A stretch of 64,000 bases of DNA, taken from assembly GCA_002269645.1 (NCBI GenBank), contig NIVC01003210.1, forward strand, positions 1 through 64,000, in the 5' to 3' direction. The notes under the pieces are model-generated. The model searched no databases. It had not been told where the DNA came from and saw only the letters and a list, made by a program, of their open reading frames with translations. Position numbers and translations under genes: made by a program. The stretch comes from Macrostomum lignano. Its lineage: Eukaryota. Every line of letters begins with the position of its first letter. Positions within the stretch are counted from its first letter, which is position 1. Shown here piece after piece: positions 1 through 64,000 of this stretch.

Positions 1-494
1 ATAACTAGAGGATATCATTAATCTAAAATATGATTAATTAATGCCACAATGCGCTTTATAGCTTGGCAGATGGAGCCAGCCAGCCATTTGTGTGCGAAAG
101 TGGAGTTTTGGAGCCGGCTGATAGAGGAAGAGAAAGTGAACAGCGTCCAACCAAACACCAACACCGGATCAGCCAGCCCAGGGTTACCATTTGCATATCT
201 GATTAAGCTGCATTTCTCTGCTTTTCTCTGCTTTAGTAGCCAGGATCCAGCATTTCAACCCCTGAGTCTCTCGCAGTTTCTCACTACATTACCTTAATAA
301 AGTACACACGCAGTCTACATACAGATGGTTCAGTGTGATTTCACATCTTTTGAAGCAAGAATTCGATCTATTTATTTACATAGAAACTGAAAAATCACCT
401 GATGTGATGATTTAGTCGGGGTCCGCGCTAAAATCTAGACATTTCTATTGAAAATTCGTAATAGTCTTGTCGTGACTGGAATAACATGTTTCTC

Positions 495-1762
495 GCTTGT
501 CATTCTCTCAACTTGGTTGTCATTCTTTCATTTGGTTGTCATTTTCTCAACTTTGTTGTCTTTCTCTCAACTTGGTTGTCTTTCTCTCAACTTGTTGTCA
601 TTCTCTCACCTTGGTTGTCATTCTCTCAACTTGGTTGTCATTTTCTCAACTTGGTTGTCATTCTCTCAACTTGGTTGTCACTCTCTAACTGGATTGTCAT
701 TTTCTTACTTGGTTGTCATTCTTTCATCTTGGTTGTCATTCTTTCATCTTGGTTGTCTTTCTCTCAACTTGGTTGTCATTCTCTCAACTTGGTTGTCATT
801 CTTTCATTTTGGTTGTCATTCTTTCATCTTGGTTGTCATTCTTTCATCTTGGTTGTCTTTCTCTCAACTTGGTTGTCATTCTCTCAACTTGGTTGTCATT
901 CTTTCATTTTGGTTGTCATTTTCTCAACTTTGTTGTCTTTCTCTCAACTTGGTTGTCTTTCTCTCAACTTGGTTGTCTTTCTCTCAACTTGGTTGTCATT
1001 CTCTCAACTTGGTTGTCTTTCTTTCATCTTGGTTGTCTTTCTCTCAACTTGGTTGTCTTTCTCTCAACTTGGTTGTCATTCTTTCATCTTGGTTGTCTTT
1101 CTTTCAACTTGGTTGTCTTTCTCTCAACTTGGTTGTCTTTCTCTCAACTTGGTTGTCTTTCTCTCAACTTGGTTGTCTTTCTCTCAACTTGGTTGTCATT
1201 CTCTCAACTTGGTTGTCTTTCTTTCATCTTGGTTGTCTTTCTCTTAACTTGGTTGTCTTTCTCTCAACTTGGTTGTCATTCTTTCATCTTGGTTGTCTTT
1301 CTTTCAACTTGGTTGTCTTTCTCTCAACTTGGTTGTCTTTCTCTCAACTTGGTTGTCATTCTCTCGACTTGGTTGTCATTCTCTCAACTTGGTTGCCATT
1401 CTCTTGACTTATTTGTCATTCTCTCAACCTGTTTGTCATTCTCTCAACTTGGTTGTCATTCTCCTAACTTGGTTGTCATTCTTTCATCCTGGTTGTCATT
1501 CTCTCAACTTGGTTGTCATTCTTTTATCTTGGTTGTCATTCTCTCAACTTGGTTGCCACTCTAACTTGATTGTCATTTTCTTAACTTGATTGTAATTCTC
1601 TCGACTTGGTTGTCATTCTCTCGACTTGGTTGTCATTCTCTCAACTTGGTTGTCATTCTCTCAACTTGGTTGTCTTTCTCTCAACTTGGTTGTCATTCTT
1701 TCATCTTGGTTGTCTTTCTCTCAACTTGGTTGCCATTCTCTCAACTTTGTTGTCACTCTCTT
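495..1762. repeat. 20-bp minisatellite (CTTGGTTGTCATTCTCTCAA)n
   Basis: About 60 tandem units with recurring variants (CTTTCATC/CTCTCAAC, GTCATT/GTCTTT). It generates the stop-free ORFs between 448 and 1783. Confidence 0.95.
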
Positions 1763-2275
1763 AATTTGAGTGTCGTTCCCTGAATTAGCCAGCCAGCTAG
1801 CAACGAATTATTAGCTTTTCAAGCAAGTCCGAGAAGAAAATAATACGCATTGCAAACTCATGCGTGTTTACTAAGCAGCGGGGACTCATTGTTAAATGCA
1901 GAAGCGAGAGGGCGAATTTCTTTCTCAGCGCTCTGGGATATTTCATGCGTCTAATTCCGCCATCGATTATATAGCATTCTGCAAGCAAACAGTTTTATCT
2001 TGTGGCCTTTCAACTGCTCGCATCCGCCCCTATACAGACTGCCACTGACTCGGTCAGGCAGTCAGGAAGGAGCTACAGGACTGTCGGCTAAGCAATAAAT
2101 CACTCGCAAGGCAGGAAGGCCGATCCGCACTATACACTTTGCACCGCGTGAGCACTGCCAGTGCAACACTGAGACCCAGACGGTTTCTTAATAGCTAACG
2201 ATCACAGAGAATAGGGAGGGAAAGAAATCGGGTGAGACTGAAAGAGACGACAGAGACAGACTGAGAGTGAATAAC

Positions 2276-2400
2276 AGTGGGGATAAACAGGGGATAAACA
2301 GGGGATGGAGAGGATAAACAGGGGATAGAGATGGGATAAACAGGGGATAGAGAGGGATAAACAGGGATGGAGAGAGGGTAACAGGGGATGGAGGGAATAA
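2276..2400. repeat. short degenerate GGGGATAAACA-type tandem repeat
   Basis: Repeated gggataaacagg/gggatggagag units. Confidence 0.7.
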
Positions 2401-3249
2401 ACATAGAAGTGTTATCAAGAGAGTAATGAAGAGAGGTAAACAGAGGCTAAACAGGGATGAGGAGAGGAGAGAACAGTGAAGCAGGGAAAAAGGAGTCTGT
2501 GTGTTGCTGGGTGGTAAAAGACGGTATTGACGCGGCCATAAACATAATGCTAAGTAATAAAGCAAGCCAGAAACTAAAAACAAACAGCAAATACAAGTGG
2601 CAAACAGAGCACACGAGAGAGACTCTTCCAATGCGAGGGTAACTGGGTAATTCTTGTGAAGAGATGATGACGGAAAGATAGAGACTGAAGATGAAGGTAT
2701 TGATGCGGCCACAAACATAATGGCTAAGGATTAAAGAAACAAGAGCACTAAAAGCGACCGGACAAGATAAGCTAGATGAGTCGCAATTTTACTGATCCAG
2801 TGCAACTCAATCGATCGATTCTATAGCATGCCGAACTCCGAGGAGCCCAGCCCCTGGCTGAAGCAGAAACCCCCGTCCCCTTAGACCGTTCTTTTAGCCA
2901 TGCTGCGGCTCCCACCGGATAGCAGCAGCAGCAGCTGCATCAGGCAGGGAGGCAGACGACCAAAACCTGAATTAATTGAGAGGCACCAGTGGGCTCGGAA
3001 GTTGGGGTGGGAGTCGAGGGGGCGGTTTATCGCTCGGATATAAAAATACGGGACTCTCAGGCTGCAGCTGCAGCTGGTTTGGGCGGCGGTGAGGAGGCAA
3101 GGGGTTGGGGAAACGGGATTAAACTTCCGCCAGCCATGCAGTCTATAGAGGGGCAGGGTTAGGGCTAGGAGTTGGGATTAATAAAAGTTGAGTAGGCTGC
3201 TCACCCTGAATTATACCGCTACTGAGGATTCCTACGATTCCTGAGATAA

Positions 3250-3600
3250 TAGGACGATTCGTATGATAATGAGGCGTTCTTATGATAATGAGGCGTTCTT
3301 ATGATAATGAGGCGTTCTTATGATCATGAGGCGTTCTTATGATCATGAGGCGTTCTTATGATAATGAGGCGATTCTTATGATAATGAGGCGATTCTTATG
3401 ATAATGAGGCGATTCTTATGATAATGAGGCGATTCTTATGATAATGAGGCGATTCTTATGATAATGAGGCGATTCTTATGATCATGAGGCGATTCTTATG
3501 ATCATGAGGCGATTCTTATGATAATGAGGCGATTCTTATGATAATAAGGCGATTCTTATGATAATGAGGCGATTCTTATGATAATAAGGCGATTCTTATT
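3250..3600. repeat. 19/20-bp minisatellite (ATAATGAGGCGATTCTTATG)n
   Basis: Exact 20-bp period from about 3361, with 19-bp units earlier. Contains the GGCGATTCT core. Confidence 0.95.
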
Positions 3601-4377
3601 AAAAATTATAATAGGGCGATGGTTTTGATATTGGGGCGATTCATATGATAATAGGGGACCCGGTGGTTCTTTGAAGGACACGGTGATTATTGCAAGGACA
3701 CGGCGATTCTTTTAAGGACAGGGCGATGCTTTCAAGAGAAGAGTGATTATTAAAAAAACACGCGATCATTTTGAGGTTTATAAAATTGGTTTAAAGACTT
3801 GTAAATAATTCCCAAGTCCAAATCTAAATCTATTTGCATTGCTTAGCACTGTGCAAAAAAGGATTCCGACAATCAAAGAAGGCAAGGCACTTTAAGCTGC
3901 CCAATAAAAAAATCTAAAGTATACTGCAGGCAGTTCGCTCCTGTTCTTTCCATTAAGAGCGGAAAAGGCAAGCTGCATCACGGGTGTTTGCTCAGCCTTC
4001 CTTGACTCCGAAAGGGGGCTGCCTGCGGATCCAGGCTACACAACAAATCTGTCAAATAAAAATGAGGGGTACAGGGTGGGAGAGAGGGCCAGCCAAGAAA
4101 GAGTTTTGAAGCTCGAATCGATTGAGGCTATGCAGCTAGCTGGTTGAGGGCTATAGGGAAAAGGGGAACGGTTTGCCCATGCTCTGAACTTGGCAGTCGG
4201 GAACATCGTTCAATAAAGTAGGCCGGTCCGCACTCGTAAAAGGATGGCTTAGAAGATAATCGGATATAGGAAATAATAACACCTGGGCAATTCTACTCAT
4301 TACTTGTTATAAAGAATAGGAAATAGATTTAATCTCGCATGAGATACATGCATAGAGGGGGGTTCTCTAAGTCAAAG

Positions 4378-4742
4378 ATTCTAAGAAATTGGTATCAGTG
4401 ACAGGGCGATTCTAAGAAATGGGTATGACAGGGCAATTCTAAGAAATTGGTATCAGTGACAGGGCGATTCTAAGAAATTGGTATCAGTGACAGGGCGATT
4501 CTAAGAAATCGGTATCAGTGACAGGGCGATTCTAAGAAATTGGTATCAGTGACAGGGCGATTCTAAGAAATTGGTATCAGTGACAGGGCGATTCTAAGAA
4601 ATCGGTATCAGTGACACGGCGATTCTAAGAAATTGGTATCAGTGACAGGGCGATTCTAAGAAATTGGTATCAGTGACAGGGCGATTCTAAGAAATCGGTA
4701 TCAGTGACACGGCCACTCTAAGAAATTGGTGTCAGTGACAGG
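4378..4742. repeat. 31-bp minisatellite (CTAAGAAATTGGTATCAGTGACAGGGCGATT)n
   Basis: About 11 tandem units. Contains the GGCGATTCT core. Confidence 0.95.
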
Positions 4743-5049
4743 GTTATACTTACACTCATACCTGAGAAACTAATAAGAGTCCGCTGTTGTTAGGCAAAAT
4801 TTATAGATTTCATCAGAGATAAAATATACTCATATAAGCAATACAGTTAGCATCGAACCAAATCTAACAGACTTGCAGCTGCCTATATTAGTCCCGTGGG
4901 AAATCAGACCAGATGGCCGTTTGTATATACCATCGTGCAGTCACAATGTGAAAGTTGTGAACTTCTCTGTTCAGAAAAATTTCTACAAATACTTACACGA
5001 CAAAAGTTGAAGATTCACTTTAAGCTTTTTTATAACTAAAAGGGAAAGA

Positions 5050-6562
5050 ATGGGCGATTCTAGATTGGAAGATGGGCGATTTTAGATTGGAGGATGGGCG
5101 ATTCTAGATTGGAGGATGGGCGATTCTAGATTGGAGAATGGGCGATTCTAGATTGGAGGATGGGCGATTCTAGATTGGAGGATGGGCGATTCTAGATTGG
5201 AGAATGGGCGATTCTAGATTGGAGGATGGGCGATTCTAGATTGGAGGATGGGCGATTCTAGATTGGAGGATGGGCGATTCTGGATTGGAGGATGGGCGAT
5301 TCTAGATTGGAGGATGGGCGATTCTAGATTGGAGGATGGGCGCTTCTGGATTGGAGAATGGGCGATTCTAGATTGGAGGATGGGCGATTCTAGATTGGAG
5401 CATGGGCGATTCTAGATTGGAGGATGGGCGCTTCTGGATTGGAGGATGGGCGATTCTAGATTGGAGGATGGGCGATTCTAGATTGGAGGATGGGCGATTC
5501 TAGATTGGAGCATGGGCGATTCTAGATTGGAGGATGGGCGCTTCTGGATTGGAGGATGGGCGATTCTAGATTGGAGGATGGGCGATTCTAGATTGGAGGA
5601 TGGGCGATTCTGGATTGGAGGATGGGCGATTCTAGATTGGAGGATGGGCGATTCTAGATTGGAGAATGGGCGATTCTAGATTGGAGGATGGGCGATTCTA
5701 GATTGGAGAATGGGCGATTCTAGATTGGAGCATGGGCGATTCTAGATTGGAGAATGGGCGATTCTAGATTGGAGAATGGGCGATTCTAGATTGGAGCATG
5801 GGCGATTCTAGATTGGAGAATGGGCGATTCTAGATTGAAGAATGGGCGATTCTAGATTGGAGGATGGGCGATTCTAGATTGGAGGATGGGCGATTCTGGA
5901 TTGGAGGATGGGCGATTCTAGATTGGAGGATGGGCGATTCTAGATTGGAGAATGGGCGATTCTAGATTGGAGGATGGGCGATTCTAGATTGGAGGATGGG
6001 CGATTCTAGATTGGAGGATGGGCGATTCTAGATTGGAGGATGGGCGATTCTAGATTGAAGAATGGGCGATTCTAGATTGGAGCATGGGCGATTCTGGATT
6101 GGAGAATGGGCGATTCTAGATTGGAGAATGGGCGATTCTAGATTGGAGCATGGGCGATTCTAGATTGGAGGATGGGCGCTTCTGGATTGGAGGATGGGCG
6201 ATTCTAGATTGGAGGATGGGCGATTCTAGATTGGAGGATGGGCGATTCTAGATTGGAGGATGGGCGATTCTAGATTGGAGGATGGGCGATTCTAGATTGG
6301 AGGATGGGCGATTCTAGATTGGAGGATGGGCGATTCTAGATTGGAGGATGGGCGATTCTAGATTGGAGGATGGGCGATTCTAGATTGGAGGATGGGCGAT
6401 TCTAGATTGGAGGATGGGCGATTCTGGATTGGAGGATGGGCGATTCTAGATTGGAGGATGGGCGATTCTAGATTGGAGGATGGGCGATTCTAGATTGGAG
6501 GATGGGCGATTCTAGATTGGAGGATGGGCGATTCTAGATTAAAAGAATGGGCGATTCTAGTT
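5050..6562. repeat. 22-bp minisatellite (GGCGATTCTAGATTGGAGGATG)n
   Basis: Long homogeneous tandem array. Contains the GGCGATTCT core. Confidence 0.97.
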
Positions 6563-7067
6563 TAAATTCTAGAAAATGTCTGCATGCATTATTAATAGCA
6601 AAATTGTTACAGCATATTTATTCGTCATTAACTTACTGTAAAGTGAAGATCAAGTTAATGGAACTACTTATATTTATAAATTGTACACAGATTAATTATA
6701 TCTATAGATTTATACACAAGAATTGGGTTACCAACAGTCTGTCCGATGGGATGACACTCGAAAAGATGGGGAAGAGAGAGGATATTTTTATAAACGCTTT
6801 GAGTTTGCCAGAAGCTTCACAGAGAGGACAGGCGGATACTGCAGGGAGGTCAGACTTACTAAACAGAAACCATTGGACGCCTCGAATAGACCACTGCTTG
6901 ATTGGCCGCGAATATTCATCATAGATTCTGGTGGGGTTAAGATTGGAAATTCTCTATTCTTGTATAAAAATTAAGAAATAGAATGCAAGAAATGCTAATA
7001 TATCTGAGAAAGTATGAATCTGCAATAATATTGACAGTGGAATCTGTCAAACTCTGAAGCGTTCGTT

Positions 7068-7181
7068 AGTTTTTTTAATAAAAGCAACTCTGTTTGAATA
7101 GAAATAAAAGGGTAAGTTACTGTCGTTAGTTTTTTTAATAAAAGCAACTCTGTTTGAATAGAAATAAAAGGGTAAGTTACT
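7068..7181. repeat. 60-bp-period exact tandem duplication
   Basis: CGTTAGTTTTTTTAATAAAAGC...GGTAAGTTACT occurs twice in succession. Confidence 0.85.
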
Positions 7182-7291
7182 TCCTTACCATGGTTGTACG
7201 TAGTTATACTACTTATAGGGGTGAAGGCGGGATATTCGTGTAGAGTATAGGTCGACGACTCGCAAATGAAAAACCTTTTGGTTCCAATGAT

Positions 7292-9497
7292 CCTTCAACT
7301 GTGGTCTGCAATAGACCCCCGCTGATACTTCAACTGTGGTCTGCAATAACCACCCGCTGATAGTTCAACTGTGGGCTGCAATAAATCCCCGCTGATAGCT
7401 GATACTTCAACTGTGGTCTGAAATAACCCCCCGCTGATAGCTGATACTTCAACTGTGGTCTGAAATAAACCCCCGCTGATACTTCAACTGTGGTCTGCAA
7501 TAACCCCCCGCTGATAGTTCAACTGTGGGCTGCAATAAACCCCCGCTGATACTTCAACTGTGGGCTGCAATAAACCCCCGCGGATACTTAACTGTGGTCT
7601 GCAATAAATCCCCGCTGATACTTCAACTGTGGTCTGAAATAACCCCCCGCTGATAGCTGATACTTCAACTGTGGTCTGAAATAAACCCCCGCTGATACTT
7701 CAACTGTGGTCTGCAATAACCCCCCGCTGATAGCTGATACTTCAACTGTGGTCTGAAATAAACCCCCGCTGATAGCTGATACTGTGGTCTGCAATAACCC
7801 CCCGCTGATAGCTGATACTGTGGTCTGCAATAACCCCCCGCTGATAGCTGATACTGTGGTCTGCAATAACCCCCCGCTGATAGCTGATACTTCAACTGTG
7901 GGCTGCAATAAACCCCCGCTGATACTTCAACTGTGGTCTGCAATAACCACCCGCTGATAGTTCAACTGTGGGCTGCAATAAACCCCCGCTGATACTTCAA
8001 CTGTTGTCTGCAATAACCACCCGCTGATAGTTCAACTGTGGGCTGCAATAAACCCCCGCTGATACTTCAACTGTGGGCTGCAATAAACCCCCGCTGATAC
8101 TTCAACTGTGGTCTGAAATAACCCCCCGCTGATAGCTGATACTTCAACTGTGGTCTGAAATAAACCCCCGCTGATACTTCAACTGTGGTCTGCAATAACC
8201 CCCCGCTGATAGTTCAACTGTGGGCTGCAATAAACCCCCGCTGATACTTCAACTGTGGGCTGCAATAAACCCCCGCGGATACTTCAACTGTGGTCTGCAA
8301 TAAATCCCCGCTGATACTTCAACTGTGGTCTGAAATAACCCCCCGCTGATAGCTGATACTTCAACTGTGGTCTGAAATAACCCCCCGCTGATACTTCAAC
8401 TGTGGTCTGCAATAACCCCCCGCTGATAGCTGATACTTCAACTGTGGTCTGAAATAAACCCCCGCTGATAGCTGATACTGTGGTCTGCAATAACCCCCCG
8501 CTGATAGCTGATACTGTGGTCTGCAATAACCCCCGCTGATAGCTGATACTTCAACTGTGGGCTGCAATAAACCCCCGCTGATACTTCAACTGTGGTCTGC
8601 AATAACCACCCGCTGATAGTTCAACTGTGGGCTGCAATAAACCCCCGCTGATACTTCAACTGTTGTCTGCAATAACCACCCGCTGATAGTTCAACTGTGG
8701 GCTGCAATAAACCCCCGCTGATACTTCAACTGTGGGCTGCAATAAACCCCCGCTGATACTTCAACTGTGGTCTGAAATAACCCCCCGCTGATAGCTGATA
8801 CTTCAACTGTGGTCTGAAATAAACCCCCGCTGATACTTCAACTGTGGTCTGCAATAACCCCCCGCTGATAGTTCAACTGTGGGCTGCAATAAACCCCCGC
8901 TGATACTTCAACTGTGGGCTGCAATAAACCCCCGCTGATACTTCAACTGTGGTCTGCAATAACCACCCGCTGATAGTTCAACTGTGGGCTGCAATAAACC
9001 CCCGCTGATACTTCAACTGTGGTCTGCAATAACCACCCGCTGATACTTCAACTGTGGGCTGCAATAAACCCCCGCTGATACTTCAACTGTGGGCTGCAAT
9101 AAACACCCGCTGATAGTTCAACTGTGGGCTGCAATAAACCCCCGCTGATAGTTCAACTGTGGGCTGCAATAAACACCCGCTGATAGTTCAACTGTGGGCT
9201 GCAATAAACCCCCGCTGATAGTTCAATTGTGGGCTGCAATAAACCACCGCTGATAGCTGATACTTCAACTGTGGGCTGCAATAAACACCCGCTGATAGTT
9301 CAACTGTGGGCTGCAATAAACCCCCGCTGATAGTTCAACTGTGGGCTGCAATAAACACCCGCTGATAGTTCAACTGTGGGCTGCAATAAACCACCGCTGA
9401 TAGCTGATACTTCAACTGTGGGCTGCAATAAACACCCGCTGATAGTTCAACTGTGGGCTGCAATAACCCCCCGCTGATACTTTAACTGTGGGCTGCC
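7292..9497. repeat. about 35-bp minisatellite (CTTCAACTGTGGGCTGCAATAAACCCCCGCTGATA)n with 34-42 bp variants
   Basis: Tandem units with or without an extra GCTGATA. Rare variants recur 659-695 bp apart (CGGAT at 7581/8276, CTGTTG at 8001/8660). Confidence 0.95.
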
Positions 9498-10914
9498 AGC
9501 TACAGTTATGAGCTACAGTATATGAGCTAACGTTATGATAAGCATAATAAAAGACAATGATACATTTATCCATCTTGGAAAATTACCAGATTCTTAAACT
9601 TTGCGTTACAAGATGTACTTACGCAATCGACCGACTGTACAGAGCATCGGATCCGAGCATGTCTTGTCCAAGGTACAAGTGAAGGTCACTCAAACGGACG
9701 GTGATAAATACTAGGATTAGAAATCAACTAATAATTAATTGCGTAATTCTGACTGAAAGGTGAGAGAAATCGTTCTTATATACAATACATGATGCAGATA
9801 GCGAGAAAATAATGTTTTTCACTTACCTTTGTAACAAATGGGTTCACACAAACAGCCATTGCTTTAGCCACAAATTTTCTTTGCAAGAGCACAATTTCTT
9901 TGTCTTTTTATCGCTTTTTACAGCACAAAGTCCATAGCATGACAGATGTACGCTCGTACAATAAAGATTATCTATGCAGATTTTCTAAGTTAAGCTGTAA
10001 GTAAGTAGTGAAGTTAAAATTTAAGAGTAATTAATTAGTCACACGAAATTGAATCCAGACACTTTAACGTCAGTAACGTTACGCTACGCTACTCACGCAT
10101 ACATGAAGTGTAACAAACAGCGTACGGCGAAAATTTTTATTTGGTAGCTTAGTACTTTGCGACGGGCAATGTAAATCTATTAACACATTCGCAGTGTCCT
10201 CCACCGCTTCGTTATTTCTATTCTGCCTGCGCTTAATTTTTAGGGGCCTTGTCTTCTCAGTTTCTTTTAGACTAGGACTAATTTTAAATTCCAAGGCAGC
10301 CCCCCAAACAAGTCTGGGCGCTCGTTAAAAACAAAGTGGAGCGAGCGAGGGGTGGACGAAAAGACCACTTCGGATTCACACGGCCAAGTTGGAGGACCTT
10401 TTTATTGCCCCTGGCATGGCACCCACCCACCGTTACCACCATAAAGAATGAGCCCATGGCCAATGTACAGTCAGTCTACGGCCAATTAAACAAATGTACA
10501 CTTAAGTCACGTGACAGTCGGCCCGGCCTCAGTTCCTAATGCCACTTGCCCCCACTGCACAGAACAGACCTCAACCTCGTGCATTCAACTTTATACGAGC
10601 ACGTATAAAATAAGATACAAGACTGAGGCTGAGGGAGTCAGTCCAGGAGGTTGACTGATCCCCCCTCGGAGAAAAATACAACTATCAAAATTAAAGTCAT
10701 AAAAAACAAAGAATTGCACGGAGTGCCAATTACCATTAGGCATTAGGTACCATATTGGGAGCGACTAACCGGCTGTCAACGGGGCGCCATAACTTGTAGC
10801 TCGTAGCTACACATTCATGCTCTATACGCTTACGAGAGATAACGCCCGTTTTGTTTAGGTGTACAGCGGCACTGACTTCCTATCGTCATCGTCAGGCATG
10901 CAAAAAAAGGTTAA

Positions 10915-11038
10915 GCTCAAATTTTGCCTATAAACTTCAAACCAGAAGCTTGAAAATCTGTATTTTTCTGATCCCAGGATTGGCCAAATTTCGGGACTAA
11001 ATCTCGGGATCGCACAAAACGGGATTTTGCAATCCCTA
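10915..11038 (+). mobile_element. 3' portion of a hAT-type MITE (older, truncated copy)
   Basis: Similar to 11425-11563 and ends in the TIR TTGCAATCCCTA at 11027-11038. No 5' TIR was seen. Confidence 0.7.
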
Positions 11039-11039
11039 G

Positions 11040-11563
11040 TAGGGATTGCAATCCCGGGATTGGGCCAAAGTCCCGGGATTTCCAGTCCCGGAATTCGGGA
11101 CCCCAAATCCCGGCACTAATTTTTGTTAATATTTTTACAAAGTGCTGTAATATAAACATAACTAGGCCCACAACAATTTTATTATACTGCGCTAATTTCC
11201 GTTAATTGCCTCACGTCGTGTGGCACGTTTTTAAACCCCGCATCACAGATTTAAATGTGAAATTAATTCCAATTTAAATTTTGATATGATTTGCTTCTTT
11301 ACTACTAATTAGTACATTTATACTACTTACTTCAATAGGTCACAAGATAATGCTGTTTACCATCTACACATAGATCATTATCTCTGTAACAATAAAAAAG
11401 TAAGCAAAAAGCGTTTAGCGCATATTTTGCCTTAAAATTTCAACCTAGAAGCATAAAAATCTATATTATTCTGATCCCGGGATTCAATCCCGGGATTGGC
11501 CAAATTTCGGGATTAAATCCCGGGATCCCGGGATCACAAAAATCCGGGATTTTGCAATCCCTA
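11040..11563 (+). mobile_element. complete hAT-type MITE (524 bp)
   Basis: 12-bp TIRs TAGGGATTGCAA/TTGCAATCCCTA, 8-bp TSD ATCCCTAG (11032-11039 and 11564-11571), and subterminal CCCGGGAT motifs. Confidence 0.88.
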
Positions 11564-12211
11564 ATCCCTAGTTATGACGCGTTAAACCGCTGAGACCCCT
11601 ATCTGCATTTGACAATACGAGGCCCACCGAAAATGAATTTAAAAAGCAGGTTGCCAACCAGAAAACTTTATGGGCCATGTCTGACTAGGTGCATGCAATT
11701 TAAATTAATATGTTTATTGCTGATATAGATGTTGCATATACTGTCTGGCTTACTACGTGTATTTAATTAGCAACAAAAGCAGAAATCATAGATAAAAAAC
11801 ATTGAGGGCCACCAGTTCAAGACTCGGCAGAGTGACAAAATGCACACAAAAAGACGCACGACAGGTATGTTTTTAATAACATAATAGCATTTTCGTTCGA
11901 GCATCAAAATAGCAAAAAATTACTAACTAAGAGTAGTGTTTGCTATAAGGTAAAAACGAAATACGTAAACGAAAAAGTAAAAAGTTTAGTATTAAGAAAA
12001 ATTAGGGGTAGTAAAATGGATGCAAAAATCGGTGTGCATTGATGCCATTGAAATAGAATAATTCAATTTTAAAAAAGTTCAATTAGAGCGCCCGGTAAAA
12101 CACAAATACTGACTGATACGATGTACATGAAGACGTTTAAATACTTCCTCACAACAGATTGGTTAGGTTTTCCTTGGATTTCAATTCTAATCGATGCAGA
12201 TTTCTCGATCA

Positions 12212-13272
12212 GTCAATATCTACATCAGTAGCTAGATCAATGTCTACATCAATAGCTAGATCAATGTCTACAACAATAGCTAGATCAATGTCTACAACAA
12301 TAGCTAGATCAATGTCTACAACAATAGCTAGATCAATGTCTACAACAATAGCTAGATCAATGTCTACATCAATAGCTAGATCAATGTCTACAACAATAGC
12401 TAGATCAATGTCTACAACAATAGCTAGATCAATGTCTACAACAATAGCTAGATCAATGTCTACAACAATAGCTAGATCAATGTCTACAGCAATAGCTAGA
12501 TCAATGTCTACATCAGTAGCTAGATCAATATCTACATCAGTAGCTAGATCAATATCTAAATCAGTAGCTAGATCAATGTCGTAGCTAGATCAATATCTAC
12601 ATCAGTAGCTAGATCAATATCTACATCAGTAGCTAGATCAATGTCTACATCAGTAGCTAGATCAATGTCTACATCAGTAGCTAGATCAATGTCTACATCT
12701 GTAGCTAGATCAATGTCTACATCTGTAGCTAGATCAATATCTACATCAGTAGCTAGATCAATGTCTACATCAGTAGCTAGATCAATGTCTACATCAGTAG
12801 CTAGATCAATATCTACATCAGTAGCTAGATCAATATCTACATCAGTAGCTAGATCAATGTCTACATCAGTAGCTAGATCAATGTCTACATCAGTAGCTAG
12901 ATCAATGTCTACATCAGTAGCTAGATCAATGTCTACATCTGTAGCTAGATCAATGTCTACATCTGTAGCTAGATCAATGTCTACATCAGTAGCTAGATCA
13001 ATGTCTACATCAGTAGCTAGATCAATATCTACATCAGTAGCTAGATCAATATCTACATCAGTAGCTAGATCAATGTCTACATCAGTAGCTAGATCAATGT
13101 CTACATCAGTAGCTAGATCAATGTCTACATCAGTAGCTAGATCAATGTCTACATCAGTAGCTAGATCAATGTCTACATCTGTAGCTAGATCAATGTCTAC
13201 ATCTGTAGCTAGATCAATGTCTACATCAGTAGCTAGAACAATATCTACATCAGTAGCTAGATCAATGTCTAT
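12212..13272. repeat. 24-bp minisatellite (TAGCTAGATCAATGTCTACATCAG)n
   Basis: About 44 units. The period is divisible by 3, which produces the DIDLATDV and STSVARSM pseudo-ORFs. Confidence 0.97.
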
Positions 13273-13530
13273 AATATTTCCTAGATAAAAATGCATTTTA
13301 ACTTTTTCACATGGAAACGTGACCAATATTGTCAAAAAAGTGTGGGTGTGTAATACAAAAGGAAAATTTACGCTATAAAAGCGATAATACACGACAAAAA
13401 AGCTGTTGCATAGGACTGACCGGAAGTCCTGACACTTCAATCTTAGCACAAAAAAACAGGGAAGCAGCTAAAAGCTAAAAGTACAATTTTCCGTCTAATA
13501 AATTAAATTTTGAATAGTTTGGTCATGCTC

Positions 13531-13965
13531 ACAGACACTAGAATATCTAGATGGGCCACTCAGCACATTTGCGTGTAAGCTACTTTCAGTTCAGTAGTAG
13601 GTTAGACAGAAGCATTCTAATCTAGCTCGCATTTGCAAAGCCAAGGCACTTGCCTCCTCCAGCTTAAACCCTCCAACCGCGCCTTTCCCACCACCCCAGC
13701 CCCCACCCCGCCCCAATTTTATTGCCTTTCTCGGAATTCCAGCCTAAAGCTGCGATGTACATTTCAGTGGACTGGCCAATGTACATTCTGGCTGAACCAA
13801 TTAGCTGTTTACGCCTGCAAACTTGGACTTCTTCTAAAAACGTATCAAAGCTATTACAGCTGCCGTCAATTTAATAAAATAACTTATATATTCTTCTTTG
13901 CTACTGAACTGAAAGTAGAAAGCTGTTTTACTATGCCTGAGTGGCTCATCCAGTTATTTTAGTAT
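13531..13965 (-). mobile_element. about 435-bp dispersed element with nested subterminal inverted repeats (MITE or Helentron/HINE-like), copy 1
   Basis: An inverted homologue lies at 61247-61693. Internal IRs: CCACTCAG/CTGAGTGG and CTACTTTCAGTTCAGTAG/CTACTGAACTGAAAGTAG. Confidence 0.75.
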
Positions 13966-13976
13966 CCGAGGTCATG

Positions 13977-16900
13977 CTAGGCAAACAAATGGCCCTGGTT
14001 AAAAAAGCTAAGCTTAGTCCAAACAATATCGCCATTGAACCTAGCCAGTCGAGCAGTGCTCAGAGAGGCAAAACTGCCGCCAAGTGTCGGCACGTAGCCT
14101 CTGCTAGTAAAAAAATTCATCATAAAAACCTGCTCATCGCGCGACATATGCCGCCTAAGCCATTCCATCTGCACTACAGGTATAGAAAAGTTATCAAAAA
14201 GTTGGTAGGAAGTTTTCAAAAAATCTGCTTCTCCACCTTCGATGTCGATCTTCATGATTAGGGTAGAGCCTGGGTCAAGGATGCGGGCCAATGCGTTGCC
14301 AGAGCTGGACATCACGGGGATCGTGTCCGCTACCGCCCGAGAGAATTTCGTGGCTCCTCCGACGTTACAATCGACAGGAAAGTTCAGATAGGAGAGTGAC
14401 ACCCGGCTGCTGATGAAATTCCACACTAGATGGGAGCGGATCTGAAAAGGTTGGGGTTGAAACAGCTAAACTTCTCAGCAAGCTTCACGCATCAGGTACA
14501 TCAGTTTCACACCCCATTTAGATCATTTTCACACCTCATTTAGATCATTTTCACACCTCATTTAGATCATTTTCACACCTCATTTAGATCAGTTTCACAC
14601 CTCATTTAGATCAGTTTCACACCTCATTTAGATCATTTTCACACCTCATTTAGATCATTTTCACACCTCATTTAGATCATTTTCACACCTCATTTAGATC
14701 ATTTTCACACCTCATTTAGATCATTTTCACAACTCATTTAGATCATTTTCACACCTCATTTAGATCATTTTCACACCTCATTTAGATCATTTTCACACCT
14801 CATTTAGATCATTTTCACAACTCATTTAGATCATTTTCACAACTCATTTAGATCATTTTCACACCTCATTTAGATCATTTTCACACCTCATTTAGATTAG
14901 TTTCACACCTCATTTAGATCATTTTCACACCTCATTTAGATCTTTTTCACAACTCTGTATAGATCATTTTTCACAATTTAGTATAAATCATTTTCACAGC
15001 TTTTATTTTCAGACTTTATACAGATCATTTTCACACCTCATACAGATCTCATACATCTTATATTCACACCTCAGTGACTGTCACTCACCGCAGTTGTTAT
15101 ATCGCTAGCACTCTTATTCAGACGATTTCTAGTCATCAAAGCTTCGGCCGAGAGCCGGATGCGTAGCAGGTTTCGAATATTGGCATCTAGCGACACCACA
15201 GGTACTCCCAAGTCCATGGCCGCCAAGGAGAAGACGCCGATATTTGATCCGACATCGACAAAGGTGACGCCGTTTGGCGCGACGCCTCTGTCAGATTTAA
15301 TCCGACGCAATAAACCAATTAAAGCGGCTACATTGTTAGTCTCGAAGCCCGTGCGCTTGCGAATCTCGTCGGATATATAGTCGCGTTCGGAATAGATGTA
15401 GCATGGCAGGCTGCGGCCTGTCACAGGGCTGGGCAAGCTGGCCAACTGGCTGCGAGAGCGGACCTGATGTTTATTTGGGGATCAAGTTACGCAACTGTCA
15501 GTCTCCAAGCTGGAAGTAGTAAAGATGGTGTATCACGTACAAACCAATCTGGGAGGGCTGCAGGTGGCTCAGCAACTGAGGATCTGGGAGGCTGGTAGCC
15601 CAGCAACTGAGGATCTGGGAGGCTGGTAGCCCAGCAACTGAGGATCTGGGAGGCTGGTAGCCCAGCAACTGAGGATCTGGGAGGCTGGTAGCCCAGCAAC
15701 TGAGGATCTGGGAGGCTGGTAGCCCAGCAACTGAGGATCTGGGAGGCTGGTAGCCCAGCAACTGAGGATCTGGGAGGCTGGTAGCCCAGCAACTGAGGAT
15801 CTGGGAGGCTGGTAGCCCAGCAACTGAGGATCTGGGAATCTGGCCCGGCAACTGAGGATCTGGGAGGCTAGCCCAGCAACTGAGGATCTGGGAGGCTGGC
15901 ACAGCAAACGATGATCAGAGAGGCTGGCCCAGCAACTGGGGATCTGGGAGACTGGCTCAGCAACTGAGGATCTGGGAGACTGGCCCAGCAACTGATGATC
16001 TGGGAGGCTAGTTCGGCAACTGAGGATCTGGGAGGCTAGCCCAGCAACTAGGGGATCCGAAAGAACTGAGGAATAAAATGGCAAACGGCTCACCTGATCC
16101 ATAATCTCGTCTGGCAGCCGGTCCCGCAGACGGCACAGCGGGAAGCTGCCATTGACGATGGCGTAAGCAGCGGTGCCGGAGCAGATCCTGTCCCGAATCG
16201 AGTCGCTGAGAAAGTTGATGTTGCGCAACTCATCGTAGGCTTTGCAGCTCGCCGCTGCCTCGACGTTGGATCTGTATGATATTAAAATTAACGGAAGCAT
16301 CAACTTTTATTAGTGACAATAAAAATGTTACGCAATAAATTTTCTAGTGGAATACTCAGTCAGATGAGTTCCGCAAATCTTTAACTAACCCATTCCGGAC
16401 ATTTCCACAGCTTAAAACTACTACCAGTAGTGTAAAAGCAAATTGCATTGCGCTGAACTACGCCCAACTATACATTATCTAGAAACGAATATAGCTCTAG
16501 AAGGAAACATTACAGGACACCTTATTTTTACTAGGCTAGGGGGAGAGAAGGCAGCTGAAACGACATTTTAGCATGTCAGGAGGCGTCATGCACAACCATT
16601 GGTTTATTATTTTTTTTATTAGAGGCAGGGGGGTTGTGTGCACCCTGGCGCACTTTAAGCGACATAGGCACACAACCGGCGAGAGGAGTGCTGCCCATTC
16701 CGCCGACTCCCCTGAGCAGGCATACAAGCGCGCGGATACGTACGCAGGCACACACTCACACAGGAGTGTACAGCGGCCCTAACTTTATTTATCGTTAGGC
16801 ATGTACACTTCACTGTGCCTTGGGGGGTTGGCTCTCAAGGCCGTTAATTGCCAAATTAATGTGACTGCACTTGGAATCGAGCCTGGGTCGCTGGCACACC

Positions 16901-17414
16901 AGAGTAGCTGCGCTACCGCTGGGCTACGGCCCCCCTTACAACCATTGGTTGGATTCCACGTGTAGCATACATTCACTTGGGGCTTGTAGATAGCCAGTAG
17001 GTTGTTGTACGATTCACAGTCATGAGGGTCAACCTCCAAAGGCACATAGAGCGTACATGCCAGACGATTAGAAAGTCATGGGCTACTGTACACCCTGAGA
17101 GCATGTGTATGAATGCTTGTCTGAGCACAGTATTGGAACGGTTGTAAATGGAATAATATAGGGTCTGGGTCATAGACTAAAATATTTTCATTCAAATTTG
17201 CAAAATGAAATAAAAAACAATTTAACAATAAATACCCTGGTAACACCTACTTGCTACTGTCAGCTGGAAAAATCCACGACTTGTGTGAAAACTCCACTTG
17301 ATCTATGCCAAGATAGATTGAATTTGACCCAAAGAAGGCAACAAATAAGGCAACCGTTAGCAATAGCAAGCAGAGAAATAATGGTATTATTTTGCGGTAG
17401 AATATCAATGGCAT
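13977..17414 (-). CDS. type II membrane FkbM-family (Methyltransf_21-like) SAM-dependent methyltransferase, 4 exons, about 393 aa
   Basis: Exons 17414-17251, 16271-16094, 15463-15089, 14441-13977. GT-AG sites have matching phases (2, 0, 0) and the total is 1182 nt. Exon 1 gives MPLIFYRKIIPLFLCLLLLTVALFVAFFG (signal anchor). FkbM motifs: FVDVGSNIGVFSL, NVGG, MKIDIEGGE, VQMEW. Confidence 0.88.
14500..15058. repeat. 22-bp intronic minisatellite (CATTTAGATCATTTTCACACCT)n
   Basis: Fills most of intron 3 of the methyltransferase gene. Confidence 0.95.
15545..16045. repeat. 31-bp intronic minisatellite (GCCCAGCAACTGAGGATCTGGGAGGCTGGTA)n
   Basis: Lies between the donor GTGAGC (16093) and the acceptor (15464) of methyltransferase intron 2. 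Confidence 0.93.
16603..16935 (-). mobile_element. tRNA-derived SINE family A, copy 1
   Basis: Inverted homologue of 51185-51570. The head has A-box-like and B-box-like (GGCTCGATTCC) motifs, and there is an A-rich tail. Confidence 0.82.
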
Positions 17415-18525
17415 GTTTCTGTGACGGTGTTTATATATAAATGTAAATCTGAAATGTCAAAAATGGAAGAATTATTGAAATACTATTTAAAAATATTTGA
17501 ATTAGAAATACTGTCACAGGAAAATTTTTTATTGAACAGTGCAAGTCTCGTGAAAATCAGTCAAGCCATTCTTTCAAAAATCAATTTCATATGGAAGGAT
17601 GGATAGACAACTCATTTTATTATATAAGAGAAAACAAAATTGATGTATAAACTATATATAATGCTCATTATATAATGATCTGGGGTCTAGAGACCCTGGG
17701 GTTGGGGACTTAAACAATCAGACTTTTGATGCTACATACACATTGTGGTTGGGTAGTAAGGGCTAATGTTAAGGTGAATGTTTTCACTTTCAATGCAAGG
17801 GGAACCTCTTAAGTCCATAGAATCAAGGACTCAAGCAACAAACAAAAGTTTGACACTTTATGCATGTTGGGGTTGAAATCAAGAGGGGCTGAAGTTAAGA
17901 TAAATGTTTTCACTTTCAATACAAGGAGAGTTCTTAAGTCTCTAGGCTCTGGGCTCAGTCTCCAGGGGCTTCAGGCTTAACATTTTTTACACTATAATGC
18001 ACATTGTGGTTCAGGACCATAAAAAATGCTAGATTGCAAAGAAGGCTTCTAAGAAACCAACTGATGAGTAGCCCATTGCTCTTAGTAGAAGATCTCAATA
18101 AGAATTAGACATTTGATTACTTTACTTTGCTACTTTAGAACAAATCCTGCAGCTGCTGTCTTGCAACTCTGTGCTTGATCAGCTCTACTTGTGGCTTTCT
18201 TCTGAGGGAGCATAGAAGCACTATGCAGTATGTATTTCTATGGCCAATGATATGCAAACAAATGCATGCTGCTTACAGCAAGAAGCACTTATAAAAATTG
18301 GACTTTCGTAGCATGAAAGCTAAAATAAGCTGCTAACTTTTAAAGCATATGATTTTTTAACATATTAATACTTGTAGAAGCAAGCAACAGTGACACTACT
18401 TCTGGGCCACCCTTCGTATAATAGCCAATAGCAAGAGGTCTAATGCCTAATGCCAAACATTTCAACTATAGCAAGAAATTTATACAAAGTTACAGAAAGT
18501 TTATTAGCTATAGATATGGTTATGG

Positions 18526-21500
18526 CACGGTGCTACCATAGGCAGAAAATTGCTTAAAAAATTCACCGGAAAAGTTATTTGTCACAATTGACAATCGAGT
18601 TATTAAGGATTCCATGGAAGAAAAAATTAAAATTGTACTCGTTTGTTTTAGCTCAAAAAAACAATTTTCTGTTTTTTACCATAGATTATATTGGAAATTT
18701 ACTGCATTGTAATTGAATTCTTTCAAATTGTTGTCAATATGCGTATTAAAGAAGAGTTATTACAATTTAAATCGAAACAAATTCACAATTTTTTTCAGCA
18801 AGTCCATGAATATTGTATTGTATGCACATTTTAAATCTACTCGAAGCTTAGCACACTGTCTTACATGAAGCAAAACAACTCAAAGCAGCATGGTGCTGCG
18901 GCGTTTCACAAACCCCAAATTTTATAACATAAATTTTTTTTTATATTCTTTCACCTTAATATCTAACCTCAAACCATGTGAATATGTTCTTGATGCTATG
19001 AAATTTTGGGTTTGTGAAAGCACCCCTATCATACAAGGTTTTGTATTACCTTACAATTCAAATTAGAATCGTTACAATTGCAATTTAATATATAGACTTC
19101 AAAGGGGACATTTATCGGGTTGATTTTCCTGGAGGCTTTGACTACAATAACTGAGTGGGTCGAAAAATTGTGCTACTAAATTTTCTGACTTCATAACTGT
19201 CCAATACTTGCGTTGCAGTTCAACTGTTGCAGTTCCGGATTCGCACTTTCCACAAAACGCTCACAAATGGCGACTGTTGTAACACCGCACAGCTGCCAGG
19301 AGCCTTTCAGCGAAGAGAGGATGCGTGCTCGCCACCTTGTATCTCTCCCAATACAGGAGGAAGTCTCTGTGCATCGACTCCATGCATTGTTCGCTCCATG
19401 GCCCCAGGCCTGTTTTGTCCTTGGCGCGGCAGAAGTCACTGACGTGGTGGAAAATCGCGTGGATTTTTGGACTGATGGAAATGCCGAGATCGGCATAACT
19501 GGTGCAAAATTCCTGAATCGCCTGCTCGAAATTGGGACGCAGCTCACTCCCGAAGCATGACACCACGACCGAGTTCAACGCTCGAAGGGCGGCAACAAAC
19601 GGCAGCGCTGCCATCGGGCACATCGCTTCTAGCAGGTCCACGTTGCGCAGCAACTTGCGGCTCGCATTGCCAGTGAAGCTGCCACCGTGATGCTTGTCAC
19701 ATTGGACATTGCAAGCTGTAAGCCAAGCTTCACCATGCAGACCCTCGTACAGCACATGGACCGCACTGGTCAGTAGGTGCAGCTCCGGTGGAGGGACAAT
19801 GTGCAACACCGGGACTTCAACTCCAGCGGAAAAGATGCTGGGCTGGACGACATTATCGAAGTGCTTAGCTAGTTGGCGTTCACCACCAGCAGCCAGGTAG
19901 GCCTGGTATTTCTCACTGAGGCTGCCAAAGGTCCTTGGCTCGCCGCAGCTGTCAAGGCTCCCTTTATTAACGTTGCACCAGGTGCAGGCATGCGAGCTGC
20001 TGTGGGCCATCAAGCCGAGAAGGATGTTGGCAAGCTTCAGGTCACACGCGATGCTGATGTTCGCCGACAGAAGCTGCAGGCGGCAGCTCTCCCAGAGACA
20101 CTCCAGGTTCCTGTGGTTCTCCTGCGTGTTGGGAGCGATGCCAAGGATGACGGCCCGATGCACGCCAGTGTCGAGGAATCGGCGATCAGCCCCCTTCTGC
20201 TGCTCCTCACCAGCACACACGCACAGGTCAAAAACGGATATCGAGAGCTTCAAGAACCCACCTCCACCATCGATTCCAATTCTGACGACTGTGGAAGCAA
20301 CATCCATCAGCCGGCGGTTTGCAATCATGCGGCCCAGGAGCTCGACCACATCAGTGCAGACAACGGCCCACTGCTCAGCTGGAGTCTGCCTTCCCCTCTC
20401 TTCTCGGATAAACGCCAGCTGCTTCGCTTGGAAGAGGTCATCCAGTTCGTGATCCATCTCCCTCAATGTCTGCCGGATGTTGCTCTGGACAGCTGAGGCG
20501 CCAATCGAAGACCGAAGATTTCGAAGTACAACCTCCGTTTTGCGCGAACTGAGGCCCAGCTCACCTTGCAGATGACGCATATTATCCGCCGTGAAGACCG
20601 CTGTTGGCTTCGGAGGCGGCGGATTCACGGCCAGCCTCATTGAGGGTCCAGCGTTGGATGCCAGCACGGTGATGCCCGAGGCTGTGTCTCCGGAGCCTGA
20701 AGTAATAAGTTTCTGCCGCACAATTGTTGTGGCGAGCCGCTCTGGGAATTCCGGGGACGCTTCCTGCAACAGGGCATGCGCATTCTGCAGTCTTGTGGGT
20801 CTGTTGCATGTGTGCGGCTTGCCCCTGCCAATAGGACTGATGCAGAAGGAGCAGACCTTGACCATTTCGGGCTTGGGCGTTGTAGCCTCGTCCGCCGTCA
20901 AACTCGGCCGCCCAACAGACCGCTTTGGGACGTTGGCTTCTGGAGGATGGACTCTGCATCTGGCAGTGCTGCAGATCTTACAGTCGCATCCATCTTGGCC
21001 CACTGATCGGGTCACCGGCAGTGGCTGCACGTCCCTGAAGTCATACATCGGTGGCACATCAGCCCGTTGGCCCTTCTCCAGCTGCTGCAGAGCGAATCTG
21101 CACGTGCCACAAATTGCCTTGGGAACGCGATTATCGTGCAGATCGTAGAGCCAGCCACTGTGCCGATTGATGATGGCCAGCATCCAGGGCGTAACGGATC
21201 GCAACTCTTTTGCCTTCAAAAAGCACAAAATGCAGATCCGATTGAGGCAATCTTCGTGTGATAGTGGCATGACAAAAACTGTGTACACGCAAGCACAATC
21301 GTTGCAACTAAATGTTTCGATGAAACACTTTTAGACAGAGTTGGTTAGACAGACTTTTAGACAGAGACAAACCTCCTCAAACGGGACCTCCTTACTTTTA
21401 AGGTTTGACGTTTATATTGATGAAAAACATAAATGAGCACGATGGCATTACAAGACTGAGGGTGGTTCGGCGAGTGCTTGGTGCAAAGAGCACACACCAA

Positions 21501-22138
21501 TGTACAATATCATACTTTGTACGTACAGCTCAGGAAGAGAGAGAGCAAGCCACAGCATACGAGTGCTTACCTACGTATGTAGAATGGTGGAGGGATTGGC
21601 TGAGGGTAAAGCTTTGGGTCTGGGCGGGCTGGGTGGATCTGAACCAGTGACTCATCCGAACAGGGTGAGTACGAGTATAAAGGCTCATTCACAACACCAT
21701 CAAACAAGCAACCAACTCACATGACTTACATACAAAGGGATGAAAAACTATGCATATGTCGTGTGATCACTTGAAATTTGGTCTCGTTTGATGGCGGTGT
21801 GAATGGGCCTTAAGGCTCTCTTGTGGTAGGCCCATCCAAGTCAAATGTGTAGCTTTTAGGCATCAACCAATCATTGATGAATATCAGTAACATGTTTTTT
21901 AATGCTTGCCTTTGATCCTGGACTCAATCGAATTGATTTCTAAATAGTACGGTGATACTTCACTTTTTTATTAATTCGTCTATGGTAAAAACTGAAAATA
22001 GCACTTTTTGAGCTAAAACGAACAACTACAATTTTTATTTTTTCTTCTAAGGAATCCTTACTAATTCGAGTATCGATTGTGACAAATAACTTTTCCGGTG
22101 ATTTTTTTTAGCAATTTTCCGACTATGGTAGCACCGTG
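18526..22138 (-). mobile_element. Chapaev / N-RAG-TP-like DNA transposon (3.6 kb), apparently autonomous
   Basis: About 160-bp imperfect TIRs (18526-18685 and 21979-22138) with the first 16 bp identical (CACGGTGCTACCATAG). They enclose one intact transposase ORF. No clear TSD. Confidence 0.88.
19261..21270 (-). CDS. DDE transposase with RAG1-like N-terminal zinc-binding domain (Chapaev/Transib-related), 669 aa from the first ATG
   Basis: Uninterrupted ORF. N-terminal HxxCLxxICILC...PKAICGTC...CDCKICSTAR. Core motifs IDGGGG (D), ACDLK (D), HACTWC, PPPELHLL, FTGNASRKLL, SPKIHAIFHH, WSEQCMESMH (E). Confidence 0.9.
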   Translation of the reverse strand: MPLSHEDCLNRICILCFLKAKELRSVTPWMLAIINRHSGWLYDLHDNRVPKAICGTCRFALQQLEKGQRADVPPMYDFRDVQPLPVTRSVGQDGCDCKICSTARCRVHPPEANVPKRSVGRPSLTADEATTPKPEMVKVCSFCISPIGRGKPHTCNRPTRLQNAHALLQEASPEFPERLATTIVRQKLITSGSGDTASGITVLASNAGPSMRLAVNPPPPKPTAVFTADNMRHLQGELGLSSRKTEVVLRNLRSSIGASAVQSNIRQTLREMDHELDDLFQAKQLAFIREERGRQTPAEQWAVVCTDVVELLGRMIANRRLMDVASTVVRIGIDGGGGFLKLSISVFDLCVCAGEEQQKGADRRFLDTGVHRAVILGIAPNTQENHRNLECLWESCRLQLLSANISIACDLKLANILLGLMAHSSSHACTWCNVNKGSLDSCGEPRTFGSLSEKYQAYLAAGGERQLAKHFDNVVQPSIFSAGVEVPVLHIVPPPELHLLTSAVHVLYEGLHGEAWLTACNVQCDKHHGGSFTGNASRKLLRNVDLLEAMCPMAALPFVAALRALNSVVVSCFGSELRPNFEQAIQEFCTSYADLGISISPKIHAIFHHVSDFCRAKDKTGLGPWSEQCMESMHRDFLLYWERYKVASTHPLFAERLLAAVRCYNSRHL

Positions 22139-22884
22139 GATATAGATAAAATTTGGTTATAGCAAAACTCTATTAGAGTTCTTATTCACAATATTTTTGG
22201 CTTTTATTAAATCTATAAATAGACACTTATTAAATGAAAACTTACAAAAGTAAATAGTTTTATAAAAAACAACTTAGCATCCTATATACTAAAAATGAAA
22301 ATCTTGCTTGCTTGCTTGCTTGTAATCGATTAGAGAAAAAATGGCTTAACCGATTTTCATGAGACTTGCACTGTTCGATCAGAAATTTTCCCGTGACGGT
22401 ACATGCATCTTGGCTAAGAAATTACTCCATGTTAAAGCGATTAAATATTCGAAAAACATGCTTTTTTGCAAAGTTCAAGCAAACTTTTCGACTTGAAATG
22501 CATTGTAAGAATGCTAGAGAAAAAACTGACTGGTTAAATTCTGATTCTGAAATAGATTGCATCATAACTGAATTGTAACTCCGACTTGAATTGCGTCACA
22601 GTATTGAAAATGCAGTGTGGAAGCATAGCACCAGACTTGATTTAGATTGCGTAACCATATTGTTAACTGATACTGACTGACTGAGAAATTGATTATGTCA
22701 TAACTGCCTTGTGTGATTTACTCTATGCTTGGAGTTTTGAAACTTATAATTATAGAAGTGCTAAAATTCATGTTATCAAAACGATGAGAGCTAGCCTAGA
22801 CTGCTAAATGCAGGGACGATGGTTTGAATTTTTAGAGAGTGGAGTTTTTTTAATTAAAGTTTTTTTACACCAAGAAAACTAAAA

Positions 22885-25800
22885 AATCATAGAAGCGTCA
22901 TGTAAAAAAATCATAGAAGCGTCATCTAAAAAGTCATAGAAGCGTCATGAAAAAATCATGGAAGCGTCATGTAAACAATCATAGAAGCATCATGTAAAAA
23001 ATCATAGAAGCATCATGTAAACAATCATAGAAGCGTCATCTAAAAAATCATAGAAGCGTCATGTAAAAATCATAGAATCGTCATATAAAAGCATAGAAGC
23101 GTCATATAAACAATCATAGAAGCGTCATGTAAAAAATCATAGAAGCGTCATGTAAACAATCATAGAAGCGTCATATAAAAAGCATAGAAGCGTCATGAAA
23201 AAATCATAGAAGTGTCATGTAAACAATCATAGAAGCGTCATGTAAAAAAATCATAGAAGCGTCATGTAAAAAATCATGGAAGCGTCATATAAACAATCAT
23301 AGAAGTGTCATATAAAAAAGCATAGAAGCGTCATGAAAAAATCATAGGAGCGTCCTGCAGAAATTGTAGAAGCGTCATGAAATAATCATAGAAGCGTCAT
23401 GTAAAAAGCATAGAAGCGTCATGTAAACAATCATAGAAGCGTCATATTAAAAACCATAGAAGCGTCATATAAACAATCATAGAAGCGTCATGTAAACAAT
23501 CATAGAAGCGTCATGTAAAAAATCGAAGAAGCGTCATATAAAAAGCATAGAAGCGTCATATAAACAATCATAGAAGCGTCATGTAAAAAATCATAGGAGC
23601 GTCATGAAAAAATCATAGAAGCGTCATGTAAACAATCATAGAAGCGTCATGTAAAAAATCATAGGAGCGTCATGAAAAAATCATAGAAGCGTCATGTAAA
23701 AATCATGGAAGCGTCATGTAAAAAATCATAGAAGCATCATGTAAAAATCATAGTAGCATCATGTAAAAAATCATAGAAGCGTCATGTAAAAATCATAGAA
23801 GCGTCATATAAACAATCATAGAAGCGTCATATAAACAATCATAGAAGCGTCATGTAAAAAGCATAGAAGCGTCATGTAAAAAGCATAGAAGCGTCATGTA
23901 GACAATCATAGAAGCGTCAAGTAAAAAATCATAGAAGCGTCATGTAAAAATCATAGAAGCGTCATGTAAACAATCATAGAAGCGTCATGTAAACAATCAT
24001 GGAAGCGTCATATAAAAAAATCATAGAAGCGTCATGTAAAAAGCATAGAAGCGTCATATAAACAATCATAGAAGCATTATATAAAAAATCATAGAAGCAT
24101 CATGTGAAAATCTTAGAAGCGTCATGAAAAAATCAGAAGCATCATGTAAAAATCTTAGAAGCGTCATGTAAAAATCATAGAATCGTCATATAAAAGCATA
24201 GAAGCGTCATATAAACAATCATAGAAGCGTCATGTAAAAAATCATAGAAGCGTCATGTAAACAATCATAGAAGCGTCATATAAAAAGCATAGAAGCGTCA
24301 TGAAAAAATCATAGAAGTGTCATGTAAACAATCATAGAAGCGTAATGTAAAAAAATCATAGAAGCGTCATGTAAAAAATCATGGAAGCGTCATATAAACA
24401 ATCATAGAAGTGTCATATAAAAAAGCATAGAAGCGTCATGAAAAAATCATAGGAGCGTCCTGCAGAAATTGTAGAAGCGTCATGAAATAATCATAGAAGC
24501 GTCATGTAAAAAGCATAGAAGCGTCATGTAAACAATCATAGAAGCGTCATATTAAAAACCATAGAAGCGTCATATAAACAATCATAGAAGCGTCATGTAA
24601 ACAATCATAGAAGCGTCATGTAAAAAATCGAAGAAGCGTCATATAAAAAGCATAGAAGCGTCATATAAACAATCATAGAAGCGTCATGTAAAAAATCATA
24701 GGAGCGTCATGAAAAAATCATAGAAGCGTCATGTAAACAATCATAGAAGCGTCATGTAAAAAATCATAGGAGCGTCATGAAAAAATCATAGAAGCGTCAT
24801 GTAAAAATCATGGAAGCGTCATGTAAAAAATCATAGAAGCATCATGTAAAAATCATAGTAGCATCATGTAAAAAATCATAGAAGCGTCATGTAAAAATCA
24901 TAGTAGCATCATGTAAAAAGCATAGAAGCGTCATGTAAAAAGCATAGAAGCGTCATGTAGACAATCATAGAAGCGTCAAGTAAAAAATCATAGAAGCGTC
25001 ATGTAAAAATCATAGAAGCGTCATGTAAACAATCATAGAAGCGTCATGTAAACAATCATGGAAGCGTCATATAAAAAAATCATAGAAGCGTCATGTAAAA
25101 AGCATAGAAGCGTCATATAAACAATCATAGAAGCATTATATAAAAAATCATAGAAGCATCATGTGAAAATCTTAGAAGCGTCATGAAAAAATCAGAAGCA
25201 TCATGTAAAAATCTTAGAAGCGTCATGTAAAAATCATAGAATCGTCATATAAAAGCATAGAAGCGTCATATAAACAATCATAGAAGCGTCATGTAAAAAA
25301 TCATAGAAGCGTCATGTAAACAATCATAGAAGCGTCATATAAAAAGCATAGAAGCGTCATGAAAAAATCATAGAAGTGTCATGTAAACAATCATAGAAGC
25401 GTAATGTAAAAAAATCATAGAAGCGTCATGTAAAAAATCATGGAAGCGTCATATAAACAATCATAGAAGTGTCATATAAAAAAGCATAGAAGCGTCATGA
25501 AAAAATCATAGGAGCGTCCTGCAGAAATTGTAGAAGCGTCATGAAATAATCATAGAAGCGTCATGTAAAAAGCATAGAAGCGTCATGTAAACAATCATAG
25601 AAGCGTCATATTAAAAACCATAGAAGCGTCATATAAACAATCATAGAAGCGTCATGTAAACAATCATAGAAGCGTCATGTAAAAAATCGAAGAAGCGTCA
25701 TATAAAAAGCATAGAAGCGTCATATAAACAATCATAGAAGCGTCATGTAAAAAATCATAGGAGCGTCATGAAAAAATCATAGAAGCGTCATGTAAAAAAT

Positions 25801-26320
25801 CATAGGAGCGTCATGAAAAAATCATAGAAGCGTCATGTAAAAATCATGGAAGCGTCATGTAAAAAATCATAGAAGCATCATGTAAAAATCATAGTAGCAT
25901 CATGTAAAAAATCATAGAAGCGTCATGTAAAAATCATAGAAGCGTCATATAAACAATCATAGAAGCGTCATATAAACAATCATAGAAGCGTCATGTAAAA
26001 AGCATAGAAGCGTCATGTAAAAAGCATAGAAGCGTCATGTAGACAATCATAGAAGCGTCAAGTAAAAAATCATAGAAGCGTCATGTAAAAATCATAGAAG
26101 CGTCATGTAAACAATCATAGAAGCGTCATGTAAACAATCATGGAAGCGTCATATAAAAAAATCATAGAAGCGTCATGTAAAAAGCATAGAAGCGTCATAT
26201 AAACAATCATAGAAGCATTATATAAAAAATCATAGAAGCATCATGTGAAAATCTTAGAAGCGTCATGAAAAAATCAGAAGCATCATGTAAAAATCTTAGA
26301 AGCGTCATGAAAAAATCATA
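22885..26320. repeat. about 23-bp satellite (AATCATAGAAGCGTCATGTAAAA)n with a 1.06-1.1 kb higher-order repeat
   Basis: The unique variant GGAGCGTCCTGCAGAAATTG has its CTGCAG at 23355, 24460 and 25519, and the surrounding variant order is also repeated. Confidence 0.95.
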
Positions 26321-27230
26321 GAAGCCTAATTTAAAAACTAATGAAAGTGTCATTTAAAAAATTAAGAAGCATCATGGTAGAATAAAAGAAGCGTCATGTC
26401 AGACATGAAGGGTGTCATGTAAAAATTAAATGCAGCTATAATGCTGTGCTGGGGTGAAAAACTGAGACGTAAAGGCTCTCAGAGAATAACTGAGATTACG
26501 GGGGGGGGGTTTCTGAGATGTCAAAGCAAAAGTCAGAAGCTACTTCAAAGTTCATGTACTTTACTCAATTTTTTTATTGCATTCTTTGTTGGCTCGCCAC
26601 GGGGGGCGCTGATAGAAGAAGAGTCATGTAAAAAATAAAAGTAGCACTAAGTATACATAAAAGAAAAGTCATGTCGAAGTTAAAAGATTCATTTGGGAAT
26701 GGCTACGATGTCAAAGCTTGGTGGAAATCGTTATAGTGCTGTGATTCTTAAAGAAGGAATCACTAAAATGTCAAGGCTTAGGGGAGAAGAATTTCTGAGA
26801 TTTCAAGGCTTTAGGTTCGGTTAAAGTTAGTTTTTAGGTCAGGTGTGGGTTGAGGGTTAGATTTTATCAGGTTTCAAGGTTAACAGGGGATTTTTTAGAT
26901 TTCAAGGTTTATGGGGGCCATCGCTGACATGTCAAGGCTTACGGGGGGAATAGCTGAGATGTCAAGGCTCACGGGGTATAAATGAAATTTCAAGGCTAAA
27001 GCCAGAAGCTACATGTAGTTTATTGAAAACTTTTTATTACATTATTTGATGCCTCCTCAGGGGAGGGATCGCTGATAAAAAAGCGTAATGTAAAAAATAA
27101 AAGAAGCTTCATGTCGAAGTTAAGAGATTCATTTGGGAATCCCTACGATGTCGAGGCTTGCAGGGAATTGCTATAATGCTGTAGTAGTGCTATAATGACT
27201 CTTAAAGAGAATTACTAAAATTTTAATGCT

Positions 27231-27298
27231 TTAGGGTTAGGTTACGGTTAGGGTTAGGGTTAGGGTTAGGGTTAGGGTTAGGCTAGGGTTAGGGTTAG
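27231..27298 (+). repeat. interstitial telomeric repeat (TTAGGG)n
   Basis: About 10 perfect or near-perfect TTAGGG units. Confidence 0.85.
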
Positions 27299-29877
27299 AA
27301 GGTTGACAGATATTTTTAGATTTCCAAGGCTTATTGGGGGCATTGCTGAGATATCAAGGGGGGGAAGTTGATATGTTAAAGCTTGTGGGGGGAATTACTG
27401 ACATGTCAAGGCTTACAAGGTTTGACAGGAGATTTTTTAAGATTTCAAGGATACATGTAGCTTATTAAAAAAACGTATATTGCATTTCTTTGGCTCCCCA
27501 ACGGGGGGCGTAGATTGCTAGTATGGGGGCTAAAAATTTTTTTACCAATTAGCACAATCCAAAAATTGTTTTTGGAATTATTTCTGATTTTAAATTTAGA
27601 TTTTTCAAACTTAAATTTACATATACATTTAAATCAACCACTAGGAGGTTGGTAAAAAGAGGTTCAAAGGTAGGGAAATCCTTTACAAAAATTAAACATA
27701 TGTTTTAATAAAGGAAAAGAAACCTATTGATGCTAAAATATAGGCCTATGTTGTATACTAATATGGTTTGCCTCTATAGCCATTCATTTCATTGCTCTCT
27801 TGATGAGCCATGACTAGTTGTGGCTATAACTATCCTAACAACTTTAGCTAGTTGGCTGGCTGTCTCAATTCTAGTCTACCTTATTAAGTGACAAACTCCT
27901 ATTCTTCTGAGCTGCACAATGGAAGACAAATAAGGATAGGAACTCAAAGTGATTCAACTCAAAGTCTATAGAATTACACTAAGATAGGTTAGAAAACAAG
28001 AGTGCCCCACTCTGCACTCTGCGCCACCTTGTATTATTGCCTTTACAATGGATATTTATTAGTGGGGATGTAACCTCTGCCTTAGCATTCACTCTATACT
28101 TATTGCTAGATGGTGCGCAGACCATCTTGCCCTTAGAGGGGCTATAGTTGGCATTTAGGAGTTCTGGCATGCATGGACAATATGGTTCCTTCAACAAGCT
28201 TGCATTTATTCTCAACCTTTGAATGTCCTTGGATTGATCTGCTCACCTTATCCCTGTCAGTCTTTATCCAACCTTTGACTGGCTCAATCCCTGTGGTCAC
28301 TAGTATGCTTGGCCTTGTCCCAGGTAGAAGCCTCCATTGATCAATTCTCCTCCAAGGGTCCCTCCTCTCTATTGTGGTATGAGTACTAAGTACAAGTGTG
28401 AGGTATTGAGTACCTTAGTTGTATTGAATTTATGTTTTAATGTATTCTAAATTCAATTCTTGATCAATTCAAAGCATTGCATAACATTTAATTCAAGCCA
28501 ATCTGCCAAATGTATACATTCAATATGCATGTTTATTTTGAGAAAGGCTTCTTTATTTTATGCAAAAAATTATCAACTATAACCCATACTTGCACTATTT
28601 AATTAGAAGTTTTCTTGTAATAGTAAAAGTTATGACTAGTATTGATAAATTTGTCAATATGAAAAGTATTAGAATATTTCTTAAAATATGCTTTTTGTAT
28701 AAGTTAAGTTATTTCTTATATTACAAATAAGAAAGCAGAAACCAGTGCGGTTATTTCTGAAGCTGCGCGATACCGAAAGGAAAAAAATCCCTGCTGGCAG
28801 CGCACCAAAGTCATCATGGCCAACAAAGGTTTCGCTGAATGCAGTGCTTTTTCTGAGGAATTTCCAGATGCTAACTTTGTTCATTAAGGAACCAATCGGT
28901 ATCCATATCATTTTTTCAACGCAAACATGTCATCTAGGTAATTCTAAGATTTGTATTAAAAAACTAGACTGAACAGTCCAGATCTTAAACAAAGTTTTAG
29001 TATCTGCTATGGGCTAGACACAATAATTAAGCTTCAAATCTTAAGTCTTAAGTATCTTCAAGTACAATTAGTATATACTCTTTAGCAGGAACAGAATTAT
29101 TAGCAAATTCTATTTTTTGTAGACTCCATTTTTGCATCTTTATTTTTTCTTACAGCAGCACCCTATTCCTTTGAAAAAATTTATAGCTAGCAAAGCGAGT
29201 TACAAGCAAATATTCTGCAAGAATGTTTAAAAGGGTAAAAGACAATTTGTTGGCGATCTTAATTGCAATTGTTTTAACAATTTAACATGCCAAAGAAGCA
29301 CAATAATTGAATCATAACAAATTGTTTCATAATTTCATTGTGTACAATGTATTGTGTAACATTATATGTAATTGGACTCAATCTATATTTTTAATATAAC
29401 TGACCGGTCGAGCATTAAAATACATTCAGACTGTACATGTACATCACATTTAATCTGTCATCTCTTACATTACCTCCTCGTTCCAATATGCACATGGTGC
29501 ATGCACATGTGCCTACCCTTTTCAATCAATTATTCCGCACGTTGCACTTATTAATATACCAATTGGTTTTCTATGATACACCATAAAGCTACTGCCATTA
29601 GAGTACTATCGTGGCATCTGCATCGATATAGTATGCAATATAGATGAGATATACATATACCTTTGAGATAGATATTACTATCTAATCTAAATGCTAGATA
29701 AGCATTGAGCAGTTTCAACAATTGTGCAAAGACAAATGTGCCTGCAAGCTAAATTTTAAGTGAAACTAATTGCGCATATAGTTGTACACTAGTATAACAA
29801 TATATTGATCAAGATATGAGTAAAGAAGCCGTTAAAACCAGACATATTCCCTACAAGTAGATAGTACTAGTAATATA

Positions 29878-30005
29878 TTTAACTGGACAAATAACAAAAT
29901 GGCTATTTGTCCAGTAAAATAACCAGACGAATAGTGAAATGGCTATTTGTCCAGTAACCAGACGAATAACCATGTCGCTATTTGTCCAGTCACCGGACAA
30001 ATAAC
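29878..30005. repeat. cluster of direct and inverted GGACAAATA/TATTTGTCC motifs (transposon-subterminal-like)
   Basis: Five copies of the motif in both orientations within about 130 bp. Confidence 0.55.
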
Positions 30006-30667
30006 AACTGCCATAAAACAAATATACTTTTAGTAAACTGTATTATCAACTTAGAAACTTTTAAAATTTACCTAATAAAGCACAATAAAACACTAGCAAA
30101 CTCTAGTGTTCGGCTATAGCCGTAGCTACAGCTACAGGATCCTATGGCAAATACGGTAAAATAGGTGCCTACTGCAGCTATGGATATGCCTAGGGTAGCT
30201 AGCTGCTCTTATGGCTACGACTAAGGAAATATGGTAGTTGCTGTCACATTCTGTAGATTTCCATAGCTGTAGTTATTAATGTTAAAATGGAAAAAAATAT
30301 TAGAAACAGGTAGAGTAAAACAAAGATACTTTTAGTAAACTGTATTATCAACCTAGCATAAAATATACCTAAAACTGTACAATAAAACACTAGCAAACTC
30401 TAATTTTTATTAATGTGAAAAATTTTAGCGTTAGTACTTTCAATAATGACTAAGTATTGTTGCTTTGAAAAAAAGACGAAATATAATCTTACAAAGACAA
30501 TTAAGTGTTTCTTTTATTTTCTAATTTAATTTGCAGTTGTTTAAGCACTAGGTTATTTTCTTGATTCAAAATATTTTGTTTTTTAGACTTTTTGTTAAAA
30601 CTATGGCTATGGCTATGAGAACTATAGGAATATGATAATTTTGGGGTCCCTATGGCTACGGAATACG

Positions 30668-30934
30668 CAGGGGCGTAGCCAGGATTTTTTTTGGGGGGTA
30701 TCGGTTAGCTGTTATCAGAAGGCAAGGGCTTGAGATCCACATATCCCCTTAATGTATTTCTAGTGCATAATACATATAATTACTCTATTTGTTTGTTAAT
30801 TGTTATTCTTTTGATTTGGATACCTTTCTCTTCCTTAACGGTCATAATTGCAACTGAAAAAAGGAAAAAAAATGTTGCTTTGGAAATTTGGGGGTATTGG
30901 CTGATATACCAATACCCCCCTCGCTACGCCCCTG
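30668..30934. mobile_element. hAT-type MITE (267 bp)
   Basis: TIRs CAGGGGCGTAGC/GCTACGCCCCTG and 8-bp TSD GGAATACG (30660-30667 and 30935-30942). Confidence 0.9.
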
Positions 30935-32732
30935 GGAATACGGAGAACTGGAGTAAGCTATAGTTTTGTTTATGGCTATGACTATGGTACATAGACCCTC
31001 TTTATAATGGAACACTAGTGATTTAGCAGCAAACTCAAAGAATCTGCTGATCCTATGGCATATTTGTTGTAATGAGATATATTAGGTGTATATTTTTTTC
31101 AATAATTTTTTTAATCCTATCTTGTCTTGTCTCAAAATTTTTCAACTTCATTTTTTTGTCTCAAATCTTGTCTTGATCCAAATCTTGATTTCCAACATCT
31201 TTAAAAGATTGTACTTTTGTACTTTTCATTTCTTATACCTTACAATCATAAAAATGCATGGCACCTTTGGTTTTATACATCTATTTTATCATCTCTGTTA
31301 CAAATATTTGTTACACAGTAAGTAAGCTAAGAATGATAAAATAGACTTAAAACCAAAGAGCTAAACTATACCATTTTAATGGTTTTAAGGAACAAGATAT
31401 GTGCAAATATACATAGAAAAAAATTTAACATAGCATACAATCCTAACTATTTGTACAAAAAGCTTGTAAACCAAAACTGGCAAAATAGAAGGTGATTGTA
31501 AATTGAAGGATTGCCAATTTTATTATCAGATATAAATTTATTGAAGCTTAAAAAATCTTAATAAGGCAAATAAGGCAAGGGATTTTATAGATAATACTAT
31601 CAATAAGCCCTACCTAATTTGCTTCTAAAAATTTGATTGTATTTAACCACTGGCATTACTATTGGCATAAGGCATTAGAATGTTTTAAGTGGAGGTGAGG
31701 CAATTATCAGTAATACTCCCACTTTAAAAGTACAGGGGCTATGGCTCCCTGCCCCCTCCTATTCTGATGCATATGATCATGATTCATTACTCATGTTATT
31801 ATCAATTTTTGTAATTGATCCTATGCATATGGATCTTAGAAGTTAGATCCCAAATCTGACCCAACCCCAATTTAATCTGTATTTTACCGTCTACCTCTCA
31901 TCCATCGTCAGAATCATTATGAGTGTACGCCCGAATAAAAATGAACAATTACAAATAGAATAAATGCATGCCAAAAAAAGGTTTAAAAACTCAAGCCGGC
32001 GAGCTAAAAATCGGAAAAGATATTAATTTTTTTGCTTTTTTTTAATTCAAATGAAAAATGTAACGCTTAAAGAGCAAATATATTTTAGAGTACTTTAAAG
32101 TTTATAAATTTTAGAGTTTTAGCTATAAAATTGATGGCAATAAACCAATAAGCTTTAAGATTTGTTAAAATGCGCTGTCACAAGGTTAAAACCAAAAGCT
32201 TGATTTTACACTGAAAATGAACTTTTCAATCTTTTTTCCACTTAACACAAACTTCTGCGTGAATGCATAAAGTGAACGCCAGGTATGACGTAGCGAGTTC
32301 GAAATTTATAGTTAGCGATTAATTAATTATTAGTTATTTATTTATTAGTTAGCTAGTTCAATTATTAGTAGTGTTGACACGCAGAGTCGAGACAAAACGC
32401 CGAGTTGAGGAGAGTACAAAAACGAGCGCGAGGCAACAATTTAAATTGGCGGAAAATCCGATTCATTTAAACCTAAGATGTCTATCAAAAAATTATTTAG
32501 CTGGGGAACCTGCAAATTAATCAACTAAAATAATTTTAAGTAATAAAAACTCAGATAGAAACTAAAAATTTAAGATGCTAACGACGTCGTCACACAGGTA
32601 TACACGCCGAACTTTTTAAAGAGACAAACTTTTAGAATAAAAAAATATTGGTGAGAGCGCAATTCTAGATATTTTGTGCATCTATACTCCAAATATTTTG
32701 CGTCTTTTACCATGCAGCTGTTGGTTCTCACA

Positions 32733-32792
32733 AATATTTTATTCTACCTGACGATGCTGTGTTTAGCGAAACACGTCGTAAAAAAAATAAAG
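32733..32792 (+). ncRNA. minimal type I hammerhead ribozyme motif (Penelope/retrozyme type)
   Basis: CTGACGA (32748-54), an extra U, stem II GCTG-TGTT-TAGC, GAAA (32768-71), short helix III AC-AC-GT, cleavage triplet GTC (32775-77). Stem I pairs TATTTT(A)TTCTAC with GTAAAAAAAATA and is followed by AATAAA. Confidence 0.62.
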
Positions 32793-33308
32793 CTTTTGTT
32801 TTTTTCGCAATGGTTACATGTGTATCATCGCAATCTACAAATACTATGTACTTTCGGAAAATAAAATATTTCTAGTTGGCTTTATTTGTCTTTTTAAAAT
32901 CAGTCATGAAGATGAAAGTACAACTAATGTGTGTTGACTAATACCATTTAACGTACGAGTACAGCTGGAAGAACTAATACAGATTTTACATAATTATTTT
33001 TCCTTCATTGTTGCGAATTTGGTTAGATTGTTGCCGATCGAGTTTTGCTTTCGCTGAATTTGTTTATCGCCGAATTGGTCAGCATCCATAAGTTGTAGTG
33101 ATGACGAAGTGTCCACAAGTCTCGGTGATCACTTTGTCATCTGCACCCTTTGAGACTTTGGACAGTTCGTCATCTGGATGTGCAAAGCTATAGTAGCGTG
33201 CTTAAACGGATCGTGCAGGGGTCGCTTAATTGGCTGGAGTTATAGTCATTTAATCCAAGTGATTTACAAGGCTGTGTTCTAGTCGGTTTTGATTGTTTAA
33301 TTAAATGT

Positions 33309-33885
33309 CATGAAAAATGCCACCGATCAATAGCGACCGCGGATCCTCCTCCCCCCCCCCCTGGCAACGGATCCCTCCTGGAAAAGGGACTAAAAGTAGT
33401 GCCGTGGGGGACTGAAGCGTACGTAGATCGGGGAGAACCGCAGCTAACACAACCACTGCGTTAAAATCCTCCGCTACGGCCCTGCGAGGGCAGCTAGAGC
33501 GGATCCTCTCCTTAGCGACCAGCTCTAGCTAGTTTAGCGCGGTTTTGGGGCTGAACCAGCGAATCCGGCCTATTGGCTTGCTGCGCAAGCCAGGGACACT
33601 GAGCATAGCGCGGAGCACAAGCAAAGCATGCACAGCTCAATGACTTTATGTCTGCAAAGTTTAAAAGCAGATTGCTGCAAGCATCCTGCGTGTGTTGCTG
33701 TCTACTATTACCTTTTCGAGTTTAGCTAGCTATGAAATGATGTAGAGCCTCATGTTATCAGTGCATATGGGAATATCATATTGGCATGACTGGCCTGAAC
33801 TGGTCCACTACGCGTTTTAATTTCTCCTTTAGCGGCTGTGGGGTGGCGTCAGGCAGGAGAGCTGGCCAAAAATGGCTGGGAGCCA
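33309..33885. repeat. dispersed repeat of about 600 bp, copy 1
   Basis: Colinear similarity to 38288-39015 (ATGCCACCGATCAATAGCG, GCGAGGGCAG, GGGACACTGAGCATAGC, GACTGGCCTGAACTGG). Confidence 0.75.
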
Positions 33886-34149
33886 TTATTGGGGTTGTGT
33901 GTGTGGTGTAGCAGAAGCCGTTGCTAGGGGGGGATTGCACGGATTCAGCTTCTATACAATTTTAAATTAATAATGAGAAATTTATGGTAACGTAACGAGC
34001 TCGTATAGGGGCCGGCGTTTTGTGCATGGGCTTCTGCGCTTTCTTGGGCGGCAAAATAAGGGTTTTTGGGCGCCCCTTTCTTCAACTGCTTTTAGAGGTG
34101 CCAAAAAACACACGTACTGTTCGAGCCTGTGTTACTTTTCGGGGCTTCA

Positions 34150-34230
34150 GTTCTAAGCTTTAGCTGAAACTAATCGATCACATAGATAGATAGATAGATA
34201 GACACAGACAGACCATTTTTAGTATATAGG
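34150..34230 (-). mobile_element. Helitron 5' terminus (same family as 22280), extent to the left undetermined
   Basis: The reverse complement reads A|TCCTATATACTAAAAATG followed by a (GTCT)/(ATCT)n microsatellite. Confidence 0.6.
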
Positions 34231-34296
34231 ATGGTACTGCTATGCCGTGATAAGGGCCGAAAATTTGCACTTTAGTTGCTGCCATGTGTTGCCTCA

Positions 34297-35376
34297 GACC
34301 ACAGCAGCCATATGCATTGCGTCATAACAACAGCAGCCATGCTTTGCGTCATGACAACAGCAGCCATATGCATTGCGTCATAACAACAGCAGCCATGCTT
34401 TGCGTCATGACAACAGCAGCCATATGCATTGCGTCATAACAACAGCAGCCATACTTTGCGTCATGACAACAGCAGCCATATGCATTGCGTCATAACAACA
34501 GCAGCCATGCATTGCGTCATGACAACAGCAGCCATGCATTGCGTCATGACAACAGCAGCCATATGCATTGCGTCATGACAACAGCAGCCATATGCATTGC
34601 GTCATGACAACAGCAGCCATATGCATTGCGTCATGGCAACAGCAGCCATATGCATTGCGTCATGACAACAGCAGCCATATGCATTGCGTCATGACAACAG
34701 CAGCCATGCATTGCGTCATGACAACAGCAGCCATATGCATTGCGTCATGACAACAGCAGCCATATGCATTGCGTCATAACAACAGCAGCCATGCTTTGCG
34801 TCATGACAACAGCAGCCATGCATTGCGTCATGACAACAGCAGCCATATGCATTGCGTCATAACAACAGCAGCCATGCATTGCGTCATGACAACAGCAGCC
34901 ATGCATTGCGTCATGACAACAGCAGCCATGCATTGCGTCATGACAACAGCAGCCATGCATTGCGTCATGACAACAGCAGCCATGCATTGCGTCATGACAA
35001 CAGCAGCCATATGCATTGCGTCATAACAACAGCAGCCATGCATTGCGTCATGACAACAGCAGCCATGCATTGCGTCATGACAACAGCAGCCATGCATTGC
35101 GTCATGACAACAGCAGCCATGCATTGCGTCATGACAACAGCAGCCATGCATTGCGTCATGCAACAGCAGCCATGCATTGCGTCATGACAACAGCAGCCAT
35201 GCATTGCGTCATGACAACAGCAGCCATATGCATTGCGTCATGACAACAGCAGCCATATGCATTGCGTCATGACAACAGCAGCCATATGCATTGCGTCATG
35301 ACAACAGCAGCCATATGCATTGCGTCATGACAACAGCAGCCATATGCATTGCGTCATGACAACAGCAGCCATGCAT
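34297..35376. repeat. 27/29-bp minisatellite (GCATTGCGTCATGACAACAGCAGCCAT[AT])n
   Basis: About 38 tandem units. Confidence 0.96.
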
Positions 35377-35910
35377 TGCAAAAGCTTGCCAAAATTCTAG
35401 CAGGTAACCGTGAAATCTGTCTAATTTTGACATCTTGGCGAAATCCGTAAAGAATCAAAACTTTTTTTGAGCATCGACGCTCTTCGATTAAGAAACTGCA
35501 GACTTGACTTCCTGTCTCGCATTCTGCAGCGAAAGCGCCGTGCAGCAAGCAACCTGCGAAATTGGCACAATTTGCGAAACCAGTTCCTTCAGCTGCTTCA
35601 GCTGTCCACGGCTCATGGTGCACTCATCAGCTTTCATCAACCTGCTATTGGTCGCCTAACGTGGGGGATTTCAGAAGCGCATTGAATGAGCCGTTTTCAA
35701 CAGGATTAATTTAAGTGGTGGCAGCCTCTCCTACACTATACTGGGTCTGTGGGGATAATTATTTACCAAAATAGAAGATACAGGACTAAACTAACTAGTG
35801 AGTATTCGATACCAATATTTGAATGCCCTAACTAGCTCAAGTCCTTTCTAACCCTCGACAGCACTGCCATTCGAATTCGTTAATCTGAATTCACGGACAG
35901 GAATTCCGAC

Positions 35911-37507
35911 ATGACTAGCCGGAGAAACTGCATCTTTGAATTCGCGCTTACTGTCTGCTTGACAACTGCAACAGCTGCGGAAGTGATCAGTCCGGGTGTA
36001 CAGTTCACCGCGGCCAGGACGGGCAGCGCTGTCGCTCCGCCGGAGTTTCTCGCGCGAATTGAAGACAGCGAGATCGGCTGCGGTATCGCTTGCAGCCACA
36101 GGTCGGACTGTTTCGGCTTCTACTGGCTGCTCGGTGCTTGTCGGCTGTTCGACTTGCACGCGTTTTTCAACCTTGACGCCTGGGTCAGCATCGGCACGTG
36201 CGACGTCTTCCTGCGAGGTGGGTCATCTGATCACAATTGCATATTGCGTAATCGCAGTGGCGTAGGCAGAGAGGAGACAGCAGCTCCCACAAGGACAGGG
36301 CGGCCCACCAAGAGACAGGGGTGCCTTCCAAGAGACAGAAGCGGCCCACCAAGAGACAGGGGTGCCTTCCAAGAGACAGAAGCGGCCCACCAAGAGACAG
36401 GGGTGCCTTCCAAGAGACAGAAGCGGCCCACCAAGAGACAGGGGTGCCTTCCAAGAGACAGAAGCGGCCCACCAAGAGACAGGGGTGCCTTCCAAGAGAC
36501 AGAAGCGGCCCACCAAGAGACAGGGGTGCCTTCCAAGAGACAGAAGCGGCCCACCAAGAGACAGGGGTGCCTTCCAAGAGACAGAAGCGGCCCACCAAGA
36601 GACAGGGGTGCCTTCCGAGAGACAGAAGCGGCCCACCAAGAGACAGGGGTGCCTTCCGAGAGACAGAAGCGGCCCACCAAGAGACAGGGGTGCCTTCCGA
36701 GAGACAGAAGCGGCCCACCAAGAGACAGGGGTGCCTTCCAAGAGACAGAAGCGGCCCACCAAGAGACAGGAGCAGCCCACCAAGAGACAGAAGCGGCCCA
36801 CCAAGAGACAGGAGCAGCCCACCAAGAGACAGGAGCAGCCCACCAAGAGACAGGGGCAGCCCACCAAGACACCAAATACTGGCGCCCCTTTGGGTTGCGG
36901 TCCCTCCAATTAAATTTCCTACCAACGTCACTGTATTGCGTTTGATTAAATCCATCATCTCATCAGCCAGGTAATTAGACAAAACTGCTTGCATGTTCCT
37001 AAGTTGAAGATTTTGAGACAATAATTATGCATACAGATTGAAAACAAAATGTAAACATTGAAACGTTACTGATGTAACCCGGTCGAGCGTTTCTATATTA
37101 CAGATTTTACACCAGAGAAACTGCCGATTTCCACCTGCCAAGAGAGTTCATCGAAAGTGCCGTGCAGCCGCGCCATCGATGGCGTAGCAAATCAATATTA
37201 TCACAACCTCTCCTGCAGTCACACCAATTTAAACCTCAATGAGTGGTGGGAGGCCAGTCTCACGACTCCATCCCTCGTGTCATTCGTCACCATCTATAAC
37301 AGACTGGACTGCTGTGGTCATCGACTAAACAAGTTCGACATCCTTGTGGACGGGTCCGTGTGCAACCAAGTGAGGCTCAGCGCTCCATTCTCCGTTTCCA
37401 ACTTCTCCTGCAACGCCTACGGCTCGAAAATCCGCATATTGAGTCGCAGCAATCCGGCAGAGCCGGTCACCATCTGCGAGTTTATGGCCTATAAAATCCA
37501 AGGTTAG
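35911..37507 (+). CDS. secreted PAN/Apple-domain + F-type (fucolectin) lectin, 2 exons, about 236 aa
   Basis: Exons 35911-36217 and 37104-37507 (phase 1; G|AT = Asp). Signal peptide, then PAN-like CGIACSHRSDCFGF...CRLF. F-type motifs SRAIDG, CSHT, EWW and NRLDCCGHRL (H...RxDxxxxR with vicinal Cys). Confidence 0.88.
36290..36870. repeat. 41-bp intronic minisatellite made of 21+20-bp halves
   Basis: CCAAGAGACAGAAGCGGCCCA + CCAAGAGACAGGGGTGCCTT, with 21-bp monomers at the 3' edge. Confidence 0.95.
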
Positions 37508-38287
37508 CAAGAGATTTGAGCACTGTGGTGTCGCGCTCGTTGCGACTCTTGAATCGATCTTGAGAAAGAAAAATCTACCGTGAAAATGCGAAAATCAGCC
37601 AAGAAAACATTATGAAAATAACAACACATGTCGGAGAAGGATGCTATATATTGTCTAAATAAAAACTTTAACCCTCTGCTATATAACGTCAAGACAATTT
37701 TTGAGTCAATAAAATTCACTTAACCTTCGTTCCTGTTCGCGCACCTCCCAATGGTTATCACTCGACCCAGCTAGCTGTTTGTATTATCTCTCTAAGCAAA
37801 AAATCGTTTTAAAATCCATCAAAAACTGGAAGTCCAACATTTTACCTTTCATTTTTACCTAGAAATATAAATCAGAAGACCAACAGTACATTATATATTC
37901 TCGGTCAAAGTTGCATTATATCGCAAGAAAGTATTATTTGCATTTTTTGTTTGTCTCTTTGCCCATATAATTTTTTTAGGATTTTTAGTTCGAACTCCAA
38001 TTTTAGCTCTTTAACATGTGCATTTCGCACCCGAAGGGGGTCAACTTGCTAGTCAATATACTCGTACTCGCGCTCAGACAGACAGTTAATATTGACAGTA
38101 ACAGCTAGCACCTTAGCATTCTTGTTGAAGCGAAACCCTTCAATTTTTTTAGTTCATTTTTTTACGGCAGATGGGTGCTATAAAATAGAGTTACTGACAG
38201 AAGAACAAACGGTAGCTAGCAGGAGCAACGAGACGGGCCTTGAGCCGCCTCTGCCACCTCAGCCAGCCAGAACAACCTTGCGGGAGC

Positions 38288-39015
38288 ATGGAAAATGCCA
38301 CCGATCAATAGCGGCCGTGGACTCCCCCCTGGCAACGGGTCCCTCCCGGAGATTAGCAAAATAATGTACCGTTGACAGGGAGGGGACTAAAAATGCTGCA
38401 AGGGACTGAAGCATAGAAGGGAGCCGCATCCAACCAATGCGTTACAACCCCCCTCCGCCACCTCTGCGAGGGCAGAGCGGATCCTCCTAGCGACCAGCTA
38501 GTTTAGCGGTTTCTATTTATTATTCTATTTATTTATCCTTAGAATTCTCCAGGAATTCTATTCCTGGCGCACGCCAGGAAGGGACACTGAGCATAGCAGC
38601 CAGTGGAGCAGCTATTCAATACTATGAGCATGTCAGCAAAGTTTTAAAAGCAGATTGCTGCAAATATCCTGTATGGATAACAATAATTATTTTTACTCAG
38701 GCAAATATACAGATATATGGGCAGATAATGCAACCTACAGCTCAGCCGCAGCTAATGCAGGGTTGGGAGGGGGACGTTTGCCACACACACCCTCAATTAT
38801 CCCAGCTAATGCTGGTACCCATTTTACAGCTGGGTGGATTCCTTTTCCAATTAGCAAGCTATGAAATTAAATGAGGATTCATCTTGTCTGTGCACGCACT
38901 ATGATGTAGGAGCGACTGGCCTGAACTGGACCATGCATTTCAATTTCTTTCCTAAGCGGTTGTGGGTCCACTGTGGGATGGGGGTCTACTAGCAGAGCTC
39001 ACCCCATAATGGCTG
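38288..39015. repeat. dispersed repeat of about 600-700 bp, copy 2, with an inserted CORE-SINE fragment (about 38770-38835)
   Basis: Homologous to 33309-33885. The insert CCCAGCTAATGCTGGTACCCATTTTACAGCTGGG matches SINE family B. Confidence 0.72.
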
Positions 39016-41159
39016 GGATACGAGAGCCACAGACCAATAAGTATACATGTAACTGTATTGCATTGTTATAACCGCAGTCGTGAGTCGTAAGCTCTAGGCT
39101 ACGAGTTTAATCTTATATATTCTCCACTTGTAGGCTTCAAATAAGACTATTGTGATTTTAAATCCATTTTTACGAGTAGCCGGACTAAAGAAATGGGCTA
39201 TTAAAAAAGAGTAAAACCAGTTATACTTTAACTACTGATTAGCATATAAAAAGATGTTAGCATATAGATGTTAGATGTTAGCATATAAAAATGTATAGAG
39301 TTCTCAATGCGCATTAGTTAACCCTATTCGTCTACACGAATGCGATGGACACCGTGTTTGTTTCACCTCAGATACCGCTGCTGGCGCATTTGCTGGGAAA
39401 ACGAAACACCTACTGTAATATATCGTTCTAGAGCCCGCCTTCTGCTGCGTCTGGTGACACGCGTTATGTCTGCACGCTGCACACCAGCGTCGCTGAGAGT
39501 CGTCGCATACGACCTTACGGAAACTCTAGTTGGAGTAACGCCGTCTTACGGAGCCACCTCCTTTACCATAAAAGCTACATATTTGCATAGGTGCAAATAT
39601 TAGAAAAAATGCACATGAGGATATTGGTTGGTAAATGTATCGACTCAAATTAGGCACAAGCACATGCAACTACGGTAAGCAAAATGGAGGCTAACCAGCC
39701 CTTGTCTAATGTTCAATTTTATATCTAGTCATCAAGCGATTGTGCTACGTAAACAAGTCGGTGCCAACCCAGCTACTTTTGAACACCGGATTCGAATAGA
39801 GGGCCTCATCAGCCCCTCAAATAGTTCGGGACCTCCAGACCGTAACCCTCCCTTGTGTGGGAGTAGCGTAGATGCTTTTAACCGCGAGGGAACCTCTCGT
39901 ACTTAAAATAGCGCTCGCCAGCACCTCCCAATCGGGGCTTGTACTCGAGCATCATATATAACTGTCCCCGATTGGCTCGCCCGACTTCACCTTGATGGAC
40001 GGGTCCGTCAGGCGCTGCAGTCCCGCCGTGTACCTGTCCACAATCCCTTTGCTACCGGCCGAAGCTGGTTTTCAGCCTCTGTCGCGCGTGCAAATCGACG
40101 AGAGACTGTAGAGTGTTCTACCTCCCTCAAAAAGTGATAAAATTGTTAACGTACTACTTACATAGTAGTAAGACAAGTAGCATGTACAAGAATAAGCGTT
40201 GAACCATATATATATTTTTAATCAACCAATCAGAAAAGCGAAAAGTCGGGCATGTTATTTTTAGCAACCCACGAATCATGCGTGACCTACAATTGTCAAG
40301 TTAAACCCCATCTGCGATTCATCATTGGTCACGTGCGACCTACATTTGTCAGTTCAAACCCCACCTACGATTCATCATTCGGCTTGCACCCGGATGAACC
40401 AATCAAAGGTATTTAAGAATAGATCAGCTACGGTAACCAATCATGTGCGCTCACACTAGACTAGTTGCGTAACCTTCTACCCTGTCATGCTTGACAGCAA
40501 CCAAAGCGTGACCCTTTGACATTTACGAAAATATGATGGACGACCTCGAGAGAGATCCGTTTGCCTATAAATACAAGCGGTCCGAAGCGGACCCGGAGCC
40601 AACTCCCAACGATAGGAGAAGCTCCGAAGAGGAAGCCTTAGAAGGACTTCCTGACCACCAAGTCAATCGAGACTCGGTCGAGTTGTTGCGGTAAGCCTTT
40701 CTCATTTACGCCCGTTGTTTGAGTCGACTCACTATTGTTATAGTGTTAGAGTCTGTTGAGACTCTTGAGTCCATTTGAGACTCCATTGGTTGTAGTCTCC
40801 AGAAGGACTACCCTGATAGATCTTAAAGGACTATCAGCGATTGCCAGAGCTATACCTAGGGTGCATTAAGGCACCGCTAGAAGGAGAAGGCTTATTTAAA
40901 ACCGCATTACGGCGCAGGGATTCCATTGTTAATTCGAAGCTTCTGATTGGTCCTGACTGCAGATACCGGCCGGAAACGAATCCAAGGAATACTTGAGGAA
41001 CTAGGACCTGGATCTTGGAAGCGAGGCGCCTGATTTACCAGTCGACAGGAAATCCTCAACTGAGTTAAAGCGAGAACGAATCACCGGGAGCGCTCTACAA
41101 AACAGGACTCAAGGTAACAAATACCTTCAGTTGATTACTGGGTTGCCTAGCAGTGGCTA

Positions 41160-42770
41160 GAAGTGATTATTCCTCGATTACCGTAAAAGTCTCCGTAATA
41201 AGGACCACATCAATACTTAGGGTACTCGAGTACAAACTCCGATTTGGTCCTCCTAGGGCGTATATACTCGTATCCACCGGCCAATATGAACCTCCGGGCG
41301 CCTCGAGTCTGGGCCCAGTGGACCGATGAGGTTTACTGGTTCCTTCTTCAATAATGAGCATTTCATTTTCAACCTTTATTTGCTCATAGAATTTGCTTAA
41401 TCGATTCAGTTCTGAACTGGTGTTATTTTTCCCCCATGGCACGGTTTATCTCTGCCTTCGAGTTTCCAATTCAACAGGGTGCGAATATTTGGGTCTTCTC
41501 GCTCGGCATTAACAATTCGCTCTCTCTACTTGGGGTTGGGTAGGAAATCGACTAACAACTTATATAGCCGATCCCATTCTGATTTTGCCGTGTACCTTTG
41601 ATTTCGCTTTTGCCCATACTCCTTCATTGAGGGATTCGATCGTAACTTTGCTCTCTGCAAACTGACTAGTGGAGTGGAGTACGTAGAATAGCAGGGGCGG
41701 GTGACTTTGGGAAAGCATGTCGTCTAGTTGAATTGGGCATCGACTTGCTTTTGGAGATGAGGAGGGATGCAGTGGGTAGAGATTCTGACAGGGTCTCATA
41801 TTCTCAAAAAATTCATGAGTGACTAGATGAGTCAGTCCCATGTCTAGGTCATGCTGGGATATTGCTTCGTGGTGCTCCCTCACGAGGTCAATCACAGCTT
41901 TCAGTTAAATCAGCACCAATACTGAGTTCACTTACCCAAAGCATCTTCAGTTGACTGAGCTTGGTGGGCGATACTCATATATTCCAGTAGGCAAGGTCCT
42001 TGGCCTTCATGGGCTTGGCTGCAGTAGTTTTAATTACTTCGACAGGGTGTCGATTGACAATATCCACGATGGCGGTGCTGTCTCTTATGGTGACCAATGT
42101 CGGAGCCATATCCACACCTGTCAACTCCTTGGCTCTCACGCCTTCTCCGATCGATGATTGAACTCATGTTCTTCGGCTAATCTGATAGGGATCTTATCGC
42201 GCTGTTAGCGGGAATCACAGCGGTATGAATTCGCTGTCTTGATCACTTTGGACCATGCTCAGGAAGCAGTTTCCGGCTCCGGTGTCAAGTAGAAAATCAA
42301 CTTCTCGGCATTCAATGCCTCCAAAGACAATTGCTTTGCAACTCTTTTGGTTTAAATTTTGCTTTCGATACTTCGCTTTTTTGGGATTTTTTCGATTTCT
42401 GGTTATTCACTGGTGTAGCGACCGAGGACTATAACACCTCGGGTGCTGACACTTTTACATCTGAGTCGCTTGACTCTGACATGTTCGAGAATAAGGCAAT
42501 GGGCGCGCATTGGTGTTGACACGAAATTTACAGGTGCATTACGCATTGGTGCATTACGCATTGGGTTTTTGGAGGAAGGGGCTTGTTGCCTTCTCCAGGG
42601 GGTTGGGTGGCAGACAGGCTGACGAGGATAGTGGAAGGCCTGTATCTGCGGGGATTTCCGGAGGGACGTGGTCTCGAATCTCAGCTTCCCTGATTAGGCG
42701 GGTTGCGGGTCATCTGCGCAACTTTGGAATAATAGAGATAAACAGAAAGTTAATTCAATAAATGATTGTC
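41160..42770 (-). mobile_element. degenerate, internally deleted Ty3/Gypsy LTR retrotransposon fragment
   Basis: Retropepsin motif VDFLLDTGA (DTG codons at 42278-42286), linker LVREHHEAISQHDLDMGLTHLVTH, and a frameshifted RT start (QLDDML...VTRPCYSTYSTPLV). No YxDD or integrase core was seen. A possible LTR-like region with TATA/CCAAT lies at about 40480-41120. Confidence 0.65.
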
Positions 42771-43045
42771 TACATTGTCTTTCATTTTAATAATCCATGC
42801 TTGGAACTCAGCATCCCACGGCTCATCCAGTTCCTCAGAGCGACAAGACGCTGTGTCAAGCGACCATCCTGCAGCTAAGCTAAGTCAAGTAAGTCAGCCT
42901 TAGTGACGCAGTCTATGGCCGAAATGCTTGCCGATCAGAAAAAAGCAAATTGATTGACAACAAGCTTGAAGAGACAGCTTGTCTTCTCTGTCGGTAAGAT
43001 TGTCTTTTTTAGAGTTAGAGATGTAGATTATCTATAAGAATCACT

Positions 43046-45311
43046 ATGACAGATCTGGCCTCGATTAGTCCACTGGAAGCCTCTGGAGCCACCGGACAGT
43101 CTGGTGCTAGCGGAGAGCAGCAGCAGCAACCGCAGCAACCGCAGCAGCAGCGGCGGCGGCGGCGGCAGCTGCAGAGAGCCCGGCCGAGGGCCACAACTCG
43201 ACTGCGCGCAAGCATCGCCCAGCAGTTGGATAACATTCGGCGAAGGTTTCAACTGCACAAGCTCTGGGACTCGATGCTGCGTAGTCTAGAAATATCCGCC
43301 GTTCTTCTGGTCCTCCTGTGCCTGCTCACCGTTCTCATTGCCGTTGTGTTCTACTATGTCAACAGGAACGGACACACCGACAGTGAGCGGTACAAGCTAT
43401 TGAAGGCCAGAGAGGCTGAGTACAATCGCTCGCTGGCTGAGGTTGTTCAGATGTCCGGCAAAGCAGATTTGAATAAAACTCTGCTAGCCGAGAAGCTGAG
43501 TCGACTCAGACAGCTAGGCAGGTGAGCTCGTATAGTCATGTGCGTTAAGTAAGGGTTTAACTTTGGTATGCCGCCTAGTTTTGTTCGAATAGCGCCTGGG
43601 CTGTTCGGGTAGCAATGGCAATATCGTTTTCTATGAAGCGCCGGTTGAACGTTTAGATAAATTACAACTCTGCAGTGCACTATGACGAGCTTTGAAGAAG
43701 CCATAAGCTTTCAAAATAGCCAAACTCCTCTAACTACATGTACAGTAGTGCTGAGCTCGTGGCAGGGCCACAATCCCCTCCCCCCTACGAACTCTAGAAT
43801 TGAAACTAGAAATGAAGCGCCCAATTTTTCTATATATTATTATTTATCTTGGAGGGTTTACTTGTAAAATTGAATATTTGTAGTAAAAAACCCTCTTAAA
43901 CTACGGCCTAGGGTTGTAGCAAAGTGGTCAGAGCGTCGGACTTGCGACTTCAAGGTTGGGGGTTCGATTCTCGACGGCCACTCGGTACAATTTGTGTCCT
44001 TGAGCAAGACACTTAACTCTGCATTGCTTCAGTTCACCCAGCTGTAAAATGGGTGCCAGCATTAGCTGGGGTATGAGGCTGTGTGTGGCGACCCACCAGT
44101 CCTTGGACTGAACAGCCGTAAGCAGCCTTCAGATGCGCCGCGCAATAGCTGCGGCTGAGCTGTCGGTTGCACATCTGGCCCAATTGGGGCAGGTGTAATC
44201 AATTATTGTGCATTATTATTATAGCTTTTGTCATGCTATCTCAGCCTAGGGACATCCAAACTCAGCCAGCCCCAACTCAGCAATGCGTTTTTTGGCTCGA
44301 GCTAGTCGAGTTTTACCATAGACATGCTTCTTGGGGCCATGCTATCTCAGCCTGGGACATGCAATCTCAGCCAATATAGATTTCAATTGCAAACAGATCT
44401 CAATGCTATCATTTCTATAACGTGACATGAAATGGCAACAAACAGCAATGAATGAACGCAGCAAGAAAAGTCAGTAAGAATCTGAAAAGTGGCTGAGATT
44501 GCATGTCCCAGGCTGAGATAGCATGGCCTTAAGAAGCATGTCTATGGTAAAACTTGACTGGCTTACGTAAAAAATCGCACTGTTGAGATGGGCTGGCTGA
44601 GTTTGGATGTCTCTAGGCTGAGATAGCATGACAAATACTATACTTGTAAATATTAATAATATCCCAAACGCAACGTGTAGAAACCTGGTCTACAAGGACA
44701 TAAAAAACGCGATCAAACAGCACGAGCTGAGGCCGACCTTCACCCAGTCGATGTACTACGCCGTCACCCTGGTGTCGCTCATTGGCTATGGGGACATTGC
44801 TGGCGCCTCCGAACTGCAGTACTTCTGCGCCAGCCTGTGCATGCTAATTGTGGTTCCGGTATGGTACATGTACCACCACCAGCTCTATCATTTGTTTTAC
44901 TTTTTCCAGCTCTACTGCTATCGCCGTTGGGTGCACAGGCAGCAGGTGGAGAGCCGGTCAAACAGAACCATGATGGTGCTATGGGCTGTCAGAATACGCA
45001 ACGCGGATGTGTACAGAAGGTCCCGATTCTACCTGAGCAATCTGGTGCTGATGATTGTGATTTTCCCCGTCTGTTGGGCCGTGTTTTCCTTTAGCGAAAG
45101 GCAGCTGGCTCTGAAGGACCAGCTGTGGCTCATTGTGCAGTCAATATTTCACATTGGCCTGGGAGATGTGCCACCACAGGCGGCCAACTGGCCCGTGATA
45201 TTTCTGATGATCAGTACCTGCTTTCTCATCTACTTCCAGTGCTTTGCGTTCATTGTGCCGCAGTATCCCTCTATGAGGCTGGCCAGGATCTTGCAGAATC
45301 ACTACAGCTGA
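43046..45311 (+). CDS. two-pore-domain potassium channel (K2P/KCNK-like), divergent, 2 exons, about 368 aa
   Basis: Exons 43046-43521 and 44681-45311 (phase 2; AG|A = Arg). Layout: TM1, cap helix, P1 SLIGYGD, TM2, TM3, P2 FHIGLGD, TM4. Confidence 0.85.
43911..44207 (+). mobile_element. tRNA-derived CORE-type SINE family B, copy 1 (K2P intron)
   Basis: A box, B box GGTTCGATTC, and the central TGTGTCCTTGAGCAAGACACTTAAC...CAGCTGTAAAATGGG resembling the MIR/CORE domain. Confidence 0.85.
44227..44635. mobile_element. foldback MITE with about 150-bp inverted arms (K2P intron)
   Basis: TTTGTCATGCTATCTCAGCCTAG.../...CTAGGCTGAGATAGCATGACAAA. Each arm has an internal duplicated CATGCTATCTCAGCC. Confidence 0.85.
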
Positions 45312-45721
45312 TGCTTGGGTGAACAATTGTTACTTACACGTACGAGCTAATTAACTCTGCTCTCTATTAAATTACAAACAGTTTTTTAAATGACACTTAT
45401 TCGAAAACTACTTATCGCAACTTCTGTAAATTCAAATCGACTCTTATTGATTCGTTACTACTTACTATCAGTAGCTTAGAAAAACATTGTTAGCGGTTTT
45501 TAGCTATTTTTGTAAACATGTCGCAATATTGCATCTGATACCATTATAAACGTTCATCTTTCAATATTTATAGACAAAAAGCGAATTGAAAATAAAACAG
45601 TAAGTATCCATTCAGATAATTTATAATTGTTTGTCCATGCTGCCTTTCAGTGTCCCATGCTGTACGATCATTATTCAACGCTTCTAAATCAATATTTAAG
45701 GCTACTAAAAATACATTAATG

Positions 45722-47175
45722 AGACAATGGTAGATTGTGTGTATGGTTTTGAAGGTAGACAATGGTAGATTGTGTGTATGGTTTTGAAGGTAGACAATGG
45801 TAGATTGTGTGTATGGTTTTGGAGGTAGACAATGGTAGATTGTGTATATGGTTTTGTCACAGACAATGGTAGATTGTGCATATGGTTTTGTCACAGACAA
45901 TGGTAGATTGTGCATATGGTTTTGTCACAGACAATGGTAGATTGTGTATATGGTTTTGGAGGTAGACAATGGTAGATTGTGCATATGGTTTTGTTACAGA
46001 CAATGGTAGATTGTGTATATGGTTTTGTCACAGACAATGGTAGATTGTGCATATGGTTTTGTCACAGACAATGGTAGATTGTGCATATGGTTTTGTCACA
46101 GACAATGGTAGATTGTGTATATGGTTTTGTCACAGACAATGGTAGATTGTGCATATGGTTTTGTCACAGACAATGGTAGATTGTGTATATGGTTTTGTCA
46201 CAGACAATGGTATATTGTGTATATGGTTTTGGAGGTAGACAATGGTAGATTGTGTATATGGTTTTGGAGGTAGACAATGGTAGATTGTGTATATGGTTTT
46301 GTCACAGACAATGGTAGATTGTGTATATGGTTTTGTCACAGACAATGGTAGATTGTGTATATGGTATTGGAGGTAGACAATGGTAGATTGTGGATATGGT
46401 TTTGGAGGTAGACAATGGTAGATTGTGTATATGGTTTTGTCACAGACAATGGTAGATTGTGTATATGGTTTTGTCACAGACAATGGTAGATTGTGTATAT
46501 GGTTTTGTCACAGACAATGGTAGATTGTGTATATGGTTTTGTCACAGACAATGGTAGATTGTGTATATGGTTTTGTCACAGACAATGGTAGATTGTGTAT
46601 ATGGTTTTGGAGGTAGACAATGGTAGATTGTGTATATGGTTTTGTCACAGACAATGGTAGATTGTGTATATGGTTTTGTCACAGACAATGGTAGATTGTG
46701 TATATGGTTTTGTCACAGACAATGGTAGATTGTGTATATGGTTTTGTCACAGACAATGGTAGATTGTGTATATGGTTTTGTCACAGACAATGGTAGATTG
46801 TGTATATGGTTTTGTCACAGACAATGGTAGATTGTGTATATGGTTTTGTCACAGACAATGGTAGATTGTGTATATGGTTTTGTCACAGACAATGGTAGAT
46901 TGTGTATATGGTTTTGTCACAGACAATGGTAGATTGTGTATATGGTTTTGTCACAGACAATGGTAGATTGTGTATATGGTTTTGTCACAGACAATGGTAG
47001 ATTGTGTATATGGTTTTGTCACAGACAATGGTAGATTGTGTATATGGTTTTGTCACAGACAATGGTAGATTGTGTATATGGTTTTGTCACAGACAATGGT
47101 AGATTGTGCATATGGTTTTGTCACAGACAATGGTAGATTGTGTATATGGTTTTGGAGGTAGACAATGGTAGATTG
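45722..47175. repeat. 34/35-bp minisatellite (ACAGACAATGGTAGATTGTGTATATGGTTTTGTC)n
   Basis: About 42 tandem units, plus one inverted unit at about 47267-47306. Confidence 0.96.
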
Positions 47176-47849
47176 CAACACCAAGGACCACTAGAAGTTA
47201 CCGTTGTACTACGGTAGACAATGGTTTTGAAGGTTTTTCACCACTCGTGAAAAATTAATCATTGTTCAATGTCTACCTCCAAAACCATATACACAATCTA
47301 CCATTTGTTCCTTGTTCGTGAAAAGTAGATACATTGTAGTTAACATACATTATGCGCATCGTCTACATGTGGCTCTTGTTTGCAAGGCAAATGCTAGTTG
47401 ATGTTCTCATACGTGTACAGTGACCGATATAAACTTTTTTGTTTGTACATTATAGAATAAAAAATTCTCATGGTCCAACTGTCTGCTACGCTCTTATTTT
47501 TAAATCTGACGCAGTCAGCTAATTTTTACTGGAAATTCGCGACTTAAGATATTCTTCTACCCTGTTCAAAACTCTTCTATAGTGGCCTGGTTAAGTTAAA
47601 AATAGCATCAAGAAATCTCGTATGGGAATCCTTTCCACTGTACGTTCAGCATTAATGTACATTTGCGTATGGCCTGTACGTTGAGGGGTGGTTGCTGGTT
47701 GGATTTTCCGAGTGCAGACTGGCCGTCAGTCTGCTTAGAACGGACCAGGTCTAGACTTGGATATTCCAAGTGAAGTTTACAGTTAGTATTTAAATAATCC
47801 GGAGCTTGCACAGACTTTGCAGAGTGCCTTTACTGGCGCAATAAAAATC

Positions 47850-48788
47850 ATGCAGTACAACAAAAAGCTACGCATCGACAAGTGGCTCAGACGGCACTTG
47901 AATCTGGGCGATCTGCACGGTCTGCAGTGGCTCATTAATCCTCAGCAGAGGCTATTCAAGGTCAGCTGGTCTCACAAGTCTGGACAATCGTGGTCGTGCA
48001 ACATTGCTAGCAGGAAGGATAACGTTTTTCTGGCCTATCACCAAGCAAGACGTGAGTGGCTGAGTGCTATTACTTTTTATTGCTTATTGTGAATTATAAG
48101 ATATAGATACGTTTTGCCGTGTAGGGACTGAGATACACCTGAGATGAGTCAAGATTTATTACTTTTGATTATATTACATTGCCATCAAAAAGCAAATGTG
48201 TAAGCTACCTCAAATTTATTAATTTCAGTTCCCGACTGTCTGCAAGCTCACTCGCGCCTGCCTGACAGTGGCAACAACAAAAAGAAGCAGAAACTGCAGA
48301 AAATTCCAGACTACAAGAGACTAAAGCAGAACTTTCGTTGCGCCCTCCGCGGCAGCCGGTACATCCGTTACGAGCCCACTCTCAGCCAGTCAAGAGGCTG
48401 TGACGCCTACAGAGTGTACCGACTGCTGCTGCCCAACGAGTCAGGACTCGAAGAAGCTGACTACAACGATGAAGAAGAGGCAACGCTGGAACAGCCAGAC
48501 GAAGCCGACCAGCAAGAGCTGCAGCAGTTGCCCTGTCTCGATCGCGACGTCGATTTGGACCGAATTCTGCAGTCGCCAGCCTCGGATCCCAGGGACGAAC
48601 TGTTGCCACTGATGTCAATGGAGCTGGACGAGCTGGACGAGCTGGACATCCTGATGACTGACGATGCCGAGACGCCAGACAGTCAGTCGCCCATCAGCTC
48701 GTCGCTGTCCTCGCCGCCTTTCGATCTGGATCAACCGCAGTTCGAGGCCGATGAAGACTTGCTTAAGTTGATGTTCAGCAGTAACTGA
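47850..48788 (+). CDS. IRF: interferon regulatory factor family transcription factor, 2 exons, about 253 aa
   Basis: Exons 47850-48051 and 48229-48788 (phase 1). IRF DNA-binding domain: KWL...GLQW...FKVSWSHK...SW, KQNFRCAL, YRVYRLL. Acidic C-terminal tail. Confidence 0.87.
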
Positions 48789-49189
48789 AGACTGAGGACT
48801 TTTGAGTCATATTAGTCAAAAAATAAGCACCATACTTTTGCACTTATCACTGCTGCATGTGTAAATATTGTGAACTGTATAAGGATAACAAAATACTCTT
48901 TCACAAACCCACGCCTACGCAACCCAGCTAGTGATGTACCTTGCATATGCACGTACATTTTCAACACATACACAAATCGTACACATACATTTTGGCTCGT
49001 ATTTTTGGGACAAGAAATAATGTACGCTCCTTTTTGTTTCTTGTTAAGTTTATTTCAAACATATAACAGTTATTAAACTAGTCATCGAATAGCATATATA
49101 TTTATTGCAATTTATCCATCTTGTAGGATAGTACAAAAATTTATGAAAAACCTCCGTTAGTCTTTATTCCTTAGCTTCCAGGACAGGCT

Positions 49190-49445
49190 AGACCTGAACT
49201 TCCGGGACAGGTTAGACCTAAACTTCCAGGACGGATTAGACCTAAACTTTCAGGACAGGTTAGACCTAAACTTCCAGGACGCGTTAGACCTAAACTTCCA
49301 GGACGCGTTAGACCTAAACTTCCAGGACGGGTTAGACCTAAACTTTCAAGACAAGTTAGAGCTAGACCTAAACTTTCACAGGTTAGACCTAAACTTCCAG
49401 GACAGGTTAGACCTAAACTTCCAGGACTGTTTAGAGCTAAACTTC
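49190..49445. repeat. 24-bp minisatellite (GTTAGACCTAAACTTCCAGGACRS)n
   Basis: About 10 units immediately downstream of the CPQ stop codon. Confidence 0.9.
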
Positions 49446-49479
49446 CGGAAGTGTGGCGTTTCTTGTATGGCGCCTATCC

Positions 49480-52400
49480 CTAAGCTTCCTGACTGGGCTC
49501 CTTATCCGCAGCCTGCTCCGGTCCCCTCGGCAACATGGTGCTGGCATCGGCCAAGTTCAACGCCACCACGGCCATCACGGCTGTGCAGCGGTCCATCTCG
49601 AACGGGTCCTGCACGCTGACTGTGTCGCCGCGGGAATGATGAAATTGGAAGTAGAAATCGGCTGACTCGCCTGTCCTCTGCGTGACCAGATTGCCAACTG
49701 GGACGCCTACGCTCGCCCATTCGGTGATGTCCGGACCGTCCAGCTTCTCGAAAACGTTGCAAGCGCCGAGTGACGACTCCAGCGGCTGCAGGACGGTGCG
49801 CAGGGCGGCTGTCGTCGCAGCCGAACCGCTGCAGGTGACGCCTCTGGGATCAAAGGTGCCGCCGTCCGTTTCCAGCATGTAGCTGAGCCTGCCAGCGAGC
49901 TCGCTTGAGTGCGCCTGAGCACAAGACAAACGAGTTGATACGAGTAATAAAGCAGACTTATATAAAGCTATCGTCAAATTTTTATGACACTACTTCTATA
50001 CTAAGTAGTGCGATATTGGGTTTAAAGAAAAAAATCAAAACTTGTTTATTATCTGTTACTCTCGACTTTGATTTTTGTCTTGCACAGTTATCTGTTCTAT
50101 ACTAGCTTACGGTTAAGCAAAGGTGGTCGTGGCTAGCATGTAGGTGTAGGCTATGAGACAGGCTGTCTGCCTGTCTTACTGTCTGCCTGTCTTACTGTCT
50201 GCCTGTCTTACTGTCTGCCTGTCTTACTGTCTGCCTGTCTTACTGTCTGCCTGTCTTACTGTCTGCCTGTCCTTCTGTCTGCCTGTCTTACTGTCTGCCT
50301 TAGTGTCCGTCAGTCCCTCAGTCGGCACACCTCAAAGTACAGCCTGCCGCCCCACAGGCCGAGTTCCTCGCCGGAGAACAGTATCAGCCGGATGGTGCGC
50401 CGGGTCCGGTGCTCCTGCAGGGCCTGCCGGATGGTCCGCAGGGCCTCCCAGGCGACAAAGACGCCGCCAGCATCGTCCATGGCGCCCTGTAAGGAAAGTT
50501 CAACGTCAAGGACAAAAGAAAATCACAACTACTGTGCACCAAATCCATTTAAAAGTTCCCAGAAAGCGCCGAAAAATCACATGCGAGGATTTTCCATACA
50601 GATATCCCAAAACTTCGCCTTCAGAGGATCCCAAAATCTGCTTCACACAGCTCCCCACCTGTCCCACATCCCAGCAGTCGATGTGAGCGCACAGCACCAC
50701 CAGCTCGTGCGCCACGGCCGGATCGCAGCCAGGCAAATCCGCCACAATATTCCTCGACCTGATGGAGTCGAACTCGGTCGGGCTGCACTGAATTGACAGT
50801 CGAATTCTTGGCGTCTGTCGGCGCCGCTGCCAACGCGCCAAAGCTTCAGCGTCATCTGGCGCCAGACAGGCCGCCGGGATCGGGCTGGCGGTGGCGCCAG
50901 CGGCGTCGAACAGAGTCACCCCGGCGTGCGGCGAGTCAACGGCGAGCGGCGTCACGGAGCGGACGAGGGCGGCTACGGCGCCGAATTTTGAGGCCAAGCT
51001 GGGCCCGTGATTGCGGAACTGCCGGGTGCTGTCGTAGCCGGCCTGGGACAATGGGAGAGGGGGAGTGGCAGGGAGAGAGATAAAGAGGGACAAAGAGAGC
51101 TAAAAGACGTCACAATAAGAGAGTGGGGACTGACTGGGAAGGAGTGAGTGACAAGAAGGGAGGATGTCTGAGCGGAGCGATAAAGGGGGGCCGTAGCCCT
51201 GTGGTCTGGCGCGGCGTTCTGATGTGCCAGCGGCCCAGGCTCGATTCCAAATTCAGTCACATTAATTAGGGGCTAAATTGGAATCTTGGTTTGGCTCTGC
51301 TTGTGCAATTAACGCCCTTGAGTGCCAACTCCCAAGGCACAGTGAAGTGTACATGACTAACGATAAATAAAGTTAGGGCCGCTGTACACTCCTGTGTGAG
51401 TGTGCGCCTGTGCGTCTGACTGCGTACGTATCCGCGCGCTTGTGTGCCTGCTCAGGGGAGTCGGCGGAATGGGCAGCAGTAATTCCTCTCGCCGGTTGGT
51501 GACGATGTCACTCAGAGAGCGCCAGGGTGCACACAGCCCCTGCCTCTAATAAAAAGGGAGGGAATAAAAATTGATGAGGAGGGGAAGGTCTAAACGCCTC
51601 TCCGCTATATTGAAACTCGAAACCTGGACCCGTCTGGCAAACAAGGCCGTTAGCAGGCGCACAGGTGGCAAGTGCACATGCACTCGTCGGACGTTGCGTG
51701 TCCACCGCAAGCTCTCTTTCCTGCTTAAGTGTATGAATAATCTGCGAACGAATAGTTTCCATCTGCGATATAAATTTCCAATTGCATGTAGTTACATGTA
51801 TCTGATGCGCTTCACAACCCCTGATTTGAGCACATGCGACCACGAATAGGCTATACTCTTATTTGAGGATGAAGCCCTCTATTCGCTCGTTGGTTGAATC
51901 GTGTCGAAAGACCAGAATCAGAACACGAGGAAACATTGAACCATTTCAGAGTAGAACAAACGACAGATAGGGGTTTGTGGCCTAGTGGTCAGAGCGTCGG
52001 ACTCACGACTTGAAGGTTGGGGGTTCGATTCTCGATCCACCTCGTAACAATTTGTGTCCTTGAGCAAGACACTTAACTCTGTATTGCTTCAGTTCACCCA
52101 GCTGTAAAATGGGTGCCAGCATTAGCTGGGTAATTGAGGGTGTGTGGCGACCCCCCAGTCCTTGGACTGAATAGCCGTACGCAGCCTTCAGATGCGCCGC
52201 GCAATAGCTGCGGCTGAGCTGTCGGTTGCACATCTGCCCATTAGGGCAGGTGTAAAAGTAATCAATTATTTTTATTATTAAACCACAGAGCAGTTGAGGA
52301 ATCCTTAGACAAAAAGAAATTGGTTCACTCACCCAGGGCTGATTAAACACTACGATTCGTCCTCGGACCAAGCCCTGAGCAGCTGCCGAATCAAGCTCGT

Positions 52401-52779
52401 TGAAGCTGTGCACCACGATGCAGTCGGCTTCAATGCCGCCTGGCAGGGTCGGGGCCGAGTAGCCCAGACTCAGCATGCTCAGCTTCCGTCGGACTGGTGA
52501 CACGATAGAGGCCTCTTCGAGTCCGCGCGACCATCGCGGCATCCGGAACTCCTCGGTTTGGGCGTCCAGAAAGTCGCTGGTCCTCAGCTCGGCGACGGCC
52601 CAGTCGATGGCGCACTCCAGCTCGCGTGTGCCAGCCATCCTGCTGCTGAAACAGTCGACGAAATCCGACATGCGCTCGAACGCCTTGCCACGTCCGGGGC
52701 CGCGGATGACGTAATCGATGACTCGCTTGCTGTGAGACGCGGCGTCTTTTGATAATTGAAATTGGCCGCTTGAAGCCAT
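49480..52779 (-). CDS. CPQ: carboxypeptidase Q (plasma glutamate carboxypeptidase; M28 family with PA domain), 4 exons, about 473 aa
   Basis: Exons 52779-52333, 51042-50659, 50486-50331, 49914-49480 (all phase 0). Motifs [52 protein letters not shown] include the M28 zinc ligands. Confidence 0.92.
50160..50300. repeat. 16-bp intronic repeat (CTGTCTGCCTGTCTTA)n
   Basis: Tandem units in CPQ intron 3. Confidence 0.9.
51185..51570 (+). mobile_element. tRNA-derived SINE family A, copy 2 (CPQ intron 1)
   Basis: Head GGGGGCCGTAGCCCTGTGG...GGCTCGATTCC. Homologous to 16603-16935. Confidence 0.82.
51970..52280 (+). mobile_element. CORE-type SINE family B, copy 2 (CPQ intron 1)
   Basis: Highly similar to 43911-44207. 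Confidence 0.87.
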
Positions 52780-53094
52780 GATTTCTCTTTACAGTTTCGT
52801 ATTCTTGTTCCAAGTTTCCGTAAAAGCTGGTACGGAATTTATGTTCATACCCATTATCGGGGTTTTGTGGTGAATGCTTATCAGAATTTTGTCGTAATTG
52901 TTTATCTCTGTCTGACCCTCTCTGCTTGCCGCTATTGAACTGGGCTGTAAAGTCACCTTTCATGAGGTGGGTTGCTTCAAGAGTGCAGACGCCCTGCGAA
53001 TCTCTTCTCTCTCTTCCTCGAGTTTGCACCATTGGGTGCAGTGTGGGTTCAGTGTACAGCACAATTGTGTACAGCACAGTGTACAGATTTATAT

Positions 53095-53173
53095 TAATAT
53101 GCCAACTCACGGAATCGAACCTAGGTACGGTTAAGTCAAGGCGTCTTAACCGCGGAGATACTACTTCTGCCCC
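53095..53173 (-). mobile_element. degenerate tRNA-like or SINE head
   Basis: Perfect B box GGTTCGATTCC and A-box-like GCGGTTAAGACGC. No acceptor stem. Confidence 0.4.
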
Positions 53174-53587
53174 GATCATTCAAACCAGAAGGTGATCACA
53201 GGACGAATGAATGTACATATCTATACACGGGAAGGTTAGGAACAGTGAAGTAAACACACAGATGGCTATATTTAGCTCTGCAGTGCACAGAGAAAAGTTT
53301 GGTAGAGAATACAGTAAATACGCTAGTAGCTCGTGATCAACTACAATGAAGACTTATTCTTGCATTCGGAAATTCCATTCGCATAGGAACGTACTGCACT
53401 GAGCGTACACGCAGGCACGAAATTTCGGGGCGTAAACAGAGCCTTTAGAACTCGTTTTGTTCTATCTCGGGTGGACGAGTTGCTTACATATGACGCATAT
53501 ATGTGGCTTTAAACGCAAAAAAATATTTTCATGCTTATTTGGATGCATTGTCAGCCTAAACAATAGCCAAGCTCAAATCTCAGCGCG

Positions 53588-53818
53588 ATGTCCTGGGAGC
53601 TGAAGTCCAGCGCTCTAATCATCTTAGCCATGTCCGCGGCCAGCCTCTCCGAGTCCATGATTGCAGCGGATCGTGCTCAGAATGACAGAACAACTGATGA
53701 CGGGGAGCCTGCTAATGGCGAGCATGAAGAGCTAGCGGAGGACAAGAAGAAGAAGATCGGTTCTCTTTCACCTATTTCATCTGCTGCGCAATCGTTTTGG
53801 CTGATCTGGCATGGTTGA
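53588..53818 (+). CDS. putative small secreted peptide precursor (76 aa)
   Basis: ATG start, hydrophobic N-terminus, acidic spacer, KKKK, C-terminal Gly before the stop, GC-rich third positions, AATAAA about 130 bp downstream. No recognised homology. Confidence 0.35.
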   Translation: MSWELKSSALIILAMSAASLSESMIAADRAQNDRTTDDGEPANGEHEELAEDKKKKIGSLSPISSAAQSFWLIWHG

Positions 53819-54339
53819 GTAGGGCCGCTAACATTTGCGTCATTCTTTTGTTCATGTATTAACTATGTGTATAACAGTAATTTGTTTAACATAAGTTGTC
53901 ATAAATTTCGATCTAAAAATTCATAGCGCCTGTAATACACGTTTAAATAAATTACCAATACCGCATGTAAATTATCAGCTTCTTTTGCTCGCATTCTAGT
54001 ACTCTCGACAGCAAGTTCAGTCAATAGACCAGTCTCATATAAACACAAATAACTTTCATTGTGTACTCGTATTAAAAATTTTCTTACTGTTTTTGTAATC
54101 TTTTCATTACCAATAAAAGCACGCAAGTCAAGCATATCATGTCAAGCAGAGAGTTAAAATGTAACATGCAGATTGGCTTTATGTATTGCAAATAGCTATG
54201 TCAATTCTGTTTATTCTCAAGCTCGGAAAAAACGACACAGATATGTGCAGAGACGCGCACTCAGTGATCTTGTATAAAAGGTCAAAAACTTTTTTACCTC
54301 AAGGGTTAGATACAGAACCTAGCGCATGAAGGCCAGATG

Positions 54340-55320
54340 AGGGGGAGGAGAGGGAAGAGAGAAGAGAGACGGGGGAAAGAAGTGAAGAATTAGGGAATAA
54401 AGGAGAAGAGAGGAGATGAAAAAAGAGAGACAAGAGAAGGGAGAGGGAAAGGGAGAGAAGAGAAGGGAGAGGGGAAGGGAGAGAAGAGAAGGGAGAGGAG
54501 AAGGAATGACAAGAGAGATGAAGAGAGATGGGAGAAGAGAAGAAAGAAGAGTAGGGGATAGAAGGAAGAGGACAGCAGAGAAGAGAGGAGAGTAGAAAGG
54601 AAAGAAGAGGGGAGAGGAAAGGAGAGGAGAGGAGAGGAGAGAAGAAGAAAGGAGAGGGGAGGAGAAGAGAAGAGAGGAGAGGAGAGGAGAGGAGAAGAGA
54701 AGAGAAGAGAGGAGAGGAGAGGAGAAGAGAGGAGAGGAGAGGAAAGGAGAGGAGAGGAAAGGAGAGGAGAGGAAAGGAGAGGAGAGGAGAAGAGAGAGAG
54801 GAGAGAGAGAGGAGAGGAGAGGAGAGGAGAGGAGAGGAGAGGAGAGGAGAGGAGAGGAGAGGAGAGGAGAGGAGAGGAGAGGAGAGGAGAGGAGAGGATA
54901 GGAGAAGAGAGAAGAGGAGAGGAGAGGAGAGGAGAGGAGAGGAGAGGAGAGGAGAGGAGAGGAGAGAGAGGAGAGGAGAGGAGAGGAGAGGAGAGGAGAG
55001 GAGAGGAGAGTAGAAGAGAGGAGAGGAGAGGAGAGGAGAGGAGAGGAGAGGAGAGGAGAGGAGAGGAGAGGAGAGGAGAGGAGAGGAGAGGAGAGGAGAG
55101 GAGAGGAGAGGAGAGGAGAGAAGAGGAGAGTAGAAGAGAGGAGAGGAGAGGAGAGGAGAGGAGAGGAGAGGAGAGGAGAGGAGAGGAGAGGAGAGGAGAG
55201 GAGAGGAGAGGAGAGGAGAGGAGAGGAGAGAAGAGGAGAGAAGAGGAGAGGAGAGGAGAGGAGAGGAGAGGAGAGGAGAGTAGAAGAGAGGAGAGGAGAG
55301 AAAAGGAGAAGAGAAAGGAG
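54340..55320. repeat. (GGAGA)n polypurine microsatellite tract
   Basis: About 1 kb purine-only strand with a pentamer core. Confidence 0.97.
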
Positions 55321-55548
55321 AGTCCTGGGGTTTGGCCCTCATGCAGCAACACGAAAATCTCTTGACACAATTTTTTTTGTGAGCGAGCCCCTTGCAATAC
55401 TTTTGGCGAGTTTTGAGGTCAGAGCCGAACGTGCTTACCGTTCTCTGCTACTAACTACCTGCAGATACGCCAGCATTAGGTAAATAAAAATCAGTCAAAG
55501 TTAGAGATGCATGACATACATTGAATATGGCACATGTGTTCAACTCTG

Positions 55549-58381
55549 TCAAATCCAGTCAGTTCCCATCTGAAGCTTAGAGCCAAAAACGTTGCTGACA
55601 TGCGTCAGATTCTGAAAGTAGAGCTTTGCTCCTCTGCCGTCGTAGATTGCGCCAATCTTCTTCATGTCGTGAATGGCAATTATAGGCTGGGTCTTGTCGG
55701 TGATTGGGTCCATATTGTTTATATCGGCGCAGTACCTGGCGTGTTTGAGTAAATATAGTGAGCTGTCACACGATCAAAATACATGTAAGTTTCGGCTTAT
55801 TTTCAGAAGATTTTTTCGCAGGTAAACTGGGTCGTGTAATAAAAAATGAGCGATTGCTAGGAAGATTCTGAGTAGACTGAGTGTGAGAAACTGCTCTCGA
55901 ACTACAAAGAATAGACGTACACGTATACCTATTGTAGTTACGTCCGACAACCAGTGCCAAGGCAATTCTGCTATTCTGTGCGCAGGTACGCACTCATACA
56001 CAGGCTAACTGGTCAGACATGGTCAGAAACCAGGGGTCTTGATTCACTCTTTAATGTTGCTGAGTGTAAAGTTATGGTAAACTGGACAGGGCAAGCAAAC
56101 TCCTTCCTGCTCACAATTGCAGCTGCATAGCTGAGGTTTCGTCAATCTTGTCGCAACGCCTGCTTAGAGCGGCCCTACGCTGAGGCAGGTAGATACTTCC
56201 CGATGCATCCATTCGGTTGCCCTCATAGGGATAGAAGCTGTACGATGGCGGGATGTACACAGTCTCCAGTGGACTGTTGGCCACAGGAAATGCGGCATTG
56301 TACCGCTCCAGTATTGCAGTCAGTCCGAATGGCCCCGCAAAGCTGAGCGGGCTGCCCCTGGCGAAGGGCACCGTCCGAAGCTCGTTGATGCAGTGCCGAT
56401 AGAAGCTGTGCCCGGGAGCGGCCATCAGGAAGGCCGGATTGGCCATCGTTCTTGCAGGCCACTGGAATTTGAAAAACTGCAGCGAGTGGGCTTCGGGCTC
56501 GCGGGTCACCACGGCGTAGAAGCGACGGTGGTCGTCCAGACTGGCAATCAGACTGTAGTCCAGGTCTGCGTACACGCCTCCGTACTGCAAGTAGGAGAGC
56601 CAGTTTATAATACGGTAAATTAGCCAAACACGGTAAATTTGGCAAAACATTTCTCGTTAAGTCTGGCTGGCTGGCCTCCTCCCTACCCCTGACACCCCCT
56701 GGTGAGAGGGGGGGGTTTCAGCGCAGATGAGCCCGCATCTACTAACGTTGGGTTTTGACGTTGGGTTTTTGAGTAGCAGTGCAGCAAAACTTACCCTGCA
56801 TTCAATAACTCTAACCAATAAGTTACTGTGTGAGTCATTTAACCACGCTTCTGGCCTTCAGTTTAGTTTCTTTTGGGCAGACATGCAGCTGCTTATTGAG
56901 GCAAATTGCCATCGAATTTCGCCTATCGGCTGAAATTTCAGACTTTTCCCATGTTGTATTTTTGGCCATGAACGACTGCCTATCCAAACGCAGTGTTTTT
57001 TAAATCTTATTTAATCTAGCTGTTACCTGCCAGAGAAATTTTCCGTGACTTTCCCCGCCTTACGGCAATGTACAGGGTGTCCCATAAGTAACTTTACAAC
57101 TTGTTTCGTGAATAACTTTGTGATTAATGCTTGGATCCCAACCAGATTTTAGCATGGGAAAATATATAGAAAAGGGATTTTTTTGACACCAAAAGCATGT
57201 TCATATCAGGCCCAGATTTCGCCTGAGACGTTTACCAAAGCCCTGCTGGACTTTCCGCGGCGGCTGGAGGCCTGCCTTACAAACGGCGGGGCCACATCGA
57301 AGGACCCTGAACGGACTGTATTTTTTAACGTATGAACATGCTTTTGGTGTCAAAAAATCCCCCTTCTATATATTTTCCTATGCTAAAATTTGATGGGGAT
57401 CCAAGCATTAATCACAAAGTTATTCACGAAACAAGTTGTAAAGTTACTTATGGGACACCCTGTACTTTACCAGCCTGGGCCAAGCAGAAATTCACAGCGT
57501 GCATTTTTTGCTCAGAGAGAATCAAGGATCTGAGTATTCCCTGCTATTCCACTTTCAGATCAAGTAGCTATTGAGTATAACTTGTATAGGAAGCCTTATT
57601 CTAACGTTATAAACGATAAAGGGCCACTTTTGGAGATTGTTTCTCTTATATCTTCCACTAAACATACTAGCTAGAATGACGGGCCTCTTGACTATGAAGA
57701 AATAAACTTAACACTCTTATGTGAAATAAATCTCTGTGTCATGGACAACTGACGTACAAGGACGTCATACTCGATCCAGAGTATAGTGTTTCGCTGCAAG
57801 TTTTGCGTCCTAATTTTGTTTTGAATTGCAATTATTCGATTAAGAATGATAATTGATTCAGAATTCAGCAAAACTTGAAATTTTACACTTCGACTTACCT
57901 TAAACAGCAGCATGTACCTGATCATTTCCACCTGCATGATTGTATACGGCGCCAATTCCATGAAACGCCGCAAAGCACCAGGAAAATTCTTCCTCACAAA
58001 CGGCTGCAGATCCTGGTCACGCCAAAGCACCACAGTCCAGTCTGGGTGCACTCGATGCCAGGTTTTCAGTTGCTCAGCGAAATAAGACGAAACATATTCG
58101 CTTTTCCATATCAGGTGTCGAACCGGTGGAATGGGATATCTGTCGCGATCTGTACTACCAGAGAATGACAGATGCTTCAGGTAAGCAGACCTGCAGGAGA
58201 GATTCTGACACACCGTTGGCAGCTGAACATTTTTGCTGATCATGCTGTTGGACTCTACCGACGAATGTACATCATGCGACAGACAGTGCTGTTGAATCAG
58301 CTGACTATAAGCCAATATAAGGCTGGTGATCGTTGCCAGCAGCAACAGAAACTTTAGTAGCTGGCGCTGAGCTCGAGTCAT
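55549..58381 (-). CDS. GT32 (DxD, Gly_transf_sug; OCH1/SUR1-like) type II membrane glycosyltransferase, copy 1, 3 exons, about 379 aa
   Basis: Exons 58381-57899, 56584-56115, 55735-55549 (phases 0, 2; 1140 nt). TM anchor LLKFLLLLATITSLILAY. Motifs IPPVRHLIW, WHRVHPDWTVVLW, MIRYMLLFK|YGGVYADLD, GPFGLT, IAIHD. Confidence 0.9.
57073..57462 (+). mobile_element. Tc1/mariner MITE (390 bp) retaining a transposase C-terminal fragment
   Basis: About 130-bp TIRs CAGGGTGTCCCATAAG and TA TSD on both sides. The centre encodes KALLDFPRRLEACLTNG followed by a frameshifted GHIE. Confidence 0.9.
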
Positions 58382-59019
58382 ACTGTAGTTTTGCAACGCG
58401 CGACGGCAGCGAAGCAAACTAGCTGGTTGCCAATGCAGAGCCGCTCCCAATGAAGTTTATATACACGACGCTATTGTACTCAGGGCTTATGGATTGAATG
58501 ATTGCAACGGAGACTCTGCACTGACTCATGGACCAGAAAAAATTAATTACAATATTAGCCATTGCAAGTGCACTGCAGTAGTGTACAGTCATTTGGCTAT
58601 GCTATCCAAAGCTAAATTTAACCAAGCGGCTTATATAAGAACTGTTTACTGCTTGCAATGGCATTTTTGCAGCTGCTGCTAAAGCTGACAATCAATACAG
58701 ATAGAGCGGCTTAGGGCTTTATATTGTTTTCTTCAATGCAGTGCCACGTAGAATAAGTAGATATTATGTGCCGTGTAAGCGGCTATAAAAGTAACTATAT
58801 AGATTCGGTCATTTTAGTTACAGCCTTGTATTTACGTTAGTCAACATGCAATAATGAATACCCAGTTAGTGCATAGAATATTTGAATAAATTAAAGTTAA
58901 GTGTGCTTGTTTGTTTCAGATAAAACTAATTAGTAAAAACGAAACAAATTTAATGAGAGATGGAGCAATAAATCAAGTCAGAATGGTTTGCAATCTAAAA
59001 ATTAGTACGAGTATACAGA

Positions 59020-59261
59020 CTAGCGCACTAAGCCCCTCATGAGGGCATTCAAATTCAAATTCAAACGAAGCGCCCATTGAAGGCACTAAAAACATCGTTT
59101 TTCGAATATTTGACCCACTACCAATTCGAATTTTTCATCAAAAAAGTTAAACATGATTGCAGAAAAATTAATTTTTTTAAAGTTCATTTGAAAAATTCGT
59201 TCAGACGGTTCTCGAAAAAATGAATTACAGACAGACAAACAGCGCCAAATTAGTATATGGA
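59020..59261 (-). mobile_element. complete mini-Helitron (242 bp)
   Basis: On the minus strand: A|TCCATATACTAAT, a (GTCT)n tract, the hairpin GCCCTCATGAGGGGC, then CTAG|T. Confidence 0.75.
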
Positions 59262-59319
59262 TTTGGTTACGGCTCTAAACCATTTCCAATAGTCTGACAC
59301 TTCTGCAACCTGCAGCAAG

Positions 59320-62300
59320 TCAAATCCAACGGCTTCCCATCTGCAGCTTGGAGCCGAACAGGCTGCTGACGAGCGTCAGGTTCTGAGAGTAGAGCATCGA
59401 TCCTTGACCGTCGTAGACTGCGCCAGACTTTTTCATGTCATGCTTAGCGACTACAGGCTGGGTCTTGTCGATGATCGGGTCCAGGTTGTTTATGTCGGCG
59501 CAGTACCTGGGCGTGTTGGTTTCAAGTGGAATGATGGAGACTTAGATAGTTGGTCACACGGGAGGAGACCTGTGTGCTGCGCTACAAATAATTAAGAGCG
59601 ACAGTCGACCCAGAGCCAGCAAGAGCTGGAGCCTATTCTGTTGATTCCTGAGCACATGCAAGCGCCAATACATGCAAAGGCACGCACTCACACATTCTCA
59701 CACAGGGTGCACAGCGGCGTTGACTTTCTAATCGTCAAGCAAGTACACTCTCTGTGCTTTGGGGAAATCGCACGGCAATCCCCGTCTAATTTTCGTGAAC
59801 AAGCCCCAAATTAATGTTGGCTGCGGACAGAACTAAACCAGGGGGGTCGTGGCCAGAAGCTTGAAGCATGAACCCACAGAGTCAAACAGAGTCAGACTTA
59901 TTGTACTCCAGTACAATTCAGAGTCCTTTTAACTGATTGGAAGGCTGGATTTCTATCCAATTCGTTACGGATGAAAAGCTTAGGGTGAGTAAATTTCTAA
60001 TTAAAAATCTAATCAAATGCTTTAGCCTGTCGAAAAGTTCCTAAGTCTCGTCGAAATGGGTACTTGTAATGAGAGGTCTATCCAGTCTCTTCAGAACCTT
60101 GAAAATTCAGTTCGTTACTATACTGTAGGCAAGAAACTACTAGTTCGACTTAGGATTAGAAATTCAAGAAATTGGACGATTTCATGAAAACTTATTTGCT
60201 CCCTAACTTACAGTGAGTACCGATGCTGCTTTTCCGGCAAGCTCCGGCCCGCGGACCCGCAAAGCCTCTCTATCCAGCCCTCAGGTCCTTTGAAACTTTG
60301 CAATAGCAATCCGGCCCAATCAAAGTGGGTGTCTCTTCTTAGCTATCTTCTCTCACCTCACTCTTCTCCTCTCCTCTCATCTCCCTTTTCCACTCCCTTC
60401 TCCTTTCCCTTCTCTCCTCTCTCCTCTCTCATCTCCTATTTGATCTCTCCTCTCATCTCGTCTCCTCTCTTTTTCTTTATTCCCTCGCCTTTCCTTTCCT
60501 TTAATTCTCTTCTCTATTCCCTCTCCTCTCCCCCCTCCTCTGGTTCGCAGTCATGCGCTTAGTTGTCATCTGGCCCTGGAGGAAAAAAAGTTTGTCAAGC
60601 CCTGAATTAACTAAGACAGGCAGCACAATGCACAGCAACCCCTGCTCACTGTCGCAGTTGCTCAGCCCAGCTAGGATTCGATCTTTTGCAGTAATAAGTC
60701 AACGATTCCTGTCGCTGACCCAAATAGATGCTGCCAGTTGTGTTCATTCGGTTGTTCTCGTAGGGATAGAAGCTGTACGATGGTGGGATGTAGACAGTCT
60801 CCAGTGGACTGTTGGCCACGGTAAAGGCATCCGCGTAGCGTCTTAGTATCCCAGTGAGGCCCAGTGGTCCAGCAAAAGTTAACGGCTCGCCAGCGGTAAA
60901 CGCCTTCGTCCGCAGCTCGTTAACGCAGTGGCGATAGAAGTTGTGACCCGGCGCGGCCATCAGGAAGGCCGGGCTAGGCATGATTTTCAGGGGCCACCGA
61001 CCGTCGATGCCGTAGAATTGCAGCGAGTGAACCTCAGGCTCGCGGGTCACCACAGCGTAGAAGCGACGGTGGTCGTCCAGTCTGGCAGTCAGACTGTAGT
61101 CCAGGTCTGCGTACACGCCTCCGTACTGCAGCAAGTGTGGGTCATAGATCTTATATTCCCTAGATGGGTCACTCTCAATGCATTCAATAGGAAAAGACCG
61201 ACACCGATTTAGGGAATATAAGATCTATGGTGTGGGCACAGATATAATACTAAAATAACTAGATTAAGCCACTCAGGCATACATGCTTAGTAAAACAGCT
61301 TCCTACTTTCAGTTCAGTAGTCGAGAAGAATACATAAGCTATATCATAAAAATAAAGGCAGCTGAAATGACTTTGATAAGTTTAGAAACCCAATCTGGCA
61401 GGCGTAAACAATTTGCTAATTGGTTCAGCCAGAATGTACATTGGCCAGTCCACTGAAATGTACATGGTAGCTTTAGGCGGGAATTCTGAGAAAGGCAATA
61501 AAAATTGGGGCGGGGCGGGTGGGGGTTTGTGTGGAAAGGCGCGATTGGAGGGTCTAACCTGAGGGGGCAAGAGCTAATAAATGAGCCTTGGCTTTAAAGT
61601 ACATTAAAATGCTTCTACCTAACCTACTACTGAACTGAAAGTAGATTACACGCAAATGTGCTGAGTGGCCCATCTAGCTGTTCTAGTGTCTGTGGCTGTG
61701 AGTAGCAGTCAAGCTGCATCTGTTTTTAGAATTGAATTTGCTTTCGGTGTAAATATTCTGTGTACAGTATGGAAAACTCTTGGACTGGGGACTCTATAGG
61801 ATTGGGACTGGGCCATATTGTAGAGACCATCAGTAATTGACTGACTGATTATTTCAATAGAAGCACGAAGCCAAATAGCCCACTCAGGAACAAATCACTA
61901 TCGATGCAGCGTAGCCAAATGTATCTTCGTTCGTATTTTAGATGCTAAATCTGTCACTAAGCTATTATTGGACTAAGCCATTAGTGTACCGTACCCATAT
62001 TTAGCAGCTAGGTGTAGAATAATAACTGATTACACCTGCCCCAGGGGGCAAATGTGCAACCGACAGCTCAGCCGCAGCGATTGCGCGACGCATCTGAAGG
62101 CTTCCTACGGCTGTTCAGTCCAAGGACTGGAAGTCGCCACACAAACCCTCAATTACCCCAGCTAATGCTGGCACCCATTTTACAGCTGGGCGAACTGTAG
62201 CAATGCAGAGTTAAGTGTCTTGCTCAAGGACACAAATTGATCAAGTCCCAGTCGTGAGTCCGAGGCTCAAACCACTTGGCAGCAGCCACTTCTTACTAGA

Positions 62301-63312
62301 AGGGCAGAAGAACAAGCAACGGGACGGGCTAAAACTACATATTATGACCAGTTGTTTTGTGCTAACTTCTGTGGCTGCCACAGGATTCAAAACTTCTATT
62401 TCTGACCAATTTTGATTCCTTTTTAACCCGACCAATAAAGTACATTTCTATTGACTATGTAGGTAAGACTTTAGAGGAGGGCTAAGGAGAGACAGATGTG
62501 ATATGGGGAAAGAATAGCTGCCCCAGCGAGTGGAGCAAGAAGAGAAGAACAAAAGCAGCAATTATTCTCGTATGAGTGAGCAAACATCACAGTTTGCCTG
62601 AGGGACCGCTCTCTCAATGCCGCTTTTCTGTGGGATAAAACTGCAACTAAGTAGGCAATTTTAGAAGCAATAAGTTCTCCTAATGTGCCACTAAAAGTAA
62701 ATTTCTAATCATAATAAATACTATTTCAATAACTTACGACTTAAAGGCCAAACATATTTTAAATTTTTGTCTTAATTACCTGCTTATCCTCACCTTGAAC
62801 AGCAGCATGTACCTGATCATGTCCACCTGCATGATTGGATGCGACGCCAATTCCATGAAACGCGGCAGAGCTTCGGGAAAATGCTTCTTCACAAACGGCT
62901 GCAGATCCTGGTCACGCCAAAGCACCACAGTCCAGTCTGGGTGAACCCGACGCCAGGTTTTCAGTTGCTCAGCGAAATAGGCGGACACGGATTCATTTAT
63001 CCATAACAGGTGTCGAATAGGAGGAATGGGATGGCCATCTACCCGATGCGAACTGCTGGCCAGCGGCAGGTGCTTGAGGTAGGCAGCCTTGCAGTCGAGA
63101 TCCTGGCACACTGTGGGCAGCTGTACATCCTTGCTGATCATCTTCAGGAGCGAAGTGGAGTTGTTGCTACAGTAAAATGATACAGACGACGAAAAAAACT
63201 CAGTTCCTGCTCTATTAGAAGAACAAAACAGCCAAAAAAATAGTGGACAGGTAAGGCTTGTGACAGTTGCTAGTTGCAATACGCGTAGAAGCTTGATCTG
63301 GCACTGGACCAT
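59320..63312 (-). CDS. GT32 glycosyltransferase, copy 2, 3 exons, about 393 aa
   Basis: Exons 63312-62794, 61125-60650, 59506-59320, with the same intron positions and phases as copy 1 (1182 nt). Motifs IPPIRHLLW, VDMIRYMLLFK|YGGVYADLD, GPLGLT, AKHD. Confidence 0.9.
60345..60540. repeat. degenerate (TCTCC)n polypyrimidine tract
   Basis: Inverted relative of the 54340-55320 tract, with a similar flank of about 70 bp. Confidence 0.75.
61247..61693 (+). mobile_element. about 445-bp dispersed element, copy 2 (GT32 copy 2 intron 1)
   Basis: Inverted homologue of 13531-13965. Confidence 0.75.
62025..62290 (-). mobile_element. CORE-type SINE family B, copy 3 (head partly deleted)
   Basis: The reverse complement matches the body of 43911-44207. 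The B box is missing. Confidence 0.8.
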
Positions 63313-63747
63313 TGTGCATCGTCTGTAGACAGAACGCTTGCTATTAAGAAAAATTTCGACTTGAATGTTTGAATTTTAGCATGAGAATGATTGCTTAGTT
63401 TTCAACTTGAGCTGAGTATATACAAGCGTATATCTATAGCGCCATAGGCTAAAAAATCATGCACTGGCTGCCTCCCCTTTGCTTCCCCAGTTGGTTGGCG
63501 GGATCGTCGGGCTATGCGCGTACATTCAAGCCGTGAGGGAAATCGGGTTCCACGTCTGCCGTGGAGTTGCAGCAGCCAATAAAACTCAATCCTAGACTAG
63601 ACAGAGAGGAGATTTGCTTTTTCTCCCAAAATCCTACTTGCGTTTTTACAGATTCCTAAGCCCAGGCAATGTTAAAGCTACATCCAGATCCACCTCACTG
63701 AAAGAAACCAAGGAAATACTGCTTAGTGAGACTGAAAAAAAGTTCGA

Positions 63748-63750
63748 CAA

Positions 63751-63781
<31 letters not shown>

Positions 63782-63884
63782 TACAGACAGACAGACAGAC
63801 AAAAAGACACTAAGACAGACAGACAGACAAACAGACACTAAGACAGACAGACACTAAGAAAGACAGACAGACACTAAGACAGCC

Positions 63885-63936
<52 letters not shown>

Positions 63937-63948
63937 GGACAGACAGGC

Positions 63949-64000
<52 letters not shown>
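63748..64000. repeat. (AGAC)n microsatellite running to the window edge
   Basis: Direct tetranucleotide repeat. Confidence 0.97.

Follow-up and report, generated by a model that had tools for sequence, protein, structure and literature searches.

O-Methylated sugars are a hallmark of the glycans of molluscs, flatworms and nematodes; they block glycosidases and are targeted by fungal and animal defence lectins. The N-glycans of planarians are heavily O-methylated (PMC5936828), and glycan methylation has been placed in the Golgi, with the methyltransferases left unidentified (PMC5936828; PMC7614267), and type II 'potential methyltransferases' of Caenorhabditis elegans had been singled out before as candidate Golgi proteins (PMC7614267). 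An earlier note on the locus described here, made from the DNA letters before any database search, had stated that planarian and nematode glycans carry O-methyl groups and had called the enzymes responsible elusive; the two reports confirm the former and, since they leave the enzymes unassigned, make the latter a fair label. The pathway of C. elegans SAMT-1, a putative Golgi SAM transporter, is the setting in which the enzyme proposed below would act; resistance to the tectonin Lb-Tec2, which binds O-methylated glycans, is the phenotype reported for samt-1. In the literature searched, no glycome of Macrostomum lignano was found.

The FkbM family (PF05050, Methyltransf_21; TIGR01444) is named after the Streptomyces 31-O-demethyl-FK506 O-methyltransferase, and its characterized members are soluble bacterial proteins. 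The flatworm protein analysed here shares with them a class I Rossmann fold, the DxGxNxG and KxDxEGxE signatures and the O-methylation chemistry expected from these, but differs in having a eukaryotic type II signal anchor, a stem behind it and an N-terminal subdomain that contains cysteines and is peculiar to its clade, and its score on bacterial-weighted profiles is marginal. The substrate does not follow from membership of the family, because the name-giving FkbM methylates a macrolide and not a sugar.

Glycan-acting O-methyltransferases are known from bacteria: RfbT (WbeT) of Vibrio cholerae (PF05575) acts on the terminal sugar of the O1 O-antigen, and NoeI of rhizobia is the Nod-factor fucose 2-O-methyltransferase. 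Among the relatives of the flatworm protein, several score above the cutoff of PF05575, the O-antigen protein family of RfbT, and the flatworm protein itself gave no match to it at E-values of up to 1. Unlike the proposed enzyme, RfbT and NoeI are bacterial and have no anchor in a eukaryotic secretory pathway. The noeI gene was absent from the one 50-kb stretch of the NGR234 symbiotic plasmid that was examined. A parallel in topology is provided by the Golgi type II polysaccharide methyltransferases of plants, namely the QUA2/TSD2-type pectin methyltransferases and the glucuronoxylan methyltransferase GXMT, which likewise combine a single N-terminal anchor with a lumen-facing SAM-dependent domain and depend on a Golgi SAM transporter; their catalytic domains, however, belong to unrelated families as judged by a Pfam scan, and they act on cell-wall polysaccharides. 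As precedents, the chlorovirus enzymes A064R-D3 and A061L, which O-methylate rhamnose in glycans, were set aside, since a review describes them only as class I SAM methyltransferases and not as FkbM proteins.

The window analysed, a 64,000-nucleotide stretch of an M. lignano contig, contains a gene for an FkbM-domain protein with a predicted N-terminal membrane anchor, which is a reasonable candidate for one of the methyltransferases acting on the sugars of invertebrate glycans. It is a solid and testable candidate and not a discovery.

Gene structure and transcript support

The gene lies on the minus strand and comprises four exons (17414-17251, 16271-16094, 15463-15089 and 14441-13977), with canonical GT...AG intron borders in phases 2, 0 and 0 and a total of 1182 nt that encodes 393 amino acids and ends in a single terminal stop. 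The coordinates proposed in the earlier note (13977-17414, with exon 1 at 17414-17251), as well as the in-phase splicing of exon 1 to the FkbM domain, are borne out by these borders and phases. All exons are placed exactly on the GenBank contig, breaks in alignments with paralogs coincide with the exon borders of the four-exon model, and the 393-residue product matches the GenBank protein BOX15_Mlig009692g2 of M. lignano with 100% identity and 100% coverage. The annotation of the latter derives from RNA-seq and transcript assemblies alone (PMC5730564), and its full match to the model answers the question of whether exon 1 is joined in transcripts: it is. The locus is an expressed, intact M. 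lignano gene and not a chance construct, and both gene and domain are already public, under the name of an uncharacterized 'Methyltransf_21 domain-containing protein'.

Exon 1 (17251..17414, minus strand, 164 nt) holds codons 1-54 and two bases of codon 55; its product comprises the predicted cytosolic tail MPLIFYRK, the signal anchor and the first part of the stem. The exon had escaped the list of open reading frames because its own reading frame, which starts at the ATG and covers 55 amino acids (17247..17414), falls below the listing default of 60 amino acids. An in-frame stop is found 5' of the ATG, just upstream of a 3' splice acceptor (ttttgacatttcag then a), the AG of which occupies 17449..17450 on the minus strand; the annotated 5'-partial coding sequence of P0001 begins at 17447, one base past this AG. 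The acceptor is probably a spliced-leader trans-splice site and, as such, the 5' end of the mature mRNA. By its suffix 'g2', the locus name identifies the gene as the second one obtained when a transcriptional unit was divided at mapped trans-splice sites (PMC5730564). A 5' UTR of 34 nt would extend over 17415..17448 (minus strand), where the frame is open with the ATG in the transcript-derived reading frame (FTFIYKHRHRN-M).

Intron 1 (16272..17250, minus strand, 979 nt, phase 2, GT-AG) is followed by exon 2 (16094..16271, minus strand, 178 nt), which encodes an N-terminal subdomain that contains Cys64, Cys85 and Cys101 and is specific to the Macrostomum clade. Intron 2 (15464..16093, minus strand, 630 nt, phase 0) consists mostly of a 31-bp minisatellite, and the Rossmann core begins in exon 3 (15089..15463, minus strand, 375 nt). 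Intron 3 (14442..15088, minus strand, 647 nt, phase 0), mostly a 22-bp minisatellite, is positioned within a gene-specific loop insertion, and exon 4 (13977..14441, minus strand, 465 nt including the TAG stop) supplies the C-terminal half of the FkbM domain. The two minisatellites extend over 15563-16057 with 16.7 copies and over 14500-14998 with 22.5 copies, respectively. A tRNA-like SINE head was observed at 16907-16931 in intron 1; neither ARAGORN nor Rfam made a call for the tRNA-like element in this intron.

Catalytic domain and membrane topology

Taken alone, the flatworm protein passes the PF05050 threshold marginally (23.1 bits against a cutoff of 22.7, over residues 298-356 only), with the weakest Pfam score of its family, and remains below the cutoff of TIGR01444 (25.6 against 37.7 bits, with residues 181-316 aligned to model positions 1-126 of 143), a criterion by which it is a divergent member because that model was built on bacterial sequences. 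A Pfam scan at E-values of up to 1 returned nothing beyond PF05050 and a non-significant match to B12D. The family speaks more clearly, as PF05050 is matched by 46 of 48 relatives at E-values of up to 0.001, the best being 2.6e-16. In SAM-binding motif I, F182-V-D-V-G-S-N-I-G190 (15236..15262, minus strand; pattern DxGxNxG), Asp184, Gly186 and Gly190 are invariant across the 48 relatives and Asn188 is found in 44; in the second FkbM signature, K303-I-D-I-E-G-G-E310 (14229..14252, minus strand; pattern KxDxEGxE), Lys303 and Glu310 are invariant, with Asp305 shared by 47 and Glu307 by 46. Every invariant or near-invariant residue of the family is kept in the flatworm protein.

The AlphaFold2 model (pLDDT 84.4, pTM 0.81) displays a class I (Rossmann-like) methyltransferase fold; the catalytic domain, predicted to face the lumen, measures about 335 residues. 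Its best Foldseek matches, in BFVD, are FkbM-family proteins of giant viruses and phages, such as the Fadolivirus 'Methyltransferase FkbM' and a Megaviridae 'capsular polysaccharide synthesis protein' (E-values from 6e-11 to 1e-8, target-normalised TM-score of up to 0.81), and some of these matches sit inside giant-virus proteins annotated as glycosyltransferases or for capsular-polysaccharide synthesis. The resemblance is one of fold, since these viral proteins share 12-18% identity with the flatworm protein, carry no type II anchor and are themselves uncharacterized. Against the PDB, Foldseek returned generic class I methyltransferases only (for example METTL21D, PrmA and NNMT), which act on proteins, RNA and small molecules, and a PDB sequence search with the family profile gave nothing significant (best E-value 0.19). 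The FkbM assignment is marginal for the protein alone and robust for the family; the domain named in the earlier note is upheld by the Pfam matches of the relatives, the invariant motifs and the structural matches taken together.

The putative transmembrane signal anchor spans residues 9-30 (IIPLFLCLLLLTVALFVAFFGS; 17325..17390, minus strand) and consists of 22 uncharged residues, with a best 19-residue Kyte-Doolittle value of 2.96; on the same scale, no second hydrophobic segment occurs elsewhere in the 393 residues. It is preceded by an eight-residue tail with the basic residues Arg7 and Lys8, and the charge of its flanks is +3 on the N-terminal and -1 on the C-terminal side, so that the positive-inside rule predicts an N-in orientation. 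In the AlphaFold2 model a continuous helix of 26 residues (4-29) is followed by pLDDT values below 50 over residues 31-56, consistent with a flexible or disordered stem of about 25 residues between anchor and folded domain. A type II anchor is likewise predicted in 110 of 140 full-length relatives (~79%), molluscs and nemerteans included, with a median tail of nine residues and a median uncharged span of 20; the N-terminal flank is the more positive one in 99 of these 110, and 86 have at least two Lys/Arg residues within six residues of the membrane. In each of three paralogs (P0004, P0005 and P0006) a single intronless reading frame covers anchor, stem and FkbM domain, so that the layout is independent of splicing. 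These sequence features support a type II (N-in, C-out) signal-anchor topology with a short basic tail and an anchor of approximately 20 residues. The tail and anchor that had been read from exon 1, and the likeness in topology to Golgi enzymes, have both withstood scrutiny, the latter through the single anchor, its flank charges and the agreement of 99 of the 110 anchored relatives.

The protein contains three N-X-S/T sequons, at Asn95, Asn230 and Asn323, and four cysteines (Cys64, Cys85, Cys101 and Cys264) that are conserved, but within the Macrostomum clade only. The first three of them are kept in four full-length M. lignano paralogs and gapped in 42-43 of the 48 wider relatives, and the exon 2 subdomain in which they lie is modelled with pLDDT values of 78-93. 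A Vps74/GOLPH3-type motif, LIFYR, is present in the tail; its enrichment in the family is weak (nine observed against 4.6 expected, a count reached by 16 of 500 shuffles), and the motif was not counted as evidence.

Relatives and taxon spread

Word-indexed homolog searches hardly passed M. lignano, and the size of the family was revealed only by an exhaustive profile search. The latter returns no names, and the taxonomy rests on 30 cluster look-ups among the top-ranked hits, 12 of which could be named: eight mollusc species, two nemerteans, one ichthyosporean and M. lignano itself. The gene is part of a large family whose members are anchored in a similar way and which has several copies in flatworms, molluscs and nemerteans. 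Among the 30 top clusters (12 named), no vertebrate, insect or nematode was seen, nematodes being known methylators; amphioxus carries a PF05050 gene.

The ten long eukaryotic relatives that were scanned consist of tandem FkbM repeats, and no glycosyltransferase or lectin fusion was detected in them. One sub-threshold lectin-like match was noted in an ichthyosporean protein of this set. Of three prokaryotic relatives examined, two (P0014 and P0012) are located in polysaccharide gene clusters, where their neighbours are GT2 and GT4 glycosyltransferases, a Polysacc_synt family protein and genes for sugar epimerases or dehydratases, and the third has no glycan cluster around it.

Proposed function and competing explanations

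The interpretation offered in the earlier note is supported in part. Fold, family, predicted topology and intact catalytic motifs fit a putative lumen-facing O-methyltransferase. The signal anchor would hold the enzyme in the Golgi or elsewhere in the secretory pathway, SAM would be imported by a transporter of the SAMT-1 type, and the methyl group would be transferred to a sugar hydroxyl on the glycans of glycoproteins or glycolipids in transit. This reading as a whole, a type II anchored, lumen-facing FkbM O-methyltransferase acting on secretory-pathway glycans, is given an even chance of being correct. Its link to glycans is indirect and comes from the two of three prokaryotic relatives in polysaccharide clusters, the cross-matches of some relatives to RfbT, the viral fold matches annotated for glycosyl transfer or capsular-polysaccharide synthesis, the relatives in molluscs and nemerteans, and the O-methylated N-glycans of planarians. 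The broader proposal, that the type II-anchored FkbM family may represent the long-sought animal Golgi glycan O-methyltransferases, with paralogs giving sugar- or position-specific methylation on invertebrate N- and O-glycans, is put forward tentatively and somewhat short of an even chance.

The same protein in the same orientation might instead methylate a non-glycan acceptor, such as a small molecule, a lipid, a secondary metabolite or a protein side chain, a possibility that is unlikely but deserves to be taken seriously, as the hydroxyl methylated by FkbM itself belongs to a macrolide, the PDB yielded nothing but generic class I methyltransferases, and the eukaryotic members have neither a glycosyltransferase fusion nor a glyco-gene neighbour. 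To our knowledge, however, there is no abundant luminal acceptor of this kind in animals, while O-methylated glycans that lack an enzyme are documented in related phyla; the polysaccharide clusters around two of the three prokaryotic relatives and the FkbM domains inside giant-virus proteins annotated for glycosyl transfer or capsular-polysaccharide synthesis also point towards glycans. It is improbable that the hydrophobic segment acts as a signal peptide that is cut off, or anchors the protein in the ER, with the enzyme then secreted or ER-resident instead of Golgi type II. Cleavable signal peptides typically have an h-region of 7-15 residues, for which the 22-residue uncharged stretch and the 26-residue modelled helix are long, and Phe and Gly at positions -3 and -1 before Ser30 make a poor cleavage site. 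Moreover, a SAM-dependent enzyme outside the cell would be without its cofactor, and a short basic tail with a span of approximately 20 residues is found family-wide and is typical of Golgi residents. In favour of this alternative, sequence does not fix the compartment, and type II enzymes frequently shed soluble forms by cleavage in the stem.

A catalytic domain facing the cytosol, with an N-out, outer mitochondrial or peroxisomal anchor and a cytosolic substrate, is very improbable: mitochondrial outer-membrane proteins can also have N-terminal single-pass anchors, but the positive-inside rule gives the opposite orientation here (+3 against -1) and in 99 of 110 relatives, the tail has no amphipathic presequence character, and four clade-conserved cysteines and three sequons are located in the C-terminal part. 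Equally remote is the reading that the gene is a catalytically dead or decaying duplicate, one of an expanded family, and does not function as an enzyme. M. lignano became polyploid recently and carries many copies that are redundant (PMC5730564), and this copy has acquired traits of its own, namely the minisatellite-filled introns and a loop insertion of 13 residues, besides the weakest Pfam score in the family. Against decay stand an intact and transcribed reading frame, the retention of all invariant and near-invariant family residues, and two diverged genomic copies that encode identical proteins. These copies differ at one of 1182 exon bases and at 12 of 2381 non-repeat non-coding bases, a lower exon divergence that is suggestive only (Fisher p = 0.07).

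The glycan-methylating reading may be viewed as a concrete candidate for the missing activity, in that it offers a conserved, predicted lumen-facing, SAM-dependent O-methyltransferase family that is present in glycan-methylating animals. Were it true, a gap in the invertebrate glycosylation pathway would be filled and a handle gained on the glyco-epitopes of parasites and molluscs; were the glycan role false, the protein would point to a new substrate of methylation in the lumen, a result of interest as well. Knockdown by RNAi has reportedly been used in M. lignano. Transgenesis is also available in this species (PMC5730564), and with both approaches the proposal is therefore directly testable.

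Contamination and horizontal transfer were rejected as origins of the gene on account of its spliceosomal introns, its 795-kb animal contig and its two diverged genomic copies. The neighbours of the flatworm locus are unrelated to it, being a cGMP-dependent-kinase-like gene and a transposon-like open reading frame, and a borderline Gly_transf_sug open reading frame is situated 45 kb from the gene.

Gene structure and transcript support

The methyltransferase gene occupies positions 13977–17414 on the minus strand and comprises four minus-strand exons (17414–17251, 16271–16094, 15463–15089 and 14441–13977) with canonical GT...AG intron borders. With intron phases of 2, 0 and 0, the exons join into one reading frame of 1182 nt, which encodes 393 residues, closes with a single terminal stop and has an in-frame stop upstream of its ATG. 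The earlier note had recognized a first exon missing from the ORF track and spliced it in phase to the remainder, and both points are borne out; alone, exon 1 is an ORF of 55 residues and escaped the track because the default minimum is 60. The product is identical (100%, full length) to the GenBank protein P0001 (BOX15_Mlig009692g2, Macrostomum lignano), the gene for which is located on contig NIVC01000199.1 of assembly GCA_002269645.1, and the four-exon model is therefore no chance construct. Since the M. lignano annotation was built from RNA-seq and transcript assemblies only (StringTie, TACO, TBONE and TransDecoder), and mapped trans-splice sites served to set the gene boundaries (PMC5730564), the joining of exon 1 in transcripts, which the earlier note had left for confirmation, is already settled by public data.

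P0001 is flagged as 5'-partial. Its start at 17447 precedes the ATG by 11 codons and follows a polypyrimidine-AG acceptor (17450–17449) by one base. This start, together with the 'g2' suffix of the locus, points to an mRNA with a spliced leader trans-spliced at this acceptor and a 34 nt 5' UTR. The window carries another copy or haplotype of the locus; it shares 98–99.8% identity with the GenBank contig, differs by indels chiefly in repeats and encodes an identical protein. Comparison of exon and intron divergence between the two copies gave p = 0.07. The UniRef entry P0002 (354 residues), modelled on a different M. lignano assembly, splices at an internal GT donor of exon 3 (15204–15205), with in-frame loss of V201–A239 that takes strand β2 and D207, and would be either a mis-model or a minor, probably inactive, isoform.

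Membrane anchor and methyltransferase domain

The N-terminal sequence MPLIFYRK is followed by an uncharged 22-residue segment (residues 9–30), the sole hydrophobic segment of the protein. Since its flanks carry net charges of +3 (N side) and −1 (C side), the positive-inside rule predicts a cytosolic N-terminus and a luminal remainder. The AlphaFold2 model, calculated from a 16-sequence alignment (mean pLDDT 84.4, pTM 0.81), displays an unbroken helix at residues 4–29, a disordered stem at 31–56 (pLDDT <50) and a single well folded α/β domain that spans residues ~57–393. The short basic tail and transmembrane signal anchor attributed to exon 1 in the earlier note are thus recovered, and the type II topology that it likened to that of a Golgi glycosyltransferase is likewise predicted and common in relatives. 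Indeed, an exhaustive profile search returned 15,661 cluster representatives at E ≤ 1e-3 (293 at E ≤ 1e-30), and 110 of the 140 best hits starting with Met carry an N-terminal anchor, with a median tail of 9 residues and a median uncharged span of 20 residues. The N-flank is the more positive in 99 of these 110 anchored relatives, and 86 have at least two Lys or Arg residues within six residues of the membrane. The anchor–stem–methyltransferase layout is the family norm. Golgi-resident type II enzymes have a textbook shape of a short basic tail and an anchor of about 20 residues, which this layout matches, although the compartment itself is not fixable from sequence alone. The Vps74/GOLPH3-type tail motif shows weak enrichment in the family (9 observed, 4.6 expected).

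The strongest independent support for the layout comes from the M. lignano paralogs P0004, P0005 and P0006, the intronless genes of which encode anchor, stem and methyltransferase domain in one unbroken ORF, so that the layout is independent of any splice call. The intronless single-ORF paralogs lie at 3001–4110 of DNA stretch L008, 3001–4149 of L009 and 3001–4308 of L010 and are 45–49% identical.

Assignment to the FkbM family is marginal for this protein alone but firm at the family level. Pfam PF05050 is just passed (23.1 bits, cutoff 22.7), over the C-terminal part only, and is matched by 46 of 48 relatives, while TIGR01444 (25.6 bits, residues 181–316) falls under its cutoff of 37.7. Both signature blocks, FVDVGSNIG (182–190) and KIDIEGGE (303–310), are present, and D184, G186, G190, K303 and E310 are invariant across 48 sequences. 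Among viral models, Foldseek ranked FkbM-family methyltransferases highest (E 6e-11 to 1e-8, target-normalized TM-score ≤0.81); the search against solved structures recovered generic class I methyltransferases only, and a PDB sequence search found no sequence-level relative. The FkbM domain proposed in the earlier note therefore stands, the flatworm protein being a divergent member by motifs, fold and Pfam threshold, though not by the stricter NCBIfam cutoff. Its retention of every invariant and near-invariant family position speaks against a pseudoenzyme. Residues from about 57 to 115 (including C64, C85 and C101) form a subdomain restricted to the Macrostomum clade. Word-indexed homolog searches returned almost nothing outside M. 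lignano. Among eukaryotes, the relatives that could be named belong to bivalve and gastropod molluscs (Mya, Argopecten, Haliotis, Gigantopelta, Ylistrum and Mytilus), nemerteans (Tubulanus and Lineus) and one ichthyosporean, all labelled uncharacterised.

Putative activity and acceptor

The catalytic domain would lie on the luminal side of the secretory pathway, where it would O-methylate a hydroxyl group, most likely on a glycoconjugate sugar. We give the full statement, a type II lumen-facing FkbM methyltransferase acting on glycans, an even chance, the main rival being a luminal methyltransferase that acts on something other than glycans. A glycan acceptor is indirectly suggested by the mollusc and nemertean relatives and by the setting of two of three prokaryotic relatives, flanked by GT2 and GT4 glycosyltransferases, a Polysacc_synt family gene and sugar epimerase/dehydratase genes; the third lies outside any such setting. 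Some relatives also exceed the Pfam cutoff for RfbT, a Vibrio cholerae O-antigen protein family, and several of the top fold matches fall on FkbM domains in proteins of giant viruses that carry glycosyltransferase or capsular-polysaccharide synthesis protein annotations. On the other hand, the substrate of the name-giving FkbM is a macrolide, the long eukaryotic relatives examined for fusions contain tandem FkbM repeats and no glycosyltransferase, the neighbours of the flatworm gene are unrelated and no M. lignano glycome was found in the literature searched, all of which count against the proposal.

If glycans are the acceptor, the protein would work like the RfbT-type bacterial glycan O-methyltransferases. 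Its cell-biological likeness is to the plant Golgi type II polysaccharide methyltransferases, although it is excluded from those families: a Pfam scan (E ≤ 1) gave only PF05050 and a non-significant B12D. No tie to the FkbM family could be established for the chlorovirus rhamnose methyltransferases, considered as a precedent. Glycan methylation by FkbM genes has been suggested, from gene neighbourhood only, for bacterial flagellin glycosylation islands and Ostreococcus; in a cyanobacterial pilus cluster an FkbM gene adjoins an O-GlcNAc transferase, again a matter of neighbourhood only. FkbM-domain genes receive passing mention in a clam immune transcriptome and in amphioxus, and no link between animal glycans and FkbM-domain proteins was found in the literature searched. 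Golgi candidates of Caenorhabditis elegans include 'potential methyltransferases' of type II topology (PMC7614267).

The gene, the protein and its domain label ('hypothetical protein', 'Methyltransf_21 domain-containing protein') are already public. What is new is to recognize explicitly that an FkbM family conserved in spiralian animals, type II-anchored and probably facing the lumen, is a candidate for an enzyme acknowledged to be missing. This candidacy is a testable hypothesis, and not a very surprising one; it is useful in glycobiology and can be tested directly, M. lignano being a tractable organism.

Introns, paralogs and neighbouring sequence

The gene has three introns and the three paralogs none; either introns were gained here or the paralogs were born by retroposition. 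In P0004 a ttttcag acceptor precedes the ATG by about 33 nt. In another paralog, P0003 (BOX15_Mlig019506g3, 504 residues), ~135 residues that take in motif I and the region next to the stem are duplicated internally, whether by a genuine partial tandem duplication or through an error of assembly or annotation.

Introns 2 and 3 are mostly minisatellite (15563–16057, 31 bp × 16.7 copies; 14500–14998, 22 bp × 22.5 copies), and these parts account for the longer annotated CDS span of the GenBank contig (3635 versus 3471 bp in the window). Intron 3 (14442–15088) sits within a 13-residue loop insertion (residues ~227–242, MTRNRLNKSASDITTA region), absent from all paralogs and coinciding with the one low-confidence loop of the model (pLDDT about 59), which could be sequence exonised at the birth of this intron. 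Intron 1 holds one tRNA-like sequence, the only copy within the window (16907–16931, minus strand, reaching about 16860), with A-box and B-box-like motifs (GGCCGTAGCCCAGCGGTAGCGCAGC...GGCTCGATTCC); it is probably the head of a tRNA-derived SINE, and ARAGORN and Rfam made no call on it.

On the same strand, 1.8 kb upstream of the gene, an uninterrupted 675-residue ORF (19261–21288) with a cysteine-rich, zinc-finger-like N-terminus is absent from the GenBank annotation, has no Pfam match and looks transposon-derived. The segment 22281–27521 is missing from the GenBank contig; a 23 bp satellite of about 156 copies (3.5 kb) lies at 22880–26399 and an interstitial telomere-like (TTAGGG)n tract of 11.7 copies at 27231–27298. 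At 54001–56000 strand composition is strongly biased (GC skew 0.55, AT skew 0.41), overlapped by a low-complexity ORF (54299–55342) with a sub-threshold extensin-like match. A minus-strand ORF at 62776–63312, borderline for PF04488 (Gly_transf_sug, DXD-motif glycosyltransferase region; 22.7 bits, cutoff 23), is possibly a further gene for glycosylation, some 45 kb away from the methyltransferase. The plus-strand ORF at 44628–45311 matches Ion_trans_2 (E 9e-11) and is probably one exon of a gene for a two-pore-domain potassium channel. The downstream neighbour (about 3871–9660, minus strand) is a cGMP-dependent-kinase-like gene with cNMP-binding and protein-kinase domains, and a long tandem array at about 7288–9496 gives many offset BLAST alignments at ~35 bp steps.
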